Of a DNA stretch of 64,000 nucleotides, positions 1-64,000 are shown piece by piece. The notes under the pieces are model-generated. The model did no database searches. It was given only the letters and a program-made list of their open reading frames with translations, and was not told the DNA's origin. The stretch's first letter is position 1. The number at the start of each line of letters is the position of its first letter. Origin of the DNA: SAR202 cluster bacterium (GTDB lineage Bacteria > Chloroflexota > Dehalococcoidia > UBA6926 > VFHL01); the NCBI GenBank assembly GCA_009392005.1, contig VFHL01000001.1, positions 87,966 to 151,965 of the forward strand, read 5' to 3'. The position numbers were made by a program, and so were the translations under genes.

Positions 1-260
1 TGCTCGATGAACATTGGCATGAAAAAAAGAAAATGTCTTCGTCGATCTCTTCACCAGATATAGATCGCTGGTATACAGTTGCTAAAGATCATGGGGCAGT
101 TGGTGGTAAAGTAATGGGAGCCGGCGGTGGAGGATTCTTTATGCTATATGTTGAATCTCAAAATAAGAATCAATTGCGAAAAAGTTTAACCGATCTTGGG
201 TTACGTCCCATTCGTTTTGCAATTGATTATGGAGGTTCGAGGATCGTCGGTAATTTTTAA
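1..260 (+). CDS. GHMP-family sugar kinase, C-terminal fragment (gene start lies upstream of window); likely heptose-7-phosphate kinase (HddA-like)
   Basis: Frame is open back to nt 3. Glycine-rich GHMP C-terminal motif 'GKVMGAGGGGFFMLYV'. Directly upstream of a GmhA-like isomerase. Confidence 0.6.
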   Translation, partial: LDEHWHEKKKMSSSISSPDIDRWYTVAKDHGAVGGKVMGAGGGGFFMLYVESQNKNQLRKSLTDLGLRPIRFAIDYGGSRIVGNF

Positions 261-275
261 TAACAGAGGGATATT

Positions 276-899
276 ATGGCTATCAATTCTTTACACGAAA
301 CTTATTTTAAAAAGCTTGAGAAAATGACCCGTGATTTTATGGACAGCCAAGCGGATGATTTGGAAAAATCGGTTGATCTATTGGTCGATGCATGGGAAAA
401 CGGCAAGTGCATTTATTCTTTTGGTAATGGTGGGTCTGCATCAACCGCGAGCCATCTTGCTTGCGATCTTGCGAAATTCACGATTATCCCAGGCAAGCCG
501 CGTTTGAAGGCTTTATGTCTTAACGATAATCCCTCGCTTGTCAGTGCTTGGACAAACGATTCTGGATTCGGCACAATTTTTGCAGAGCAATTAGAACCTT
601 GGATCGATGAAGGAGATGTTCTTATACCGATTTCAGTGCATGGGGGCTCTGGATCAGGCGATGCTGGCCCGTGGTCACAAAACCTGGCTCAGGCAGTTAA
701 TCTGGGCAAGGAACGAGGCGCTAAAACTATAGGCTTGTCAGGGTTTGATGGGGGATTTTTGGGCGAACAGGCAGATATCTGCCTCGTTGCGCCAATGGAT
801 GAAGAACCCTGGGGGACGCCACTGATTGAATCTTTTCATGTTGCGTTGCATCACTTGCTTTGCCTAGCGGTGAAGGAAAGGATTCAACATTCTGCTTAG
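276..899 (+). CDS. gmhA: SIS-domain sedoheptulose-7-phosphate isomerase (GmhA-like)
   Basis: 'SFGNGGSAS...HLACDL' and 'GDVLIPISVHGGSG', 'GAKTIGLSGFDGG' align by eye to the GmhA phosphoheptose isomerase. ATG at 276 sits 9 nt after a 'gaggga' RBS. Confidence 0.7.
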   Translation: MAINSLHETYFKKLEKMTRDFMDSQADDLEKSVDLLVDAWENGKCIYSFGNGGSASTASHLACDLAKFTIIPGKPRLKALCLNDNPSLVSAWTNDSGFGTIFAEQLEPWIDEGDVLIPISVHGGSGSGDAGPWSQNLAQAVNLGKERGAKTIGLSGFDGGFLGEQADICLVAPMDEEPWGTPLIESFHVALHHLLCLAVKERIQHSA

Positions 900-1001
900 C
901 AGATCTTGTTTGTTGATTGGTGTGAACGAGATGATCATATGCTATGGATTTGATTTGCGGGCGCCGAGCATTGTTACTTCAACGAAAGCGGCGAGTTTCG
1001 C

Positions 1002-2003
1002 ATGAAGGTGGGTATTATTGGAGCGGGACGGCAGGGATGGCGCCGAGCTCAAGCCATTGATGTATCCCGCGATGACATCACATTTGTATCAGATATTGAT
1101 GCTCAGGCTGCAGAAAATCTTGCTGTAGTTTATCGGGCGAACCACACAGTCAATTGGCAGGATGTGGTGCGTGATTCAAACGTTGATTCTGTCATTGTTT
1201 GCACTCCTCCCCTTTTTCACGCGGAAATTGTGACCTCTGCTCTTGAAAATGGCAAGCATGTTTTGTGTGAAAAGCCTCTAGCAAGAAATTTGAAAGAAGC
1301 ACAAGATATTTTTCATGCATCTGTGTCAAATGCGGTCAAATTGAAATGTGGTTTTAACTATCGTCATTTCCCTGCCATTAAACAAGCCAAACAGTGGTGT
1401 GACCAAGGCGTAATCGGTGACCTTCTATTGATGCGTTGCAGGCACGGCATCGGTGGGCGTCAAGATTACGATAGTGAATGGCGTGTGCAGAGCAGCGTCA
1501 GCGGTGGCGGAGAATTAATCGATCAGGGATCTCATGTTGTTGATCTATTCAGGTGGTTTATGGGTGAGTTTTCTGAGGTGTTTGGCATTACCGAAACCTC
1601 ATATTGGGATATTGAACCTGTAGAAGATAACGCGTTTGGGTTGCTTCGACAGCCCAACAACCGCATTTCCTCGTTCCATGTGAGTTGGACGCAGTGGAAA
1701 AATCTTTTCTCTCTTGAAATCATTGGGTCGAAAGGATCTATTTCAGTAGATGGAATAGGTGGGAGTTACGGTTCGCAGGAAGTGGTTTTGGCTGGAAGAA
1801 ATGATGCTGATTCAGATATGAATAAGCGCATCGAATTTCGTGGTGTTAGCGAAACATGGATCGCTGAATGGCAAGAATTTAGTGACGCTATTAAAGACAA
1901 TCGCGAGCCGATGGCGAATGCGAAGGATGGACTCGAGGCGGTGCGTTTGATTGATGCGCTTTATAGATCAAGTGAACTTGGTCAACCGATCACAATAAAC
2001 TAG
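1002..2003 (+). CDS. Gfo/Idh/MocA-family NAD(P)-dependent oxidoreductase (paralog 1)
   Basis: N-terminal Rossmann 'MKVGIIGAGRQG', 'CEKPLA', 'KCGFNYRH', 'GIGGR' family motifs. Confidence 0.75.
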   Translation: MKVGIIGAGRQGWRRAQAIDVSRDDITFVSDIDAQAAENLAVVYRANHTVNWQDVVRDSNVDSVIVCTPPLFHAEIVTSALENGKHVLCEKPLARNLKEAQDIFHASVSNAVKLKCGFNYRHFPAIKQAKQWCDQGVIGDLLLMRCRHGIGGRQDYDSEWRVQSSVSGGGELIDQGSHVVDLFRWFMGEFSEVFGITETSYWDIEPVEDNAFGLLRQPNNRISSFHVSWTQWKNLFSLEIIGSKGSISVDGIGGSYGSQEVVLAGRNDADSDMNKRIEFRGVSETWIAEWQEFSDAIKDNREPMANAKDGLEAVRLIDALYRSSELGQPITIN

Positions 2004-2021
2004 GATTTTTGGAGGACTATA

Positions 2022-3038
2022 ATGTTAAAGGTTGCGATGATTGGGGCCAATTTGCAGGGAAGACGGAGAGGTCCTGTGATCCAAGAACTTCCGGAGTCCG
2101 AATTGGTTTTAGTGACAGCCGGGCATCTTGAAAGGGCGCAGGTGCTCGCTGACGAGCTTCAATGCGAAGCTTCCACTGGATGGGATGAAGCGGTTCAAAG
2201 GGATGATATAGACGCTGTAGTGATTTGTACGCCCACGCATCTTCACCTCCCTGCTGCGCTTGCTGCGATTGAAAATGGGAAACATGTTCTGTGTGAGAAA
2301 CCACTTGGACTTGATGTTGAAGAAGCCGAAAAAATCGAACAGGCCGCGCGAGCTGCAGGAGTGATATTGAAATGCGGATTCAATCATCGTCATCATCCAG
2401 GACTGCAGCAGGCTCATCAATGGATAAAAGACGGGGAAATCGGTGAGGTGATGTTCGCCCGATGTCGATATGGCATTGGTGGTCGTCCGGGATATGAAAA
2501 TGAATGGCGAGCTGATCCCAAAATAGTTGGTGGCGGGCATTTACTTGAGCATGGTATTCATGCAATCGATTTGTTTCGATGGTTTGTTGGTGATCCCTCA
2601 CAAGTTTTTGGCTACACAAACACCTCTTTTTGGGATATGGAACCCTTGGAAGATAATGCGTTTGCACTTTTGAGGACGCAAACTGGCGTTGTTTTCTCAC
2701 TTCATTCGAGCCTGACGCAATGGACGAATCTTTTTTCGTACGAAATTTATGGTCACGAGGGATATATTCAAGTTGAAGGTCTTGGAGGCAGTTATGGTGT
2801 TGAGAAAGCCTCTTTAGGAAAGCGAGACTTTACAGCACCGTTTTCGGACCAAACAATTCAGTATCGTGGTGCCGACCGTTCGTGGTACGAGGAATGGCGA
2901 GAATTTGTTGCTGCGGTTCAGGAGAATCGCGAGCCGCTTGCTAATGGAGTTGACGGAGTGGAAGCATTACGTGTTGTTCACGCGATTTATGAATCTGCGC
3001 AAGATGGTAAGGTTGTGTTACTTTCGCAAGATCAATAA
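2022..3038 (+). CDS. Gfo/Idh/MocA-family NAD(P)-dependent oxidoreductase (paralog 2, tandem)
   Basis: Same motif set ('CEKPLG', 'KCGFNHRH', 'GIGGRPGYENEWR', 'DLFRWF') as the upstream gene, roughly 50% identical by eye. 18-nt spacer with RBS 'ggagga'. Confidence 0.75.
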   Translation: MLKVAMIGANLQGRRRGPVIQELPESELVLVTAGHLERAQVLADELQCEASTGWDEAVQRDDIDAVVICTPTHLHLPAALAAIENGKHVLCEKPLGLDVEEAEKIEQAARAAGVILKCGFNHRHHPGLQQAHQWIKDGEIGEVMFARCRYGIGGRPGYENEWRADPKIVGGGHLLEHGIHAIDLFRWFVGDPSQVFGYTNTSFWDMEPLEDNAFALLRTQTGVVFSLHSSLTQWTNLFSYEIYGHEGYIQVEGLGGSYGVEKASLGKRDFTAPFSDQTIQYRGADRSWYEEWREFVAAVQENREPLANGVDGVEALRVVHAIYESAQDGKVVLLSQDQ

Positions 3039-3061
3039 CAAGCTATAGGGTTTAGGACATT

Positions 3062-4210
3062 ATGAAGATCGCTATCATTTCAGATACTTTGTATCCCTTC
3101 GTTAAGGGGGGGGCAGATAAGCGTTATCATGAAATTGCGAAGTATTTAGTTGCTCAGGGGCATGAGGTCCATGTATTTACCTTGCGGTGGTGGGGTGATG
3201 AGAAATCAATCCTTCGTGACGGGATGAGATTTCATGGAGTGTGTGATCCTATGCCTTTATACGTTAAAGGCCGGCGATCGATTCGTGAGGCAATAGTTTT
3301 CGCGATGGCTCTGCCATGGAGTTTAATGCGGCATCGTTTTGATGTGATTGAATGCAATGTGAATCCTTTCTTGCATTGTTTCCCCATCAGGGTTATTTCG
3401 TGGATTTACCGTACCAAATTGGTGTTCGGTTTGTGGGAATGTTGGGGCAATTATTGGTTTGACTATCTCGGTGCCAGAGGGATCATGGGATGGCTTATGG
3501 AGCGCCTAGCGATAATGCTGCCAAATAAGATCATTGTGGAAAGTCAGTCGAACAAAGATATACTAGTATCATGGGGTGTGAATCCTAAAAAGATTTCACG
3601 GATTCCGAGTGGGGTTCATTTCAGCATGATACAAGATGTTCCCAAAGCGGATGGCAAGTTGGATCTTATTGTTGTGGGTCGAATGATTCGAGCAAAGGGA
3701 GCACATACGTTTCTTAACGCGTTGCCAAAAGTGATTGAACAAAATTCTTCTTTACGCGTAGGGATTGTAGGAGACGGACCGGAGATGGAAAATTTGAGGC
3801 AGATTAGCTCAAGTTTAGGATTAGATTCATATATAGAGTTTTATGGTTTTGTTCCCGAAGAAAAAGATGTTATTGCATTAATGAAGACAGCTAAAATTTT
3901 TGTTTACCCCGCTGCGATGGAAGGCGGATGGGCACTGACCGCTATAGAAGCAAACGCGAGTGGCCTCCCGACGATTGGTGTTGAAAAGGGAGATCTCGGA
4001 ATAACTGAGGCGGTCATTGAAGGGTTTAATGGAGTGTTAATTCCTGAAGAAAATGAGGATCTTTTAGCAGAGAAGATTAATGAAGTTCTTAAGGACGATA
4101 ATGCAAGGTCTAATATGAGTGCAAATGCTGTTGATTTTGCTCGTCAACATGACTGGCATGATCTTGCAAACCAAATAGAAAATGTATACGAAGAAGTGTA
4201 TGGGCGTTGA
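3062..4210 (+). CDS. GT4-family (group 1) glycosyltransferase
   Basis: C-terminal EX7E-type motif 'EGGWALTAIEANASGLPTIG...EAVIEGFNGVLIP'. N-terminal 'MKIAIISDTLYPFVKGGADK' typical of GT4. Confidence 0.75.
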   Translation: MKIAIISDTLYPFVKGGADKRYHEIAKYLVAQGHEVHVFTLRWWGDEKSILRDGMRFHGVCDPMPLYVKGRRSIREAIVFAMALPWSLMRHRFDVIECNVNPFLHCFPIRVISWIYRTKLVFGLWECWGNYWFDYLGARGIMGWLMERLAIMLPNKIIVESQSNKDILVSWGVNPKKISRIPSGVHFSMIQDVPKADGKLDLIVVGRMIRAKGAHTFLNALPKVIEQNSSLRVGIVGDGPEMENLRQISSSLGLDSYIEFYGFVPEEKDVIALMKTAKIFVYPAAMEGGWALTAIEANASGLPTIGVEKGDLGITEAVIEGFNGVLIPEENEDLLAEKINEVLKDDNARSNMSANAVDFARQHDWHDLANQIENVYEEVYGR

Positions 4211-4278
4211 TGCAATATTTATTGAGGGAAAGAAAATGTGTTTTGTGAAACATTTTTTTTCATTCAGGTGAGGAGCGT

Positions 4279-4968
4279 TTGGTGCCAAGTGTTACAGTCG
4301 TAATCCCTGCTCTTAATGAAGAGTTAGCAATTGAAGATACGATCCAGAAGATCCCCCGAGAGGATCTTGAAAGTTCGGGGTTTCCTACCGAAGTCCTTGT
4401 TGTAGACAATGGATCAACGGATAAGACGGCAGAATACGCGACGGATGCTGGTGCACGTGTAATTGCACAACCGAATCGTGGTTATGGTTGGGCATTGTGG
4501 ACAGGTTTTGTGAATGCCGAAGGCGATATTATTGTCACAATTGATGCAGATATGACATATCCAGCAGACATGATTCCAGACTTGGTAAACACGCTTGTTG
4601 AAAAAGATCTTGATTTCTTGACCACAAATCGCTTTGCACAAATGGAATCTGGCGCCATGAATTGGAGAAATCAATTTGGCAATCGGGTTCTTTCGCTAGC
4701 TGCACGTGTTTTGTTCCAGATTCCGTTTGTTGATTCACAATCTGGGATGTGGGTGTTTCGACGAGCAATCTTGGAGAAAATCAAATTAAGGTCACGTGGT
4801 ATGCCTTTGTCAGAGGAGATTAAGATTGAGGCTGCTTACTTCGCGAAATTGCGTTGCATCGAAGTACCAATTCCATACGCACGTCGCCAAGGACCAGTGA
4901 AGCTCCGTGCTTGGCGGGATGGGATGGAGAATTTACTATATCTGTTTTACAAGCGCGTGCGGCGGTGA
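4279..4968 (+). CDS. GT2-family glycosyltransferase (DPM1/polyprenyl-phosphate sugar transferase-like)
   Basis: 'VVIPALNEE', 'VVDNGSTDKT', 'DADMTYP' GT2 motifs. GTG start with GAGGAG RBS 8 nt upstream. Confidence 0.7.
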   Translation: MVPSVTVVIPALNEELAIEDTIQKIPREDLESSGFPTEVLVVDNGSTDKTAEYATDAGARVIAQPNRGYGWALWTGFVNAEGDIIVTIDADMTYPADMIPDLVNTLVEKDLDFLTTNRFAQMESGAMNWRNQFGNRVLSLAARVLFQIPFVDSQSGMWVFRRAILEKIKLRSRGMPLSEEIKIEAAYFAKLRCIEVPIPYARRQGPVKLRAWRDGMENLLYLFYKRVRR

Positions 4969-4981
4969 TGTTGGTTATCTG

Positions 4982-5917
4982 ATGAGATGTCTTATTACAG
5001 GTGCAACTGGATTCTTTGGATCCCACTTGACGTTGGTCTTGGCGCAAACGACGGATTGGACGTTGTATGGTACGAGCCACAAGAATCCGCAACGTCTTAC
5101 GATTCCTCAAGAACATATTCAACTGACTCAGTGCGATTTTCGCGATCAAACAGCGGTTGATGCTCTTGTTCAAAACATTCAGCCTGATTTAATTTTTCAT
5201 CTTGCCGCACAAAGTTTACCTGCTGATTCGTGGCGGAATCCTCGAGATACCCTCGACGCAAATGTTTTGGGTTCAATTAACTTATATGAAGCAGCAAAAA
5301 AACAGGAGAATTCTCCTCGAGTGGTCTTTGTTGGATCGAGCGCGGAGTATGGCTCTGGAACAAAAGAAGGTGCGTTACTTGTAGAGGATTCTCCGCTGGA
5401 ACCAGTTAATCCGTACGGTGTTAGTAAACTAGCAGCGGATTTGATGGCACAAAATTATTATGCGGCAGGCTTGTTAGATATCATTCGGGTACGCCCATTT
5501 CTCATTATTGGTGTTGGTAAAACAGGAGACGCCTGTTCTGATTTTTCACGCGGAGTTGTTGCGATCGAACGTGAACAGAGTAGTGCTCTTCGAGTTGGGA
5601 ATCTTAGTTCGGTGCGTGATTTTGTAGCGGTACAAGATGCTTCGAGGGCATTAATATTGATTGCCAATCATGGGGAATCGGGCGAGGTTTATAATTTGTG
5701 CTCAGGTATAGGGCATTCTATGCAAGAAGTTCTTGATCTAATCGTTTCAAATGCCGAACGTGAAATCATTATCGAACAAGATGCGAAACGTTTGCGGCCA
5801 ACAGATGAGTTGCAACTGGTGGGCGACTCAACGAAGTTGCAATCTTTAGGTTGGAAACCTGAGGTATCTTTAGAGACCGCCTTAGTAGAAATATTGGAGT
5901 ATTGGCGGCGTAACTAA
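4982..5917 (+). CDS. NAD-dependent epimerase/dehydratase (extended SDR; GDP-4-keto-6-deoxy sugar reductase Rmd-like)
   Basis: 'MRCLITGATGFFGSHL' Rossmann motif starts at ATG 4982. The longer track ORF from 4907 overlaps the GT2 gene and is rejected as the N-terminus. Confidence 0.7.
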   Translation: MRCLITGATGFFGSHLTLVLAQTTDWTLYGTSHKNPQRLTIPQEHIQLTQCDFRDQTAVDALVQNIQPDLIFHLAAQSLPADSWRNPRDTLDANVLGSINLYEAAKKQENSPRVVFVGSSAEYGSGTKEGALLVEDSPLEPVNPYGVSKLAADLMAQNYYAAGLLDIIRVRPFLIIGVGKTGDACSDFSRGVVAIEREQSSALRVGNLSSVRDFVAVQDASRALILIANHGESGEVYNLCSGIGHSMQEVLDLIVSNAEREIIIEQDAKRLRPTDELQLVGDSTKLQSLGWKPEVSLETALVEILEYWRRN

Positions 5918-5988
5918 TTTAATTTCGGTATATTGTGGTCATTTGTAGATATATGTAGCGAGTCCTTTCTGATAAAAGAGTGTAAATT

Positions 5989-6510
5989 TTGAAAGACCGG
6001 CCAATTCTGTACTCTGAGAAACAGCGGTTTCGCCAATGGTGGATTTGGGTACTTATTCTTCCAACCCCGATGGTTTGCCTTTGGGGGATGTTTCAGCAGA
6101 TTATCTTGGGTGTTCCATTTGGGAATGCTCCGGCGAATGATTTGTTTTTGATATTAATCGCGGTTGTATTTGGTTTGGGGTTGCCTCTATTTATATATAA
6201 GGCCGGGCTCGATACTGAAGTGACGGATCGTGAAGTGAGGATTCGCTTCAGACCGATTCATAGGGATTGGGTGAGGTATGATTTTGATCAAATCGAAAAT
6301 GTCGAGGTTCATATTTATAACCCCATTCGGGACTATGGTGGATGGGGAATTCGTTATGGGAGATTGGGTAAGGCATACAATGTGAGTGGGAACGCAGGAG
6401 TTCTTGTAACATTGAAAAATGGGACTCGAGTTTTGATTGGCTCTGGATTACACGAAATTCTAAGCGGCATAATTTTTGATCAGATGCAACGGTGTTCAAA
6501 CAATACTTAG
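5989..6510 (+). CDS. membrane protein with two N-terminal TM helices and a bacterial PH-like (YdbS/DUF304-type) domain
   Basis: Two hydrophobic helices followed by a beta-rich 'VTDREVRIRFRP...GTRVLIGSG' segment. TTG start is uncertain; an alternative ATG lies downstream. Confidence 0.4.
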   Translation: MKDRPILYSEKQRFRQWWIWVLILPTPMVCLWGMFQQIILGVPFGNAPANDLFLILIAVVFGLGLPLFIYKAGLDTEVTDREVRIRFRPIHRDWVRYDFDQIENVEVHIYNPIRDYGGWGIRYGRLGKAYNVSGNAGVLVTLKNGTRVLIGSGLHEILSGIIFDQMQRCSNNT

Positions 6511-6547
6511 AGCTAAGTTTTTTCGGCTGTCATTGCAAAGAGTGTGG

Positions 6548-8230
6548 TCAGTTTTGAATATCCTCGCTAAGTTCTTCCGCTTGTTTCAAATCGTTTGCAT
6601 CAGGCCTAAATTGCGCATATAAGATCTTTTCAGTGATGCTTGTAAGTTCAGTGAATGCCGTGTTAGTGGTGGGTCCAACTAAGCCTACGAGGTCTCGTAA
6701 CGTTTGGTATGGATTAAGATCAAGGTTGAATTTTCTTGCCAAGTTATTCACAACAGCCAGGTAAATTAGGACAATCTGTTTCCCGTAGTTTGAAATCTTT
6801 CCGTCAGTTGATTCGCTAGCAAGATTAGTAGTCTCATTTGTTCTTATTGTATTTCCTTGAGATACGCTGAATTCGGGTTCATTCTTAGCGGTTGCTAAAA
6901 GTGTTGTTCGTCGGCGTGCGGATTTGAGTACCAGCATTGTGATTAGATATAAAACAAGCACAACAACGAAAGCTATACTGGTTGCATTGACGGCCAGCAA
7001 GGATATTGTAGTCTGTTTTGCTTGGTTCCACGGTTCTTCTGGTTCGACCAAAACAGATAGTTTATGTGACCCCAAGATCATCGCTCCTATCGGCAAATTC
7101 AGGGATCCTTGGAATCTACCGTTTGAGTCGCTCACTACTTCTGTTGCGTGACTCCCTCGTTCAACCCGAACGACTGCATTTTGGAGTGGCCCGAACGTAG
7201 TTTCAACATGGCCTGTAAAATCAAGGTTCCATGGTATTAAACTGAACTGTTTTGCGGAAAGTGACACTTTGGGAGTCAAATGGTGAACTTGCGTTAAACC
7301 AGACTTTTGCACTCGCTCAAATACCTGTTGTTTTTGAACCTCTAGAGTTATTTCGTGTGTGCCACGGCCTGCATATTCAGGCACCATGACAGTTAATTCA
7401 AAATTCCGTTTCGCGGGATATACCCCTAAGACAGTTTTGTCAAAAATCAGACCAACCAAAAACGTAGTTTCATCCGGTTTGTTTGGTGAATGAACGGGTT
7501 CTGTATATCCGATGGGGAAAATGGTTCCTGAAATGGTCATCGGACGGCCTGGGTAGATCACTTCTGGCGCATCAAATTGTAACGATACCGGATATGTTCC
7601 GATCCAACTAAGTGTCTGTCTGCGTTCATCATTGGGATTCAATACGACCTCGGTGAGAGTGTTGCTATCGTTTTTGAATCGCACCCATACGCTATTGATT
7701 TTATTCACAAGAGATGAAAGCTTTTCGTAGGCATCAGATATGGGCGTATCTATTGCATCAGCCACGATTCCAAATCGGTCCCCAAGGTTTTCTGTGGCAG
7801 TATCAAGGTCTGCCATAATGAGCTTTGCTTGTACGAGGGATTTATCTGCTAGTTTCAAGTTCTCTAGCGCGGCGAGATCTTGGCCCATTGCGATGAATTC
7901 TTCTGCCTTAGCTAATGAATAGTCCGAATTATTTAGGCGGTCTCCTAGCGTGGCGAGGAGATCAGTGTATCGGCCCAACATGAAGCGATATTCTGAAGGT
8001 ATGTTTGCGGTGCCTAACTGCGAAATGTGTGTTTGGAATTCTGAGTATTTCGCGTCTTCTAATATTTCCAATCCGACGCCAATGTATGTGAATAGGGCAA
8101 CCTGATTTAGTTCTGATTGTGCGACACTTGGATCCACATGAGGAGGAGGCGATTGTGCATGTACATTGGGAATGAACAAGATCTTTAAAGTAAATGCGAT
8201 AAAGAAAGAGCTGAGGATGATTTTTTTCAC
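6548..8230 (-). CDS. cell-surface protein of unknown function (signal peptide, large ectodomain, single TM, roughly 130-aa cytoplasmic tail)
   Basis: N-terminal 'MKKIILSSFFIAFTLKILFIPNVHAQ' signal peptide. Internal TM 'IAFVVVLVLYLITMLVL' followed by 'KSARRR'. GTG start overlaps the stop of the upstream gene (TAGTG). Confidence 0.5.
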   Translation of the reverse strand: MKKIILSSFFIAFTLKILFIPNVHAQSPPPHVDPSVAQSELNQVALFTYIGVGLEILEDAKYSEFQTHISQLGTANIPSEYRFMLGRYTDLLATLGDRLNNSDYSLAKAEEFIAMGQDLAALENLKLADKSLVQAKLIMADLDTATENLGDRFGIVADAIDTPISDAYEKLSSLVNKINSVWVRFKNDSNTLTEVVLNPNDERRQTLSWIGTYPVSLQFDAPEVIYPGRPMTISGTIFPIGYTEPVHSPNKPDETTFLVGLIFDKTVLGVYPAKRNFELTVMVPEYAGRGTHEITLEVQKQQVFERVQKSGLTQVHHLTPKVSLSAKQFSLIPWNLDFTGHVETTFGPLQNAVVRVERGSHATEVVSDSNGRFQGSLNLPIGAMILGSHKLSVLVEPEEPWNQAKQTTISLLAVNATSIAFVVVLVLYLITMLVLKSARRRTTLLATAKNEPEFSVSQGNTIRTNETTNLASESTDGKISNYGKQIVLIYLAVVNNLARKFNLDLNPYQTLRDLVGLVGPTTNTAFTELTSITEKILYAQFRPDANDLKQAEELSEDIQN

Positions 8231-8496
8231 TAGATTGTTTCCGGTTGCAAAAGAATCCCAATACTATTTACAGCAAGGAGAGCCAAGAATCCAACAAAAA
8301 ATACTGCGCTAACTGAATTTAGGGCTCTTCGAGAGCTTGGCTGCAAGTTGGTAAAAAGGATCGTAATAATCATATATTCGCCGATCAAGATTGAAAGATA
8401 TAGATCTAACTTGGTTTGGTTGAAGAAAGTTAGTACAACTATGGTGGCCATGAACACGGAGGTTAGAGATATTATGTATTGGTCGTATGTTTTCAT
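8230..8496 (-). CDS. small integral membrane protein (3 predicted TM helices)
   Basis: 88 aa, three hydrophobic segments. ATG immediately follows the stop of the upstream gene (TAAATG), so translationally coupled. Confidence 0.5.
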   Translation of the reverse strand: MKTYDQYIISLTSVFMATIVVLTFFNQTKLDLYLSILIGEYMIITILFTNLQPSSRRALNSVSAVFFVGFLALLAVNSIGILLQPETI

Positions 8497-9258
8497 TTAA
8501 GCATCTTTTGTTTGAAGTGTGATTTTGTGTCCCTTGCCCTGAACTTCTTCTCTGTCAATTGAAATAGGCTGATTTAGTGCTTGTGCCGTAATTGTTGCGG
8601 TAATTGATGCCATAGGGCTGCCGAGTATGCTGTGGGAAAATTCGTCACCTCTGGATAAAGTGGAATTCTTGATCATTATTTGTATGAATGATCCATCCCT
8701 TTGCACGTCGACCGCTGTTGCAAGGTCAAAGGTTCCAACAATAATTGATGACAGCGCTGTTGCTAGTTCTGTTGATAGGTAGTTTTCAATTTTGTCGATC
8801 TCGAGAAGCGCAGCGCCTGGCGCTGCAAGCAAAATCCCGATATCTTCAGGGTTTTTCCCGAACTGAACGATCAAGCGTTGTTCGAGATGCTCTGGAAGAG
8901 TTGAATCGAACGCATCATTTTGAATCGGAATTAATGTTCTTAATGGCCCATCTGTGACCGATCTTGGCAGATACATTGCCTTGGAAGTGACGCTAAGCTC
9001 TTCTACGATCGCATTGATGGTATCGAAACTTGATTCAATGAGCAGTAAGCTTGCATCAAAAGGTACTTTCTTCAGTGTATGGTTTAGTGCCAGGGAGACA
9101 ATACCAATAATCATGCATGCCAATCCCAATACGATGAATGGCACATAATTTGTCATGAGCCACGCAAAGAGTGCGAATGTAAAACCAGCAGTTACTAAAC
9201 CGCTTCCAAGTAGCAAGTAGCGATTGTTTTGCCATGTGATCATATTTTTCATAATCAT
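8497..9258 (-). CDS. membrane protein, two N-terminal TM helices plus a roughly 180-aa soluble domain; unknown function
   Basis: Hydrophobic segments 'LLLGSGLVTAGFTFALFAWL' and 'FIVLGLACMIIGIVSLAL'. No recognised catalytic motifs. Confidence 0.5.
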   Translation of the reverse strand: MIMKNMITWQNNRYLLLGSGLVTAGFTFALFAWLMTNYVPFIVLGLACMIIGIVSLALNHTLKKVPFDASLLLIESSFDTINAIVEELSVTSKAMYLPRSVTDGPLRTLIPIQNDAFDSTLPEHLEQRLIVQFGKNPEDIGILLAAPGAALLEIDKIENYLSTELATALSSIIVGTFDLATAVDVQRDGSFIQIMIKNSTLSRGDEFSHSILGSPMASITATITAQALNQPISIDREEVQGKGHKITLQTKDA

Positions 9259-9313
9259 AATTCTTGGATAGATTGCCAGATTTTTGTATTGTGGTCCAAT
9301 TTTTCTTGTAGGT

Positions 9314-9853
9314 TTAGGGTTTTTCCTGTGAACAAGATCTACTTCTCGTGAGGAAGAAGAAAATCAATATCAATATTCCGCCCAATTCAAGGGATAAGTA
9401 CCACCATGAAGCTTCGAAGTAAGCATTGGTTAAATCCGTTATTCTTGTTGTTATTTGATCAGGAATATCTAAACTTTTTGCTTTAAAATCAACACCTAGA
9501 ATTTGAAGATCTGCTCCGAAAATGGGCCATGACGCACGTTTCATCCAACTCAAAGGACTTTCCATTGGAGTGTCTAGTATGACGTGTAGAATTGGCGCTA
9601 GGCCATATATCCACCAATGACGACTTATTGTTGTGAGTGCAATGCATATTATTACACCGAACAATATTGTATGAGCGAATAGGCGTCCGCTTTCTGCAAA
9701 GGGTAATACGAAGACGAAAAGCATGCGATCCACTATGTCGGGTAGCAGAGACATAACAGCGACGGTCAACTGATTTATGGGTTTATTCGGGATGACTTTT
9801 TGGACTTGTGAAGTGATTCCAAGCGTGTAACCGATATGGCTCATCACGAGCAT
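9314..9853 (-). CDS. membrane-bound metal-dependent hydrolase (YdjM/DUF457-like)
   Basis: Multi-TM protein with scattered conserved His/Asp ('MSHIGYT', 'LLPDIVD', 'FAHT', 'HVILD'), as in DUF457 proteins. Confidence 0.45.
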   Translation of the reverse strand: MLVMSHIGYTLGITSQVQKVIPNKPINQLTVAVMSLLPDIVDRMLFVFVLPFAESGRLFAHTILFGVIICIALTTISRHWWIYGLAPILHVILDTPMESPLSWMKRASWPIFGADLQILGVDFKAKSLDIPDQITTRITDLTNAYFEASWWYLSLELGGILILIFFFLTRSRSCSQEKP

Positions 9854-9890
9854 TGAAGTCCCCTAAGAGTACAAATCAGTGATCATAATA

Positions 9891-10730
9891 TTAGTTGTCC
9901 TCTTGCATGTTCTTTGAGACTTCGATTAGGAATTTTTCGCTCGTCGTAAATCCTGCCGCGGTTGGATGGCCCCCTCCGCCAAATAATTTAGCTACAGAAC
10001 TGATGTCGAAGTCACCGCGAGATCGAAGGCTCCAGTGAACCTTGGATTTTGATACATAAAATATTGCTGCAAAGGGAGCATCTGGATAGTGGTCAAGTAG
10101 ACTGTGCCCAATTTCGCTACCGTGTAAGGCTGAATTGACGACTGGAATATTGTGGTCAGCAAGAGTTATTATCTCGGCTCGTTCCACAAGATTCATGACT
10201 TGTTGGTCGATTGATCGTAGAATTGGATCACCTTCGTTGGCTAGTTGACTTGTTTCCAAGGTGTTCCAAACTGAAAAATCACGCGGGTGTGATCGCAAAC
10301 CAGCCATGACTTGTTTGGTGCGTGGAAGCCGAAATTTCCAAAGATCGCTGTCTTGAATATGCTGGATTAGTAGTGGAACGGCCGTATTTGGATGGAAATA
10401 TTCCCAAGCAAGCATAGCGCCTGACTTTTCCATATCGAATACTGCTGAAATAGGATTTGATTCAAGATTCTTGAAATCATCTTTGGCAGTTTTATGGTGA
10501 TCAAGTATTGTAATTGAGTTTGCGTGACGAGCAAGCTTGTGAAGCGTTTCGTTGGGCAAACTGATGTCAATCAATACAATCTCATCATTAGAAGTTATTT
10601 TGTTTGCGTCAAACATGGGATCATCGTGGCTAATGGCGGTGTATTGGGCGCGATCACCAAATTGTAACCAAGCGGCCCAAGCTCCGCCGAACCCGTCATC
10701 GCAGTTCTTGTGATAGTAGATTAAATTCAT
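9891..10730 (-). CDS. DHH/DHHA1-family phosphoesterase (NrnA-like nanoRNase/pAp phosphatase type)
   Basis: 'YYHKNCDDGFGGAWAAW' (motif I/II), 'ILDHH' (DHH motif), C-terminal 'GGGGHPTAAGF' (DHHA1 GGGH motif). Confidence 0.7.
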   Translation of the reverse strand: MNLIYYHKNCDDGFGGAWAAWLQFGDRAQYTAISHDDPMFDANKITSNDEIVLIDISLPNETLHKLARHANSITILDHHKTAKDDFKNLESNPISAVFDMEKSGAMLAWEYFHPNTAVPLLIQHIQDSDLWKFRLPRTKQVMAGLRSHPRDFSVWNTLETSQLANEGDPILRSIDQQVMNLVERAEIITLADHNIPVVNSALHGSEIGHSLLDHYPDAPFAAIFYVSKSKVHWSLRSRGDFDISSVAKLFGGGGHPTAAGFTTSEKFLIEVSKNMQEDN

Positions 10731-10906
10731 TGAACACTTAGAAGATTGCGGGTTGATTTTAAATTTTTATGTGTATAGATCAAAAACCGGATCCTTTTTT
10801 ATATCCGTGACTTAGAAGACTGAATTGTATGTTGTACTATTCAGCAAAACAAGACATTAAACATTTAGTTTGTGCTTGAAATTGTTTGTTTTCGTTAAAT
10901 TTGATA

Positions 10907-11170
10907 TTAGCCGCCAGCTATGGACGGTATGAAGTGGATTTCACTGTCATCTTTAACCGGTTGTAACATGCCTAAATGAGTGTCTTCACCATCAACTATC
11001 ACTGCGAGGCCGGGCATAATCTCATCGTTGTATGCGAGATGGTTTTTTAGTCCAGGGAATGCTTTGTCAAGATTGTTTATGATCTGGCCAATTGTGTCGC
11101 CTGCGATTTCTACTTGGCGTTTTTGACCTGTGAAAAACTGCATTTGTGTTGGAATCCATACGTCAGCCAT
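10907..11170 (-). CDS. MoaD/ThiS-family sulfur-carrier protein, CysO-like (C-terminal Gly-Gly)
   Basis: 87 aa ending '...IHFIPSIAGG'. 'IPT...FTGQKRQVEIAGDTIGQII' resembles the CysO/QbsE-type carrier ('IPTILRPHTGGQKSV..GDTLGAVI...ILPAVAGG'). Confidence 0.65.
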   Translation of the reverse strand: MADVWIPTQMQFFTGQKRQVEIAGDTIGQIINNLDKAFPGLKNHLAYNDEIMPGLAVIVDGEDTHLGMLQPVKDDSEIHFIPSIAGG

Positions 11171-11320
11171 CAGTAGTTCCTTATTTGCTTACAAGAACGA
11201 TGTGGTTTCACTCATTTCTTTGCCCAATAATGTTGCTTGTACTGTGGTTTTGATAGTGTGATGAACCATTCTTCTCAACATAGGGTGCCTAATATATGTT
11301 CCAAGATGAATCGGCAATGC

Positions 11321-13624
11321 TTATTGGTTTGAGAGTGATTTGGATACTGTTTCTGGGGACATCGGCAGGTCTGTCACTCTTGTGCCAACTGCATCATTTA
11401 TTGCGTTGGCGATGGCTGCCATTGGGGGAACTAACGGTAGCTCAGCAACACCTCTCAGCCCGTATGGATGTCCTGGATTAGGAACCTCTACGATGACGGT
11501 GTCTATTTGTGGCACGTCAAGACTCGTTGGCATTCGGTAATCTAAAAATGTGGAGTTCAGCATTTCGCCGTCTTTATTGAAATAGTATCCTTCGTTGAGT
11601 GCCCACCCTATTCCTTGGACGGCTGCACCTTGCATTTGCCCTTCAACATAGCTTGGATGGATTGCTTTCCCGGCGTCTTGTACGGAAGTGTAACGAAGTA
11701 TCGTGACTTTTCCTGTTTCTGGATCGACCTCGACATCAACAATATGAACTGCGAAGGCGGGGCCATTTCTGCGTTCTGCGGTCGTCGCTCTTCCAACAAT
11801 GGGTCCACCAGTTGTATTGAGTCGCTCTGCCAGTTCCTTGAAGGTCATTTTTAGTTCTGTGTCAGATTTGTGCTGTAAGGTCCCATCGTTATATTCGACG
11901 TCACTGGGTGTGATCGCCCATATCTTCGCAGCACGTTCAATCATTTGCCGTTTTATATCTTGTGCAGCTTCATATGTAGCTATTCCTGTTTTGTATGTTG
12001 CGCCACTTCCAGCGGTGTTGGATGTGAACCCAATTGAATCGGTGTCACCTACCGTTGGATTGATTTCCTCTGCACTTATACCAAGGGCCTCTGCTGCTTG
12101 CATCGCCATTGCTACACGGGAGCCACCAATATCTGGAGACCCTTCAACAAGGCTAACAGTTCCATCAGCGTTTACGCTGGCAGTAGCACTTGACGGCCCG
12201 CCCCCATTACCCCAGTAGCCAGCAGCAACACCACGTCCCTGGTATGGTCCTGTTAGTTTCGTTCCATAGTGGTTATGCTCTTTGGCAGCATTCAGGGTAT
12301 CCATAAAACCGATAGGACCAAACGTTGGTCCTGTTACTTGCCGCGTTCCTTCTTGGGCTCCGTTCAATATGCGGAATTCAATCGGATCCATTCCCAGTCT
12401 TTCGCAAATCTCATCAATTACTTGTTCTGCTCCAAATGCTGCGAACGGTGCGCCTGGAGCACGATAGGCTGCAACTTTGGGTGTGTTAACTACGACGTCA
12501 TAACCTTCAATATAGGCGTTCGCAATGTTGTATGGACCAAGGACGCAGCGGGCGCCACCTCCAACGGGGGAACCCGGGAAAGCACCTGCTTCATATATTA
12601 ATTTGATGTTGGCTGCAATCAGTTTTCCTTCTTTGGTGGCGCCAATTTTTACTTTTGACGTACCACCAGAAGTTGGTCCCGACCCGATGAAAACCTCTTT
12701 ACGGCTCATAGCGATTTTAACTGGAACACCGGCCTTACGTGATAATGCGGCTGTAACGGGTTCCAAGTACACTATGTTTTTTCCACCAAAACCGCCGCCA
12801 ATTTCCATGGGAACAACTTTAATTTTAGAAACAGGGATATCCAAAATTTTTGCTGTCTGTTCACGGATTGCAAAATGACCCTGGCTACTACACCAAATAG
12901 TCAGATTGCCTTGAATATCCCAAGAGGCAGCAGCAGCATGTGGCTCAATATATCCTTGGTGGACTGGGAGAGTACTGAAGTCTCGCTCAATGATAATGTC
13001 TGCATCTGCAAAACCAGCGTCAATGTCTCCAGCTTTGATTTCGAAATGTTTTCCTACATTGCTTCCGGGTTCGTTTTCCCCTGTGCCCCCTGGCCCTGCC
13101 ATTTGTGTGGTCGTTATGAGATTTTCGTGTAGTAATGGAGCATCTTTTTCCATCGCATCTTTAGCGTTTGTAACGGGTGTCAGAATTTCGTATTCGACCT
13201 CAATTAAGGCAAGCGCTTCTTCAGCAACATGAGGGTTAATAGCGGCGATTGCTGCTATTGCATGCCCAACGTAGAGAGCTTTCTTGTGTGCTAAGCAATT
13301 TGCGCTTAGAAATCCAATGTTGCGGATTTCCCCCTCGCCAATATCTGCGACAGCATCTGAAGGCTGTCCCAAATCTTCTGATGTAACAACTGCCTTTACG
13401 CCAGGTACCGCAAGAGCCTTTTCGTAATTGATCGACTTGATTAGCGCATGAGCGTAGGGGCTACGGAGTAATTTGCCGTGTAAAAGACCAGGCAAATTGA
13501 TGTCGTTTCCATAACGTGCGCGTCCTGTGACCTTGTCGAGCCCATCATGACGTATAGGGCGCGTCCCCACTACGTTGTAGTTGGTGTTTGATAGGACAAC
13601 ATTCGGATCGTATGTTTCTACCAT
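11321..13624 (-). CDS. xanthine dehydrogenase/aldehyde oxidase-family molybdopterin-binding large subunit (CoxL/XdhB-like)
   Basis: 767 aa. N-terminal 'GTRPIRHDGLDKVTGRARYGNDINLPGLLHGKLLRSPYAHA' and 'AAYRAPGAP' Mo-hydroxylase motifs. No adjacent Fe-S or FAD subunit genes. Confidence 0.8.
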   Translation of the reverse strand: MVETYDPNVVLSNTNYNVVGTRPIRHDGLDKVTGRARYGNDINLPGLLHGKLLRSPYAHALIKSINYEKALAVPGVKAVVTSEDLGQPSDAVADIGEGEIRNIGFLSANCLAHKKALYVGHAIAAIAAINPHVAEEALALIEVEYEILTPVTNAKDAMEKDAPLLHENLITTTQMAGPGGTGENEPGSNVGKHFEIKAGDIDAGFADADIIIERDFSTLPVHQGYIEPHAAAASWDIQGNLTIWCSSQGHFAIREQTAKILDIPVSKIKVVPMEIGGGFGGKNIVYLEPVTAALSRKAGVPVKIAMSRKEVFIGSGPTSGGTSKVKIGATKEGKLIAANIKLIYEAGAFPGSPVGGGARCVLGPYNIANAYIEGYDVVVNTPKVAAYRAPGAPFAAFGAEQVIDEICERLGMDPIEFRILNGAQEGTRQVTGPTFGPIGFMDTLNAAKEHNHYGTKLTGPYQGRGVAAGYWGNGGGPSSATASVNADGTVSLVEGSPDIGGSRVAMAMQAAEALGISAEEINPTVGDTDSIGFTSNTAGSGATYKTGIATYEAAQDIKRQMIERAAKIWAITPSDVEYNDGTLQHKSDTELKMTFKELAERLNTTGGPIVGRATTAERRNGPAFAVHIVDVEVDPETGKVTILRYTSVQDAGKAIHPSYVEGQMQGAAVQGIGWALNEGYYFNKDGEMLNSTFLDYRMPTSLDVPQIDTVIVEVPNPGHPYGLRGVAELPLVPPMAAIANAINDAVGTRVTDLPMSPETVSKSLSNQ

Positions 13625-13953
13625 GATCGCGCTCCTATGAAATCGTTTATTCCCTCTACACTTATGCGGCTAGGCTAGCACCCCCATATCAGTCAGGTCA
13701 AATTGACTCTTGTTCGGACCTAAAATAGTTAGAGTAATGTTAATCTGAACTACGATTTGTAATTAATTTACGAACATCAATATAGTGAAAAACCACTGAT
13801 GTTTTAACTCATCATAATTTGTATTTGAAGCCCTTGAATTTATGCGTTATACGAGCCAAGGGTTTTTCGCTCAGGTGTATACTTAGAGGTGTTTTTCATG
13901 GTTGCTTTTGCATCTGAGAGGGGCAAGCTGTGATTTGCCAGATAGGAGGCAGT

Positions 13954-14802
13954 ATGTTGGGTCTTGAGTTGGTTGATTGGCTAAAATATGAGGTTGAAGA
14001 AGACACGAATATACTTTGGATCAAGTTTAATAGACCAGAGCGCCTAAACGCTCTTGTTGGTAATTCAGAAGAGCGAGGGACCGTGGCGAAGGTAGGTGAA
14101 TATATGCGCGCGGGTGACGATGACCCTCGTGTACGCATTATGGTTCTGACTGGAGAAGGCAGAGCATTTTGTGCAGGAGCTGATTTACGTGGAGGGACCG
14201 ATTTTGACAAGGGCGAAAATATCTTGGGAAGTGCCCGTACTGAAGGAGCCGATTCTAGCCGGCAGAACTTTATGCACGGGTTCACTAAGCTGCATGTTGA
14301 TATCTCGAAGGTGCGAAAACCGACAATCGCGATGATAAATGGTGCTGCTGTTGGATCAGGTATGGATATGGCTTTACATTGCGATATTCGTATTGGGTGC
14401 GAATTCACACGATTCATTGGATACCAACAAGTAGGTCAAATTATCGAGAATGGTGGCTCATATTACCTTCCAAAGATGGTTGGTTTGGGTCGTGCTTTAG
14501 AATTTGCATATACTGGCCAAATTGATGCAGAACGTGCCTATCAATGGGGATGGTTGAATCATTTGGTTTCTTTGGAAGATTTGGAGAAAACAACGAGAGA
14601 ATTATGTGGCAGAATTTTGAAGGTTTCTCCGTTGGTCCAGTGGAACAGCAAGAGGATCATGCGGGCAGCTTTGGATAGTTCAATGGAGACTACAATGGTT
14701 TTGACGTCAAACGCTTCGGGAATTCTCAGTAGTTCTGAGGACGGCGAGGAGGCAAGGAAAGCTTTTGTGGAAAAGAGAGACCCGGTTTTCCATGGACGTT
14801 AG
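13954..14802 (+). CDS. enoyl-CoA hydratase/isomerase (crotonase fold)
   Basis: 'FNRPERLNAL', 'AFCAGADL', 'KPTIAMINGAAVGSGMDMAL' crotonase motifs. ATG 13954 has a GGAGG RBS 6 nt upstream; the GTG at 13930 is rejected. Confidence 0.8.
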   Translation: MLGLELVDWLKYEVEEDTNILWIKFNRPERLNALVGNSEERGTVAKVGEYMRAGDDDPRVRIMVLTGEGRAFCAGADLRGGTDFDKGENILGSARTEGADSSRQNFMHGFTKLHVDISKVRKPTIAMINGAAVGSGMDMALHCDIRIGCEFTRFIGYQQVGQIIENGGSYYLPKMVGLGRALEFAYTGQIDAERAYQWGWLNHLVSLEDLEKTTRELCGRILKVSPLVQWNSKRIMRAALDSSMETTMVLTSNASGILSSSEDGEEARKAFVEKRDPVFHGR

Positions 14803-14956
14803 TGAGGATCCAGGAATCTTGATAAAATAGGATTTGTATTGTCCCGTGTTGGTTTCATCACTGACACACCCGGTTGTTTATAGACTTCGCGTCATGTTAT
14901 GATCGCCACGTTGATTGGTCCCTTTTTTTTGGCTCCCAATCTCATTGGGAAGAGAT

Positions 14957-15997
14957 ATGGTTACAGATAAAGTAGCTGGTAAAGATAAAGCACTAGAACA
15001 GGCTCTCGCAGGCATTGAGAAGAACTTTGGGAAAGGTTCTATCATGCGTTTTGGCGAGGTTAGCCAGTCTCTTGGTGTGGAAGCCGTTCCTACTGGATCG
15101 ATCGCTTTAGATATTGCACTTGGTGTTGGTGGTATTCCTCGAGGTAGGGTCGCCGAGATTTATGGTGCGGAGTCGTCTGGTAAATCTACGTTAGCTCAAC
15201 ACGTCATAGCCGAAGCGCAGAAACTTGGCGGGACGGTTGCATATATTGATGCTGAACATGCGCTTGATCCCATTTATGCTGGGAAAATAGGGGTTCAGAT
15301 TGAAGATATGCTAATTTCCCAGCCCGATGATGCAGAACAAGCTCTTGAGATTGCTGATGCATTGGTTCGGAGCGCCGCAATTGATGTTGTAGTTGTGGAT
15401 AGCGTAGCAGCATTGGTCCCGCGTTCAGAAATAGAGGGCCAAATGGGCGATAGTGCTATGGGCGTTCAGGCTCGTTTGATGTCACAGGCTCTTAGAAAAC
15501 TGACAGCAAACATCAATCGGTCTCGTACAGCGGTTATATTTATTAATCAAGTGCGTGAAAAGATCGGCGTAGTATTTGGTAATCCTGAAGTTACACCAGG
15601 AGGTCGTGCACTTAAGTTCTATTCTTCGGTGCGTATTGATCTTCGGAGGATGGAGTCAATCAAGCAAGGATCCGAGGTGACTGGGATCCGTGTTCGAGCA
15701 CGTGTTGTGAAGAATAAGGTTGCGTCCCCATTTCGTACAGCTGAGTTTGATATTACTTTTAGTCAAGGTATAAGCAAACAGGGGGGTCTTATTGATCAGG
15801 GTGTTGATTTTGATTTGATCAAGAAGGCCGGAGCGTTTTTCAGCTATGGTGACATACGTTTGGGGCAAGGCCGGGAGAATGCGAAGCAGTTTCTTCTTGA
15901 AAATGAGACATTGTCTTTAGAGATCGAATCTTTAATACGAGATAAAGCATTTAAAGATGATGTACCTGTAGAAATGACAGAACAAGTTGAAAACTGA
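14957..15997 (+). CDS. recA: recombinase RecA
   Basis: '[24 protein letters not shown]', Walker A '[11 protein letters not shown]'. Near-complete match to RecA by eye. Start placed at 'MVTDK' (ATG 14957). Confidence 0.95.
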
Positions 15998-16052
15998 AGA
16001 GCGTGCTCTCGTGAAAATGCTTGAATAGAGCAAGATGCATGAGAATAAGATC

Positions 16053-16095
16053 AAACGAAAAGAAGCTGTGATTTTCCCACAGCTTCTTTTCGTTT
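16053..16095 (+). terminator. intrinsic terminator-like hairpin downstream of recA (perfect 18-bp inverted repeat, 7-nt loop)
   Basis: 'aaacgaaaagaagctgtg-attttcc-cacagcttcttttcgttt'. The stem ends in a T-rich tract, 55 nt after the recA stop. Confidence 0.7.
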
Positions 16096-16181
16096 AGAGG
16101 TTGTAGTTAGTTTAGGTAAAAAGGAAATTAGTCGCTGGAATAGTTGCGAACAACTTACCGGCAAGGAAAGAGAGGGGCAAT

Positions 16182-17714
16182 ATGGATTCACTCCTAATGA
16201 CTATCCTTCTCGTCACTATAGCGTCTGTTTTTACAGGGATCATTGGTTATTTGATCCGTCATACCGCGTTGGCACGTCAAATTCATCGATCCAAAGACGA
16301 TGCAGAACAGATTATTGTGGAAGCTCAGTCAGAGAGCCAAACAATATTGCTCGCAGGCAAGGAAGAATCCCTTAAATTGCGTAATACAGCGGAAACAGAG
16401 ATTCGAGATAGGTGGCGGGAGATTCAAAATCAGGAGCGACGCGTTTCTCGTAAGGAAGAACAGATTGATAACAGGGTAGATTCCTTGGAGAAGAGGGATC
16501 GCAAGATTGCTGAAAAAGAAAAAATGACTGAGAGAATTCAGGAAGAGACGCAACAGATTTTTGAAAATCAAATTGGTGAGTTGGAGCGTGTTGCAAGTAT
16601 GGAGTCAGAGGAAGCCCGAGATATTCTTCTAGAAAGAATGGATGAAGAAATTCGGGATGAGACGAATCGGCGAGTGCGACAGATGGAAAGCCAGATTCGC
16701 GAGGAGACGCAGGAACGTGCACGCGAGATATTGATTCCAGTTATCCAACGCTACGCTGGCGATGTCGTGGCTGAGATGACGACGACCGTTGTGCCTATAC
16801 CTAATGATGATATGAAAGGGCGGTTAATTGGCCGTGAAGGGCGCAATATTAGAGCATTGGAAAACGCAACTGGGGTTAATTTAATTGTTGATGATACTCC
16901 TGAGGCAGTCACTTTATCATCGTTTGATCCGATACGGCGTGAAGTAGCTCGTTTGGCTGTATCAAAACTTGTTCAAGACGGTCGTATCCAGCCTGCTCGT
17001 ATTGAAGAGGAAGTTGAAAAAGCTGAGAAACAAGTTGATGAAACTGTTCGGAAAGCTGGCGAGGACGCCGCTTATGAGGCAGGCGTGAACGGCCTGAAAC
17101 CCGAAATTCTCAAGACAATGGGTCGCTTAAGGTTTCGTTACAGTTACGGGCAAAATGTTTTGAAGCATAGCATTGAAGTAGCAATTCTCGCAGCGGCTAT
17201 AGCAGCAGATTTGAGGGCGAATGTAGATGTCGCGCGGCGCTCAGGGTTCTTGCATGACATTGGGAAGGCGCTTACACATGAGATTGAAGGACCACATGCA
17301 ATGATTGGTGCCGATCTTTTGAAGCGATTAAGTGTTTCCCAACGAATTGTTCATGCTGTTGCTGACCATCATGGTGAAGCGGGTAACAATAGCCAAGATG
17401 GCTTTATTGTAGCGGCTGCAGATGCTATAAGTGGCGCTCGCCCGGGAGCCCGGCGTGATACTGCAGAAGCGTATACCAAAAGGCTCGAGAATTTGGAAGA
17501 AATCGCGAATGAGTTTGAGGGCGTTGATAAATGCTACGCGATTCAAGCGGGGCGCGAAATGCGCATCATGGTACGGCCAGAGCACATTGATGATGTTGGA
17601 GCGATGCGGATGGCGCGAGACGTAGCAAAGAGAGTAGAAGAAACACTTGATTATCCTGGCCAGATTCGGATAACTGTTATTAGAGAGACTCGATCTACGG
17701 AGTATGCTAAATAA
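16182..17714 (+). CDS. rny: ribonuclease Y
   Basis: N-terminal TM helix, long charged coiled coil, KH domain ('GREGRNIRALENATGVNLIVDD'), HD domain ('LHDIGKAL...HH'). Confidence 0.9.
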   Translation: MDSLLMTILLVTIASVFTGIIGYLIRHTALARQIHRSKDDAEQIIVEAQSESQTILLAGKEESLKLRNTAETEIRDRWREIQNQERRVSRKEEQIDNRVDSLEKRDRKIAEKEKMTERIQEETQQIFENQIGELERVASMESEEARDILLERMDEEIRDETNRRVRQMESQIREETQERAREILIPVIQRYAGDVVAEMTTTVVPIPNDDMKGRLIGREGRNIRALENATGVNLIVDDTPEAVTLSSFDPIRREVARLAVSKLVQDGRIQPARIEEEVEKAEKQVDETVRKAGEDAAYEAGVNGLKPEILKTMGRLRFRYSYGQNVLKHSIEVAILAAAIAADLRANVDVARRSGFLHDIGKALTHEIEGPHAMIGADLLKRLSVSQRIVHAVADHHGEAGNNSQDGFIVAAADAISGARPGARRDTAEAYTKRLENLEEIANEFEGVDKCYAIQAGREMRIMVRPEHIDDVGAMRMARDVAKRVEETLDYPGQIRITVIRETRSTEYAK

Positions 17715-17729
17715 ACTTCGTTACGATAT

Positions 17730-17769
17730 AGCAGGATGGTGGCACAGTGTTTTTGGTTACCATCCTGCT
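17730..17769 (+). terminator. stem-loop 16 nt downstream of rny (11-bp perfect stem, 18-nt loop)
   Basis: 'agcaggatggt...accatcctgct'. No clear U-tract, so it may be a terminator or an RNA-stability element. Confidence 0.35.
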
Positions 17770-17867
17770 AAGAATTATGACATCTCCCTTGATGAAATAA
17801 TTCTTGGTCGTATTTTTGAAAGGCCAGTTGTTCTCCTATCAATTCGGTATGATTCGGAGGGTCGATT

Positions 17868-18743
17868 ATGAGTTCAGATCTTCATCTGCATACTAAATTT
17901 TCTGATGGATTGTTGAGTCCGACAGAGCTTGTTGAACAAGCTGTTAATGTTGGGTTAGCCATAATTTCGATCACGGATCATGATTCTACTGATGGGATCA
18001 TCGAAGCATTAACGGCTACTGATTTGTATCCCCAAATAACATTGATTCCCGGTGTTGAATTAAGTACAGATTTTGAGGGTGGTGAAATTCACATTTTGGG
18101 TTATTTCAATGAGATTCCGGAAGGGATCTTTCAAGATAAGATGGCTGAATTTCGTCAATCGCGTGTCGGAAGGGCGCGCGATATGATTGGTAAGTTGGCT
18201 GGTTTAGGCATGGAACTCGATTGGCAGCGTGTTCAAGAGTTGGCGGCGGATGGATCAATTGGTCGTCCGCATGTTGCTCTTGCATTACAGGAACAAGGAT
18301 ATGTTGAGACTGTATCTGAAGCTTTTGATAAATATATCGGCATTACAGGACCGGCGTATGTTGATCGGCAGAAACTTGCCCCTGATGAAGCTATTACCTT
18401 AATAAAAAATGCGGGTGGAGTCGCGGTTCTTGCCCATCCTTTAAACAAGGAAATTGATTTAAGGAATATTGATACCGGTCATTTGGCCAAATTGGTTACT
18501 GACTTGGCTCAAGCGGGACTAACGGGAATTGAGACGTATTATGGATCCTATACCCCTGCCGCTCGGAAACATCTTGCGGGTTTAGCAGAGGAGAATCAGT
18601 TACTTTCGCTTGGTGGCAGCGATTTTCATGGACCTGGGATTGGAGCGGATGTGCCTTTAGGTGCTTCCGATACCTCGGTGGAATGTGGTAAAGATTTGTT
18701 AAGGGCTCTGGACGAATTATGGAATATGTTTGAAGATGAATAA
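17868..18743 (+). CDS. PHP-domain metal-dependent phosphoesterase (TrpH/YciV-like)
   Basis: 'DLHLHTKFSDGLLSP', 'ISITDHDS' PHP motifs. Confidence 0.75.
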   Translation: MSSDLHLHTKFSDGLLSPTELVEQAVNVGLAIISITDHDSTDGIIEALTATDLYPQITLIPGVELSTDFEGGEIHILGYFNEIPEGIFQDKMAEFRQSRVGRARDMIGKLAGLGMELDWQRVQELAADGSIGRPHVALALQEQGYVETVSEAFDKYIGITGPAYVDRQKLAPDEAITLIKNAGGVAVLAHPLNKEIDLRNIDTGHLAKLVTDLAQAGLTGIETYYGSYTPAARKHLAGLAEENQLLSLGGSDFHGPGIGADVPLGASDTSVECGKDLLRALDELWNMFEDE

Positions 18744-18793
18744 CTAGATGGGCTCAATATCAGAACGGAAACTAAGTCGTTTCAGGCTTACCG

Positions 18794-19303
18794 ATGGGAT
18801 CTAACGGGCAAGATATTTCAGTACAAATGTGCGCGCGTCATTCGGCCGTAGAAACGCGTCTTTCATGTGGCCGATGTGGAACTCCGATTTGTACAGATTG
18901 TATGGTATATGCGTCAGTTGGGTTGCGCTGTCGTGATTGCGTGGGGCAGGCTAAGCCTCCTATTTACGATATTGGTATAACCCATTTGTTTATTGCGATT
19001 GCATTGGGTGTAGTTTTTTCTCTAATCGCCGCTTCATTATGGATATTACTTCCGGGTTTTTTAAGCCGCTTTGGATTAGGTTTTTATGGCTTGATCGTGA
19101 TGATTAGCGTTGGGCATTTTACTGCGCATTTCATGTCACGTGCTTTAAAAGGCAAACGGGGTCGAGAACTGCAATTTGTTGCGGGTCTCACTGTAATTTT
19201 TGGGTATATGATCGCTCTTCCATTTATGCCTTCTTTGTTCAATTCATATGCGGTTTTTTCTCTCCTTTTTGCCGTATTGGTGGCTGTTGCAAGGCTCAGA
19301 TGA
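18794..19303 (+). CDS. membrane protein with N-terminal zinc-ribbon (two CxxC pairs) and about 4 TM helices; unknown function
   Basis: 'CGRCGTPICTDC...CRDC', then hydrophobic helices. Confidence 0.45.
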   Translation: MGSNGQDISVQMCARHSAVETRLSCGRCGTPICTDCMVYASVGLRCRDCVGQAKPPIYDIGITHLFIAIALGVVFSLIAASLWILLPGFLSRFGLGFYGLIVMISVGHFTAHFMSRALKGKRGRELQFVAGLTVIFGYMIALPFMPSLFNSYAVFSLLFAVLVAVARLR

Positions 19304-19323
19304 ACTTATAGCTGAAATAGATC

Positions 19324-20418
19324 TTAGTAATCAATTATAGTGCGTATCACTTGAACCGCCTTCATATCATCGAAGGCCTCATTGATTTCTGCTAATGGCC
19401 TGCGGCGAGAGACCATTTCATCTAAAAGAATCTTGCCGCTCATATACAGGTCAACCAGTTTAGGGATGTCTGCGTGGACGCTGGCAGATCCGTAAAATGA
19501 GCCGATCAATTTTTTTTCTCGTAAGAAGTCATTGCCTGGTATTGAGATGTTTTCTCTGTTGACTCCCACAGCCACTGCTGTGCCACCTTTTCTAATCATG
19601 GCAAAGGCTTGTTCTACTGTTTTAGAAAGCCCAATTGCTTCGAATGCATAATCTAAGCGATCACTTGTTATATCACGCACTGACTCGACCGCATCAACTT
19701 TTGTTGCGTTGATGATCTTTGTAGCTCCAAATTTTGGCGCGATCTGCAACTTTTCTTCTACAAGGTCGATGGCTATTATCTCGCTCGCACCAGCGAGCTT
19801 GGCACCTTGGACAATACCCAATCCCACTCCGCCTAATCCGATGACAGCAACACTAGAGCCTGGTTCTACTTTAGCGGTATTAATAGCCGCACCAATTCCT
19901 GTAGTTACCCCACATCCGAGCAAACATACTATATTTAGCGGTGCATCTTCACGTATTTTTATGACACCATATTCTGGCATTATTGTGTACTCTGCGAATC
20001 CTCCGACTCCGACCCCTTGCATGACTGGCGTACCGTTTGTCATTGTTCTACGGGGGCGAGGTCCGCTGCCACTACGATCAGGGTAATCTCTTTGGTCACA
20101 AAGATTTTCCATCCCTCGGACGCAGTAATAGCAACGACCACAACTTGGAGCAAACGCTATGATTACATGGTCACCAGGTTGCACGTTAGTCACATTCTCT
20201 CCGATGGATTCAATAGTCCCTGCCGCTTCGTGCCCGAGTACAATCGGTGTGTCTAAAGGCTCTGTTGCACGTTGAATAACACCTAAATCCGAATGGCATA
20301 CACCACAGGAATGTATTTTTACTAAGACCTCTCCCGCTTCAATTGCATCAAGATGTACATTTTCAATTACAAGCGGCCCTGGACCGTTCAGAATTGCTGC
20401 TTTCATTCGTTTCTCCAT
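19324..20418 (-). CDS. zinc-dependent alcohol dehydrogenase (MDR family)
   Basis: 'GVCHSDL', 'GHEAAGTIESIG', structural-Zn Cys cluster 'CGRCYYCVRGMENLC', 'GLGGVGLG' Rossmann motif. Confidence 0.85.
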   Translation of the reverse strand: MEKRMKAAILNGPGPLVIENVHLDAIEAGEVLVKIHSCGVCHSDLGVIQRATEPLDTPIVLGHEAAGTIESIGENVTNVQPGDHVIIAFAPSCGRCYYCVRGMENLCDQRDYPDRSGSGPRPRRTMTNGTPVMQGVGVGGFAEYTIMPEYGVIKIREDAPLNIVCLLGCGVTTGIGAAINTAKVEPGSSVAVIGLGGVGLGIVQGAKLAGASEIIAIDLVEEKLQIAPKFGATKIINATKVDAVESVRDITSDRLDYAFEAIGLSKTVEQAFAMIRKGGTAVAVGVNRENISIPGNDFLREKKLIGSFYGSASVHADIPKLVDLYMSGKILLDEMVSRRRPLAEINEAFDDMKAVQVIRTIIDY

Positions 20419-20463
20419 TCTATTTGAAGTAGATGACTTTTTTTTATTCGAATATAGGATTAT

Positions 20464-21219
20464 TTAGTTTTTATTGATCGCAGATATCTCAACCTTTGCG
20501 CTCACCAAAGCGTGGTTGATCTTGGACGCTAATTTTGTTGCATTGGGAGTATCACTGTGGACGCACAGCGTATCCATTTCTAGTTTGATTTCTTCGCCGG
20601 TTATACTTGTAACCTTTTTTTCCGTTATCATTTTAACGCTTCTCTTTACAACTGTATCGATGTCGTGAATCACGGCACCTGGTGTCCCTCGCGGTACTAA
20701 TGAGCCATTAGCAGCGAAAGCTCTATCTGCAAACACTTCCTGCGCGACTTGTAGGTTCATGTTTTCGGCTATATTGACCCATTTCGTTCCAGCCAGAACA
20801 ATTAATATCATCTCTTTATCGAACTTGAGGACAGCGTTACAAATTGCTTCAGCTAAATTTTCGTCATTAGCTGCCATGTTGTACATGGATCCGTGCGGCT
20901 TGACGTGTGCGAGCCTTTTGGTTTTTGTGAATGCTGCAAGAGCGCCAATTTGGTAGGTAACATCATCTTCAACCTCTTTTGGTGAAACATCCATATTTCG
21001 GCGGCCAAAGCCTTTTAAATCCGGAAAGCTGGGGTGTGCCCCGATACTGACACCGTGTTTTTCTGCCAAGGTGACGGTTTTACGCATCCAGCCGGGATCC
21101 CCTGCATGAAAACCACATGCTATATTTGCTGAGCTGATGTATTTGATCATTTCTTTATCGTTCCCAAGTTCGTATGTGGCGAAGCTTTCACCCATATCGC
21201 AGTTGATGTCTATCTTCAT
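20464..21219 (-). CDS. pxpA: 5-oxoprolinase subunit A (LamB/YcsF family)
   Basis: 'MKIDINCDMGESFATYELGNDKEMIKYISSANIACGFHAGDP' is a canonical PxpA N-terminus. Confidence 0.85.
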   Translation of the reverse strand: MKIDINCDMGESFATYELGNDKEMIKYISSANIACGFHAGDPGWMRKTVTLAEKHGVSIGAHPSFPDLKGFGRRNMDVSPKEVEDDVTYQIGALAAFTKTKRLAHVKPHGSMYNMAANDENLAEAICNAVLKFDKEMILIVLAGTKWVNIAENMNLQVAQEVFADRAFAANGSLVPRGTPGAVIHDIDTVVKRSVKMITEKKVTSITGEEIKLEMDTLCVHSDTPNATKLASKINHALVSAKVEISAINKN

Positions 21220-21306
21220 ACACGAGACCTTTCCTATTGTGATTCAAAGGAACATTTCTGGATGGTAATATTATAGTTGATGTTCACATTACTTGAGGAG
21301 GGGATT

Positions 21307-21558
21307 ATGCCAGAAGAGAGGGTAGGAATCGTTTCTCATTTCTTTGCCCAGCCTGTGGTAGCTGGTATTGAAGTGACGTCTATTTTGTCTGTCGGGGATA
21401 CAATACATATCAAAGGCAATACAACGGATATGACAGTAACGGTTGAATCTATTCAGTACAATAATGCAGTTGTGCAGGAAGCCAAACCAGGTCAAGCGGT
21501 GGGTATCAAGGTGCTGGACCGGGTCCGTCCGGGCGATGATGTTTATAAGATTACGTGA
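21307..21558 (+). CDS. small beta-barrel protein resembling EF-Tu domain 2 (translation-protein beta-barrel); unknown function
   Basis: 83 aa 'MPEERVG...HIKGNTTDMTVTVESIQ...AKPGQAVGIKV'. ATG 21307 has a GGAGG RBS; the upstream ATGs of the track ORF are rejected. Confidence 0.4.
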   Translation: MPEERVGIVSHFFAQPVVAGIEVTSILSVGDTIHIKGNTTDMTVTVESIQYNNAVVQEAKPGQAVGIKVLDRVRPGDDVYKIT

Positions 21559-21640
21559 ATTTAGGCCCAATGCTAGTGGTACAATGAAGGCGGTGACTAT
21601 ATTAATTGCGTCCTAGTTTGAGAGAGGATAGTTTGGTGGC

Positions 21641-22537
21641 ATGAGCCAGCTTGATATTCATCACGAATTACCTACCGATCGCACGACAATGATTTGCGCA
21701 TTCGCGGGATGGACCAACGCAGGCGAGTCCGCGACTCGAGCAGTGCGTTATATGACTAGGAGATTAGCAAGCAAACATGTTGCAACTATCGATGCGGAAG
21801 AGTTTTTTGACTTCACCCAAGTGCGTCCAATGGTTAAAGCGACAGAGGATGGCAAGCGTGCTATATTTTGGCCCAACAATGATTTCCATATTGATGAAGA
21901 AGGAATGGACGAACGCTTACTTCTCTTCTACGGTACGGAGCCAAGTTTGAAATGGCGCGCCTTCATCTCCTTGCTATTGGACACGGCTGAAAGCACAGGT
22001 ATCAAGCAGATTGTTACGCTGGGCGCGAGCTTGGCTGCGACGCCTCATTCTCGTCCTCAAATTGTTTCAGGTACATCGAATACCCCAGAATGGGATGATC
22101 TACTTGCTGATCAAGGGATCTTGCGACGCAATCCGGCGACTTACCAAGGTCCTACAGGTATATCTACTGCCATTCGTGAAGCAGCGACAGATCGAGGAAT
22201 AAAATATGTGTCTTTAATGGGGCGTGTCCCTCATTATCTACAAGCACCTTTTAATCCACCAGTTACGCAGGCTTTGCTGACGAATCTTTGCCAATTGCTC
22301 GGTATTGAGATTGATCTCTCGCGTTTAGAAAAAAGAGCGGACGATTTTCGAGAACAGGCTGATAAGTTGGTTCGAGAGCAAGATGATATGTCACAGTACG
22401 TGGCACAATTAGAAAAAGAGTACGATGCTTCAAATGTTGATCTTGTTGACTCTTCGTCAATAGAGACGACGGATCCCAATGCACTTGTTCAGGAGTTAGA
22501 AGATTTCTTGCGTGGGGAACGTGAAGAGGGAAGATAG
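21641..22537 (+). CDS. PAC2-family protein (proteasome-assembly-chaperone-2-like)
   Basis: N-terminal 'MICAFAGWTNAGESATRAVRYM' resembles the conserved 'AAFEGWNDAG' start of bacterial PAC2-family proteins. About 300 aa with an acidic C-terminus. Confidence 0.5.
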   Translation: MSQLDIHHELPTDRTTMICAFAGWTNAGESATRAVRYMTRRLASKHVATIDAEEFFDFTQVRPMVKATEDGKRAIFWPNNDFHIDEEGMDERLLLFYGTEPSLKWRAFISLLLDTAESTGIKQIVTLGASLAATPHSRPQIVSGTSNTPEWDDLLADQGILRRNPATYQGPTGISTAIREAATDRGIKYVSLMGRVPHYLQAPFNPPVTQALLTNLCQLLGIEIDLSRLEKRADDFREQADKLVREQDDMSQYVAQLEKEYDASNVDLVDSSSIETTDPNALVQELEDFLRGEREEGR

Positions 22538-22582
22538 CACAGCTCTTTGGGTTCCATTTTCCTTAACTTTAAATCCTGATTT

Positions 22583-23179
22583 CTATTCGCTGGGGTCATT
22601 TTTGATAACGTGTAAGAATTGACGCATCACTCGGGCCGTTGCCCCCCAAATCGCATGTTTCCCGTAATGGTAGACTGGTGTTTGCTCGTAGGCATTATCA
22701 TATTCACGCCATTCGTGTGTTGTATGCTGAATGCTAAGTAAATGAAGCAATGGAACTGCCAGTATTTCATTTACCTCCGACGTATTATGGTGAAAGTCAT
22801 AGTTCGCTGGAATGAAGCCCACATATGGTCGGATCAAGTAACCACTGCGTGTTTTTGTGTCATCAAGTTGACCAATGATTTCAATGTCAGTAGGATTAAC
22901 ACCTATTTCTTCATGCGTCTCTCTCACAGCGGTCATTTCAAACGATGCATCTGTTGAATCTTTACGGCCTCCAGGGAAGGATATTTCGCCTTTATGATCT
23001 TTAACGGTGGTTGTACGTATAGTTAGGATAATTTCTCGCTTCAAATGCTGATTTGTGAGAGGGATCAGGACGCTGGATGGTTTCAGTGTGTTGTTGTCTT
23101 GAATCAACTTTGGTTTGAAGGATTTATAAATTTCTCGTATCCTGCCGTCATCAAATAATTTGTTGGGGGCAACTGTCAT
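22583..23179 (-). CDS. NUDIX hydrolase, CoA pyrophosphatase (NudL-like)
   Basis: Nudix box 'GGRKDSTDASFEMTAVRETHEEIGV', preceded by the NudL-type 'ILTIRTTTVKDHKGEISFPGG'. Confidence 0.75.
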   Translation of the reverse strand: MTVAPNKLFDDGRIREIYKSFKPKLIQDNNTLKPSSVLIPLTNQHLKREIILTIRTTTVKDHKGEISFPGGRKDSTDASFEMTAVRETHEEIGVNPTDIEIIGQLDDTKTRSGYLIRPYVGFIPANYDFHHNTSEVNEILAVPLLHLLSIQHTTHEWREYDNAYEQTPVYHYGKHAIWGATARVMRQFLHVIKNDPSE

Positions 23180-23317
23180 TTAAGGATCTTTTCTATTTGG
23201 GAACAATATTTTGAGGCGATTTCTTAGGGACAGTGTACTGTAAATAAAGTAGAATCGGGGATACAAGAAGAGCTGAATGTATATGATTCTTTCTATAGCA
23301 TTCTTGGCATTATTGAG

Positions 23318-23749
23318 GTGATACGAATGGGAAATAAATATGAGAAAGAAATTGAGGAGATCATGAACCAAAAGGGAGAGTTCCTGATGGATGATCGTCT
23401 CAAGACTTCAGGTCAAATGTCTCGTAATACGCATCGTTATTCTATAACGGGTTTTGTGTCATATAGCATGAAAATTCTATTGGATAATAGGAGTCGCATA
23501 TTGTTAGCAAGCCTCTCCATATTGCTGGTTTGTTCCTTGCTATTTGGTTCGACGATGCCGGCGATCGGTGCATTTTTTATATCTGCTGTGATCATTCTTT
23601 TTCTTGGGTCATATTTCTTGTCATTCGCAAAATCATCTGGCCGCAATCGACAGAAGCGATGGAGGGGCGAGTTAGTTGAATCGCCTAAGCAAAACCTTCG
23701 GATGGGTCGTCTCTTGACGCTATTACGGCGGCTCCGATTGCTTCGATGA
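23318..23749 (+). CDS. hypothetical membrane protein (2 TM helices, Arg-rich C-terminus)
   Basis: Hydrophobic segments 'ILLASLSILLVCSLLFG' and 'IGAFFISAVIILFLGSYFL'. Start codon ambiguous, with several in-frame ATGs. Confidence 0.35.
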   Translation: MIRMGNKYEKEIEEIMNQKGEFLMDDRLKTSGQMSRNTHRYSITGFVSYSMKILLDNRSRILLASLSILLVCSLLFGSTMPAIGAFFISAVIILFLGSYFLSFAKSSGRNRQKRWRGELVESPKQNLRMGRLLTLLRRLRLLR

Positions 23750-23817
23750 TAAGTTTGGACAAATCAAGCGTTTAGTAGGCCAATTTATGCTCAACATTTT
23801 GTCTGTCAAATCTCGTT

Positions 23818-24537
23818 ATGTATGACCAATTGAAGTTTTTGGTTTCTGGAGACAGTAACTTAGTGGTTGAAGTAGGGGATACGATTTCGCGGGAAGTCCA
23901 TCATAAAGTACAGGCGTTGTATTCGGCTATTACCGCTGCTGCGATTCCTGGTATTGAAGAATTGGTTCCCACTTACAGATCAATAGCTGTGAATTACAAT
24001 TCTTTTGTAACAAGGCAAGATGAACTTCAGTTGAAAATTAATGATCTTATGATTGCTCCGCAAGCCAGTGTGAAGAGCAGGATTTTTGACATCCCAGTAT
24101 CGTATGGTGGCAATTATGGTCCAGATCTCGAGTTTGTCGCGAATCACAATAACCTTACAATTCGTGAGGTCATCACTATTCATACGCAACAGGAGTATCC
24201 TGTATATATGTTTGGGTTTGCTCCGGGATTCGCGTATTTGGGTGGAGTTTCTGAAAGGATTACGACGCCCCGTTTGGAAACCCCTCGTATCGTAATTCCG
24301 GCGGGATCAGTTGGTATTGCTGAGGCACAAACTGGTGTTTATCCTCAAGAAAGCCCAGGTGGATGGCAGGTGATTGGAAGGACTCCGTTGAAATTTTTCA
24401 ATCCATCTCAGGATCCACCAGTGTTTTTGAACATTGGGGATCTTATTCATTTCCACGCGATTGAGCAAGAAGAATATGTTGGGATCGAAGAATTGATACG
24501 ACTAGGTTCATATGAAGTCAATTACAATGTTGTGTAA
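23818..24537 (+). CDS. pxpB: 5-oxoprolinase subunit B (allophanate hydrolase subunit 1, KipI-like)
   Basis: N-terminal 'LVEVGD' region, 'ELVPTYRSIAVNY', 'MFGFAPGFAYLGG', 'GSVGIAEAQTGVYP'. Confidence 0.8.
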   Translation: MYDQLKFLVSGDSNLVVEVGDTISREVHHKVQALYSAITAAAIPGIEELVPTYRSIAVNYNSFVTRQDELQLKINDLMIAPQASVKSRIFDIPVSYGGNYGPDLEFVANHNNLTIREVITIHTQQEYPVYMFGFAPGFAYLGGVSERITTPRLETPRIVIPAGSVGIAEAQTGVYPQESPGGWQVIGRTPLKFFNPSQDPPVFLNIGDLIHFHAIEQEEYVGIEELIRLGSYEVNYNVV

Positions 24538-24548
24538 CGGTATTTTTT

Positions 24549-25694
24549 ATGCAGGTTCTTGAGGTAATTAATCCCGGCATTACTACAACAATTCAAGATC
24601 TAGGCAGATATGGATATCAGCGTTATGGCCTACCCGTGTCTGGTGCCATGGATGTATTTTCCTTGCGCGTTGCAAATGGTCTTGTTGGCAACGATGAACG
24701 AGAAGCTGGTCTCGAAATAACCGCAGTTGGGGCAAGTTTTCGTTTTTTATCTGACGCCGTCATAGCAATCACAGGTGGTGACCTGAATCCTCACATAAAT
24801 AATCAAGCTGTTTCTATGTGGCACCCGATAGTGATTGAAGCTGGGAGTCGGCTTGATTTTATTGAATCTCGCGCTGGGTTTCGTGCGTACGTCGCTATTC
24901 ATGGTGGTATTGATGTTCCGCTCGTTCTTGGCAGTCGTTCAACTGATGTACGTTCAGGAATCGGTGGTTTAGATGGATGTTCATTGCAAAGAAATGACAT
25001 CTTATCAATTATGACCGAAGAAAGTAGTCTGACTTTTTCGGGGAAAACAATTCGTTTTGATGACATTCCAGTTTACGATCATCATCATGATGTGCGCATT
25101 CTTCTTGGTCCACAAGATGATGCTTTCCCATCTGAGTCGATTAGTACACTTTTGTCTTCAACCTATCGTATAGGTTCAGCGTCTGACCGAGTCGGTTATC
25201 GTTTGGAAGGTCCCTCAATTGAGCATCACACTAATGCTGATATTATTTCAGATGCCACATCTTTTGGGACGATACAAATCCCTGGAGACGGGATGCCAAT
25301 TATCCTTTTTGCTGATCGCGGGACTACTGGTGGTTATGCCAAAATCGGTACCGTCATTAGTGCAGATTTGGGCAATTTGGCGCAGGCTGCCCCTGGGGAT
25401 ACTATCAATTTTGCCACGGTCAACGTAGATGTCGCATATCAATCTTTAGAAAGCCAGAGACATGTATTGATCCGCATTAGTGATTCCAAACCCATCATGT
25501 TTGGAAGACGGGAATTCAGCGGATTTGTTTCTGGCAAACCTTTTCGGGCTCTTTCTCCAATCAAAGAGATTGAGAGCAGCGTGACGGCACCAATATTGAG
25601 TGACCACACTGTGAAAGTGCGCGCTGCTGAAGGGGGGCTTCCCACTGATTTCACCGTGCATACTCGTACGATCATTGAGAGCCCGGGGGAGTAA
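24549..25694 (+). CDS. pxpC: 5-oxoprolinase subunit C (allophanate hydrolase subunit 2, KipA-like) with a roughly 60-aa C-terminal extension
   Basis: 'INPGITTTIQDLGRYGYQRYGLPVSGAMD', 'GYAKIGTVISADL'. Confidence 0.8.
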   Translation: MQVLEVINPGITTTIQDLGRYGYQRYGLPVSGAMDVFSLRVANGLVGNDEREAGLEITAVGASFRFLSDAVIAITGGDLNPHINNQAVSMWHPIVIEAGSRLDFIESRAGFRAYVAIHGGIDVPLVLGSRSTDVRSGIGGLDGCSLQRNDILSIMTEESSLTFSGKTIRFDDIPVYDHHHDVRILLGPQDDAFPSESISTLLSSTYRIGSASDRVGYRLEGPSIEHHTNADIISDATSFGTIQIPGDGMPIILFADRGTTGGYAKIGTVISADLGNLAQAAPGDTINFATVNVDVAYQSLESQRHVLIRISDSKPIMFGRREFSGFVSGKPFRALSPIKEIESSVTAPILSDHTVKVRAAEGGLPTDFTVHTRTIIESPGE

Positions 25695-25823
25695 AAGGTT
25701 TTTCACTGCCAATAATCTTTTCGGGTGGTGGGAAAACATGTTTCTTTTGACTTAGTCTTGGTAGTTCCTTCGCGGTTCGATTTTGGATCTCTGCAAAGTT
25801 TTATCGGGGTGATCGTATCATTT

Positions 25824-27248
25824 TCAGATACTTTGCGATTGGTTCTTATAGTAATTAACCATTCGCGCCATCGCTTTTGCCGCACGCTCATAAGAAGGGA
25901 AAGATGTGATGTTCGCCTGTTGTAGCCTTTGTTCTAAATCAAAGAGTTCTTGACCTTGTCCATATGGGTCAGGTGTGATTAACATGCATGCGATCGGTTT
26001 GGAGACATTTTCCTTTGTTCGAGATAGCACAGTGAGTAAGGTTTCGATTCCTTGATTGAAGCGATTATTTCGCATTGAAGATGGCGTGATTTGGCCAAGA
26101 ACAAGGTCAATGTTAGGGTCATTAATGAGAATGTCCATAATTGTTTGGAGTTGCTCTCGGTTCATGCCGCCAACATCCATTGGGTTCATATAACTCGCTC
26201 CTATTTGCCTGAAAAACCCTCGTAATGTGTCATAGGAGCTTTCAGATAAAGGTGGCACGTCTAGGCCTTCTTTACCAAATGCGTCGCTCATCGAAACCGA
26301 TTGTCCTCCAGATCCCCCGATCAGGCCAACTTTGCTACCCTGAACGCTTGGGAGAGTAGAAAGAGCCTTTATGATATCAACAGTCTCTTCTAAGTTGTCT
26401 GCACGGATGGCACCACATTGGCGGATTACGACATCCCACATATCTATAGACTCTGCAAGCGAACCAGTGTGTGATGCCGTTGCTCTCTGCCCTTGGGGTG
26501 TTTGCCCACCCTTCCAAATAACTACAGGTTTCTTTGATGCGACCTGTTTCAAAACATTAAAGAATCTTTTTCCGTCCTTTAATCCTTCAATATACATTCC
26601 GATTACTTCCACTGAGTCATCTTGGCCAAGGTATTCCAAATAATCGGCATTTTCTAGAACGACTCCATTGCCAAAACTGATCACTTTATTAATCCCGATG
26701 TTTCTAGCCTTAGCCGCTGTTGCGAAAGATCCTGCATGGCCACCGCTTTGCGATATAAACGCAACCGATCCAACGTTTTCTATGCTCTGTTCCTGGCTGA
26801 AGCGCACACCTTTTTGTGGGTTGTATAGCCCCATACAATTTGGGCCTAATAAGGCTACATCACCCTCACGAGCAATTTCTGTGATCTCATTTTGAAGCTC
26901 AATGCCTTCGGGCTCCTTAGTTTCAGCGAAACCAGAAGTAAACATGCCCACTCCGCCCACATTCTTGGCGATGCAGTCCCTTAAAACTTGTGGTGCGGCC
27001 GCACGTGGTACTGAAACAACAACATAGTCAATTTCGTCTGGGATATCTTTTATATTCGCGTAATTTTCAATGTTGAATTCTTTTTGTATTTCTTCTCCAT
27101 GATCTGGATTGACGTGCACAGAGTAAAGTTTCCCTTGCAGATCACTCATGTTGCGTAGCCAGTTAAACCCATTTGCTTTTTTCGCCCCTACAACAGCAAC
27201 GGTGGTCGGATTTAATGCGCGGTCCAATTTTGCTTTAGATACAGCCAT
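25824..27248 (-). CDS. NDP-forming acyl-CoA synthetase family protein, alpha-type (CoA-binding plus CoA-ligase domains, no ATP-grasp)
   Basis: 'VAVVGAKKANGF' CoA-binding Rossmann motif, 'FISQSGG' and 'GGQSVSMSDA' succinyl-CoA-synthetase-like flavodoxin-domain motifs. Confidence 0.7.
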   Translation of the reverse strand: MAVSKAKLDRALNPTTVAVVGAKKANGFNWLRNMSDLQGKLYSVHVNPDHGEEIQKEFNIENYANIKDIPDEIDYVVVSVPRAAAPQVLRDCIAKNVGGVGMFTSGFAETKEPEGIELQNEITEIAREGDVALLGPNCMGLYNPQKGVRFSQEQSIENVGSVAFISQSGGHAGSFATAAKARNIGINKVISFGNGVVLENADYLEYLGQDDSVEVIGMYIEGLKDGKRFFNVLKQVASKKPVVIWKGGQTPQGQRATASHTGSLAESIDMWDVVIRQCGAIRADNLEETVDIIKALSTLPSVQGSKVGLIGGSGGQSVSMSDAFGKEGLDVPPLSESSYDTLRGFFRQIGASYMNPMDVGGMNREQLQTIMDILINDPNIDLVLGQITPSSMRNNRFNQGIETLLTVLSRTKENVSKPIACMLITPDPYGQGQELFDLEQRLQQANITSFPSYERAAKAMARMVNYYKNQSQSI

Positions 27249-27435
27249 TAGTAGTTGTACTCCAATCAGTTATGAGCGCAGATATTAATTTGCCCTGTGA
27301 AGACGCATTTAAGCGCAATTGTTTCATCATTTTCACAAGTTACGTATGAACTATTGTAGCCTTACGTGGTGAATAAGTGTAGCAATTCACAAATCGAAAG
27401 TATTCTTCTATCTCCGGTAATTTTGTGACTAGATG

Positions 27436-28227
27436 TTACCGATCATGGAATGTTGGGATGCGATTTTCCATAAAAGCTCGTACAGCCTCTGTTCGATCCT
27501 CACTGGATGAAGAATCAGAATTACCGAGGGTTTCACGGATAATCACATCATTGAGATTTTCGTCCCACGAGTCTATTAATCTTTTTATTGCACGCACGGT
27601 TATGGGTGGATTATTCGCTATATCATTGGCAATATCCTTGGCAGTGGTTATGAGGTCTTGGGCGGGGACAATACTATTTACAAGTCCCTTCTCAAGTGCC
27701 CACGGTGCGTTATAAATTCTGCCGGCGAGAGCCATTTCGGATGCGACGCCATGGCCAACGAGTTGAGCCAAGGTGTAAGACGTTCCCGTATCTGGTACTA
27801 ATGATCGTCTGACAAATATGGCTGAGAAGCGTGCGTGTTGAGATGCTATTCGGAAATCAGCGGCAAGTGCCACTCCCAGACCCGCTCCGGCCGCTATTCC
27901 ATTCACGGCTGCGATAACTGGTTGTGGAATGCTGCGGAGATGTGGTGCGAGTTCCACAATTCCTGGACCAATACTGGTGTTCGTGTCTGTTTGATTATCC
28001 TGTGATCGAGCCTCCGGCCAACGAGTTACGTCAGCTCCGGAACAAAAACCTCGACCTTGTCCAGTAATGATCAAGGTCCTTACATTTTGATTATCCCCGA
28101 TTTCATCTATTGCCGTGTGGAATTCTGAAACGAGTTCCGCATTAAGGGCGTTCAATAGCTCGGGACGATTCAGTGTAAGAATCGCTAGATGATCCTCATA
28201 TTCTAATTCGAGCAATTCATAGTTCAT
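27436..28227 (-). CDS. enoyl-CoA hydratase/isomerase (crotonase fold)
   Basis: 'LTLNRPELLNAL', 'GFCSGADV', 'QPVIAAVNGIAAGAGLGVALAAD'. Confidence 0.8.
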   Translation of the reverse strand: MNYELLELEYEDHLAILTLNRPELLNALNAELVSEFHTAIDEIGDNQNVRTLIITGQGRGFCSGADVTRWPEARSQDNQTDTNTSIGPGIVELAPHLRSIPQPVIAAVNGIAAGAGLGVALAADFRIASQHARFSAIFVRRSLVPDTGTSYTLAQLVGHGVASEMALAGRIYNAPWALEKGLVNSIVPAQDLITTAKDIANDIANNPPITVRAIKRLIDSWDENLNDVIIRETLGNSDSSSSEDRTEAVRAFMENRIPTFHDR

Positions 28228-28260
28228 AAATGGTCCTCCCCAGACGTTCTTACTGTCATA

Positions 28261-29034
28261 TTATTTTCCTTTGAACTGTGGGCTGCGTTTTTCGAGAAAT
28301 GCGTTGATTGCTTCCTGATAATCCTGTGTTGTTTCTAGATTTGTTAAAGGATTTCTCGCGGTACGATTATTAATCGCATTGCTTGAATTATTGCGAATAG
28401 CTTGTACTGTTGCTCCCACAGCGAGTGGTGGGGCGGCCAATATTTTTCGAGCGATTGTTTCTGCTTCTGACAGAAGATTCTCCTCGGTAGTTACTTTGTT
28501 TACTAATCCAAAAGTATGAGCCAGTTCTCCTGAAATAAGATCTCCAGTTACTGCCATTTCAGTCGCAATCTTTGATGGGATCCACTGTGTGATACGTGCC
28601 CAAGCTGATGCTCCAGAAACACTTCGTTTAACTTCGTTCATTCCAAATTGGGCGGTTTCAGATGCAACGAGAATAGTACACTCGCTTGCGAGCATGATTC
28701 CTAAGCCCAGAACATGACCTTGCACTGCTGCAATTATGGGTTTACCACTTTTAATGGCGCTTAGGAATGGGGGGCCTACCGTCCGCTTCGTCAACGCTTT
28801 TTCGGGTGCTCTCATTCTGTCGCGAAACATAGATACATCTCGACCCGTACAAAAGCTTCGTCCCGTTCCAGTGAGAATCATGATCCAGGCGGATTGGTCA
28901 GATTCAAAATCTTCTACTGCGTCCGCAATGTCTTCCAGCATAGTGACGTTCATGGCATTTAATTTATGAGGACGATTTAAAGTCAAATAAGCGATCGGAC
29001 CTTTCTTCTCATACAAGATTTCTTGATATGACAT
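28261..29034 (-). CDS. enoyl-CoA hydratase/isomerase (crotonase fold)
   Basis: 'LTLNRPHKLNAM', 'SFCTGRD', 'KPIIAAVQGHVLGLGIMLASEC'. Confidence 0.8.
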   Translation of the reverse strand: MSYQEILYEKKGPIAYLTLNRPHKLNAMNVTMLEDIADAVEDFESDQSAWIMILTGTGRSFCTGRDVSMFRDRMRAPEKALTKRTVGPPFLSAIKSGKPIIAAVQGHVLGLGIMLASECTILVASETAQFGMNEVKRSVSGASAWARITQWIPSKIATEMAVTGDLISGELAHTFGLVNKVTTEENLLSEAETIARKILAAPPLAVGATVQAIRNNSSNAINNRTARNPLTNLETTQDYQEAINAFLEKRSPQFKGK

Positions 29035-29093
29035 ATCTCTGCCTTGCTATTACTGTCCAAAGCAAAAGTAATTTTGGTGATCTTTACGCAGTT

Positions 29094-30647
29094 TTAATCA
29101 TTTGAAAGATGGACTTTTCTCTCTGGTTCGCGGCCGAAGCTTTTTGATTTGAGATTGTAGCGGCCCGCCAGTTCGTGTTGTAACCGTCTTATCCATTGGT
29201 CTTGTGGGGTGAGTCTTATTTCATCTTCTCCATTGAGAATACGTTCAACAGCATCTTCTGTTTCTTTCATGGCTAGTTCAGCTGTATCTGGGTCATTCTC
29301 AATCCCTGCAATTTTCCCTAATGCTTGGTCTAATTGGTTGCGACTATTATTGCGTAAGACAAACAATGAAATTCCAGCTTCCTCAGCTGTTGTTACTGTC
29401 CGGGTCCGTTTGCGGAACTGTTGCTTAGTTGTTAGAAGAATGTCAGCTTTCTCTATACGATCAACGATGCGGATTGGTAGACCACGTGTGCGAATTTCAG
29501 ATTCTAAATTGGTGCGGCTAATCCCATAGGGATATATATCTTTAACATCATCGGATTTATCTGCAGTTTTGGAGCTACGCCTATCGTTGGATTTTGAGTT
29601 GCCCCGATGGGTTTCATTTTCCTTGAATTCATTGGGGATTTGCTCGTTTTCCACCTCTTGAATCTCACCTGAAGGTGAAATATGCCTTATAGCGGGGCGA
29701 GGTGTCGCTCCTCTTAACAATGTATCCACTGTCCTTGCAACTTCAGCATGAACGGCCACTTGTTGCCAACTTTGAATTTCTACCAAAACGTCAAATGTTG
29801 GAGGAGCCTTTCTTTCCAATATACTTTTTTGAGTGCGTCGGCGGTGAGCTTCTCTATCTCCAAGGGTGACAGATTGAATGCCTCCAACTAAATCACTAAG
29901 GGTTGGATTCATGATCAGGTTTTCTAGTGTATTACCATGCGCAGTGGCGACCAGTTGTACTCCTCGCTCAGCTATTGTTCTGGCTGCTGCAGCCTCCATT
30001 TCGGTACCGATTTCGTCAATAATTATGACCTGCGGCATGTGATTTTCGACAGCCTCTATCATTGTCCTATGTTGGAGTTGAGGTGATTGTACTTGCATAC
30101 GGCGTGCATGCCCAATTGCAGGATGAGGGATGTCTCCGTCTCCCGCTATTTCGTTGGAAGTATCTACAATGACAACCCTTTTCTTCAGATCGTCGGCCAA
30201 GACACGAGCAATTTCTCGTAGCATAGTTGTTTTGCCGACACCTGGATGCCCGACTAGAAGAATGCTTTTACCTGATTCAACGATGTCGCGGATAATGTTC
30301 ATCGTGCCGCTTACTGCTCGTCCAACCCGACATGTTATCCCGATCACATTTCCTTGTCTGTTACGGATTGCAGATATTCTGTGCAAGGTGCGTTCAATTC
30401 CGGCGCGGTTGTCCTCATTAAACTTCCCGATTTGTGAAGCAACGTAATCAAGATCTTCTTGGCCCACTTCGGTATTTCCGAGTTGGAATTCTTGATTGTT
30501 TGGGAATCGTGCTTCAGGAACACGCCCTAAATCCATAACAATTTCAAGCACGCTCGCTTCGGCAGCGATTTCATTTATCGCTTCCACAATATGTTTAGGG
30601 AGGGCATCCAACAGAACTGTTAAGTCTTCAGCCCATGTTTCTCGCAT
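29094..30647 (-). CDS. AAA-family ATPase with C-terminal R3H-like nucleic-acid-binding region (Ycf45/SpoIIIAA-like)
   Basis: Walker A 'GHPGVGKTT', Walker B 'VIIIDEIG'. Basic/charged C-terminal region with an R3H-like '[21 protein letters not shown]'. Confidence 0.55.
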
Positions 30648-30717
30648 CTACAAAGCTCTTTTCAATTGATTCTTCCTACCCTTTTTGTGTACCGTGAATT
30701 TGATCTTAATTTCTATT

Positions 30718-31302
30718 TTACCTCTCTACATTGACGAGACCCAAGAATAGCTCGTGGACTCTCGTGTCGGTTGTAAGCTCAGGATGAAAAGCAGTTACGA
30801 GAACATTGTTATGTTGAGCAGCAATAATTGTTCCATCATCAAGTTGTGAGAGAATCGTAACGTTTGAATTTACCTTCTGAATAATAGGTGCCCGGATGAA
30901 AATGGCTGGGAAAGGCTTGTTTTTCAAACCAGTGATCATAATGTCTGTTTGGAAACTATCAATTTGGCGCCCAAATGCATTTCGCTGAACGTTAATGTCT
31001 ATCAGGCCAAGAGGTTTACGGTCTAAATCAGGTACATTTTTTGCAGCAACTATCATTCCAGCGCACGTTCCCCAAACAGGATTCCCTTGTCGCGCAAAGT
31101 TTTTGATCGGCTCCACAAGACCAAATGTTTCCATTAATCGCGTGATGGTTGTGCTTTCCCCACCAGGAATGATAAGCGAGTCAACATCGATGAGATCTCG
31201 TGGGAGTCGAACTGGTAGCGCCTTGACATTTAATGCGGTCAGCATGTTGAGGTGTTCTAGGAAATCGCCTTGTACTGCGAGAACACCTATTCGTCTTGTC
31301 AT
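30718..31302 (-). CDS. pdxT: pyridoxal 5'-phosphate synthase glutaminase subunit PdxT
   Basis: 'RIGVLAVQGDFLEHLNML', catalytic Cys in 'WGTCAGMI'. Start set at the internal Met ('MTRRIG'), 4 nt after the pdxS stop. Confidence 0.8.
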   Translation of the reverse strand: MTRRIGVLAVQGDFLEHLNMLTALNVKALPVRLPRDLIDVDSLIIPGGESTTITRLMETFGLVEPIKNFARQGNPVWGTCAGMIVAAKNVPDLDRKPLGLIDINVQRNAFGRQIDSFQTDIMITGLKNKPFPAIFIRAPIIQKVNSNVTILSQLDDGTIIAAQHNNVLVTAFHPELTTDTRVHELFLGLVNVER

Positions 31303-31306
31303 CGAG

Positions 31307-32200
31307 TTACCAACCGCGTTTTGCAAGCACTTCTTCCGCAGAGAGCGAGCGCGCTGCAACTCCACTCATTGGTGCACCAAGATTCTTGGAGACACGAGCC
31401 AATATTTCGGGGTCTTCATAATGTGTTGTTGCTTCTACAACAGCTTTAGCAATTGTTGGTGGATCTTCGCCTTTGAATATGCCTGATCCTACAAAAACAC
31501 CATCAGCACCGAGTTGCATCATGAGTGCTGCATCTGCCGGTGTTGCTACACCTCCTGCAGCAAAATTAACTACTGGCAAGTTTCCTTCGTCATGTACGTA
31601 TTGTATTAAATCGAGCGGCGCGCCCAGTTCTTTAGCAACGGCTGGTAGTTCATCAGGCACCATATTTTTGATTCGGCGGATGTCATCTTGAACGGTTCTC
31701 ATATGGCGGACTGCTTCTACGATGTCGCCCGTACCAGCTTCCCCTTTTGTTCGAATCATTGATGCGCCTTCAGATATACGTCTCAATGCTTCTCCTAAGT
31801 CACGGCATCCACAGACGAATGGAACTTTGAAATCATGTTTCCACACGTGATGGCTTTCATCTGCTGGAGTCAGGACCTCTGATTCATCAATGTAGTCTAC
31901 GCCTAAGCTTTCAAGAATTTGGGCCTCAACGAAATGCCCGATCCTGCATTTGGCCATTACAGGGATTGATACAACTTTCATGATCGATTCAATAATTGTG
32001 GGGTCTGCCATTCGTGCGACTCCGCCTGCAGCTCTGATGTCTGCGGGTACTCGTTCAAGAGCCATCACTGCAGTCGCTCCCGCATCTTGTGCAATGAGTG
32101 CTTGATCTGGAGTCACGACATCCATGATCACCCCGCCCTTTAACATTTGTGCGAGGCCTGTTTTTAACGTTGATGTTCCTTGTTCCATTTGTATCTCCAA
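31307..32200 (-). CDS. pdxS: pyridoxal 5'-phosphate synthase lyase subunit PdxS
   Basis: '[49 protein letters not shown]' is canonical PdxS. Confidence 0.9.
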
Positions 32201-32310
32201 TAGAAATTCTTGCTCTTTAATTGTAGCACTCTGATGAGAAGAACCAAAAAGAATGATCCTTTGAGGTCATTGAGTCAGAGCAGTGAACGATTTCAAAATG
32301 ATTTATTTTT

Positions 32311-33297
32311 CTACCCTAACGGTTTGTCTGCCAGCAGCCAACATTGAGCAAGATGTTTGGTTCCCTTTGCGATCACAGGAGGTATTTGTTTTGAACATAT
32401 TGGCAAAGCATTTTCACAACGTGGATGGAAATGGCAACCGGATGGGAGATCCGATAAATTTGGTGGGGATCCAGGGATGAAGTCTGGGGGGATTGGGGAT
32501 TTGATTGTGGGCACACTTACTAGCAATCTTTTTGTATAGGGGTGTTGTGGATCCCTGAGGATTTGCTCGGCTGTTCCTGTTTCTACGATTTTACCCGCAT
32601 ATGCGACAGAAATTTCGTCACAGATGTCACTTGCAAGTGCGACATCATGAGTGACGAATATAATTGCTAACCCAAAATCAGTCTTTAATTTTTTTAGTAA
32701 ATTCATTATTTGAGCTTGGACACTGACGTCCAAAGCTGAGGTTGGCTCATCAAGGATAATGATTTGAGGTTTCAATATTAATGCCATAGCGAGAAGCCCG
32801 CGTTGTTTCATCCCTCCACTTAATTCGTGCGGATACCGTGAAGCGATATCTTCAGATAATCCAACCATGTTCAACACTTCATTTGTTCTGGCTACAGCTT
32901 CCTTTTTTGTGGTTTTGTGGGGTCCTTCTTTGTACAAAAGGGGTTCGGATATCTGGTCCCCGAGGCGTAAAACTGGATTAAGTGCATTCATTGATCCTTG
33001 CGGAACCATCGAAATCCGGCTCCATCGTATTTGTTGCCGAAATTCATCATCGCTCATTGTCATGAGCTCTTCACCTTCCATTTTGATGGATCCGCTGTAC
33101 TGAATTACTGCATTATCGAGCATGCGCATAAGAGCCAAACTGAGACTGCTCTTCCCACAACCTGATTCTCCTACAATGCCGAGCGCTCTTCCAGATTCAT
33201 GTATTGACAGCGAAACATCATTTACGGCTCTTACACGACTAGACTCAGGGCCGTAATGTAATTCTAAGTTGTTTACTTCTAATAGTGATGTGCTCAA
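32311..33297 (-). CDS. peptide/nickel-type ABC transporter ATP-binding protein (OppD/DppD-like)
   Basis: Walker A 'GESGCGKSS', signature 'LSGGMKQR', Walker B 'IIILDEPTSALD', C-terminal oligopeptide-transporter extension with 'HPYT' and a Cys pair. Confidence 0.85.
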   Translation of the reverse strand: MSTSLLEVNNLELHYGPESSRVRAVNDVSLSIHESGRALGIVGESGCGKSSLSLALMRMLDNAVIQYSGSIKMEGEELMTMSDDEFRQQIRWSRISMVPQGSMNALNPVLRLGDQISEPLLYKEGPHKTTKKEAVARTNEVLNMVGLSEDIASRYPHELSGGMKQRGLLAMALILKPQIIILDEPTSALDVSVQAQIMNLLKKLKTDFGLAIIFVTHDVALASDICDEISVAYAGKIVETGTAEQILRDPQHPYTKRLLVSVPTIKSPIPPDFIPGSPPNLSDLPSGCHFHPRCENALPICSKQIPPVIAKGTKHLAQCWLLADKPLG

Positions 33298-33357
33298 TGG
33301 CTATTCCTTTGTGCTAAAAAGGTTCCTTTATCGCTGATATTTAACGCCTTTTCTTTG

Positions 33358-34803
33358 TCATTGGAGAGGTCTCTTTCTTAATCGCGGGTTTGTGACCTGT
33401 TCCATGCTTAGCGCCAATAGGATAAAGGTCATCGCAGTCGTGACGATCAAAAGACCTGGTGGCAGTACCCACCACCAATATCCAACGTATATCCCTCCGG
33501 ACCTAAATCCCTGTTCGAGAATTTGTCCCCATGTCGGGATTGATGCGTCTCCTAGGCCTAAAAAACTTAACGCTGCTTCTGCCAATATTGCACTCGGGAT
33601 CAAGAACACCAACTGCGCGAACACAAATGGTGCAGTTTGGGGAAAAATGTAGCGCGTCATTATGCGTGTGGGAGACGCTCCCAATGTAATCGCCATCTCT
33701 ACTAATTGGCTTGAGCGGGTTTGCAGGACCATCGAACGTATCAAAATGGCAAGACTAGGCCAGCTGAATGCTACTAATACCAGAATAATTAAGTAAAGTT
33801 TAGATCCAATGATAAAAATGAGGAATATTAGAAGTGGCAAAACAGGAATATTTGCAACAATATCAGCGCCTCTTTGGATACAAATGTCGACCCATCCGCC
33901 GATATACCCGCTGGCTATACCAAGCGTTGTTCCAATAAGAGCAGTCAAAAGCGCAGCACCTACCCCTATTAATAGAGCAATTGGTAGACCAAACAAGAGA
34001 CCTTTCAAAAGATCACGCCCTTGAGCATCTGTTCCCATGAATCCATATACGGATCCACCATAGACGAATTGCATTGGTCCGATATCATCACGTGGGTCTG
34101 ATATGACTTGAATGTTAATCTCATAACGCCCTGTAAGGGGAGTAAATTCTGTTTGATTTAAGCTATCTTCAAATATGGGTGTCCCAAATATGGCATGCCG
34201 TGCAATGTCCGGGTTAAATGCTTTGCCACGAAAATCCTTAAATGAGGTTTTGAAGAATGTTTCCACGTTGTTTAACACGATTTTATCGCTAGTCAGTAGT
34301 GTGCGGTAATCGCTTTCAGAGTAACGTGAGAATGGAGATGTTTCGCCTGCTCTTGGCCCTCGGACGATATGCCTAAATAAAACGATCTCTTTATTGTCAG
34401 GTCTCAGCAAAGATATTCGTATTTGTGGTGCACGCGTGTGGAACTGAATTTCACTGAAGCTGATTGAAAGAAAGGATGGGGGTTCGTTTGAAGAATGAAC
34501 GAATTCAGCTGAATACTGGTTGGTTCGGGAACCTCCATAAATATTTTCAGATCCAGGTTGAGACATTTTGAGTACAATGTGTTTCGGACGAGATTCTTCG
34601 GAGATTAAATTAACCCATTGTGGTGGGGCAGCTTTCGGGTAATCAGCCCATTGACTTGGGTCGCTCCAGATTTGGGAACCGAAGTTTCGAGGGAAAGTCG
34701 CTAAAACAAATATTGAAACAGATACCATAACGAAGAGTATTAAAATGCCCAAACGCCCGGAACCGCTTCGGAAAAGGTGAGAGATTATTTCGTTGCTGCC
34801 CAT
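33358..34803 (-). CDS. ABC transporter permease (OppC/DppC-like) with a roughly 230-aa N-terminal extracytoplasmic extension
   Basis: One N-terminal TM, a long hydrophilic segment, then the conserved permease core ('DAQGRDLLKGLLFG', 'EAALSFLGLG'). Confidence 0.75.
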   Translation of the reverse strand: MGSNEIISHLFRSGSGRLGILILFVMVSVSIFVLATFPRNFGSQIWSDPSQWADYPKAAPPQWVNLISEESRPKHIVLKMSQPGSENIYGGSRTNQYSAEFVHSSNEPPSFLSISFSEIQFHTRAPQIRISLLRPDNKEIVLFRHIVRGPRAGETSPFSRYSESDYRTLLTSDKIVLNNVETFFKTSFKDFRGKAFNPDIARHAIFGTPIFEDSLNQTEFTPLTGRYEINIQVISDPRDDIGPMQFVYGGSVYGFMGTDAQGRDLLKGLLFGLPIALLIGVGAALLTALIGTTLGIASGYIGGWVDICIQRGADIVANIPVLPLLIFLIFIIGSKLYLIILVLVAFSWPSLAILIRSMVLQTRSSQLVEMAITLGASPTRIMTRYIFPQTAPFVFAQLVFLIPSAILAEAALSFLGLGDASIPTWGQILEQGFRSGGIYVGYWWWVLPPGLLIVTTAMTFILLALSMEQVTNPRLRKRPLQ

Positions 34804-34807
34804 TTCG

Positions 34808-35857
34808 TTAATACCTCACTCGTGGATCCAAAAGGACATACATTATTTCCAAAATAATGCGGGCCACAATGTACATCAAGGTGAAAACAAACGTTAAAGC
34901 TACGATCATTCCTTCGTCTGGTGTTCCTGCGAAAGTTTCAAAGTAAAGCCTTCCCATACCTTGCCAATCAAACACAGTCTCAATCAGTATTGATCCTCCC
35001 AGTGTGCCTGTAAGGCCAAGAATTAAGCCGGTGACGATTGGAGGTGAAGCAACTCTTAAAATATGGGCTGTTAATACGTGGCGTTCGCGTAATCCTTTCG
35101 CACGTGCGGTTCGAACAAAGTCTTCTTGCGCTATGTTGATGGTCATTGTGCGAACAACATATATATAGGGGCCAAGACTGACAAGAACAAGAGTGATGAT
35201 GGGGAGCGTAGCATGCAAAACTAAGTCCCAAAACCTTGGCAGTGAATCTACAGGAGGTGGCGAGCTATACATGCCTCCTGAGGGGAAAATCCGGAATTGA
35301 ATCGCGAACAATAATATTAATATGATTCCAAGCCACCATGCAGGTATAGCAAACGATATTGCTGCAAAGTAAGAAATAATGCGATCTAGCCGTGAACCTG
35401 GATGTGTCGAAAGGTATGTTCCAACCGCTAGCCCTATCACGGTGGTCACCAAAAATGAGGTTGTAAGGAGAATCATTGTGTTAGGTAGTCGCTCAAGTAC
35501 GATACGCGATATCTTTTTGCTACCTTCAAATGCACGCATGTTGCGTGCCTCTCCCAAATCAAGTGTGATGACACGAATCAAGCTGCCTGGGAGCCTCACG
35601 TACCAAGCCTTATCAAGGTCATAAAAAGATTCTAAATCTTGACGACGTTCTCGCATTACAGACTCAAGTTGGTCTGGATCGCGAATTGTTTGAGCTAGAC
35701 CGGTTCTGATGCCCCTCAGGTCTTCATTGACGATTGATCGTAGTGTGCGATCAGAAAATCCCGTTGCCCCCAATGTAATGACCAAAAGGAAAAGGATCAC
35801 AAAAAAAACGACAACTAAACTAAGGGTGCGAACGAGTAACGGTTGAAGAATACTCAT
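34808..35857 (-). CDS. ABC transporter permease (OppB/DppB-like)
   Basis: 6-TM permease with 'RTARAKGLRERHVLTAHILRVASPPIVT' (EAA-loop region). 4-nt gap to the downstream permease. Confidence 0.8.
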   Translation of the reverse strand: MSILQPLLVRTLSLVVVFFVILFLLVITLGATGFSDRTLRSIVNEDLRGIRTGLAQTIRDPDQLESVMRERRQDLESFYDLDKAWYVRLPGSLIRVITLDLGEARNMRAFEGSKKISRIVLERLPNTMILLTTSFLVTTVIGLAVGTYLSTHPGSRLDRIISYFAAISFAIPAWWLGIILILLFAIQFRIFPSGGMYSSPPPVDSLPRFWDLVLHATLPIITLVLVSLGPYIYVVRTMTINIAQEDFVRTARAKGLRERHVLTAHILRVASPPIVTGLILGLTGTLGGSILIETVFDWQGMGRLYFETFAGTPDEGMIVALTFVFTLMYIVARIILEIMYVLLDPRVRY

Positions 35858-35960
35858 CTTTTGTGACCTAACTCTTCTCCTTAATCGTCCCTAAGATTGT
35901 TTTTGTGATTGTGGGCAATCAATGAATTTGGGTGATATCATGAAATTAGCTAGCCTGATC

Positions 35961-38555
35961 CTATCTGCGTTTCCTGCGCATAGCAAATGCGACCATTGAG
36001 ATTGTTCCAATGAGGTACGTTGTTTCTATAGGCGCAGGCTGGGTTTTGGGTGATGCAAAGGCGCAACCACCAGTTGAATTCGGGCTTGTTGTCGGAGTTG
36101 ATTCCGCCAATTGTTGATTAAGGGCCTGTTTTTCACCAGCATCCAAGGAAGCTTCTAGTTCCAGTTTCCGTTCACCTAAGCGCGCTATTTTATCACTGAA
36201 ACCTGCTAGGAAAATTTGATAAGTTCCTGGGGATAATTGGCTTGTAAATTGGTTATCAAGTGTGATCCTGAAATCCGAATTGTTTTGCGAGCTAGCGTTT
36301 GAGGCTAACAGAATTTCGCCTGTCGAAGGATCTATAATCTGGTAGCGTAACCCCAACTTGCCGGGTCCATCCATTTTTATATTCAGAGTAGTTTCTTCTC
36401 CAATCGGTATGAACGGGTCCTGCATGGGCGAAAATGAGATCACTTCTGGTGTCCCGTGGTGCCAATCTCCTGGCTTGTAAGGGTACGATTCATCCCGAAA
36501 CGCTTTCAATTCTGCAAATTGAGCTGGTGGATCATAACGTGTGAGCATGTATGGTCCATTGCTGATTACCAGCATTTGGTATTTATCAAACCAATTCAAA
36601 AGGGCTTGGTATCGATGTTTTGCGTCGGATAGATTCGCGTATGACTGCATGCCGATTGTAAATATTTCTTCTGGGAATCGCTCTTCACGCAAGGATTCAC
36701 GTGCGGATCTTTTCACAAGGTTCGCGTCAGAGCGAATTGCTAAACTTAACCATGGGACTTGGAAACGTGCCGCCGCCGTATTACTATATGCTGCCTTGCG
36801 GTCCTGAAAGACGATCTGGTCCATTATCGAGAGTAATTCCCATGGAGTTGTTAAGCTTGAAGGATTGGCGAAGGAAGCGATTTGATCATCAACGAAATGC
36901 CAGAAATCAACGTAAACTTCTAGTTTGGTGTCATCAATTACACGATATCCTTGAAAAGTTTCAAGGAAAGGTCTGGAGGTAACTCCTAGTGCAAACTCTA
37001 CTCGTGATTTGTCTTGATCAAATGCGATCTCAAATTGTTGCTGGATTGAGTAGAGCACATCTGCCATTGTGATCGGGACATCATGGTGCCATTTGGATTG
37101 GAAGTACTTTGAATAATCGTAAGTAACTTTGCTTGTCGCTTTTATGTCGTCTCCAATGAATCGCCATTTGTTTGTGACCACGTCCCACTTCATCCCATCG
37201 ACAGGAACATCTAATTTTGCAGAGGGCCCGGCAGTAACTACTTCATATTCTGCTCGCAAAGGCATGGGGATTCCTGTTGCTGGGTGATTCGTGATGGGCG
37301 GATCATGCAAAGCTGCCCATATGTCGGATGAATAAACATCTCCGAAACCACCAATCGGGTTCCAAGTTGTTCGATCCGTCCAAACCCATAAATTACCAAT
37401 GGTTATTGTGTCTTGGTCAGGAATAAAAGCTTCTCGGATAGTCCAAAGAGCTTTAGGGCCTGATACGAGATCCAGAGTCACTCCATTTAACTGCTTTTCG
37501 GCAGCAAAATTATTCATTACATTTGCGATCCAAATTCTTATTGAGGATGAAGTTGCCAGGTCAGTCATATCTTTATATATTTTGTTACGTTCTTCTAAGG
37601 ATGCGAACTCACCAGTGAAGAGTTTTTTCCCCATTGCATCTATTTCAGCATTTTCATATTGCCAAAATCCGACCTCTTGCCAACCTGGCATGTTTCCAAG
37701 CCAAGGTGCTGTCATGCCGTTTATATTTGCGAAATCGTATCTTTGGGGTGCACTGCGTCCCCAGCCCTCTGTATAAATGTGCCATTGCAGTAGTGCCGGA
37801 TCTGATGAATACACTGTTTGGATCGCCGGTCCAAACTGTTGATATCGGGCATCGACTTCAAACCCGATCTTATTTAGTTGTGATCGAACTAGATCGCCTA
37901 TCTCTCTTCTCTCATCTTCGGTTCTGATGATGAATTTTATGCGGATTGGTTGTCCGGCAAAATGCCATATTTCATTAATCTTTTCCGCACCAGCTGTCTC
38001 CATTGCATCGTCAATAAGCTGTCGAGCGTAGTCTGGTTCAAATTGGATATTTTGCTCTTGGACTAAGTCAAAAATTGTTAAGAAGTCAAAATCTAAAGGA
38101 CTCACATGAGTTGTCATTGGATGGCCAAGGCCTTGGTAAATCTCGTTTGAGATGAAATTCCTGTCAACAAGAAATTGCATCGCATAACGCACAGTTGGTA
38201 TTGAAAATGGATTTAATTGGTTTGGTGGGGCTGGCGCAGGATTCAAGACTAACGATAGTGTGGATGCAGGTGCTTCATATAATGCGATGTTTGGATCGGA
38301 GGCCAGTTCTCGAGCAGCCGCAGTTTTGAGGTTGTAATAATAAAGGTCCATTTCACCAGAGGCTAAATCCTGTGGTGCTCTGTCAACATGAAAAGAGCGG
38401 AAATAAATTGTGTCTGTCGCAGGCCCAGGTTTTTTATGTGGAGGCACGTACTCTTGAGCGGAAACAAAAGCGGTGAGTGGAATGGAAGCAAGGAAAAGCA
38501 ATGGTAAAAACTTTTTTCTGGAGAACACGTTAAGCATTCTTGTCCTCTCTTCCAA
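35961..38555 (-). CDS. family-5 (peptide/nickel) solute-binding protein, unusually long (864 aa), with a C-terminal beta-sandwich-like extension and a C-terminal TM anchor
   Basis: Signal peptide, SBP-5-like core. The final roughly 170 aa comprise a beta-rich module, a Ser/Thr/Pro linker and the terminal 'LIGTISMVAFAMRRKRR'. Confidence 0.65.
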   Translation of the reverse strand: MEERTRMLNVFSRKKFLPLLFLASIPLTAFVSAQEYVPPHKKPGPATDTIYFRSFHVDRAPQDLASGEMDLYYYNLKTAAARELASDPNIALYEAPASTLSLVLNPAPAPPNQLNPFSIPTVRYAMQFLVDRNFISNEIYQGLGHPMTTHVSPLDFDFLTIFDLVQEQNIQFEPDYARQLIDDAMETAGAEKINEIWHFAGQPIRIKFIIRTEDERREIGDLVRSQLNKIGFEVDARYQQFGPAIQTVYSSDPALLQWHIYTEGWGRSAPQRYDFANINGMTAPWLGNMPGWQEVGFWQYENAEIDAMGKKLFTGEFASLEERNKIYKDMTDLATSSSIRIWIANVMNNFAAEKQLNGVTLDLVSGPKALWTIREAFIPDQDTITIGNLWVWTDRTTWNPIGGFGDVYSSDIWAALHDPPITNHPATGIPMPLRAEYEVVTAGPSAKLDVPVDGMKWDVVTNKWRFIGDDIKATSKVTYDYSKYFQSKWHHDVPITMADVLYSIQQQFEIAFDQDKSRVEFALGVTSRPFLETFQGYRVIDDTKLEVYVDFWHFVDDQIASFANPSSLTTPWELLSIMDQIVFQDRKAAYSNTAAARFQVPWLSLAIRSDANLVKRSARESLREERFPEEIFTIGMQSYANLSDAKHRYQALLNWFDKYQMLVISNGPYMLTRYDPPAQFAELKAFRDESYPYKPGDWHHGTPEVISFSPMQDPFIPIGEETTLNIKMDGPGKLGLRYQIIDPSTGEILLASNASSQNNSDFRITLDNQFTSQLSPGTYQIFLAGFSDKIARLGERKLELEASLDAGEKQALNQQLAESTPTTSPNSTGGCAFASPKTQPAPIETTYLIGTISMVAFAMRRKRR

Positions 38556-38654
38556 TCTCTGGATTCAACGTTGTTTCATCTTCAAATTTGGTCTAAGCCC
38601 ATCTTGGTCTGATTTTCTTGTCTCATGGAGTCGATTTTTTCTCGTCTGATAAGA

Positions 38655-41078
38655 TCAATCGTTGTTTAATAGCACTTGGCGTCTTTTCCGCATGACGTAA
38701 ACTAAGATCGTAATCACACTACCAACGAGCATGCCCACTGAGCCAAACAAAAACATATCGCTGGTTATACGCGTGTTTGAAGTATTGTTTTCTGAATCTG
38801 GCGTCATGGTATCTTGCTTGCTGAGATCGTCAGCATATGGACCTGGTGTTGCTTGGGGCGCTCCTAATTGTGCGAGCATCTGATCTTGTTTCTGCCTTAT
38901 GTTGTCAAAACCAAATTCCATGAAGAAGGAAGCGGTTGCGAAATTCCCAGAGTTGTCGAAAACATCAATATTATGTGATCCTTCACCTGAAATTGGTACG
39001 AATATTTCTGTTGTCATTTGACCTTTTTGATCTGTCAACGCTGATTGAACGGTAACACCTCCTACCCTCACAAAATAGGTCATGTCAGGTTGGAAATTGA
39101 AACCCTGTATTGTAATGGATTCCCCGCCGGGTCCCGCGGGTGGGCTAATGAATACTTCTGGGGATTGGATGGGGCGTTTACGTGTGAAGCCAATTTTTTG
39201 ATTGATTGGACCGTATTCACCGAGCCTGGTATCAGCCCATACCATGTATACATCATCGGTCGACGCAGCTATTGAGAAGTAATCGCCAATAAATTGCCCG
39301 TTGGGGAATCCTTTATTTGCGTTTGATGGGAAGTCAGTTACTCGCGTATCAAGGGTTTTCAAGTTCAGTTCTGGGATCTCGAATCCCCATGTATTACCTT
39401 GGTCCGATGAAGTTGAATAATAGATGTGATATCGTGTTTCCGATGGATCGTCTCTCATATCACCCCACATTAAGTGGAGGTCACCATTGGGAGATGTCGT
39501 TATTGAGGGAAAAAATTGAAGACGATTTGTATCATCTCCATTAATCCGTCTTGGTCTTTGCCACTTAGCACCTCCATCGAGCGATGCGACGACGTAAACG
39601 TCACCATCATCTAATAGTTTGTCAGGTGGGAGCGCTACATAAGCTACGTATATTTCATCATCGGTACCGACGGCTATTTGCGGGAAAACGGAACCCCAGT
39701 ACCTGAAATTTGCGGTACGTGGTGAAAAGTTTGGTTCTTTGAAGATCGAAGCAAGTGAGGGATCCTGAAAGGAGTTCCCACCATTGATTGATCTTGCAAC
39801 ATAGATTTCACCTAATCCCATTTGTGAGTCGTCATCCGTGGTATCTAACCATGCCACGTAAACGGTTCCGTCTTTTCCGACTACCGGTTGTGCACCTTGA
39901 ACAATACGACGTTTAGCCGCCCCGCTTTCTCCGCTTTCGCTTGCACGTTCTCCGTATTCAAGGTAGACAGTAGGGCTTACATTGATTGGTTCGCTCCAGG
40001 TTAACCCACCATCTTCGGAATGAACGGATCTGATTGTGGTTTGCAGTCTTGGCGCGCCTAAAATGGGTTGCTCTCCCACATAAAATATTTGAGTGATCTG
40101 TTCAAAATCTGTGTACGTTATGTACAAATTGTCTTTTTCAGGATTTGATGGGTTTGGGCCAATTGCGAGCCATGGTTTGTCAAGAAATGAAATTTTCACT
40201 TCCCCACGCGGTAACCCATCTTCGTCTAGTACGAGGACAGGTGGTGGGATTCCGCTGCGGGCAGTGTCAACAGGTTCTTTCCAATTGAATCCACCATCCT
40301 CGGATTTTGTTAAGTAAATACTGGAAACATCCATGAACGCAACGAATGGACCAATCGTAAATTCTTCAAAACCTATGGAAATGCCAATTGAATAAACGTT
40401 CCCGTCACGATCAAACGCGACAACCGGATCACCTGCGGCTCCTAAATCATCTCTTACATATCTGTTTTGAAATGGGCCTGACCATCTTTCACCACCATCA
40501 ATGCTGACATAAGATGTGTTGCTGGGGAAACTGTAGTCGACGGTGCTCATTACTAAATGGTCTGGGTCGTTCGGATTAACGGCAATGTGTGGCTCTGTTT
40601 GGAGTGGTGTTCCAAAGTCCCTCGTGATTAACAAATTTCGACTAAATGCGGGAGCTGGATCTCTGAACGGTACTAGCCCACCTCCTACTCCCTGTGATGA
40701 GGGAGAATTTGGAGGTATTGAAGGCGTTGTACGATTATTTTCGCCGTTACCAGTGAAGTCTTCTGCGCCTGCGACACGGTTCTTGATAAGATCTTCTAGA
40801 TTCATTGCAGGGTCTTGATCAGTTAGGGTTAGCCATACTGGTCCGGACATATGTCGAGCAGATTCTCGAAATGTATTCGGAAACTGGAATGTATTAGTTT
40901 CTATTTTTTTCTGGTCTGAGGTATTTGGATCTTTATCTAAATTCATTCTGACGTCTTTGGGAGAGTCATATGCATGTAACAGATTACTGAATAGGAAACC
41001 TGTGAGAAGCACAAGAATTATAGATATGACGAGAGGTATGGTTCCTCTGAACAAGGCTCTACTTTTGGTGATGGCCAT
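38655..41078 (-). CDS. BNR/Asp-box repeat beta-propeller protein (sialidase-superfamily-like), N-terminal signal-anchor and C-terminal TM anchor
   Basis: Six or more S-x-D-x-G-x-(T/S)-(W/F) Asp-boxes: 'SIDGGERW', 'SEDGGFNW', 'SEDGGLTW', 'SINGGNSF', 'SLDGGAKW', 'SSDQGNTW'. C-terminus 'GMLVGSVITILVYVMRKRRQ'. Confidence 0.65.
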   Translation of the reverse strand: MAITKSRALFRGTIPLVISIILVLLTGFLFSNLLHAYDSPKDVRMNLDKDPNTSDQKKIETNTFQFPNTFRESARHMSGPVWLTLTDQDPAMNLEDLIKNRVAGAEDFTGNGENNRTTPSIPPNSPSSQGVGGGLVPFRDPAPAFSRNLLITRDFGTPLQTEPHIAVNPNDPDHLVMSTVDYSFPSNTSYVSIDGGERWSGPFQNRYVRDDLGAAGDPVVAFDRDGNVYSIGISIGFEEFTIGPFVAFMDVSSIYLTKSEDGGFNWKEPVDTARSGIPPPVLVLDEDGLPRGEVKISFLDKPWLAIGPNPSNPEKDNLYITYTDFEQITQIFYVGEQPILGAPRLQTTIRSVHSEDGGLTWSEPINVSPTVYLEYGERASESGESGAAKRRIVQGAQPVVGKDGTVYVAWLDTTDDDSQMGLGEIYVARSINGGNSFQDPSLASIFKEPNFSPRTANFRYWGSVFPQIAVGTDDEIYVAYVALPPDKLLDDGDVYVVASLDGGAKWQRPRRINGDDTNRLQFFPSITTSPNGDLHLMWGDMRDDPSETRYHIYYSTSSDQGNTWGFEIPELNLKTLDTRVTDFPSNANKGFPNGQFIGDYFSIAASTDDVYMVWADTRLGEYGPINQKIGFTRKRPIQSPEVFISPPAGPGGESITIQGFNFQPDMTYFVRVGGVTVQSALTDQKGQMTTEIFVPISGEGSHNIDVFDNSGNFATASFFMEFGFDNIRQKQDQMLAQLGAPQATPGPYADDLSKQDTMTPDSENNTSNTRITSDMFLFGSVGMLVGSVITILVYVMRKRRQVLLNND

Positions 41079-41111
41079 TTTCTGCTTCTTTCATGTGGTT
41101 GTGGTATCGAT

Positions 41112-41786
41112 TCATGAATCGGTTTGTTGAATTATTGCATCCAAACGTAGGATGAGCATAAAGAGCACCTTTTTCTTGAAGTCTTCAATCTCATCTCTAT
41201 ACGTTCCTGCTCCGGTCGTGAAGAAATCTGTCGTCGCTTCCTCTTGGCTGGAAAAGGTCTTCTCTCGCCATGAAAAAAATGCGTCTGATGCATCCAGAAT
41301 ACGGCTAGCTGGTCGTGATAGCGTAGGGTCTGATTGTGTGGCCAAAAGTTTGATGTTCCTCCAGTGTTTCGTCGCATTATTGCGTTCCAGTGGAGGCTCT
41401 TTTCTTATTTCAATTAGAAGTAGTCGATCGTTTGCCAATAGATCTATTGAGTTTCTAATACTTGAGAATACCTGAGATTCATTTTCCTTTTGGGTCAAAA
41501 GTTGTTCTGTCGCCTGGCTTTGAGCGAGCAATCCTTCAAGCATTCCTGTTCGGATCGTGAGCGTTTCTGTTAGAGATGCTAATTCATCTTCAAGTGCTTT
41601 TCTTTCACTTTGCTCTTTAAGTAAGTCAGTCTGAACTTGCGCGAGCTCTTCTTGAATTGTCTCAATAGTTTTTTTGTTTGTTACATCCGCTGATTCTCTC
41701 GACAGAGAGCAGCCACTGAATATAAATAAAGATGCTGCGAAAATGGTAGCAAACCGTAATAAAGCGCAGTGTTTTTTTCTAAGCAT
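41112..41786 (-). CDS. coiled-coil lipoprotein, unknown function
   Basis: Lipobox 'LFIFSGCSL', followed by heptad-rich 'IQEELAQVQTDLLKEQSERKALEDELASLTETL'. Confidence 0.5.
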   Translation of the reverse strand: MLRKKHCALLRFATIFAASLFIFSGCSLSRESADVTNKKTIETIQEELAQVQTDLLKEQSERKALEDELASLTETLTIRTGMLEGLLAQSQATEQLLTQKENESQVFSSIRNSIDLLANDRLLLIEIRKEPPLERNNATKHWRNIKLLATQSDPTLSRPASRILDASDAFFSWREKTFSSQEEATTDFFTTGAGTYRDEIEDFKKKVLFMLILRLDAIIQQTDS

Positions 41787-41942
41787 TTTTGACGATTTCT
41801 ATAAAGATTCTATTAAGAGAAGATAACTGATCGAATTTTTTCTTTCTTGCTAAGTCCGTCTTGTTGTTATTTTCCTCTATAAGCCAATTTTGCAGCCGAA
41901 ATCAAGAATAACATACCTTTGAGTTTATGATATGCGGTTTAC

Positions 41943-42992
41943 CTAGGTTATGTGATTAGGGTCGTTGGGGGATGCATTTGGGTAAAGATGACACGCGACC
42001 GCATGATTATTTTCGGTGACTTCTAGAATTGGAATTGCCATTTCACAAGTGGGCCCCAATTTTTTTAGGCATCTGGGGTTGAAAAGGCACCCATTTGGAA
42101 GAGACAGTGGATCAGGTGGGTCACCTGTCACGACCGGCCTTTCGTGGAAGCGGTTATTTGGATCAGGTTCGGGTATAGCTGCTATCAGGCCTTGAGTGTA
42201 TGGGTGCAGAGGATTTTGTACAATCTGCTTTGGTGTGCCCAACTCGACAATTTTCCCCATATACATCACAGCTATCTTGTCTGCAAAATGTTGAGCAGTT
42301 GCAATGTCATGCGTAATGTATAGGAATGTTATTCCATGAATGTGTTGTAGGTTCTTTAGGAGGTTAATTATCTCCATGCGGCTCGACGCGTCCACCATTG
42401 AAATTGCTTCATCAGCGACGATATAGTCAGGCCGAAGTACTATGGATCGGGCAATACTGACTCGTTGGCGCTGGCCACCCGATAATGAGTGAGGGTATGA
42501 GCTTCCAATCAAATCTGGTGGTGTGAGCCTGACATCATTTAGTGCTTCATAAACCAACCTCCTTCGCTCAGATGAATCTCCGACATCGTGAATCAAGAGA
42601 GGCTCTTCTATGGATTGGAAGATTGTCATGCTGGGATTGATGCTTGCATACGGGTCTTGGAAAATCTCTTGGGCGCGTCTTCGGAAAGGTTTCAGTTTGG
42701 ATTGAGATGTTTTGGTAATGTCCTTTCCATCAAAAAGTAAGGTCCCTGCTACGGGATCTAGTAGGCGTAGCGTAGCTTTTCCTAAAGTCGTTTTTCCGCT
42801 TCCAGACTCTCCCACTAAAGCCGTTGTTTCCCCTTGAGGTATATTAAGGGTTACGTCATTTACGGCGTATAAGGGTGTTTTGCGAAATAATCCAGTTCGA
42901 ACCGTGTATTGAATTTGCAGTTTCTTGATCTGCACTAAAGTTGAAGATGAGCTTGATACAGTTTCGTTGTAACCCTTTTTGGTTTCATGCAT
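41943..42992 (-). CDS. peptide/nickel-type ABC transporter ATP-binding protein (OppF/DppF-like)
   Basis: Walker A 'GESGSGKTT', signature 'LSGGQRQR', Walker B 'YIVADEAISMVD', 'HPYTQGL' C-terminal motif. Confidence 0.85.
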   Translation of the reverse strand: MHETKKGYNETVSSSSSTLVQIKKLQIQYTVRTGLFRKTPLYAVNDVTLNIPQGETTALVGESGSGKTTLGKATLRLLDPVAGTLLFDGKDITKTSQSKLKPFRRRAQEIFQDPYASINPSMTIFQSIEEPLLIHDVGDSSERRRLVYEALNDVRLTPPDLIGSSYPHSLSGGQRQRVSIARSIVLRPDYIVADEAISMVDASSRMEIINLLKNLQHIHGITFLYITHDIATAQHFADKIAVMYMGKIVELGTPKQIVQNPLHPYTQGLIAAIPEPDPNNRFHERPVVTGDPPDPLSLPNGCLFNPRCLKKLGPTCEMAIPILEVTENNHAVACHLYPNASPNDPNHIT

Positions 42993-43050
42993 TTTGCTAA
43001 CCTCAACAAATCTTCATATCTAAAGATTTTTCATCTGTTTGAATTCGCAT

Positions 43051-43206
43051 CTATTTGTCTTTGTAGATTCTAGGTCCAAAAACGCCGAGTCCACCGAGAA
43101 TAACTGCGGCAAAAAGAAAGTTGTCCTGCCCTGTCCAGATCCCAAGAATTCCGAACATGACGGAAAACAATATTGATAGACTGAAAAGTTGTTGCTTAGA
43201 CACCAT
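43051..43206 (-). CDS. possible small membrane protein (51 aa; not in the provided ORF track because it is under 60 aa)
   Basis: Hand translation: MVSKQQLFSLSILFSVMFGILGIWTGQDNFLFAAVILGGLGVFGPRIYKDK*. Two hydrophobic segments, weak 'aagg' RBS, sits in a 380-nt gap upstream of the OppF-like gene. Confidence 0.3.
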   Translation of the reverse strand: MVSKQQLFSLSILFSVMFGILGIWTGQDNFLFAAVILGGLGVFGPRIYKDK

Positions 43207-43394
43207 GAAAACCTTTACAAAGCTCTTTTTAATGGTCTGAGGAGCTATAATTAAGTGACGATGTTGTGTTTTTGATTTATTTTAATTAGACATCATTGAG
43301 TCTCTTGAGTTTGACCAAGGATATCAGAAGGCTTGTATGAAAAGAATATTGAAATTTTAAGGCACTATTAAATTTGAAAGGGGATATAGCAAAC

Positions 43395-44021
43395 ATGGCG
43401 CCGTCGCTTGAGAGACCAAGTTTTGATCTTGAAGATCAATTGCAACAAGATGGACAATATCCCTTGATTGCAGGAACAGATGAAGTTGGGCGTGGTTCAA
43501 TAGCGGGACCGGTAGCAGCAGCAGCAGTCGTGTTCCCTGCACGGTTTGAATCCGACTGGATACAAGCAGTTGATGATTCAAAAAGATTGACTGCGAGTCA
43601 GCGTGAAAAGCTTGCCCACCTGATCTTGGAAGAATGTTTTGTAGGTCTAAGTTTTGTTTCTCCTCGCACAATAGACTCTATTGGTATCGTTCCTGCTACC
43701 CAACTGGCCATGCGCCGATCTGTCGCCGGTCTCCTTTTCACACCAGATTTTCTACTTGTTGATGGTATGGATTTGCCTGAGGCACCTTGCCCTTCTCGCC
43801 CTGTGATTCATGGCGATAGATTGTCTATTTCAATCGCAGCGGCGTCAATTGTTGCTAAGGTAACCCGTGATCGTTATATGTTGGAGATGGATGTCGTTCA
43901 CCAAGGGTATGCTTTTCGGACCAACAAAGGATACCTAACATCGCAACATCGGGCGGCATTAGATCAACTGGGTCCGACTCCTATCCATCGGTTCAGTTTT
44001 GCACCTGTCCGCAGCAGTTGA
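43395..44021 (+). CDS. rnhB: ribonuclease HII
   Basis: 'IAGTDEVGRGSIAGPVAAAAVVFP' is the canonical RNase HII active-site N-terminus. ATG 43395 preferred over the TTG at 43374. Confidence 0.85.
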   Translation: MAPSLERPSFDLEDQLQQDGQYPLIAGTDEVGRGSIAGPVAAAAVVFPARFESDWIQAVDDSKRLTASQREKLAHLILEECFVGLSFVSPRTIDSIGIVPATQLAMRRSVAGLLFTPDFLLVDGMDLPEAPCPSRPVIHGDRLSISIAAASIVAKVTRDRYMLEMDVVHQGYAFRTNKGYLTSQHRAALDQLGPTPIHRFSFAPVRSS

Positions 44022-44082
44022 TTACAACAATATCCGTTTGAATATTTTTCCGGATGAACGAGTGGCATATAATGTGAGACAT

Positions 44083-45435
44083 ATGAGTGATAACGTGTTT
44101 CGCAATTTGCCAAGCGTGGATCGGGTATTGTCCCACGCATTAGTCGCAGAACTTTCGGTCTCGCGAGAAGTGAAAGTATCTTTGTGTCGTGAGGCGATTA
44201 CTTTTGCACGCGATGTTGCGAGAGAGGGAACGGAGCTATCTCTCGAGGATATAGTGACGCGGGTTAGAGAAAAAGCTGACATGCTAATGCATGTTGGTCT
44301 GGTACGCGTGATTAACGCGACGGGTGTCATTTTGCATACGAACTTAGGTCGCTCTCCTCTCAGCAAAGATGCGTTATCTGCTGTACAGCAGAGTTCTGTA
44401 GGGTATACCGATTTGGAGATGAATTTAGAAGATGGTAAGCGAGGATCACGTTATAGTCACGTTGAAAATTTACTCAAGCAAATCACTGGGGCTGAAGCTG
44501 CAATAGTGGTAAATAACAATGCGTCTGCACTACTACTTGCGCTGGCGTCAGTCGCGCAAAACAAAGAAGTGATTGTGTCAAGAGGGGAATCCGTTGAAAT
44601 TGGGGGGAGATTTAGGATTCCTGATGTTATGCGCGCGAGTGGAGCCTTGTTGAAAGAGATTGGAACGACTAATCGCACCTATGTATCCGACTATGAGGAG
44701 GCGATTAGTGATAATACAGCCGCTTTCCTCAAGGTGCATGCAAGTAATTTTACCCAGGCAGGATTCACGAGTTCAGTGAAGGTTGAAGAATTACTCCCTC
44801 TTGCGAACTCACGTGGTGTGTTCCTCATGAATGATATTGGTTCGGGATGTCTGGTTGATACGGCAAAATATGGCTTGGTTTCAGAACCAACCGTTCAAGA
44901 AAGTGTAGGAGCAGGTGTTTCTTTGACGCTCTTTTCAGGAGACAAGCTGCTTGGTGGTCCCCAAGCCGGTATTGCTGTGGGGACTAAAAAGACGATTGAT
45001 CAGCTGAAAAGCAATCCAATTTCTCGTGCAGTGAGGATTGATAAAATGGATCTTGCTGCATTGGTTGCCACTTTGCGGCATTATTTGGAGGATGAATTTG
45101 AAGAAAAAATACCTGTTTGGCAAATGGTTTCAGCTAGTACGGATGAGCTAAGATTGCGTGCGGAAAAATGGTTGGAATCTGTGCCGAAAGCAGAAATTGT
45201 TGCAGGTGAATCAACTATTGGTGGTGGCAGCCTTCCTGGACAAACGCTGCCAACATATACATTAGCCATTGCAGAATCAAATGCTCAAGGAGGGCTTGAT
45301 CACATTGCGAGTCGGATGAGGCAAGCTAGTCCTCCCGTTATTGGACGTATCGATGATGGGCGATTTCTTCTTGACCCTCGATCCGTCCTTCCGGAAGAGG
45401 ACAATGATGTTGTTCAAGCTTTAGCCCGAGTGTAG
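44083..45435 (+). CDS. selA: L-seryl-tRNA(Sec) selenium transferase (selenocysteine synthase)
   Basis: N-terminal 'FRNLPSVDRVL' and the PLP-lysine motif 'FSGDKLLGGPQAG' are typical of SelA. Start set at 'MSDNVF' (ATG 44083). Confidence 0.8.
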   Translation: MSDNVFRNLPSVDRVLSHALVAELSVSREVKVSLCREAITFARDVAREGTELSLEDIVTRVREKADMLMHVGLVRVINATGVILHTNLGRSPLSKDALSAVQQSSVGYTDLEMNLEDGKRGSRYSHVENLLKQITGAEAAIVVNNNASALLLALASVAQNKEVIVSRGESVEIGGRFRIPDVMRASGALLKEIGTTNRTYVSDYEEAISDNTAAFLKVHASNFTQAGFTSSVKVEELLPLANSRGVFLMNDIGSGCLVDTAKYGLVSEPTVQESVGAGVSLTLFSGDKLLGGPQAGIAVGTKKTIDQLKSNPISRAVRIDKMDLAALVATLRHYLEDEFEEKIPVWQMVSASTDELRLRAEKWLESVPKAEIVAGESTIGGGSLPGQTLPTYTLAIAESNAQGGLDHIASRMRQASPPVIGRIDDGRFLLDPRSVLPEEDNDVVQALARV

Positions 45436-45465
45436 TTTTTCGGGATATCTGTGCAGCGATATCGC

Positions 45466-46221
45466 TTAAATTACGATACCGCCGTCGACGTTAAGGGTTT
45501 GACCTGTGATGTATGTTGACCTTTGTCCCGCCAGAAACGCTACGGCGTCAGCAATCTCTTCTGGTTGCCCACGGCGCTTCATAGGAATCATTGAGGTAAG
45601 GTAGTCTTTGGTTTCATCGGGGAGGTTTTCTGTTACGTCAGTGACGATGTAGCCAGGCGCGACCATATTCACAGTTATGTTACGGGGAGCTAATTCCTTC
45701 GCTACGCTTCGTGTGAAACCAATTAAGCCGGCTTTGGCTGCTGCGTAATTGGATTGGCCTGGATTGCCTGCTAAGCCCACTACGGATCCTATATTGATGA
45801 TTCTGCCCCAACGCTGTTTGATCATCGAACGTGCGGCTAGGCGTGTTGTCAGAAATACGCCCTTCAAGTCTATATTCATCACATAATCCCAGTCGTCTTC
45901 TGACATACGGATAATTAAGTTGTCTTTAATCACTCCGGAGTTATTGACCAGTACATCAATCTTCTCCCAAGAATCAATTACTGTTGTGATCATTGCCTCA
46001 ACGTCTTCTGCTACTCCAATGTTGGCTTGAACGATCATTGCGTTTTGGCCATTGTCACGAATTTCGTTAGCCGTTTTCTCTGCGCCGTCCCTACTCTCAT
46101 TGTAATGAATCACAACGCTGGCACCTTTGCTTGCGAGTGCGAGTGCGACTGAACGCCCGATCCCGCGACCTGCTCCTGTCACCAAGGCAATACGCCCCGT
46201 AAGCTCTTCAGATGCTTCCAC
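45466..46221 (-). CDS. fabG: 3-oxoacyl-[ACP] reductase
   Basis: 'GRIALVTGAGRGIGRSVA', 'NNSGV', 'YAAAKAGLIGFTRSVAKE' classic SDR motifs. Confidence 0.85.
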   Translation of the reverse strand: MEASEELTGRIALVTGAGRGIGRSVALALASKGASVVIHYNESRDGAEKTANEIRDNGQNAMIVQANIGVAEDVEAMITTVIDSWEKIDVLVNNSGVIKDNLIIRMSEDDWDYVMNIDLKGVFLTTRLAARSMIKQRWGRIINIGSVVGLAGNPGQSNYAAAKAGLIGFTRSVAKELAPRNITVNMVAPGYIVTDVTENLPDETKDYLTSMIPMKRRGQPEEIADAVAFLAGQRSTYITGQTLNVDGGIVI

Positions 46222-46238
46222 GATTGCTGACTCCTGTT

Positions 46239-47261
46239 CTACTGAGTGCTTTCCCTTAGGTGTGTGAATTCTTGTTTGATTCCAGAGATAAGATCGCGTT
46301 TCACCACCATAGCAGCTGTTTGAATTGCTGCGTGAACCTGCTTTGCTTTTCCTCGGCCGTGTCCAACAATGCTAACACCATCAATCCCCCATAGAGGAGT
46401 TCCATAAGTGTTGAGGAGATCTAATTTTGAAATCACGTTCTCTTTCAACTGATCAAGTTGGTTAGCAGGTAACTTTTCTGTAAGTTGGTCGTGCAAGTAG
46501 TCCGCCATAGCGTAACCCATGCCCTCAGAGAACTTGAGCAATATATTCCCAACAAAACCATCCGCAAGAACGATATTAGCTTTCCCTGAAAAATATTCGT
46601 GTGCTTCGATATTACCGATGAAATTATAACCACTACTTGATAGCAAAGGGAAAACTTCTTTCACTTGGCGATTTCCTTTTGCTTCTTCTTCACCTACGTT
46701 CATTAGCGCAATTGTAGGATTTGAGAGCCCAAGGTATTCTCGGCAGAAAGCAACCCCGATTGCAGCAAACTCTAAGAAAAGTCGAGGCTTACTGTCTACA
46801 TTGACACCGAGGTCCCAAAGTGTTGTCTCGGGAGCGAGATTGATAACAGGCCCTCCAAGTATAGGGCGCTCAATTCCTTCTATCATTCCTAGTAGTTGAA
46901 TGGCGGAGATCATGGTAGCACCTGTAGGCCCCATACTTACGAAAGCATCTGCGGTACCTTTTTGTACTAAAGAAGCTGCTACATTGACGGATGCTTTAGG
47001 TTTTTTTCGGAGCGCGAGAATCGGTTGTTCAGTTTCTCCTATTGAGCCTTCGGATGGAACAAATTGTAGTGGTAGACCGGATATGTCTAAATTTTGCAAG
47101 AGTGGTTGTACTTGGTCAGGTGACCCAACAAGAAATATGTTTGTCCCCTCTTTCGCGGACTCAACAGCTCCTAAAACAACCTCTTCGGGCGCATTGTCGC
47201 CGCCCATTGCATCGACAGCCACATTGATGGGTTTGTCAGCCTCAGAAGAACTATTTGTCAT
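46239..47261 (-). CDS. plsX: phosphate acyltransferase PlsX
   Basis: 'INVAVDAMGGDNAPEEVVLGAVE' is the canonical PlsX N-terminus. Confidence 0.9.
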   Translation of the reverse strand: MTNSSSEADKPINVAVDAMGGDNAPEEVVLGAVESAKEGTNIFLVGSPDQVQPLLQNLDISGLPLQFVPSEGSIGETEQPILALRKKPKASVNVAASLVQKGTADAFVSMGPTGATMISAIQLLGMIEGIERPILGGPVINLAPETTLWDLGVNVDSKPRLFLEFAAIGVAFCREYLGLSNPTIALMNVGEEEAKGNRQVKEVFPLLSSSGYNFIGNIEAHEYFSGKANIVLADGFVGNILLKFSEGMGYAMADYLHDQLTEKLPANQLDQLKENVISKLDLLNTYGTPLWGIDGVSIVGHGRGKAKQVHAAIQTAAMVVKRDLISGIKQEFTHLRESTQ

Positions 47262-47317
47262 TGTTCTTATCCCTTTTCGTTCTAACTCGCACTATTCTGA
47301 TACCATCCTTTGATTCT

Positions 47318-47722
47318 TCACGATGTTGTGCTCTTTGTGTTTCCTTCACCGGTGATCAAAATAGTGCCAATTTGATTCCGGCATTCTAAAGCACATTGCG
47401 TTGTCTTGGTGCCGTCCTTTTCTTGGATCGCGGATACTTTACCAGTTATGGTGATGGTGTCACCTGGGTGAGCAGCCCCTCTAAATCTAACACGGAGCTT
47501 TCCGGATTCCGCCCAATCATGTCCAAACGTGTTACTCATCAATTCTGACAGGAATCCGAGAAGCAACATGCCATGAGCGATCGTTCCATTGAATGGAGTC
47601 GTTTGAGCAAAAGACTCGTCCAAATGAATAGGATTGAAATCTCCTGATGCTTCTGCATATTTTGCTATGTTATCCTGCGTAATATTTTTTGTCAGAATTG
47701 ATAGCGCGTCACCTTCCTTCAT
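47318..47722 (-). CDS. MaoC-like (hotdog fold) dehydratase, C-terminal-type subunit
   Basis: 'YAEASGDFNPIHLDESFAQTTPFNGTIAHGM' is the MaoC hydratase motif. ATGA overlap with the upstream hotdog gene. Confidence 0.7.
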   Translation of the reverse strand: MKEGDALSILTKNITQDNIAKYAEASGDFNPIHLDESFAQTTPFNGTIAHGMLLLGFLSELMSNTFGHDWAESGKLRVRFRGAAHPGDTITITGKVSAIQEKDGTKTTQCALECRNQIGTILITGEGNTKSTTS

Positions 47723-48138
47723 GATTGTACCGCTCCCTCATCCGGAGGCAAAATCAATGTTGTTCGGCCCTGTAAAACTTCTTTTTGTCCATTCCAGGTT
47801 GAGAATTTTAATGTTACAAAAATCTTACCTGCACGTGCTGATTTCGTCGCGATTTCGGATTCGCACCTTAATTGGGTTTCGTGCCGAACAGCTCCCAAAA
47901 ATTCAAGGTCTTGTGAGGCGTGTAAAACTCCGGGTGTGAGGTCGAACTCCTTTAGTAAAGATCCCAAAGAGAGTGCTGCGATAGAGGATGGCGGCGCCAA
48001 ATCTGGTTCTGTCTCTAACAAGCTACTTTTGTCTCCAATAGCCAATCTGTACTGTTCCGATAGCTCTCGTGACAGTAAGAACGAAGTCTCAGGAAAAACA
48101 TGTCCTGCCGGCAGATCAACCAACCTGTTTTTGGTCAT
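47719..48138 (-). CDS. hotdog-fold protein, MaoC N-terminal-domain-like (putative partner subunit of a HadAB-type (3R)-hydroxyacyl dehydratase)
   Basis: Size, hotdog-like hydrophobic pattern and a 4-nt overlap with the MaoC gene. No catalytic motif. Confidence 0.5.
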   Translation of the reverse strand: MTKNRLVDLPAGHVFPETSFLLSRELSEQYRLAIGDKSSLLETEPDLAPPSSIAALSLGSLLKEFDLTPGVLHASQDLEFLGAVRHETQLRCESEIATKSARAGKIFVTLKFSTWNGQKEVLQGRTTLILPPDEGAVQS

Positions 48139-48355
48139 TCTAAATCCTAGGCTGGGGTATGTTCCAACGATACCATCCGTTGATCGAGTCGTAAAGATTC
48201 AAGGGTTGATGAAAAAACCTTTTGTGCGCGTCAAAATCAAAAAACATGTTTAGATTGACATGCAAGTCGTAGAGAAATTAAATATGAGAAGATATACTCT
48301 CGAGTGGTCTTCAAAATCTCTCTTATTCACGATTTGTTAAAGTGAGGTACATTTT

Positions 48356-49261
48356 ATGGCTGATATAAGTGGAATCATTATCTCTAGTGTGACACCATTC
48401 ACTCAATCCCATGAACTAGATGATGCATGGGTCGCAGAATACCTTTCGCATCTTTCAGATGGCGGGGTGCAGGGCGTTTTGGTTCTTGACACTGTTTCGG
48501 AAGGTCCGACGTTGTCCCTTGATGAAATGCAACGACTGGTTGATGCAACCTCTGAAAATATCGGTGGTCTACAGCACATCGTTGGTAGTGGTGCATCAGA
48601 TTTAAATGATTCCATAACAATCTTGTCGCATGGACTTGGTAAAGGTGCTGATGCTGTTTTATTGCGAACTCCTGGTAATGAATCCAATTCAAGTGAGGAC
48701 ATACAGTTCATATCAACGGTTTTACGTGAATTGCCTGATGGTGCTGCTGTCATTCTTGGTGGCGGAGTTGCGCCTGAGGCACAAGATCTGTCAGATGACT
48801 CAATCAACTCCTTGTTGGATCAAAGTGGAGATAAGATTATTGGCGTTCAATCTCGCTCAAAGGATGCTGAAGAGATAAAGCGTTTAATCGCAACATACTC
48901 AAATTTGGGAGTTTATACGGCTCTTGATGCGACGATGATTCAAGGATTTGGCCTTGGGGCTTCTGGAGCATTCAGCATTTTTGGAAATGTGGTTCCATCT
49001 TCAATAACTCAAATCGTCGAATTACATAAAGCAGGGGAAGATTTAGAGGATAAGATGTGGCTTCTAGATCAGCTAGAGGAAATATTCCATGAGCATGGAA
49101 TGATTGGGGCGGTTAAAGGCATAATGCCCCTTTTGGCTGAGCCCAGGATGACTTATCCGCGAGAGCCTAATATCATTCCGAGTTTAGGAGATTTGAAAAA
49201 ACTTGAAGACCGTATGATTGAAGTATTTAATCTTGATGGTTTATTCCATAGTTTCAGTTGA
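48356..49261 (+). CDS. dihydrodipicolinate synthase/N-acetylneuraminate lyase-family (DapA-like) TIM-barrel protein, divergent
   Basis: 'IISSVTPF', 'GVLVLDTVSEGPTLSLDEMQRLV', 'IIGVQSRSKD' resemble DHDPS-family 'GTTGESPTLS' and the Schiff-base Lys region, but are degenerate. Confidence 0.45.
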   Translation: MADISGIIISSVTPFTQSHELDDAWVAEYLSHLSDGGVQGVLVLDTVSEGPTLSLDEMQRLVDATSENIGGLQHIVGSGASDLNDSITILSHGLGKGADAVLLRTPGNESNSSEDIQFISTVLRELPDGAAVILGGGVAPEAQDLSDDSINSLLDQSGDKIIGVQSRSKDAEEIKRLIATYSNLGVYTALDATMIQGFGLGASGAFSIFGNVVPSSITQIVELHKAGEDLEDKMWLLDQLEEIFHEHGMIGAVKGIMPLLAEPRMTYPREPNIIPSLGDLKKLEDRMIEVFNLDGLFHSFS

Positions 49262-49317
49262 AGATCCTGTAATGCTCAAAATTTTCTCGCTTGCGATGCA
49301 TTGTGCAAGCAAGGTAT

Positions 49318-49343
49318 CATCCGATTGATACGGATGCTTTTTG
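49318..49343 (+). terminator. weak hairpin plus T-tract between the DapA-like gene and fabF
   Basis: 'catccg-attgata-cggatg' followed by 'ctttttg'. A 6-bp stem only. Confidence 0.25.
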
Positions 49344-49378
49344 TCAATGAGGAACCTTATTAAATCAGGAGGCTTTCA

Positions 49379-50614
49379 TTGAAACGTGTTGTAGTTACTG
49401 GCATTGGTATGGTGACTCCATTAGGGAACGACGTCTCTTCAAGTTGGCAAGCTCTTGTTTCAGGGCAGTCTGGTATAGCTCCAATCACTCGGTTTGATAC
49501 CGACGGGTTTCAAACGTCGATTGCCGCTGAAGTTTCTGGATTTGAACCAACGGACTATGTGAGCAAAAAGGAAGCACGTACCACGGATCCATTCATTCAG
49601 TTCGCAATTGCGGCTTCTGCACAAGCCGTAGAAAATGCTGATCTCAAAATATCATCGAGCAATGCTACAAGAATAGCGACTTTGATTGGTAGTGGCCTCG
49701 GTGGGGTTGCGACGATGGAACGAGAGAGTGAATCTTTGTTCAATAAAGGCCCTCGTCGGGTTAGCCCATTCCTCGTACCAATGATGGTTGCAGATATGGC
49801 AGCCGGGAAAGTTTCAATTCATCTAGGGACAAAAGGTCCAGCGATATGTATTACCTCCTCTTGTTGTAGCGGGTCTGATTCTATCGGCGAAGCAGCCGAA
49901 ATGATTAAACGTGGCGATGTAGATATCGCAATCGCGGGTGGAGCTGAAGCAACTATTACGCGTCTTGGGATTTCAGGATTCAGCGCTGCTGGGGCATTGT
50001 CGCGTCGCAATAGTGAGCCACAGCTGGCAAGTAGACCCTTTGATGCAGAGCGGGATGGTTTTGTTATGGGTGAGGGTGGAGCAGTTCTAGTGCTTGAGAG
50101 TTTAGAGCACGCTGAGCAACGTGGAGCAGATATTGTTGGCGAAATCGCTGGTTTTGGTTTTACGGCAGATGCTCATCATATTACGCAACCGTCTGAAGGA
50201 GGAGAGGGTGGAGTGCGATCGATGCGTTTAGCTATGGAAAATGCGAACCTTAGACCTGATGAGATTGATTACATTAATGCGCACGGCACTTCTACTCCAT
50301 ACAATGACCGATCGGAAACACAGGCAATAAAAACGGCATTTGGAGAAGCATCAGATCGTGTCGTTGTTAGCTCATCGAAGTCAATGACGGGTCATCTTCT
50401 TGGTGCAGGTGGTGCAATGGAAGCTGCCTTTTGTATCTTGGCAATTAGAGATGGCATTGTTCCTCCTACAATTAATCTTGAAAATCCCGATCCGGATTGT
50501 GATCTAGACTATGTTCCTCATGTCGCGCGTGAAATGCGCGTACGTACAGCTTTATCCAACTCTTTTGGGTTTGGGGGGCATAATACAGCACTTATTTTCA
50601 AAGAATTCTCTTAG
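49379..50614 (+). CDS. fabF: beta-ketoacyl-[ACP] synthase II
   Basis: 'KRVVVTGIGMVTPLGN', active-site Cys in 'ITSSCCSGSD', 'NAHGTSTPYND', C-terminal 'GFGGHN'. TTG start with AGGAGG RBS. Confidence 0.85.
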   Translation: MKRVVVTGIGMVTPLGNDVSSSWQALVSGQSGIAPITRFDTDGFQTSIAAEVSGFEPTDYVSKKEARTTDPFIQFAIAASAQAVENADLKISSSNATRIATLIGSGLGGVATMERESESLFNKGPRRVSPFLVPMMVADMAAGKVSIHLGTKGPAICITSSCCSGSDSIGEAAEMIKRGDVDIAIAGGAEATITRLGISGFSAAGALSRRNSEPQLASRPFDAERDGFVMGEGGAVLVLESLEHAEQRGADIVGEIAGFGFTADAHHITQPSEGGEGGVRSMRLAMENANLRPDEIDYINAHGTSTPYNDRSETQAIKTAFGEASDRVVVSSSKSMTGHLLGAGGAMEAAFCILAIRDGIVPPTINLENPDPDCDLDYVPHVAREMRVRTALSNSFGFGGHNTALIFKEFS

Positions 50615-50719
50615 AGCTTCAAGCGCAGTTTGCCGCTATTTTTGGGAGTCGGGTTTTTTTGTGGGACAAATGATTGAAATGAAAAGTTCTCATATAGTTT
50701 TTGTTGACAGGATTACTTG

Positions 50720-52396
50720 ATGAGCCCAAATCGCTGGCACGTTGCTGAGCAACTTCCTGATGAATTACCGGAAATCTTTAATGGCTTTTCACCGATCATC
50801 GCGCATATTCTCTTCAATCGTGGTTTAACCACACGAGAAGCATTAAAAACATACTTGACTATTGATAAAGATTTAACCGCAGACCCGCTACTACTTCCTG
50901 GAATGGATCAAGTGGTAACCAGGATCCTGTCGGCGGTAGCGTCCAATGAGTTGATTGGCATATATGGTGACTTCGATACTGATGGCGTTACGGCAACTGC
51001 CTTACTTGTTCAAGCGTTTGAAGAATTAGGGGTTTCTACTGTTCCTTATATTCCTCATCGTGTTGAAGAGGGCCACGGGTTAAATATTGCCGCGGTGAAT
51101 AGATTGCGAGATCAAGGATGCACAGTAATTATCACAGCTGACTGCGGTATCAATGGGATTGAAAATGGTGTTCTTCCTAAAGACGTTGACCTTATCGTTA
51201 CAGATCACCACCTCCCATCCGATGAAATTCCTTTGTATTTCGCTGCGATTAATGCTCATTTACCGAGTTCAGAATATCCATTCCCAGAACTCACAGGTGT
51301 TGGTATTGCGTTCAAACTTGTGGAAGCCATATTTGCAGAATTAGGGCGTGACTTGCAACCAGAGTACCTAGAACTGGTAGCGTTAGGGACCATTGCTGAT
51401 GTGGGATCCCTGACAGGTGAAAATCGGTATTTAGTTCATCACGGTTTGGACGTCCTAAGGCGGACAGAAAGAGCTGGGCTTCGCGCGCTTGCGGACGTTG
51501 CACGGGTGTCACTTGAAAATGTGGATGCAGAGGGGATTGGGTTTTCTTTGTCTCCTCGACTGAATGCTGCGGGTCGCATGCAACATGCAATGACTAGCTT
51601 TCGGCTTCTTACGACGGACTCCGATCAAGAGGCACGGAAGCTAGCCTTAGAGCTTGAAAATATGAATTTGCAGCGTCGCAACCTTACGAATTCACTGTTG
51701 GAGAAAGCGTATGGTCAGATCAATGATTTAGATCCACTTCCCTCTCTTTTGATGGTTGGTGGTCCTGAATTCTTACCAGGTATTTGTGGTCTCGTTGCAG
51801 GCCGAATTGCCGAAGAATTATATATTCCCGCTATTTCGTATCGATTAGACGGGGAGTTTACTACCGGTAGTGCTCGTAGCATTCCAGAATTCAATATTAC
51901 AGCTGCTTTAGATGAATGCGCTGATTTGTTGGTGCAATATGGCGGTCACCACCAAGCAGCTGGCTTTAAAGTGGAAACCGGGAAACTGCCTTTATTGCGG
52001 GAACGTCTGGAAGAGATTGCGTCCAAGCAGCTAACTTCCCTTTCTTTAGAGCCGACTATTGATATTGACAAGGAAGTTTCTCTTGTAGATTTGTCGACTG
52101 ATCTGATGGAATATTTAGTGCAATTAGAACCGTGTGGCGAAGGCAATCGGCAGCCGGTTTTCCTTTCAATGAATGTGAAGGTTGTTGACCGTCACCGAAT
52201 GGGAGACGGTTCTCATGTTCGTCTCCAATTGAATGAAGGCGGCGTTACACGTGAAGCAGTCGCTTTTCGTCAAGGTCACCGCTGGGATGAAATGACGGAG
52301 TTTTTAGATGTCGTATATCGTCTCCGGGAAAACCGATGGCGTGGAAAGTCAACCTTACAAATGAACATAATCGACTTTAGAGAAACATCGCTATAA
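50720..52396 (+). CDS. recJ: single-stranded-DNA-specific exonuclease RecJ
   Basis: 'IYGDFDTDGVTATALL' (DHH motif I-II), 'DHH', 'GGHHQAAGF' (DHHA1), C-terminal OB-like domain. Confidence 0.85.
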   Translation: MSPNRWHVAEQLPDELPEIFNGFSPIIAHILFNRGLTTREALKTYLTIDKDLTADPLLLPGMDQVVTRILSAVASNELIGIYGDFDTDGVTATALLVQAFEELGVSTVPYIPHRVEEGHGLNIAAVNRLRDQGCTVIITADCGINGIENGVLPKDVDLIVTDHHLPSDEIPLYFAAINAHLPSSEYPFPELTGVGIAFKLVEAIFAELGRDLQPEYLELVALGTIADVGSLTGENRYLVHHGLDVLRRTERAGLRALADVARVSLENVDAEGIGFSLSPRLNAAGRMQHAMTSFRLLTTDSDQEARKLALELENMNLQRRNLTNSLLEKAYGQINDLDPLPSLLMVGGPEFLPGICGLVAGRIAEELYIPAISYRLDGEFTTGSARSIPEFNITAALDECADLLVQYGGHHQAAGFKVETGKLPLLRERLEEIASKQLTSLSLEPTIDIDKEVSLVDLSTDLMEYLVQLEPCGEGNRQPVFLSMNVKVVDRHRMGDGSHVRLQLNEGGVTREAVAFRQGHRWDEMTEFLDVVYRLRENRWRGKSTLQMNIIDFRETSL

Positions 52397-52425
52397 TTTG
52401 GAGTGTAGTTGGTTCCGCTTCTCGT

Positions 52426-54765
52426 TTATTCCGAAGGTGAGAGTGTTTGTTGCGCTTCGCTGGCTTCAGCAATATCATCCCAGTTCCAGAAAAGTGGTCG
52501 ATACGTTCCGTTGAAATAATCGTCTAACATGTCAGAATAATGTGGACTGGCGACATGTCCCGATTGTCCAGGTGGAACAATGAAAACTGATTTGTTTACA
52601 TCACTCAAATCAATAATCTGTCTGTAGGTGACTGTTGATCCGGCTCTAAATTGCGGTGCTCCACCGTGGCGGGTATTGTTTACTGTTTCTCCTGATCCTC
52701 CAGTACGAAACGGTCCCCGGTTCAGAAGTGTTCCAGCAGGCTCGGTACGCCCAACACCATGACGAAATTGGATTGCATGAAGATCTCCCCATTGCCATTT
52801 TTGGGTATCCTTTCCTAGTTCTTTCACAAGAAAAGCGCCAGCATTATCTAATGCTTCTGCCAATATTGAGTCCCAATCACTAAATGGAAATGCTTCATGA
52901 TTCAATAATGTGGTGTCGTTGCTGAGAATCATACCGAGAACAGCATTCATATAGGTTTGGATTGTTTCATTTGCTGGCTTGGGTTCGGGCATCCATTCAG
53001 CAATTCGCCCTAAGGTACTCTGGAAAATCTCTGATAGGAGAACTTCGTACGCGGCTCCTCCATTTGAAGAGGCATCATGTTGGCCATCCCAATCAATCAG
53101 TAAGTCGCGTGTAATGATTCCATCGGGAGTAGTAGGATTTACAGTTTTTGTGCGATGTGCCATTCGTAGACCTGGACCATTGAGGTGATCCATTTGAATG
53201 TCCCTAAAATCATTGCGTGAGAAAGATGTTTTTTCAGAAAGCATTTGGGCGACGCGACGTGCACGGTCGGGATTTCCGATCGCATTAACGTAGTGAGGGT
53301 AGTCAAATGGCGCGATTAAGTTGTTTGACGTGTTGATGAAGTGTTCGGGAGGGTTAATAACTTCGGGCATTTCGTCAAAAGGCACGGTATCGATCCATTC
53401 ATGTTCGCCAGTCCATCCGAGGACAGGGAAATGCGCGGGACCACCTTTTCTAATTGGTAATTGTCCTGTCAGGCGATATCCAATGTTACCAGTATCATCG
53501 GCGATGATTTTGTTAGTGTGGCTAGTCCATTGTTGATGTGCGTCAATCGCGCTCCGAAGATTTTTTGCCGAGTGCAACGCAATGAAACTGCTAAATGTTT
53601 GTTGGATTTCATTTCCAGACCATTTCAAAGCTATGTGTGGAGCATCTGAGTTGATATCACCAGAAACGATTGGACCGTGGTGTGTTTCAACAACTTGTTC
53701 AATAATTGGGTCAGCGCGCCCTTTCACCTCTATTTTTTCTTCGTGCACTGTTGTATCTTGCCATTTTCCTTTAAACAAATATTGTGGAGGGTTGCCATCC
53801 CGTAAGTTTTCCAAGAACAGATCTTGCGCATCAGCTCCGGCCGTAGTCATGCTCCATGCCGTGTGACCATTGTGACCATAATAACTTACTCCAGGGACAC
53901 CGGGCATTGATGCGCCAGCGAATGCGAATTCTGGTCCCTCAATGTGTTGGGCGTACCAAAAGCACGGAATTGTTATTGCAAGATGGGGATCTCCCGCAAT
54001 TAGTGGAGCGCCTGATTCTGTCAAAGTCCCGTCAACGACCCAGTTGTTCGAACCATTGAATTCCGATAATCCTGATATTTGGTGAGCTGATTCAAATAGT
54101 TTGAGGATATCTTCCATTGGTCTTTCCCCTGCGGGTTGTCCATGTGGAACAATTGTGGGTGCATCAGACGGATAATATGGGAAGAGCTTTGCAAACAATT
54201 CTGGACCTAAAGATTGAAGCATACGTAGCCGCCCCAGTTTTATTTGTCCATTAATTGCCTGTGAATAGCAGATCAGTTTCCAACGTCCTGTGACGTCTTC
54301 GGGTGTCCATTGATCAGGTGTGTAATCCAGTAAATCAAACTCAATGGGGAGAGGGTTTCCCAAGTCTAGATAGGAATTAACTCCCGCAACATATGCTTCG
54401 ACTACCGTACGGCCCTCTTTCTCTACGTGAGGCCATTCATTTCGTGCGGCGCGCATCAGGCCAACTCTGCGGTAGAGCCGGTCTGGTCCAAGCCCTCCCT
54501 CTCCAACTATTTCAGCGAGGGTTCCATGATAAAAACGGCGCGTTCGCTCCATACCCCATAGACGATCAAGTGCGTGTAAATAACCTTGAGCGAACCACAT
54601 GTCAGAAGTCGAAGTGACTTTAGCGTGTGGTACGCCATGTACGTCCCAAATGATTTGTACAGGGCCATCCAAGCCTTTTAAACTAAGATCCTTTTCTCTA
54701 TCAGGCAGCCTTTTTTCGGCCTCGGCCTTCAAGCTTTCCAGTTCGTTTGATTCCTGAGGACTCAT
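52426..54765 (-). CDS. penicillin acylase-family Ntn hydrolase (penicillin amidase/AHL-acylase-like), no recognisable signal peptide
   Basis: 'DGPVQIIWDVHGVPHA', 'DRLWGMERTRR', nucleophile region 'GSNNWVV'. The N-terminus 'MSPQESNELESLKAEAEKRL' is hydrophilic. Confidence 0.75.
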   Translation of the reverse strand: MSPQESNELESLKAEAEKRLPDREKDLSLKGLDGPVQIIWDVHGVPHAKVTSTSDMWFAQGYLHALDRLWGMERTRRFYHGTLAEIVGEGGLGPDRLYRRVGLMRAARNEWPHVEKEGRTVVEAYVAGVNSYLDLGNPLPIEFDLLDYTPDQWTPEDVTGRWKLICYSQAINGQIKLGRLRMLQSLGPELFAKLFPYYPSDAPTIVPHGQPAGERPMEDILKLFESAHQISGLSEFNGSNNWVVDGTLTESGAPLIAGDPHLAITIPCFWYAQHIEGPEFAFAGASMPGVPGVSYYGHNGHTAWSMTTAGADAQDLFLENLRDGNPPQYLFKGKWQDTTVHEEKIEVKGRADPIIEQVVETHHGPIVSGDINSDAPHIALKWSGNEIQQTFSSFIALHSAKNLRSAIDAHQQWTSHTNKIIADDTGNIGYRLTGQLPIRKGGPAHFPVLGWTGEHEWIDTVPFDEMPEVINPPEHFINTSNNLIAPFDYPHYVNAIGNPDRARRVAQMLSEKTSFSRNDFRDIQMDHLNGPGLRMAHRTKTVNPTTPDGIITRDLLIDWDGQHDASSNGGAAYEVLLSEIFQSTLGRIAEWMPEPKPANETIQTYMNAVLGMILSNDTTLLNHEAFPFSDWDSILAEALDNAGAFLVKELGKDTQKWQWGDLHAIQFRHGVGRTEPAGTLLNRGPFRTGGSGETVNNTRHGGAPQFRAGSTVTYRQIIDLSDVNKSVFIVPPGQSGHVASPHYSDMLDDYFNGTYRPLFWNWDDIAEASEAQQTLSPSE

Positions 54766-54940
54766 AGTGTGTGCTCTCCTGTGAAATCTGGATTGGAATT
54801 ATTGTAGCATTGCCTCTTCGCAATATTTCATGATCAACTGGATAAATCAAAAGTATAATATTGTTATTTCAATATGCTATATAGCTATAATCGACCAAGT
54901 CTTGTACACAATCAAATTTTTGATTGGAGAGAGGAGATGG

Positions 54941-55252
54941 ATGTCTAATTTGATAAAAGTTGCGACAGTGAGTGATTTAGAACCAGGTGAATTTAAGCAT
55001 GTCGTAGCTGATAAAGTTTCGGCTGTTTTATTCAATGTGAATGGAACCTATTATGCGATCGATGCCAAGTGCTCTCATCGAGGAGGCGATCTCTTTGAAG
55101 GAGAACTAGATGGTGCATGTATTGTGTGTCCATTGCATGGCGCTCGTTTTGATGTTCGGACAGGAGTTAAAGAACGTGGGAAGCCTGATCAGAATATTGC
55201 CAGCTACGATGTGCACATTGAAGGCGAAAATATTTTAATCAGCACGATTTAG
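54941..55252 (+). CDS. Rieske [2Fe-2S] ferredoxin-like protein
   Basis: 'CSHRGGDL...CIVCPLHGARF' are Rieske CXH...CXXH ligands. GAGAGGAG RBS upstream of ATG 54941. Confidence 0.75.
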   Translation: MSNLIKVATVSDLEPGEFKHVVADKVSAVLFNVNGTYYAIDAKCSHRGGDLFEGELDGACIVCPLHGARFDVRTGVKERGKPDQNIASYDVHIEGENILISTI

Positions 55253-55270
55253 CAGATATTTCTACGAAAT

Positions 55271-56527
55271 CTAATGATCTACTGCACCAAATAAAACGCA
55301 TGCGTTTTGTCCACCAAACCCAAAGCTGTTGCTTAACACATGGTGGACGCTGACGCTGCGTGCTTCACCAGGAACGTAATCCAAATCACACGCGGGATCA
55401 GGGTTTTCGTAGTTAGTCGTTGGGTGTATCGTATTGGTCTGAATTGATTGTACGGCGACTACGGCTTCCATCCCCCCTGCTGCACCAAGACCGTGGCCAA
55501 TCATTGATTTTGTGGAGCTAATTGGGATCGATGATGCAATGTCCCCAAAAGCCCGCTTGATTGCCTGTGTTTCTGAAGCATCATTTAATTGTGTTGAGGT
55601 TCCGTGGGCATTGATATAATCAACGTCCTTTGCTTGAATGCGCGCATCTTGGAGTGTCCACTCAATCACTTGAGCTGCTCCTGCCCCTTCACTATCAGGT
55701 TGTACTAAGTCGCGAGCGTCAGAAGATGCTCCAGAGCCCAAGACTTCGGCAAGGATTGGAGCTCCCCGCGCCTTTGCCCGATCCAATCTTTCTAAAATGA
55801 GTATGCCTGCTCCCTCACCAGGAACAAATCCATCTCGGTTCAAATCAAATGGTCGGCTCGCGGTTTGCGGGTTATCATTGCTTGTTGAAAGTGCTCTCAT
55901 CGCACAAAAGCCAGCGAGTCCAATCGGGCTGATCCCTGCCTCCGTGCCTCCTGTTACGGCAATTTCTGCGCGCCCACTCCGAATAACTTCTGCAGCATCA
56001 CCAATTGCTTGAGTGCCTGCAGCGCATGCAGTGACAACAGTGGAATTGTAGCCTTGGAGCTCAAATTCGATAGCGACGTTAGCTGACGCCATGTTGGGCA
56101 ATATTCGCGGAATAAAAGTGGGGCTTACTTTAGACCATCCTCTTTCCTGAAGGATTAGAGTTTGTTCCGCGGTGAGTCCGAATCCACCATTACCGTTACC
56201 AATTACTACAGCGATACGCGATTTGTCTTCATTGTCGAGGTCAAGATCTGCATTTTTCATTGCATCTTGTGCAGCTGCTGTGGCTAACTGTGAAAAGCGA
56301 TCTTGACGGCGAATTTGTTTTGCCGTGAGGTAGTCTTCCGGGTGAAACTCTCGAGCTTCTCCAGCAATTTTTGTTGGAAAATTCTCAGTATCAAATGTGC
56401 TGATGTAATCAATTCCAGATTTTCCGGCAATTAGTGATTCCCAAAATTGGCTCACTGTATTTCCTAACGGCGATATGATTCCCATACCTGTAATTACGAC
56501 ACGATTTTCATCAGAGCGTTCAATCAT
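55271..56527 (-). CDS. beta-ketoacyl-[ACP] synthase II paralog
   Basis: 'VVITGMGIISPLGN', active site 'VTACAAGTQA', 'NAHGTSTQLND', 'GFGGQN'. Confidence 0.8.
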   Translation of the reverse strand: MIERSDENRVVITGMGIISPLGNTVSQFWESLIAGKSGIDYISTFDTENFPTKIAGEAREFHPEDYLTAKQIRRQDRFSQLATAAAQDAMKNADLDLDNEDKSRIAVVIGNGNGGFGLTAEQTLILQERGWSKVSPTFIPRILPNMASANVAIEFELQGYNSTVVTACAAGTQAIGDAAEVIRSGRAEIAVTGGTEAGISPIGLAGFCAMRALSTSNDNPQTASRPFDLNRDGFVPGEGAGILILERLDRAKARGAPILAEVLGSGASSDARDLVQPDSEGAGAAQVIEWTLQDARIQAKDVDYINAHGTSTQLNDASETQAIKRAFGDIASSIPISSTKSMIGHGLGAAGGMEAVVAVQSIQTNTIHPTTNYENPDPACDLDYVPGEARSVSVHHVLSNSFGFGGQNACVLFGAVDH

Positions 56528-56563
56528 GATCTAATCTCAAACTTTCATTCATCTTCATTGATC

Positions 56564-57916
56564 TTATTGCACGTACAATTCAGGTTCAATCCCTAAGATT
56601 CTTTCTCGTGCTTCAGAAATCACGAACAGCGAACCTGTCACGAGGATTATGTCGTCCTCTTTTGCACGATTCATAGCTTCCTTTAAAGCGAGATCAATCT
56701 TTGGGATCGGTTGTGTTGGGTGCCCATAATTTTCAAATTCAGTAGCGATATATTCGGGATCAACCGAACGAGGATGTCGGGATCGAGTGCTGATCACTGT
56801 TGAAGACAAAGGGGCCCATTCTTTGATCATACTGGTTAAATCTTTGTCCGATGAAAAGCCGACAATGAGGTGCAATGAGCTATATTCGTAATATTCGTTT
56901 ATGGCCTCACGTAATTTTTTCGCTGACCAGATATTGTGGGCTCCATCAATGATTATACGAGGTTTCTTCTGTAATTCCTCAAGTCGACCAGGCCATAATA
57001 CATTTGCCAAGCCGTGGTAGATTCCATCATATGGGATTGGATACCCTCTAATTCGTAGGGATTCAAGCGCTGTTATTGCGAGAGCAGCATTCTCTAGCTG
57101 GTGCATGCCAAGTAACGGAATTCGCACGTGATGGTCAAATGGTCGATCGAGAACCTGACCTGATATTTGTACTTCTTGCATTTCTGAGTTGAAATCGGTT
57201 CTATTGAATTGCACGTCTCGTCCGATAAGGACCATTGGCGCGGATCGATTCTCACTAATCTCTTCAAGAACGGCAAGAGCTTCTGGTTGTTGATCTGCGG
57301 TTATTATCGGTACTTTGGGCTTGATGATGCCAGCCTTCTCACGCGCGATCTCCTGCAATGTGTCGCCTAGGATATCGGTGTGATCCAAGCTTAACGAAGT
57401 GATAATCGTAATCTCCGGTTCTACGACGTTAGTTGCGTCTAGGCGGCCGCCCAAACCGACTTCTAGTACTTGGAATTCCACGTTCTCTTTTGAGAAATAA
57501 ATAAATGCTAATGCTGTTAAGGCCTCAAATGTTGTTATTGGACTTTCAGGTATTTTCGTATTAATTAGTTCTATTGAATCCCACATTGCGTCCACGGTTG
57601 ACGAGAAATCATCTTGAGTGATTGGAATTCCATTTATTGAAATGCGCTCACGCATGGTATGCAGATGAGGCGAAATGAATAGTCCAGTGTCATAGCCGCT
57701 CATCGCTAGGCCTGAAGCAATCATGGCGCTTGTGCTGCCCTTACCTTTTGTTCCGGCGATATGGACGGTGGGTTGTTTGATATGTGGGTTACCTAACTGT
57801 TCGAGTAACTCACGCATGCGTTGTAGGTCAAAGGCAGCAGAAGTATATGCGCCTCGTGGAAGACGTTCGTAATTCGTCAAACCTAGTACATTGTTAAGGG
57901 CCGTTTGATAGTCCAA
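56564..57916 (-). CDS. folC: bifunctional folylpolyglutamate synthase/dihydrofolate synthase
   Basis: 'HIAGTKGKGSTSAMIASGL' P-loop, 'ISPHL' motif, Mur-ligase architecture. Confidence 0.85.
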   Translation of the reverse strand: MDYQTALNNVLGLTNYERLPRGAYTSAAFDLQRMRELLEQLGNPHIKQPTVHIAGTKGKGSTSAMIASGLAMSGYDTGLFISPHLHTMRERISINGIPITQDDFSSTVDAMWDSIELINTKIPESPITTFEALTALAFIYFSKENVEFQVLEVGLGGRLDATNVVEPEITIITSLSLDHTDILGDTLQEIAREKAGIIKPKVPIITADQQPEALAVLEEISENRSAPMVLIGRDVQFNRTDFNSEMQEVQISGQVLDRPFDHHVRIPLLGMHQLENAALAITALESLRIRGYPIPYDGIYHGLANVLWPGRLEELQKKPRIIIDGAHNIWSAKKLREAINEYYEYSSLHLIVGFSSDKDLTSMIKEWAPLSSTVISTRSRHPRSVDPEYIATEFENYGHPTQPIPKIDLALKEAMNRAKEDDIILVTGSLFVISEARERILGIEPELYVQ

Positions 57917-58174
57917 ATCAACACCTTTTATGATTGTCGCAAGGTTACGGTAGGAATTATGGAACTGTCAATTTCTATTAACCTGCCTAATGCAATCTAA
58001 TGTGCTTGCTCGAATACAACTTATAAATATATAATTTCGGTTACCATTTTTTATATAGATAAGGATATATTCAAACGGTCTTAGGAATTCGTAGTAATGA
58101 GGTTTGATTTTGGCCTGCGCAATTGTTGTAAGTGCGTTTGTCCCGATCACAGGAGTTTAAATTAGGAGTTATTC

Positions 58175-58516
58175 ATGGGTGCAGAAGAAGTTCGAGCATA
58201 TGAGGAGAGCAGGGCTAAGTGGGAGCAGAATCACAGCCAGTTATTGCGACTGTCTGCGGAAATATCTCAGGTCGCGGAAAGTCTTAAAGATAATCCATTG
58301 CGTTTCATGGTTTCAAATGTTGAAGGAGTTTCGGGTTCGGGTTTACAACTTGCAAGTAACATTGTACTGGATGGGGATCGTTGGCCAACTGCAAAAGAAC
58401 TTTTGGAACTCACTAATGACTTTCGAGAGGTGACGTTTTCTATTCGAAACACTTGGGCTGTTCTTTCAGATGACGAAAAGGGCAAAGTTCAAACAGTAGA
58501 TGGCGCAATATTTTAG
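58175..58516 (+). CDS. hypothetical protein (113 aa, soluble, helical N-terminus)
   Basis: No recognised motifs. Sits immediately upstream of the MoxR gene. Confidence 0.35.
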   Translation: MGAEEVRAYEESRAKWEQNHSQLLRLSAEISQVAESLKDNPLRFMVSNVEGVSGSGLQLASNIVLDGDRWPTAKELLELTNDFREVTFSIRNTWAVLSDDEKGKVQTVDGAIF

Positions 58517-58644
58517 CAATGGCTAATTTACCTACTGGTATCTTTGGTGTTCGGTTAAATTAAGCGGGTGAATTGGGGTAAAGTTCTGCGATATAATTTA
58601 TCTATGAGGGGTCATTCTATTGCGCCAATCAAAGGGGAGGTAGC

Positions 58645-59619
58645 ATGGGTCCCGAAGAAGCGAAGCAACTAGCAGATAACATAATCGACAATGTATCAAC
58701 TGTCATAATAGGCAAGCGTCACGTTGTTCAGCACGCTCTCATATCGGCCGTGTGTGGTGGGCATATTCTGATTGATGATGTTCCTGGTGTTGGCAAGACG
58801 GTTCTTGCTAAAAGCCTTTCAATATCTTTTGGATGTTCATTTAAACGTGTGCAATTTACACCTGATTTGTTGCCGAGTGATGTATTAGGCGTCTCTATTT
58901 ATGACCAGGAGAGTCGTGACTTTACTTTTCGGCCTGGTCCAGTAATGTCCCAAGTATTGCTCGCAGATGAAGTGAATCGCGGGACCCCTAAAACACAGTC
59001 AGCGTTGTTGGAAGCGATGGAAGAAAATCAGATTACAGTAGATGGTGTTACTCATTTTCTTCCCAAGCCCTTTATAGTACTTGCGACGCAGAACCCTCTG
59101 GAACATGAAGGTACTTTTCCACTTCCTGAAGCTCAGCGAGATCGCTTCTTCATGCGTGTGCATTTGGGGTATCCCACGAAAGACGAAGAAAAAGAGATCA
59201 TGGAACAGCAACAAGAGGTGCATCCAATTGAAAGTTTGCAACCATTAACCACGCCTGACCAATTAATTTCTTTGCAGCAGACGGTCCGTGGCATATATGT
59301 TGATGATTTGGTGAAACAATATATTGTGGATATTGTTGACGCTACTCGCAAATTGGATGATGTTTATGTGGGTGTGTCACCGCGGGGTTCATTGGCGTTG
59401 TTTCGAGGTTCACAGGCACGCGCATTGCTGGATGGACGTGATTATGTGTCCCCTGATGATGTAAAAGGATTGGTGCAGCCAGTTTTGCAGCATCGGATTA
59501 TCTTGTCGTCGGCGACACGATTGCAAGATACTACTGCAGAATCTGTTCTTGGTCATGTTCTGGACTCGATTCCGGTACCTGGCACGTCTAGTCGTGGGTG
59601 GTTTCGAGCTGAATCGTGA
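58645..59619 (+). CDS. MoxR-family AAA+ ATPase
   Basis: 'VPGVGKT' Walker A, 'LLADEVNR' Walker B, 'VLATQNPLE...GTFPLPEAQRDRF' MoxR signature. Confidence 0.85.
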   Translation: MGPEEAKQLADNIIDNVSTVIIGKRHVVQHALISAVCGGHILIDDVPGVGKTVLAKSLSISFGCSFKRVQFTPDLLPSDVLGVSIYDQESRDFTFRPGPVMSQVLLADEVNRGTPKTQSALLEAMEENQITVDGVTHFLPKPFIVLATQNPLEHEGTFPLPEAQRDRFFMRVHLGYPTKDEEKEIMEQQQEVHPIESLQPLTTPDQLISLQQTVRGIYVDDLVKQYIVDIVDATRKLDDVYVGVSPRGSLALFRGSQARALLDGRDYVSPDDVKGLVQPVLQHRIILSSATRLQDTTAESVLGHVLDSIPVPGTSSRGWFRAES

Positions 59620-60827
59620 AAACAAAACGTTTTGTGTTTGGTGTCTTGCTCTTCGCGATGTTTTTGACAATTGGTTCAGGATTCTACGCGACCGCACGTC
59701 TTGCGGGCATTTTAATTGCAGTATTAGCCCTGTCATTTTTGTGGGCTCGTGTTAACGTTCGCTGGCTTGATATTCGAATTGAACGTACATTAAACGATGT
59801 TCAGGTAAATGATGATATCGAAGAAAAGGTGATCGTTCGCAACCTCAGCCTTTTACCTCTTCCTTGGTTATTTGTTGATGATCTTGGCAACCTTCCTAGG
59901 CACGGCCTAAGCAGGGTTTTTGGTATCGGTGGGTGGTCTTCATTGTCTTGGAATTCCACCACACGAGTTTCGCAGCGGGGTGTATTCACTCTTGGGCCTG
60001 TAGAAGTTATGACTAGCGACCCTTTGGGGTTATTTCAGGCTACTAGGATCTATGGGGATGCCCAAGAGATTCTCGTATATCCAGAGACTTTATTTTTAGC
60101 GGGATTTCAAATTCCAACCGAAGGACACGTCGGAGATTCTTCAGATCTTCGCTCGACCCGCGGATTAACCTCAAATGTACGGTCAGTTCGCAAATATGAA
60201 ATAGGGGACGGGTTGAACAGTGTTCATTGGAAAAGCACGGCTCGGTACAATCAACTGATGGTTAAAGAATTTGAGATAGAACGCCATGGAGGGGTTTGGA
60301 TTATTCTTGACATGAATCGAAACACTCAGGAAGGTGAGGGAGCAGAAAGTACAGAAGAATATGGAATTAAGGTAGCGGCTTCAGTAGCACATACGTTGTT
60401 GGAGCAGGGACAAGATGTAGGATTAGCATTGACAGGAGATACGCAACATTTTCTACATCCATCCAATTCTTCAAGTCATCGATTAGAGGTGCTTGAGACG
60501 TTGGCTCGTGTAAGGGCTGACGGACAAATGTCGGTGCAAGAAGTTTTTTTTCATATCGAGAGATTCCTTGGTCCATCGTCTGCAGTTGTCGTCATTAGTC
60601 CATCAGGGGAAGATCTACAAATAACCGCATCTAATCTGATTGGCCGTAATATTCCAGGATCTCTCGTTATATTAGATTCGGAGAGCTTTTCTGGTCGCGT
60701 AAGTGGGTCGGATTTTGCAAATAATATATTAGCTGCCGGGATGTTTGCCTACCATATTCGTTGCGGTGATGACCTACAATCGACATTGCGATTGAATACT
60801 AGTTTGATTGCCACTGGAAGAAGATGA
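59616..60827 (+). CDS. DUF58-domain protein (VWA-like, MoxR partner)
   Basis: Overlaps the moxR stop by 4 nt. N-terminal TM helices, 'DYREYQPGD'-like region 'VRKYEIGDGLNSVHWKSTAR'. Confidence 0.7.
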   Translation: MKTKRFVFGVLLFAMFLTIGSGFYATARLAGILIAVLALSFLWARVNVRWLDIRIERTLNDVQVNDDIEEKVIVRNLSLLPLPWLFVDDLGNLPRHGLSRVFGIGGWSSLSWNSTTRVSQRGVFTLGPVEVMTSDPLGLFQATRIYGDAQEILVYPETLFLAGFQIPTEGHVGDSSDLRSTRGLTSNVRSVRKYEIGDGLNSVHWKSTARYNQLMVKEFEIERHGGVWIILDMNRNTQEGEGAESTEEYGIKVAASVAHTLLEQGQDVGLALTGDTQHFLHPSNSSSHRLEVLETLARVRADGQMSVQEVFFHIERFLGPSSAVVVISPSGEDLQITASNLIGRNIPGSLVILDSESFSGRVSGSDFANNILAAGMFAYHIRCGDDLQSTLRLNTSLIATGRR

Positions 60828-60852
60828 GCGTTATGTCTAAGCGAATTGATGC

Positions 60853-63138
60853 GTGGTTGGAATGCAAGAACAAAGACAACGATTAGCGGGTTTCTTTGTA
60901 AGAATCATTGATGATGGTCGTTCGGTGACTATTGTATTGACGATTTTAATGTCGATGACAGTGATTTTTTGTGTTGAACAAGCTGGTTGGATTAGCCCAA
61001 GCCCTTCGTTGATGCTCGTTGGTGCCCTCGGATTGGTATTGGGGTTTCGTTCAGCTCTTAATACAAAATGGCGACTTTTTTCGCATTTTACCGCGGTGCT
61101 TGTGGGTTTTCTGTATATTTTTTTCGTGACTGCTCTTTTGGTTGCAGAAGAGCAGTGGGCAGACCGGCTTAGTACGCTATCTGAGAGATTAATTGAATGG
61201 TTTTCAGTGATCAGTTTGGGTGGAGGAAGTACGGATACGATCCCGCTGATTTTCGGGCTTGCAATCGGAGTTTGGTTCGCAAGCTACATTACTGCATTTT
61301 TGACATTGTATAGGAAGTCAGTGTGGTCTTTACTTCCTATGGGAGTCCTCCTGTTTACCAATTTGACTTACCTTCCGGAAAAGTTTTCCCTTTATTTAGT
61401 ACTGTATTTATTGATCTCAGCACTTCTCCTTTCACATTTTTACTTTCAGAAACAAATTGATGTTTGGGGCCGTACTGGGGTCGCGCTGAAGGAAAATATT
61501 CAGCTTCATTTCTTACATTATGCTTTGTGGTTCTCTATTGGTTCTTTTTTGATTTCACTTATTATTCCTTCGTTGAGTATCGGTCCACCTGTGGTGCAAG
61601 ATACATGGAACAATGTTCGTTCGCCTGTCGGGGCGGTTGAAGATCATTTCAATCGCATCCTTGCGGCTGTTCCTGGGAAAAAAGATCATCCGATGTACCG
61701 TTTTGGTCCGGATGTGTCATTTCGGGGTGAAATCAGTCTTGGTGAGAATGTTGTGTATATCATTGATTCACCGATTGAATCTTATTGGCGTGGACGTACT
61801 TACGATGAGTACAACGGTTGGGGTTGGCAAAATGCGGATCGTGTAGAAAAACGTGTGGCAACACCGGGGCGAGACATTTTTCCAATAGCATCGAAACCTT
61901 CTCAAACCCGGGTTGATATCACGGTAATTCCACAAATCCCGACTAAAACATTAGTGTACGTAGGTGAACCAATTAGTTTGAGTGTTTCTTCCGAAGTGCT
62001 TGCGCAGCCAGCTGTCGCAGGGAATGCCCCTCCCGAGATTTTGAGTTTGCGAAGCCCCGAATTTTTGGGAATGCAGGATCTATATAGTTTCAATGCATTG
62101 GTTTCCATTGCTCGAAAGGGTGATCTTGAAGGGGTTCAAGGGGTTTTCCCTCGTTGGTTGAAGGAGCGCTATGTGCAACTTCCAGACGACTTTCCCGCAC
62201 GGGTACAGAATCTCGCTCGCGAGTTGACCCTACAGGAAAAGACTGTGTACGACAAAGTTCGTGCAGTCGAGTTTTACCTACGCGAAATTCCATATACTCA
62301 AGAGATTCAATCGCCACCTGTTGGATCTGATGGTGTCGAGTATTTTTTGTTTGAGGCGCGAAGAGGCTACAGTGATTATTACGCATCTGCAATGGTGATG
62401 ATGTTACGAAGTGTTGGTATTCCTGCTCGATTTGTGACCGGATACTTGCCGGGTGAATTTGATGCTGAAGAGCGACATTTCATAGTGCGGGAAAACGATG
62501 CCCATTCTTGGGCGGAGGTTTATTTTCCACCATATGGATGGATTGCGTTTGAACCGACTAATATTGTTCCGGTATCGTCTCTGGGCTCCCCGCGTTCGAT
62601 TGAGCAGAGGGATGTTGCTGTGGATCAAAACACATTTTCAACCGAAGGTTTGATGTTAGATATCGATGACGAAACAGCTCTTGGTGATGAAGCTCTAGAT
62701 GAAGAACTTTCTGACGTTCGACAGCCTGATATTGTTTCGGATCAACTGCCAATTTTCGCTTTAATTTTGATCGGATTCCTCCTAATCGGGTATGTGGGGC
62801 GAAGGTACTTGAGGAGTAGATTAGCGACCCAAAATGCGACCCAAAACTATAATTTGTTGATTCTCATCGCACGTTTTGGTCGAGTAGGTCCTGAATTTAA
62901 TGAAACCCTTGGAGAATACAAAGCACGTTTGCAAAGTGTTGCGCCTAAACATTCAATTATGATTGACAGTATTTTGGAGGGGTATGAAGCTGCTTTGTTT
63001 GGACGTTCCCCTATTGGTTCTTCACCAATTTCTATTCAATGGTTTGGTTTGACACGGTCATTTTTGGCTATTCCCATCTCTTCTATTTTGAGGCTAATTA
63101 CAGGGCGATCTTTACGGAGGCATGGTTTTGAATCCTGA
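60853..63138 (+). CDS. transglutaminase-like domain membrane protein (TgpA/DUF3488-type) with non-canonical catalytic residues
   Basis: Multi-TM N-terminus. TGase core 'RGYSDYYASAMVMMLRSVGIPARFVTGY...HSWAEVYFPPYGWIAFEPTN': Ser and Glu occupy the usual Cys and Asp positions. Confidence 0.7.
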   Translation: MVGMQEQRQRLAGFFVRIIDDGRSVTIVLTILMSMTVIFCVEQAGWISPSPSLMLVGALGLVLGFRSALNTKWRLFSHFTAVLVGFLYIFFVTALLVAEEQWADRLSTLSERLIEWFSVISLGGGSTDTIPLIFGLAIGVWFASYITAFLTLYRKSVWSLLPMGVLLFTNLTYLPEKFSLYLVLYLLISALLLSHFYFQKQIDVWGRTGVALKENIQLHFLHYALWFSIGSFLISLIIPSLSIGPPVVQDTWNNVRSPVGAVEDHFNRILAAVPGKKDHPMYRFGPDVSFRGEISLGENVVYIIDSPIESYWRGRTYDEYNGWGWQNADRVEKRVATPGRDIFPIASKPSQTRVDITVIPQIPTKTLVYVGEPISLSVSSEVLAQPAVAGNAPPEILSLRSPEFLGMQDLYSFNALVSIARKGDLEGVQGVFPRWLKERYVQLPDDFPARVQNLARELTLQEKTVYDKVRAVEFYLREIPYTQEIQSPPVGSDGVEYFLFEARRGYSDYYASAMVMMLRSVGIPARFVTGYLPGEFDAEERHFIVRENDAHSWAEVYFPPYGWIAFEPTNIVPVSSLGSPRSIEQRDVAVDQNTFSTEGLMLDIDDETALGDEALDEELSDVRQPDIVSDQLPIFALILIGFLLIGYVGRRYLRSRLATQNATQNYNLLILIARFGRVGPEFNETLGEYKARLQSVAPKHSIMIDSILEGYEAALFGRSPIGSSPISIQWFGLTRSFLAIPISSILRLITGRSLRRHGFES

Positions 63139-63637
63139 AAAAACCATCGTTTTCAAAACGGACTCTGGATGGGTTGGCGTTGTATCTAGCGACGTTGGCG
63201 TCAAATCGCTGTATTTACCTCGAGCATCTCGCTATGAGGTCGAGACTGAGATTCAAACGCGTCATGGGGTATTACATTCTGATGCCAAGGGAAACCAAGA
63301 TTTAAAACACCGGTTGATACAGTATTTTACTGGCGAAGCCGTTGAATTTAATGATCCTGTTGATCTAACTGACAGATCTGAGTTTTTCAGATTAGTGTGG
63401 GGTGCAGTCAAATCTATTCCCCGTGGGGAACTTCGTACATACAAAGAGATTGCCGAATTAATTTGTAAACCGCGTTCGGCAAGAGCTGTGGGACGTGCAT
63501 TAAATGCGAATCCTGTTCCAATTATAGTTCCATGTCACCGTGTTGTTGGTTCAAATGGTTCCTTAACGGGATTCGCTAGTGGGATCGATTTGAAGAAAAA
63601 AATGCTATGTTTTGAGGGACACCGATTTCACCAATAA
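63122..63637 (+). CDS. ogt: methylated-DNA--protein-cysteine methyltransferase
   Basis: 'IIVPCHRVVGSNGSLTGFASG' is the canonical PCHRV active site. Confidence 0.85.
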   Translation: MVLNPEKTIVFKTDSGWVGVVSSDVGVKSLYLPRASRYEVETEIQTRHGVLHSDAKGNQDLKHRLIQYFTGEAVEFNDPVDLTDRSEFFRLVWGAVKSIPRGELRTYKEIAELICKPRSARAVGRALNANPVPIIVPCHRVVGSNGSLTGFASGIDLKKKMLCFEGHRFHQ

Positions 63638-63712
63638 ATCAGTTTCACTAAATGTTTTCTTACTGTTGGTTTTGATTCTGCATTTCTGGATGAGTGGCTT
63701 AGCGCAGGTAAT

Positions 63713-64000
63713 TTACTCTGCGTCTGTACCTTCTTCTTCGGTTGTTTCTTCTCCGCCTTCAGTGGCTTCTTCGTCTTCTAGCGGGGTAGCCGCCTCTTCT
63801 TCTTGAGCTGCAACCTGCGCTGCTACACGGCTATAGGATGTACGCACAATTGCCGTCGAATCATCGAGGCTAATGGTAACGTTTTCCGGCGGTGTTATAT
63901 CGCCTACCAGTATTTGTTGTTCCGGATCAGTTAAGGATGAGATGTCTACTTCAATCAAGTTTGGAATGAACTTTGGCAGACTTTCGATTTCAAGCTCGTG
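63713..64000 (-). CDS. rplY: 50S ribosomal protein L25 (Ctc/general-stress form), C-terminal fragment; gene start lies beyond the window end
   Basis: The reverse strand from the window edge reads '...LEIESLPKFIPNLIEVDISSLTDPEQQILVGDIT...', the L25 beta-barrel C-domain, followed by a highly acidic tail. Confidence 0.6.
   Translation of the reverse strand, partial: HELEIESLPKFIPNLIEVDISSLTDPEQQILVGDITPPENVTISLDDSTAIVRTSYSRVAAQVAAQEEEAATPLEDEEATEGGEETTEEEGTDAE

Follow-up and report, generated by a model that had tools for sequence, protein, structure and literature searches.

Which sugar would be made by the gene cassette at the beginning of this DNA, and where would it be placed? The window, that is, the whole stretch of 64,000 nucleotides analyzed here, comes from a metagenome-assembled genome of an uncultured marine SAR202 bacterium (Chloroflexota), whose proteins carry generic names only. 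According to ORF calls, Pfam and NCBIfam, positions 1-5917 hold seven genes, which are followed by an eighth co-directional ORF:

1..260 (ORF 3-260), + strand: GHMP-family sugar anomeric kinase (HddA/LmbP-like), 3′ end, 85 codons (Pfam GHMP_kinases_C)
276..899, + strand: LmbN-type SIS ketose-phosphate/aldose-phosphate isomerase of the GmhA superfamily, 207 aa (Pfam SIS_2)
1002..2003, + strand: Gfo1, type A Gfo/Idh/MocA oxidoreductase (three Gfo/Idh/MocA Pfam domains)
2022..3038, + strand: Gfo2, type B (LmbZ/CcbZ-like) Gfo/Idh/MocA oxidoreductase (Pfam; comparison with Lmb proteins)
3062..4210, + strand: GT4 (GT-B) glycosyltransferase (Pfam Glyco_transf_4 and Glycos_transf_1)
4282..4968, + strand: GT2, small and soluble, resembling polyprenyl-phosphate glycosyltransferases such as DPM1, ArnC and AglJ (Pfam Glycos_transf_2)
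4982..5917, + strand: Rmd-like extended SDR, predicted GDP-keto-sugar reductase (similarity to solved Rmd)
5989..6510, + strand: DUF6141 membrane protein (weak Pfam match; two predicted membrane helices)

A preliminary description had read the first seven as co-directional, tightly spaced genes of a heptose-based surface-glycan cassette. The layout was confirmed, with all genes on the + strand and gaps of 13-102 nt, and so was every family call by Pfam and NCBIfam, kinase and isomerase not being reassigned to unrelated families. The same gene calls are found on 22 public contigs encoding the identical isomerase protein. A scan for promoter and terminator consensus sequences gave no signal above chance, and operon boundaries were thus drawn from gene spacing alone; a weak hairpin lies in the 102-nt gap between the isomerase and Gfo1 genes. 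The DUF6141 ORF is followed by a convergent gene at 6548-8230. It is seen in SAR202 contigs only, the related loci lacking it, and its membership in the cassette is uncertain.

The upstream context was read, over a reach of 10 kb, from public contigs identical to the window. On one of these (L001), which agrees with window positions 1-300 at every nucleotide, the complete kinase gene (8999-9985) encodes 328 aa. It is directly preceded by a gene for an HddC-type nucleotidyltransferase, the stop and start of the two overlapping; the expectation that hddC would lie upstream was thereby borne out. The assignment of kinase and isomerase to the first steps of NDP-heptose synthesis found partial support: heptose-pathway enzymes are the best solved relatives of all three activation enzymes, namely the heptose kinases 3k85, 4n3o and WcbL 4usk (E 3e-48), GmhA 1tk9 (about 30% identity, 65 bits) and HddC 5xhw. 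The top NCBIfam models are HddA, gmhA and HddC, respectively, yet none of the three proteins reaches the equivalog cut-off: the full-length kinase scores 184 bits against a cut-off of 600 (the window fragment matches HddA with E 5e-13), the isomerase 87 against 209 (TIGR00441) and the nucleotidyltransferase 103 against 300. The presence of a GHMP-type kinase, the absence of hldE, waaC and waaF from the locus and the SAR202 host exclude an LPS ADP-heptose operon, as had been stated before.

A different relationship emerges from comparison with the lincomycin cluster (lmb reference, L177; roles of Lmb proteins from PMC4351081 and PMC12945683). With the isomerase domain of LmbN, the isomerase has 50% identity (189 bits), and the alignment reveals common features of the two: Asp in place of the catalytic Glu of GmhA, an insert of 9-12 aa after SVHGG, and an EPxxTPLIES insert. 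Besides this Glu, the LmbN-type changes affect the phosphate-binding loop of GmhA. Kinase and nucleotidyltransferase, with 31.5% and 29% identity to LmbP and LmbO, respectively, are no nearer to these than to the heptose enzymes.

The two oxidoreductase genes had been described as tandem dehydrogenases. They are indeed adjacent and encode complete proteins (44% identity to each other); local duplication as the origin of the pair was rejected, since they represent two old subtypes that occur apart in other genomes. Gfo1 carries the type A signature (Asp at the end of β2, DQGxH, SWTQW) and is 50-54% identical to Chloroflexi homologues, which usually have an adh_short gene before them; its identity is 37% to LmbZ and only about 25-30% to solved relatives. 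For Gfo2, the alignment with LmbZ covers 324 aa at 43% identity (E 4e-90), and that with CcbZ covers 278 aa at 48%. All three lack the Asp at the end of β2 and have ExGIH and SLTQW instead of DQGxH and SWTQW. The best solved relative of Gfo2 scores only 113 bits.

Two further Lmb-like genes are located upstream and are divergently transcribed. The product of the first, an LmbM-like epimerase (SDR315), is 47% identical to LmbM (295 bits); as it scores equally for A. fulgidus GalE-1 (3ehe, 285 bits), the link to LmbM is not specific. The second encodes an LmbL-type UGDH-like protein with 32% identity to LmbL. Both it and LmbL lack the catalytic Cys of UDP-glucose dehydrogenase, and they share with all Chloroflexi orthologues the motifs GGTLxRD and GxWHLG; the corresponding motifs of solved UGDHs are GGSCFPKD and GxGYVG. 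The two genes could instead form a group with the GT2, methyltransferase and SDR331 genes that also lie upstream.

The SDR had been called Rmd-like, and A. thermoaerophilus Rmd (2pk3) is in fact its closest solved relative (E 1e-64, aligned over the full length), with P. aeruginosa Rmd (6x3b) and C. jejuni GDP-heptose 4,6-dehydratase (7us5) also near. The catalytic Ser and YxxxK are kept in the alignment with Rmd, whose SSEEYG motif corresponds to SSAEYG here; the Ala occupies what we take to be the catalytic Glu position of GDP-mannose dehydratase. A GTG start at 4907 (336-aa ORF) is probably not the real one, since it would overlap the GT2 gene and 2pk3 aligns from the first residue of the 311-aa form onward. 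Orthologues with 42-48% identity are found in loci L009, L022, L171/L007, L172 and L178. The locus contains no 4,6-dehydratase of the GMD/DmhA type, so the SDR would depend on the Gfo or LmbL-type enzymes for its keto substrate.

The GT4 matches generic NCBIfam models, every one far below cut-off. The GT2 (228 aa, no membrane segment) has a DAD motif reading TIDADM; its start was placed at ATG 4282 in public calls, TTG 4279 being also possible. Among NCBIfam models it fits AglJ (136 bits) and dolichyl-phosphate hexose transferase best, with scores under the family cut-offs; among solved structures, P. furiosus Dol-P-Man synthase (5mlz) and ArnC come closest. GT2 homologues of about 230 aa adjoin Gfo genes in L007, L008 and L175.

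Gfo family genes adjoin heptose-type genes in Chloroflexi, Elusimicrobia, Acidobacteriota, Chromatiales and Streptomyces, and metagenomes of Chloroflexi contain the family very commonly. In L178, all genes run in one direction in the order kinase, SIS, HAD, transaldolase, nucleotidyltransferase, LmbM-like, LmbL-like, LmbZ-like, Rmd-like and GT2; L007/L171, a single contig, has the same gene set. Related loci also include flippases (Polysacc_synt), DUF4012 and AglB/STT3. A GmhB phosphatase, which had been suspected upstream, is missing from the 64-kb window and from the 10 kb before it, as is a transaldolase. Among six related SIS loci, all six have a HAD gene directly after SIS, and each of the five complete ones has a transaldolase gene; as relatives thus possess both, the pathway as encoded here is incomplete. 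In the relatives, the transaldolase resembles housekeeping enzymes of the fsa/talC type (169 bits) and has no more than 26% identity to the Streptomyces LmbR-like protein; its role could be just the supply of sedoheptulose 7-phosphate.

Taken as one reading, these similarities make it probable that a cell-surface glycan locus spanning some 16 kb has its downstream half at positions 1-5917 and would produce a GDP-activated C7 or C8 sugar, subject it to lincosamide-type redox tailoring with reduction in place of amination, and install it in an envelope glycan. The LmbN-type isomerase would convert a ketose phosphate, perhaps sedoheptulose 7-phosphate or octulose 8-phosphate, into the aldose phosphate. 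By homology, the GHMP kinase would phosphorylate the anomeric position. Removal of the terminal phosphate, a gap in the model, would be left to a GmhB/LmbK-type phosphatase encoded outside the locus. The HddC/LmbO-type nucleotidyltransferase would then form the NDP-sugar; judging from the related enzymes HddC, LmbO and Rmd, the activating nucleotide would be GDP, probably α-linked. Tailoring would involve the LmbM-like epimerase, the Cys-less LmbL-type protein and the LmbZ-like Gfo2. On the way to lincomycin, the LmbM, LmbL and LmbZ families take GDP-octose towards GDP-lincosamine, reportedly by 6-epimerization, 6,8-dehydration and 4-epimerization; identities of 43-50% are insufficient to set substrate or regiochemistry. 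The locus contains no aminotransferase, for which reason the aminated product considered earlier is unlikely and we propose that the Rmd-like SDR and/or Gfo1 would turn the keto intermediate into an epimerized and/or deoxy sugar by reduction. Finally, judged by their families, the GT2 would place a sugar on polyprenyl phosphate and the GT4 would extend the envelope glycan by a sugar.

The reading originally put forward, in which the product is a heptose, has perhaps a modest chance of being correct; the resemblance to Lmb proteins would then reflect common ancestry only. It agrees with the solved relatives and top models of the activation enzymes, sedoheptulose 7-phosphate is a universal metabolite, and a dedicated transaldolase is lacking from the locus. 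Rmd-like reductases are, moreover, the kind of enzyme found in 6-deoxy-heptose pathways. It is weakened by the sub-cut-off scores of all three enzymes, by an isomerase much nearer to LmbN with its catalytic-Glu and loop changes, by the Ala in the SDR, and by the absence of both a 4,6-dehydratase and GmhB.

It is unlikely that the genes are mere neighbors, with the Gfo pair, SDR, GT4 and GT2 acting on UDP- or GDP-hexoses (e.g., in 3-keto sugar or rhamnose-type chemistry) beside an independent module of kinase, isomerase and nucleotidyltransferase. The 102-nt gap with its hairpin would fit such a separation, as would Gfo genes without heptose-type genes within 10 kb (L008, L015, L016) and activation modules without a Gfo gene (L172, L173, L176); L007 seemed unlinked only because flanks were limited to 10 kb. 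Against it, the association recurs in at least five phyla, and a Z-type Gfo lies inside the activation operon in L178 and in the lmb cluster.

Quite improbable is a DprE1/DprE2-like system, in which the GT2 would load the lipid first and the polyprenyl-phosphate-linked sugar would then be epimerized through oxidation and reduction by the Gfo enzymes (together with adh_short in relatives). Blocks of adh_short, type A Gfo and GT2 in L007 and L008, GT2 next to adh_short in L175, and the likeness of the GT2 to Dol-P-Man synthase and ArnC speak for it. We know, however, of no Gfo/Idh/MocA enzyme acting on lipid-linked sugars, the SAR202 locus has no adh_short gene, and LmbZ/CcbZ work on a GDP-sugar (PMC12945683). 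A lincosamide-like secondary-metabolite cluster can practically be dismissed despite six Lmb homologues in the extended locus, given the lack of condensation, adenylation, mycothiol, ergothioneine, LmbS and LmbT/LmbV genes, the two glycosyltransferases here, the flippase, DUF4012 and AglB/STT3 genes of relatives and the wide distribution of the family in Chloroflexi.

Summarizing, the preferred reading, a tailored GDP-sugar for an envelope glycan, can be set beside several known systems. With Rmd (2pk3, 6x3b) of GDP-D-rhamnose and GDP-6-deoxy-heptose synthesis, the SDR aligns over its full length, albeit without a 4,6-dehydratase partner in the locus. The GT2 has the DAD-motif catalytic domain of Dol-P-Man synthase, ArnC, AglJ and PpgS, but differs in its small size, lack of membrane helices and sub-cut-off scores. 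Heptose activation (1tk9, 3k85/4usk, 5xhw) corresponds in enzyme families and reaction logic, but not in equivalog scores, isomerase subtype or possession of GmhB. The suggested resemblance to GDP-heptose pathways stands for the families, whereas the Aneurinibacillus and Campylobacter pathways are not the nearest ones; LmbN-type isomerase, LmbZ-type Gfo2 and the LmbM/LmbL-type upstream genes make GDP-octose/lincosamine synthesis the nearest characterized pathway. The amino-octose sub-pathway of S. lincolnensis and S. caelestis comprises LmbR, N, P, K and O, then LmbM, LmbL, LmbZ/CcbZ and LmbS/CcbS. LmbN-, LmbZ-, LmbM- and LmbL-like proteins and about 30% identical LmbP/LmbO homologues recur here, and counterparts of its transaldolase and HAD phosphatase in L178 and L171. 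The SAR202 locus differs in lacking transaldolase, phosphatase, aminotransferase, condensation and thiol-transfer genes, in having a type A Gfo, an Rmd-like reductase, GT4 and GT2 in addition, and in its Chloroflexota host and envelope-glycan context; its sugar may be C7 or C8. The label of a classical GDP-manno-heptose cluster is thus too simple; the closest studied relatives are the enzymes of the eight-carbon sugar of lincomycin.

The first 5917 nt of the window comprise seven co-directional genes, as the preliminary description had it and as is borne out by ORF listing, translation and comparison with Pfam and NCBIfam. The intergenic gaps within this cassette are 13-102 nt. An eighth gene follows in the same direction, after which a convergent gene comes next.

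Genes of the cassette (window positions)
3-260, co-directional: 3' end of a GHMP kinase gene
276-899, co-directional: SIS_2 isomerase
1002-2003, co-directional: full Gfo/Idh/MocA oxidoreductase, Gfo1
2022-3038, co-directional: full Gfo/Idh/MocA oxidoreductase, Gfo2
3062-4210, co-directional: GT4 glycosyltransferase
4282-4968, co-directional: GT2 glycosyltransferase
4982-5917, co-directional: extended SDR
5989-6510, co-directional, eighth gene: DUF6141 protein with two hydrophobic helices

The longer ORF opening at GTG 4907 probably does not mark the true start of the SDR, because the alignment with Rmd starts at Met 4982. A scan for consensus promoters and terminators gave counts at chance level; a weak 5-bp hairpin followed by a T-run at 891-903, at the end of the isomerase gene and in the 102-nt gap that precedes Gfo1, might attenuate or terminate transcription inside the cassette, but the scan did not rise above chance overall. 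Just downstream of the cassette, a DUF4129 membrane/secreted protein of 560 aa is encoded on the minus strand (6548-8230), and at the far window end (58645-63138, plus strand) a transglutaminase-core protein of 761 aa is preceded by two ORFs.

The cassette proteins are deposited, under generic names only, as 'SAR202 cluster bacterium' MQG20442-MQG20447 (exact-sequence look-up). An archaeal origin, to which an AglJ-like GT2 and DUF8044/DUF7982 neighbours might have pointed, is ruled out by these deposits together with the RecA, RNase Y, RecJ, SelA and FabF of bacterial kind encoded in the window. From the SelA protein (L-seryl-tRNA(Sec) selenium transferase; 43999-45435, Pfam E 3e-139), it would follow that selenocysteine is probably used by the host organism. 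Rfam and tRNA scans of the window returned no matches.

An identical isomerase protein is present on 22 public marine contigs. Upstream context comes from the public contig L001, which coincides with the window over the first 300 nt of the latter (L001 position minus 9725 equals window position) and supplies 10 kb of upstream sequence, where the view ends. Immediately upstream, genes for a 232-aa NTP_transferase and for the complete 328-aa kinase overlap at their stop and start codons; two further genes are transcribed divergently from this pair.

Divergent genes upstream of the cassette (L001 positions)
5651-6976, minus strand: UDPG_MGDP_dh-family protein of 441 aa, LmbL-type (UGDH-like)
6990-7937, minus strand: GalE-like SDR of 315 aa (SDR315), LmbM-type epimerase

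Still further upstream on L001, a methyltransferase, a GT2, an 89-aa ORF and a UXS/GME-type SDR are encoded. The contig opens with a 578-aa PEP mutase-nucleotidyltransferase fusion (1-2005, minus strand, about 7.7-9.7 kb before window position 1), whose PEP mutase domain scores 323 bits against TIGR02320, above the cut-off, and of which at least 455 relatives were found in a marine metagenome scan. The adjoining TPP-dependent enzyme is probably a phosphonopyruvate decarboxylase, and such a phosphonate pathway beside a glycan locus suggests a phosphonate-decorated glycan.

The family assignments proposed earlier for the activation enzymes hold, since their best solved relatives are heptose-pathway enzymes. 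For the isomerase these are GmhA proteins (C. jejuni 1tk9 and others, E 4e-17), for the kinase the heptose kinases 3k85 of B. thetaiotaomicron, 4n3o and WcbL 4usk (E 3e-48), and for the nucleotidyltransferase Yersinia HddC 5xhw (E 3e-20). None of the three reaches its NCBI equivalog threshold: the isomerase scores 87 bits against TIGR00441 (cut-off 209), the kinase 184 bits against HddA, its best NCBIfam model (cut-off 600), and the nucleotidyltransferase 103 bits against the HddC model (cut-off 300), level with MurU. No hldE/waaC/waaF context and no assignment to galactokinases or GlmS emerged. HldE, a ribokinase-type kinase/adenylyltransferase, and GT9 heptosyltransferases are absent from the locus, the kinase being of GHMP type, the nucleotidyltransferase a small HddC/RmlA-type protein and the glycosyltransferases GT4 and GT2. 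It had also been surmised that hddC and gmhB might lie upstream. An NTP_transferase with HddC as its best solved match is indeed found there; a GmhB-type HAD was detected by tblastn neither in the 64-kb window nor in the 10 kb upstream on L001 (queries: the GmhB-like HADs of the relative L171 and of the Streptomyces locus L018, the latter LmbK-like, at E<=10, and a GmhB::TAL fusion of the Dehalococcoidia locus L009 at E<=1e-8). The search having covered the window and L001, a phosphatase gene elsewhere in the genome is possible. Likewise, tblastn revealed no TAL_FSA transaldolase homologue in the window or L001, and neither a DegT-type aminotransferase (LmbS being the C6 aminotransferase) nor an LmbT-, V-, C-, D- or E-type gene for the later thiol and condensation steps is present in L001 or the window locus.

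The closest counterpart of this gene set was found in lincomycin biosynthesis. A Gfo homologue alignment served to scan GTDB genomes, and the locus proteins were then compared by tblastn with every locus retrieved. The alignment matched mainly the generic motif HVLCEKPL and mostly distant Gfo proteins, with about 8 family members among the 80 loci listed, including L012-L014, L018 and L022. In several phyla, members of the Gfo family have genes for kinase, isomerase, nucleotidyltransferase and phosphatase as neighbours.

Loci in which the Gfo family adjoins activation-type genes
Chloroflexi: L009, L010, L022
Elusimicrobia: L012
Acidobacteriota: L013
Chromatiales: L014
Streptomyces: L018

The Streptomyces locus has the order TAL-aminotransferase-NTase-kinase-Gfo-SIS-epimerase-UGDH-like-HAD, which is the same as in the published lincomycin operon, lmbVTQRSOPZNML (PMC12945683). 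When its Gfo protein was used as query, LmbZ of S. lincolnensis and CcbZ of S. caelestis were returned by name, and look-up of LmbZ led to the real lmb cluster, L177. The roles of the Lmb proteins are described in PMC4351081 and PMC12945683; LmbM, LmbL, CcbZ and CcbS convert GDP-octose into GDP-lincosamine (PMC12945683). SepI of the septacidin pathway is a GMC/FAD oxidase and not a Gfo/Idh/MocA heptose 4-oxidase (PMC9978623).

Identity of the SAR202 proteins to lincomycin-cluster proteins
SIS isomerase and LmbN isomerase domain: 50%, E 1e-63, 189 bits (best solved GmhA, 65 bits)
Gfo2 and LmbZ: 43%, E 4e-90, 261 bits (best solved structure, 113 bits)
Gfo2 and CcbZ: 48% over 278 aa
Gfo1 and LmbZ: 37%
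SDR315 and LmbM: 47%, 295 bits (A. fulgidus GalE-1 3ehe, 285 bits)
UGDH-like and LmbL: 32%
Kinase and LmbP: 31.5%
Nucleotidyltransferase and LmbO: 29%, 107 bits (Yersinia HddC, 76 bits)

The link of SDR315 to LmbM is the less specific one, because GalE-1 scores almost as high; genes of both the LmbM and the LmbL type lie upstream of the window on the minus strand. For the isomerase, the identity to LmbN is accompanied by indels and residue changes that are common to the window protein, LmbN and the Chloroflexi orthologues and are lacking in canonical GmhA (C. jejuni 1tk9; L009, L022; alignments A3 and A4). The catalytic Glu of GmhA is replaced by Asp (HLACDL or HFAADL versus HFAAEL), AWTND stands in place of AIxNDYG, 9-12 residues are inserted after SVHGG (9 aa in the window protein), and a 4-residue insert is found in EPxxTPLIES. 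The insert after SVHGG is located in what we take to be the substrate phosphate-binding loop of GmhA.

The two Gfo proteins, 44% identical to each other, belong to two old subtypes, so that the tandem pair has not arisen by local duplication. Type A, represented by Gfo1 and by proteins of L007 (L007_a), L008 and L009, is marked by DQGxH, SWTQW and an Asp that ends beta-2; in most cases an adh_short gene stands before its gene. Type B, comprising Gfo2, a second L007 protein (L007_b) and P0063 from the contig of L178, shares with LmbZ and CcbZ the signature residues ExGIH and SLTQW and the missing beta-2 Asp, an absence that suggests a different cofactor preference. The dinucleotide-binding motif of Gfo2 reads GANLQG versus GxGxxG, with Asn for the second Gly; in its nearest relatives the motif is GAGLQG or GAKLQG, in LmbZ/CcbZ GTGLQA. 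P0063 contains an internal duplication of about 55 aa.

The 441-aa protein would pass for an ordinary UDP-glucose dehydrogenase by its score of 351 bits against TIGR03026, an assignment which was rejected on account of a missing catalytic Cys and an altered Rossmann motif, both shared with LmbL. The motifs GGTL(A/R/H/S)RD and G(L/I)WHLG (GGTLARD and GLWHLG in the upstream protein) recur in LmbL, the L018 homologue and the orthologues in L007, L008 and L178, whereas solved UDP-glucose dehydrogenases have GGSCFPKD and GxGYVG at the aligned positions. Because GGTLxRD replaces GGSCFPKD, the catalytic Cys is absent, as in LmbL, and the protein is probably no genuine UDP-glucose 6-dehydrogenase. LmbL (L177 12827-14140) and the Chloroflexi orthologues make up a whole Cys-less 'UDP-glucose dehydrogenase' subfamily, whose genes in L007 and L178 are translationally coupled to the type B Gfo/Idh/MocA gene.

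Homologues of the window isomerase number thousands in metagenomes and are 62-68% identical to it in the related loci, where they are embedded in a conserved operon for NTase, GHMP kinase, SIS, GmhB-like HAD and TAL_FSA. The full set is found in L171, L172, L173, L175 and L176; L174 ends within the HAD gene. L171 shares a contig with L007, in which the order is GT2, adh_short, type A Gfo; LmbM-like, LmbL-like, type B Gfo; and Rmd-like SDR. An initial reading of L007 as Gfo genes without heptose genes was overturned by the activation operon about 12 kb away on that contig. In L178, kinase, SIS, HAD, TAL, NTase, LmbM-like, LmbL-like, LmbZ-like, Rmd-like SDR and GT2 genes follow each other in one direction; this operon is broken up (3764-5455) by an ORF for a LAGLIDADG endonuclease and by several split genes, probably through long-read frameshifts plus a mobile insertion. 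The SAR202 locus is the exception, with Gfo1-Gfo2 after the isomerase in place of the relatives' HAD-TAL.

The transaldolase, present in L171, L172, L173, L175, L176 and L178, belongs to the usual fsa/talC type (169 bits) and has only 26% identity with the LmbR-like protein of Streptomyces, so its presence fits either octulose 8-phosphate synthesis or sedoheptulose 7-phosphate supply. In the Dehalococcoidia loci L009 (7817-9112) and L022 (7803-9095), a 431-aa fusion protein encoded within the sugar operon joins a GmhB-type phosphatase to a transaldolase. The L009 sugar locus, from a Dehalococcoidia MAG, is adjoined by a stretch (16273-21008) with an AglB/STT3-type oligosaccharyltransferase, and two bAvd/23S_rRNA_IVP-family genes are interleaved there with the rml genes. 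DegT-type aminotransferases encoded in L173 (14731-16371, fused to an SDR domain) and L176 (13173-14444) indicate that the same higher sugar may also occur in amino form.

The window SDR is of the Rmd-type 4-ketoreductase kind. Its closest solved relatives are Rmd of A. thermoaerophilus (2pk3, E 1e-64) and of P. aeruginosa (6x3b, E 1e-41), followed by the GDP-heptose 4,6-dehydratase of C. jejuni, and orthologues 42-48% identical occur in L009, L022, L171, L172 and L178. Its motif SSAEYG has Ala at the Glu position of Rmd, presumably the catalytic Glu site of GDP-mannose dehydratase. These features favour a reductase with a GDP-linked substrate; as for an SDR-type 4,6-dehydratase partner, each of the three SDRs in the extended locus has a best match other than a GMD. 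The GT2 protein, of 228 aa, carries the DAD motif, is devoid of membrane helices and most resembles Dol-P-Man synthase, ArnC and AglJ; it is probably a polyprenyl-phosphate glycosyltransferase.

Building on the genes observed, their family and subtype assignments and their conserved linkage, we infer a route, including its substrate and regiochemistry, the use of GDP and what becomes of the sugar. The LmbN-type isomerase would convert a ketose phosphate into an aldose phosphate, which the GHMP kinase would phosphorylate at position 1 to the bisphosphate. Once a phosphatase encoded elsewhere had taken off the terminal phosphate, the HddC/LmbO-type enzyme would form the GDP-sugar, to be tailored by the LmbM-like, LmbL-like and LmbZ-like set; in lincosamine formation, the individual steps are, reportedly (Wang et al. 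2020), 6-epimerisation, 6,8-dehydration, 4-epimerisation and 6-transamination. Reduction of a keto intermediate by the Rmd-like SDR, by Gfo1 or by both is proposed because the locus is without an aminotransferase; the sugar would finally be installed by the GT2 and GT4 enzymes.

The sugar itself may be a heptose, in keeping with the best solved relatives of the activation enzymes, with the lack of a transaldolase in the locus and with the ubiquity of sedoheptulose 7-phosphate. It may also be an octose, given that the isomerase and three tailoring enzymes are of Lmb type and that a C8 side chain is required for 6,8-dehydration. A far-reaching version, which we consider rather improbable, is that many Chloroflexota, marine SAR202 included, bear a lincosamine-related C8 envelope sugar, such as an 8-deoxy-octose, made by an LmbR/N/P/K/O/M/L/Z-type pathway of primary metabolism, of which the Streptomyces lincomycin sugar pathway would be a recruited offshoot; amino-octoses would then be expected in relatives with a DegT aminotransferase.

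Among the bacterial clades of the ocean, SAR202 ranks with the most abundant; to our knowledge nothing is known of its envelope glycans. None of the papers searched ties heptose, octose or Lmb homologues to SAR202 or Chloroflexi, and the specific multi-gene tie to the lincosamine pathway, spread widely in Chloroflexi, is both unexpected and testable. If the likeness to LmbN, LmbM, LmbL and LmbZ reflects shared chemistry, it would be the first hint of the origin of the lincosamine pathway, would indicate that a large family of higher-carbon deoxy sugars awaits exploration in environmental bacteria, and would provide many natural variants of the poorly understood Cys-less UGDH-like protein and its Gfo/Idh/MocA partner. 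If it reflects ancestry only and the sugar is an ordinary heptose, the locus would be a routine polysaccharide cluster with unusual tailoring enzymes.

Compared with known systems, the SAR202 locus does not belong to the classical GDP-manno-heptose operons, because it is without GmhB and its scores are sub-threshold, nor to the lincosamide pathways, because transaldolase, phosphatase, aminotransferase and condensation genes are lacking. Judged from its sequence, it would best be filed as an envelope-glycan cassette with lincosamide-type tailoring enzymes.

Follow-up and report, generated by a model that had tools for sequence, protein, structure and literature searches.

Few AAA+ systems of prokaryotes are as widespread as the MoxR–DUF58 modules, whose targets are mostly obscure. 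In archaea, a neighbourhood of genes for DUF4350, MoxR, vWA, DUF1616, Ig-like surface and 2–3-TM proteins has been proposed to form a complex for secretion or membrane remodelling (Makarova, Galperin and Koonin 2015, PMC5898192), and we found no experimental characterisation in the literature for any component of this arCOG01314-associated system. In mycobacteria, the Rv3691–Rv3695 cluster encodes DUF4350, MoxR, DUF58, SpoIIM-like and RDD proteins, and its DUF4350, MoxR and DUF58 genes are co-regulated in M. chelonae (PMC8191103).

Here we analyse a triplet of genes, designated A, B and C, in the window, which is the whole 64,000-nucleotide stretch of DNA from a SAR202 cluster bacterium that was analysed. 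The triplet is a reduced variant of a known system that has yet to be characterised. Specifically, a conserved A-B-C triplet is under purifying selection in a clade without adjacent ATPase genes; elsewhere, to judge from gene content and order, the triplet can be assigned on solid grounds as the front half of a six-gene MoxR envelope operon. SAR202 is an abundant deep-ocean lineage, and the triplet marks a conserved putative surface protein complex there.

Organization of the A-B-C triplet

The three genes are fused head to tail on the minus strand, as described in an earlier note made from the letters of the DNA. Gene A (8497..9258) is an ORF of 253 aa read from 9258 to 8497 and belongs to the DUF7982 family; gene B (8230..8496) is an ORF of 88 aa read from 8496 to 8230 and belongs to the DUF8044 family; and gene C (6548..8230) is an ORF of 560 aa read from 8230 to 6548, which starts with GTG and encodes a surface protein with a DUF4129 tail. 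At the A/B junction (TAAATG, 8494..8499), which reads GCT TAA ATG AAA (8499–8494), the stop codon of A abuts the start codon of B with a 0-nt gap, while at the B/C junction (TAGTG, 8228..8232), which reads ATC TAG TG AAA (8232–8228), the stop codon of B and the GTG start of C share 1 nt. Short overlaps recur across the family: of 106 loci scored for A/B, 65 share exactly 4 nt, and of 90 scored for B/C, 39 share 4 nt and a further 8 share 1 nt. At the first aligned position of B, 66 members have L, 19 have V and 16 have M, and the predominance of L is read as mostly TTG starts, which would give TTGA overlaps between A and B. Some gene callers begin B at an internal ATG, giving a product of 73 aa; the 88-aa start is supported by residues 2–7 (KTYDQY), which align with the conserved N-terminal family motif R-I-Y-N-R-Y.

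The earlier note presented these genes as a translationally coupled envelope module with no assigned function and proposed that its conservation be checked in related genomes. Gene order is kept in more than 80 relatives, and searches of Pfam, NCBIfam, the PDB (sequence searches with A and C) and PADLOC place none of the three proteins in a characterised family, in agreement with that description. In particular, NCBIfam returned nothing useful, the PDB searches with A and C returned no match, and the PADLOC defence models, including MoxR–vWA conflict systems, gave no match to A, B, C or the MoxR and DUF58 proteins of the window at E ≤ 0.001. The further statement that none of the proteins carries a recognisable motif holds for characterised families but not for domain signatures: PF25939 (DUF7982), PF26161 (DUF8044) and PF13559 (DUF4129) are present, and A, B and C are therefore catalogued DUFs rather than orphans. 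Two other candidates were rejected, namely a defence system, because there was no PADLOC match, and a transporter, because the three proteins together have only 6 membrane helices and match no transporter family.

Predicted architecture of A, B and C

Assignment of A to DUF7982 rests on a precomputed, unmarked PF25939 match for the identical 253-aa protein, which is also given for P0005–P0007, and on an A profile that recovers a coherent family of ~245 aa. An exhaustive profile search shows that this family comprises only 261 clusters, all of ~240–260 aa and uniform in architecture. The AF2 model of A (pLDDT 91) has helices at residues 9–35 and 39–61, and the family averages 1.3 K/R residues ahead of TM1, 0.1 within the loop and 1.4 behind TM2. 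Residues 14–61 (9076..9219, minus strand) are accordingly modelled as a membrane helical hairpin with an outer loop of 3–4 residues, and the N-terminus and the C-terminal domain of A are predicted to be cytoplasmic. The latter, a soluble alpha/beta domain (residues 62–253; 8500..9075, minus strand), contains the near-invariant residues A94, Y96, P98, G148, G213, S218 and E237. Its fold resembles those of V4R (2oso), YslB (3njc), TRAPP Bet3 (3cue, 7yh2) and H-NOX (3nvr), with weak matches (Foldseek E-values >0.01), and BcsD is as good a structural match as the V4R-type folds.

For B, a precomputed PF26161 match, unmarked (E ≤ 1e-5) for the 88-aa product in L004 and marked 'weak' for the 73-aa call, together with B profile homologues located after A, establishes membership in DUF8044. 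B has three hydrophobic segments, the second loop being rich in K/R (family mean 2.6), and is predicted to be a small 3-TM protein with its N-terminus inside and its C-terminus outside.

C begins with a signal-peptide-like N-terminus and has a single membrane-spanning helix at residues 412–434 (6929..6997, minus strand), which corresponds to the hydrophobic stretch AVNATSIAFVVVLVLYLITMLVL. A low-confidence AF2 model, built from 4 close sequences and unreliable at pLDDT 49, lays out a helical N-domain (~34–188) and two beta-sandwich domains (~206–300 and ~321–411), followed by one TM helix and a tail; on this model, C reads as a signal peptide, a helical bundle, two Ig-like domains, a membrane helix and a cytoplasmic DUF4129 domain. 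The family mean K/R count is 1.1 before the TM helix versus 5.4 just after it, which places the tail in the cytoplasm. C exposes ~385 aa outside the cell, with the helical bundle on the two Ig-like domains, and keeps DUF4129 in the cytoplasm. The tail extends for ~125 aa and is strongly enriched in K/R immediately behind the TM helix; its length is close to the cytoplasmic tail of roughly 130 aa that had been claimed, and the description of the triplet as a 2-TM protein, a 3-TM protein and a surface protein fits the hairpin of A, the hydrophobic segments of B and the signal-peptide-like N-terminus and TM helix of C.

The resemblance of this tail to DUF4129, which the earlier note had suggested, is confirmed by a Pfam PF13559 match to residues 489–554 (6569..6766, minus strand; E 4.9e-7), whose 30.2 bits exceed the gathering cut-off of 24.8 bits, and C is thus a member of DUF4129. 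The 70-sequence family alignment shows no variation at residues T510, E534 and Y538. Of the 70 members, 56 match DUF4129 and 28 match CarboxypepD_reg in Pfam, and various Ig-like domains are matched as well. DUF4129 is typical of the C-termini of transglutaminases. Pfam searches of C at E ≤ 1 found neither Transglut_core nor TgpA_N, and C does not belong to the TgpA-type transglutaminases.

A six-gene operon in relatives

A degenerate DNA motif with fixed spacing, derived from A residues 212–237, identified 119 genome loci, 115 of which encode A homologues. These 115 loci come from Dehalococcoidia/Chloroflexota and from Thermoproteota archaea, and family members include a Methanocella MAG as well as the cultured archaeal carriers Vulcanisaeta distributa and Caldivirga sp., which make the secretion/remodelling prediction of 2015 testable. 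Word-index homologue searches for C and for A each returned 3–4 close relatives, and a word-index search with an 88-sequence profile returned 10 proteins among the 8000 candidates sharing most words.

The predominant order at the 115 loci is A-B-C-DUF4350-MoxR-DUF58, on one strand and with conserved start/stop overlaps. Among loci whose DNA continues far enough beyond A for each gene to be scored, and with same-strand genes alone counted, B is present in 101/106, C in 82/93, DUF4350 in 63/70, MoxR in 47/56 and DUF58 in 35/41. The same order is found with Pfam-annotated genes on two independent metagenome contigs. Furthermore, phmmer and profile comparisons match A, B and C to the same-position genes in L005 and L006 and at more than 80 further loci, indicating orthology. 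The location of DUF4350, MoxR and DUF58 directly after the triplet in relatives also bears out the suggested link between the tail of C and MoxR/transglutaminase-associated membrane proteins.

Several lineages depart from this order. Loci L039 and L089 have the C-less arrangement A-B-DUF4350-MoxR-DUF58, and the retention of the operon there indicates that C is not obligatory and that DUF4129 is not the sole docking site. In marine Dehalococcoidia single-cell genomes (L026 and L123), A-B-C-DUF4350 is followed by Usp, TrkA and prephenate dehydratase genes. The SAR202 clade keeps only A-B-C, and this layout recurs in relatives at 71–75% identity. The ~115 loci from two domains of life form a clean comparative set for the MoxR–DUF58 operon, in which SAR202 (A-B-C), some marine Dehalococcoidia (A-B-C-DUF4350) and some Dehalococcoidales (without C) represent natural 'deletion variants' that define sub-complexes open to test and suggest that cytoplasmic contacts are made through DUF4129 and DUF7982.

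Genomic context of the SAR202 triplet

The SAR202 locus is not a six-gene operon: MoxR and DUF58 are absent from the operon of the triplet, and no match to DUF4350 was found next to the triplet or anywhere in the 64-kb window, even at E ≤ 10. The only MoxR (324 aa; AAA_3, 8.6e-62) and DUF58 (403 aa; DUF58, 3.7e-21) pair in the window is located at 58645..60827 on the plus strand, ~50 kb from the triplet and on the opposite strand. It is followed by a TgpA-like protein of 761 aa (60853–63138), which matches Transglut_core (6e-28) and TgpA_N and carries a sub-threshold DUF4129 match (E 0.015) at its C-terminus. The MoxR–DUF58 pair was rejected as a cognate partner of the triplet by position, being part of a TgpA operon; it is a possible partner of A-B-C in trans. 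The weak DUF4129 match in the protein encoded beside MoxR and DUF58 fits the notion of DUF4129 as a recurring cytoplasmic tail of MoxR–DUF58-linked membrane proteins.

Upstream of A, on the same strand, are a gene for a YdjM-like membrane protein of 179 aa (9314..9853), whose Pfam YdjM match (E 4.5e-6, 26.7 bits) falls just under the cut-off of 29, and a gene for a DHH/DHHA1 phosphoesterase of 279 aa (9891..10730; Pfam DHHA1, 2.1e-8). The YdjM-like gene is 55 nt upstream of A and the DHH gene 37 nt upstream of YdjM, exactly the gaps reported earlier. The window also contains a glycosyltransferase and sugar-epimerase gene cluster beside the triplet.

Proposed role and alternative explanations

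The family assignments and the synteny are solid; the mechanism that we infer is as follows. The six-gene system of DUF7982, DUF8044, a DUF4129 surface protein, DUF4350, a MoxR AAA+ ATPase and DUF58/vWA, common to Thermoproteota archaea and Dehalococcoidia, would probably serve to build or remodel a cell-surface or envelope structure. By the predicted topology, the 2-TM hairpin of A holds the soluble, weakly V4R/Bet3-like domain at the cytoplasmic face, and B contributes three membrane helices. The cytoplasmic DUF4129 and DUF7982 domains may form a platform on which a MoxR hexamer acts with DUF58, its vWA adaptor anchored in the membrane. This action could assemble the external part or alter its conformation, in concert with DUF4350, a flavodoxin-like protein that is likewise external. 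A, B and C most likely form a stoichiometric surface-protein complex, the cytoplasmic face of which docks a MoxR–DUF58 remodeller. Because the DUF4350-MoxR-DUF58 half is no longer adjacent in SAR202, A-B-C would work there either alone, as a surface-anchored complex, or with MoxR–DUF58 in trans, for example from the TgpA operon. Taken as a whole, the reading in which A-B-C are co-made subunits of a membrane complex, forming the membrane/surface half of the six-gene system with a DUF4129/DUF7982 platform for MoxR–DUF58, and acting in SAR202 alone or with MoxR–DUF58 in trans, is the one we favour, with slightly better than even confidence.

It is conceivable, though unlikely, that the SAR202 triplet is instead independent of any AAA+ ATPase and functions as an adhesin, an envelope or S-layer tether, or a spacer, while A and B would serve as anchors or chaperones in the membrane. 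At least three species-level relatives keep the A-B-C-only layout, with its genes under purifying selection, the genes that follow A-B-C-DUF4350 in L026 and L123 are unrelated, and the triplet has the glycosyltransferase/sugar-epimerase cluster as its neighbour. However, C keeps the invariant DUF4129 residues and A keeps its near-invariant cytoplasmic residues, which argues that an interaction with a cytoplasmic partner has been retained; in addition, the window covers 64 kb of the genome, and a DUF4350-MoxR-DUF58 set may exist elsewhere in it. We assign a similarly low probability to a wider scenario, in which an archaeal-type six-gene surface assembly/remodelling machine passed once from Thermoproteota-like archaea to Dehalococcoidia and its A-B-C core became free-standing in SAR202, either without a dedicated AAA+ motor or borrowing the MoxR–DUF58 of the TgpA operon. 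If so, DUF4129 would be a general adaptor coupling unrelated surface proteins to MoxR–DUF58 motors in bacteria and archaea.

The upstream genes suggest another possibility. With spacers of only 37 and 55 nt between DHH, YdjM and A on the same strand, a single five-gene transcript, DHH-YdjM-A-B-C, is plausible, and the linkage pointed out in the earlier note is real: the order DHH-YdjM-A-B is conserved in a relative at 72% identity (L127), and in the nearest outgroup (L011, 41% identity) a YdjM-like gene immediately precedes A. The linkage is nevertheless clade-specific and absent from the rest of the family, given that, among ~117 loci, DHH adjoins A only in the SAR202 clade and YdjM is beside A on the same strand only in that clade and L011. 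The DHH and YdjM junctions, unlike A/B and B/C, do not overlap, and promoter and terminator scans gave site counts no higher than in shuffled sequence. We therefore find it improbable that the five genes share a joint function, such as a nucleotide/phosphoester hydrolase coupled to envelope maintenance, with the DHH/YdjM link as the key to the role of the triplet in SAR202. Equally doubtful is a transmembrane sensor in which A takes up a lipid or small hydrophobic ligand through its V4R/Bet3-like domain, the ectodomain of C monitors the exterior, and the complex relays a signal through the membrane, MoxR–DUF58 serving as output in other organisms. Ligand-binding sensor modules include V4R and H-NOX domains, and the soluble domain of A has some fold similarity to both; but the fold match is weak, a sequence-level V4R match is absent in 88 members of the A family, A, B and C have no kinase, cyclase, DNA-binding or other output domain, and BcsD, which matches equally well, is a scaffold rather than a sensor. 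Least credible of all is that A-B-C are a decaying, non-functional leftover of a six-gene operon that lost its ATPase half. DUF4350, MoxR and DUF58 are missing downstream of C, and B lacks here the K77/E80 pair found in most family members; yet none of the three ORFs is disrupted, relatives at 71–85% identity keep both the layout and its tight junctions, and dN/dS against relatives at 71–75% identity is 0.12–0.21 (A 0.15, B 0.12, C 0.14–0.21) at dS ~0.9–1.3. A pseudogene remnant was rejected on this evidence of purifying selection.

Comparison with known systems

Our preferred reading, the membrane/surface half of a MoxR–DUF58 system, can be set against four described cases. By gene content, relatives of the triplet sit in a neighbourhood like that of the arCOG01314 system (PMC5898192), with DUF4350 (arCOG01314), MoxR, vWA/DUF58, DUF1616, Ig-like surface and 2–3-TM proteins. 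The SAR202 triplet differs in having no adjacent DUF4350, MoxR, DUF58 or DUF1616 and in having a bacterial host. The mycobacterial Rv3691–Rv3695 cluster resembles the six-gene operon in that its DUF4350, MoxR and DUF58 genes are consecutively numbered (Rv3691, Rv3692 and Rv3693), whereas its membrane partners are SpoIIM-like and RDD proteins, and DUF7982 and DUF8044 are not listed among them.

At the level of single proteins, the soluble domain of A shows weak fold similarity to V4R, TRAPP Bet3, YslB and BcsD, with no sequence-level relationship to them. In contrast to these proteins, A is membrane-anchored by an N-terminal hairpin, over which no matched structure aligned. A parallel to C is provided by the MoxR–DUF58–TgpA operon, known from Pseudomonas aeruginosa TgpA (PMC3507681), a copy of which is present in the window at 58645–63138. 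Like C, the membrane protein of this operon has an extracytoplasmic domain, a membrane helix and a C-terminal DUF4129-type tail, and it is encoded with MoxR and DUF58. Unlike TgpA, however, C has neither a transglutaminase core nor a TgpA_N multi-TM domain; its ectodomain consists of a helical bundle and Ig-like domains, and its partners are DUF7982 and DUF8044, joined by DUF4350 in relatives.

Family assignment and junctions of the triplet

ORF calling on the window places three minus-strand ORFs exactly where the earlier note had put them: A (9258..8497, 253 aa), B (8496..8230, 88 aa) and C (8230..6548, 560 aa, GTG start). A and B abut with a 0-nt gap at TAAATG, while B and C overlap by 1 nt at TAGTG. 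Some gene callers choose an internal ATG for B, yielding a 73-aa protein; the 88-aa start is favoured by the alignment of its first residues to a motif conserved at the N-terminus across the family. Identical copies are present in TARA and other marine assemblies.

The precomputed annotation of the sequence collection assigns A to PF25939 (DUF7982) and B to PF26161 (DUF8044). The Pfam copy scanned here is without these two models, and a negative Pfam scan leaves recently added DUFs possible. In C, Pfam DUF4129 matches residues 489–554 with 30.2 bits (cut-off 24.8), bearing out the DUF4129-type tail that the earlier note had suggested. The triplet proteins retrieve nothing in NCBIfam, PDB sequence searches or PADLOC. 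An exhaustive HMMER search with an A profile against 1.84 billion representative proteins returns only 261 clusters, nearly all of ~240–260 aa and matched over their full length; the family is small, with a uniform architecture. Among the matches listed, the window proteins are at most 41% (A) and at most 28% (C) identical to homologues outside their own clade, and the N-terminal region of C is ~100 aa shorter than in the C family; they are divergent members of their own families.

Operon organization in relatives

A secretion or membrane-remodelling role was proposed for the archaeal neighbourhood by Makarova and colleagues in 2015 on the basis of comparative genomics (PMC5898192); a literature search found no experimental follow-up of this proposal. 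Two metagenome contigs with distant A homologues (23–28% identity) carry, in order, DUF1616, DUF1616, A, a small TM protein, a 615- or 643-aa homologue of C, and DUF4350, which is followed by MoxR (AAA_3) and DUF58 on the longer contig (L005). A degenerate motif made at the DNA level from A residues 212–237 matches at least 119 loci in 185,579 species-representative genomes, and 115 of the matches listed encode a true A homologue. The hosts of the matches listed are almost all Dehalococcoidia, other Chloroflexota or Thermoproteota archaea (Bathyarchaeia, Methanomethylicia, Caldivirga, Vulcanisaeta and Nitrososphaerota), plus one Methanocella.

Neighbours were counted with an iteratively built profile per gene, using only loci with enough same-strand DNA downstream of A. 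Among the matches listed, B lies downstream of A in 101 of 106 loci, C in 82 of 93, DUF4350 in 63 of 70, MoxR in 47 of 56, and DUF58 in 35 of 41; masked short N stretches in the stored sequence explain some of the apparent gene gaps. Upstream of A, 32 of the loci listed, mostly archaeal, encode two DUF1616 paralogues and a 142-aa secreted protein. The exact 4-nt A/B overlap occurs in 65 of 106 loci, and of 90 B/C junctions 39 overlap by 4 nt and another 8 by 1 nt, again among the matches listed. In a ~107-sequence alignment of B, 66 sequences have L at the first aligned position, 19 have V and 16 have M; we read the family as having mostly TTG starts, which would form a TTGA overlap with the TGA stop of A. 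These conserved overlaps provide the strongest support here for the coupled, stoichiometric production that the earlier note had proposed. Gene order and junctions indicate that the operon described in 2015 consistently includes A, B and C as translationally coupled genes, and that it extends beyond archaea and is very common in Dehalococcoidia.

Several loci depart from this order. In two marine Dehalococcoidia single-cell genomes, A-B-C-DUF4350 is followed by unrelated genes. In the Dehalococcoidales MAG loci L039 and L089, C is absent and B directly precedes DUF4350-MoxR, with DUF58 next in L089, so C is dispensable in some lineages. DUF4350 is inverted and upstream of A in L030 and L065, as is MoxR in L030. 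At one Nitrososphaerales MAG locus (L050), where a C homologue was not detected, a 748-aa exosortase/archaeosortase (EpsH)-domain protein (4749–6992, minus strand) lies directly upstream of A-B, a hint that ties the module to surface-protein sorting. In a rough, distance-based, midpoint-rooted neighbour-joining tree of A, bacterial sequences form approximately one clade inside the archaeal ones, and the window A and L011, the nearest outgroup of its clade, form a long branch close to the bacterial/archaeal boundary; a single archaea-to-Dehalococcoidia transfer would fit this tree, which is suggestive only.

Predicted anatomy of A, B and C

The AF2 model of A (pLDDT 91, 88-sequence alignment) gives a confident prediction for DUF7982, comprising a membrane helical hairpin (9–35 and 39–61), a long helix (67–88) and an alpha/beta domain. 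The distribution of K/R residues predicts that the N-terminus and the soluble domain are cytoplasmic. Foldseek recovered a V4R/Bet3/YslB/BcsD-like set, none at E<=0.001, and no V4R sequence match was found among A-family members; a V4R/Bet3-like fold for the soluble domain is a lead rather than a result. B has three membrane helices and a K/R-rich second loop, which predicts its N-terminus inside and its C-terminus outside. Polar and charged residues (D31, E40, K77, E80) are kept within the membrane helices of the B family, and N77 and G80 replace the common K77/E80 pair in the window B.

The AF2 model of C is poor (pLDDT 49) because its input comprised four close sequences only; its secondary structure agrees with the Pfam matches of the C family (DUF4129 in 56 of 70, CarboxypepD_reg in 28 of 70, and assorted Ig-like domains). 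The poor model and the family matches suggest a signal peptide, a helical bundle (~34–188) and two beta-sandwich domains (~206–300 and ~321–411), followed by a single membrane-spanning helix, a linker rich in K/R (5.4 K/R after the helix vs 1.1 before it, as family means) and a cytoplasmic, helical DUF4129 domain. In total, the triplet has six membrane helices, with one large domain outside the cell and two in the cytoplasm.

Reduced layout in the SAR202 clade

DUF4350 has no match anywhere in the 64-kb window. A DUF6141 membrane protein (5989–6510, plus strand, 173 aa) converges on C across a 37-nt gap, with sugar-modification genes beyond it; the convergent C/DUF6141 pair is kept in L126 and L130, relatives of 71–75% identity. 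DUF6141 is seen solely in the loci of this clade, among the matches listed. The sole MoxR-DUF58 pair in the window (58645–60827, plus strand) was considered as the missing half of the triplet operon and rejected: it belongs to a complete, classical MoxR (AAA_3)-DUF58-TgpA operon (58645–63138, plus strand), whose 761-aa TgpA-like transglutaminase matches DUF4129 below threshold within its C-terminal 190 aa (E 0.015). The end of the TgpA-like gene is overlapped by one resembling O6-methylguanine methyltransferase genes (63122–63637).

Upstream of the DHH gene, the minus strand (10907–13624) encodes a MoaD/ThiS/SAMP-like protein (87 aa) and a 767-aa molybdopterin xanthine-dehydrogenase-family subunit; the MoaD-like gene is likewise upstream in the relative L127. 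Sugar-nucleotide and glycosyltransferase genes (276–5917, plus strand; GFO/IDH/MocA oxidoreductases, GT4, GT2 and epimerases) lie beside the triplet, and the very distant L005 has epimerase and RmlD-type genes after DUF58 (8754–11314). These two loci may link the module to surface glycans.

Proposed function and relation to known systems

The three membrane proteins are inherited together, their genes are tightly joined, and selection maintains them; in most genomes their operon also encodes DUF4350 (external), the AAA+ ATPase MoxR (cytoplasmic) and DUF58/vWA. In the MoxR-vWA pairs RavA-ViaA, CbbQ-CbbO and NorQ-NorD, an ATPase and a vWA adaptor remodel a partner complex. By analogy, the MoxR ATPase and vWA adaptor would remodel the triplet complex, with the DUF4129 domain of C and the soluble domain of A potentially serving as cytoplasmic handles, and the external part would be assembled or conformationally changed as the outcome.

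A transmembrane sensor would be an alternative use of the external and cytoplasmic domains, and we consider it unlikely. The earlier note had suggested a five-gene transcript with the DHH and YdjM-like genes; L127 (72% identity) has the order DHHA1, YdjM-like, A, B, as in the window, and a five-gene DHH-YdjM-A-B-C operon is similarly improbable. Decay of the triplet to a remnant is the least probable of the three, and the only one clearly disfavoured: dN/dS against relatives is 0.15 for A, 0.12 for B and 0.14–0.21 for C (dS ~0.9–1.3), and relatives of 71–75% identity have 4-nt overlaps at A/B and B/C.

Since the layout is shared with these relatives and dN/dS is low, the reduced A-B-C layout is not an accident of one genome. 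It is a SAR202 variant that is conserved and under purifying selection; the linked DUF4350-MoxR-DUF58 half has been lost from it and the DHH-YdjM linkage gained. The SAR202 triplet complex would work either alone or with MoxR-DUF58 supplied in trans.

Because the DUF families are catalogued and the neighbourhood was described in 2015, this is not a new kind of system; added to that description here are the membership of A, B and C in the operon as coupled genes, the prevalence of the operon in Dehalococcoidia, the SAR202 variant and a confident predicted model of DUF7982.
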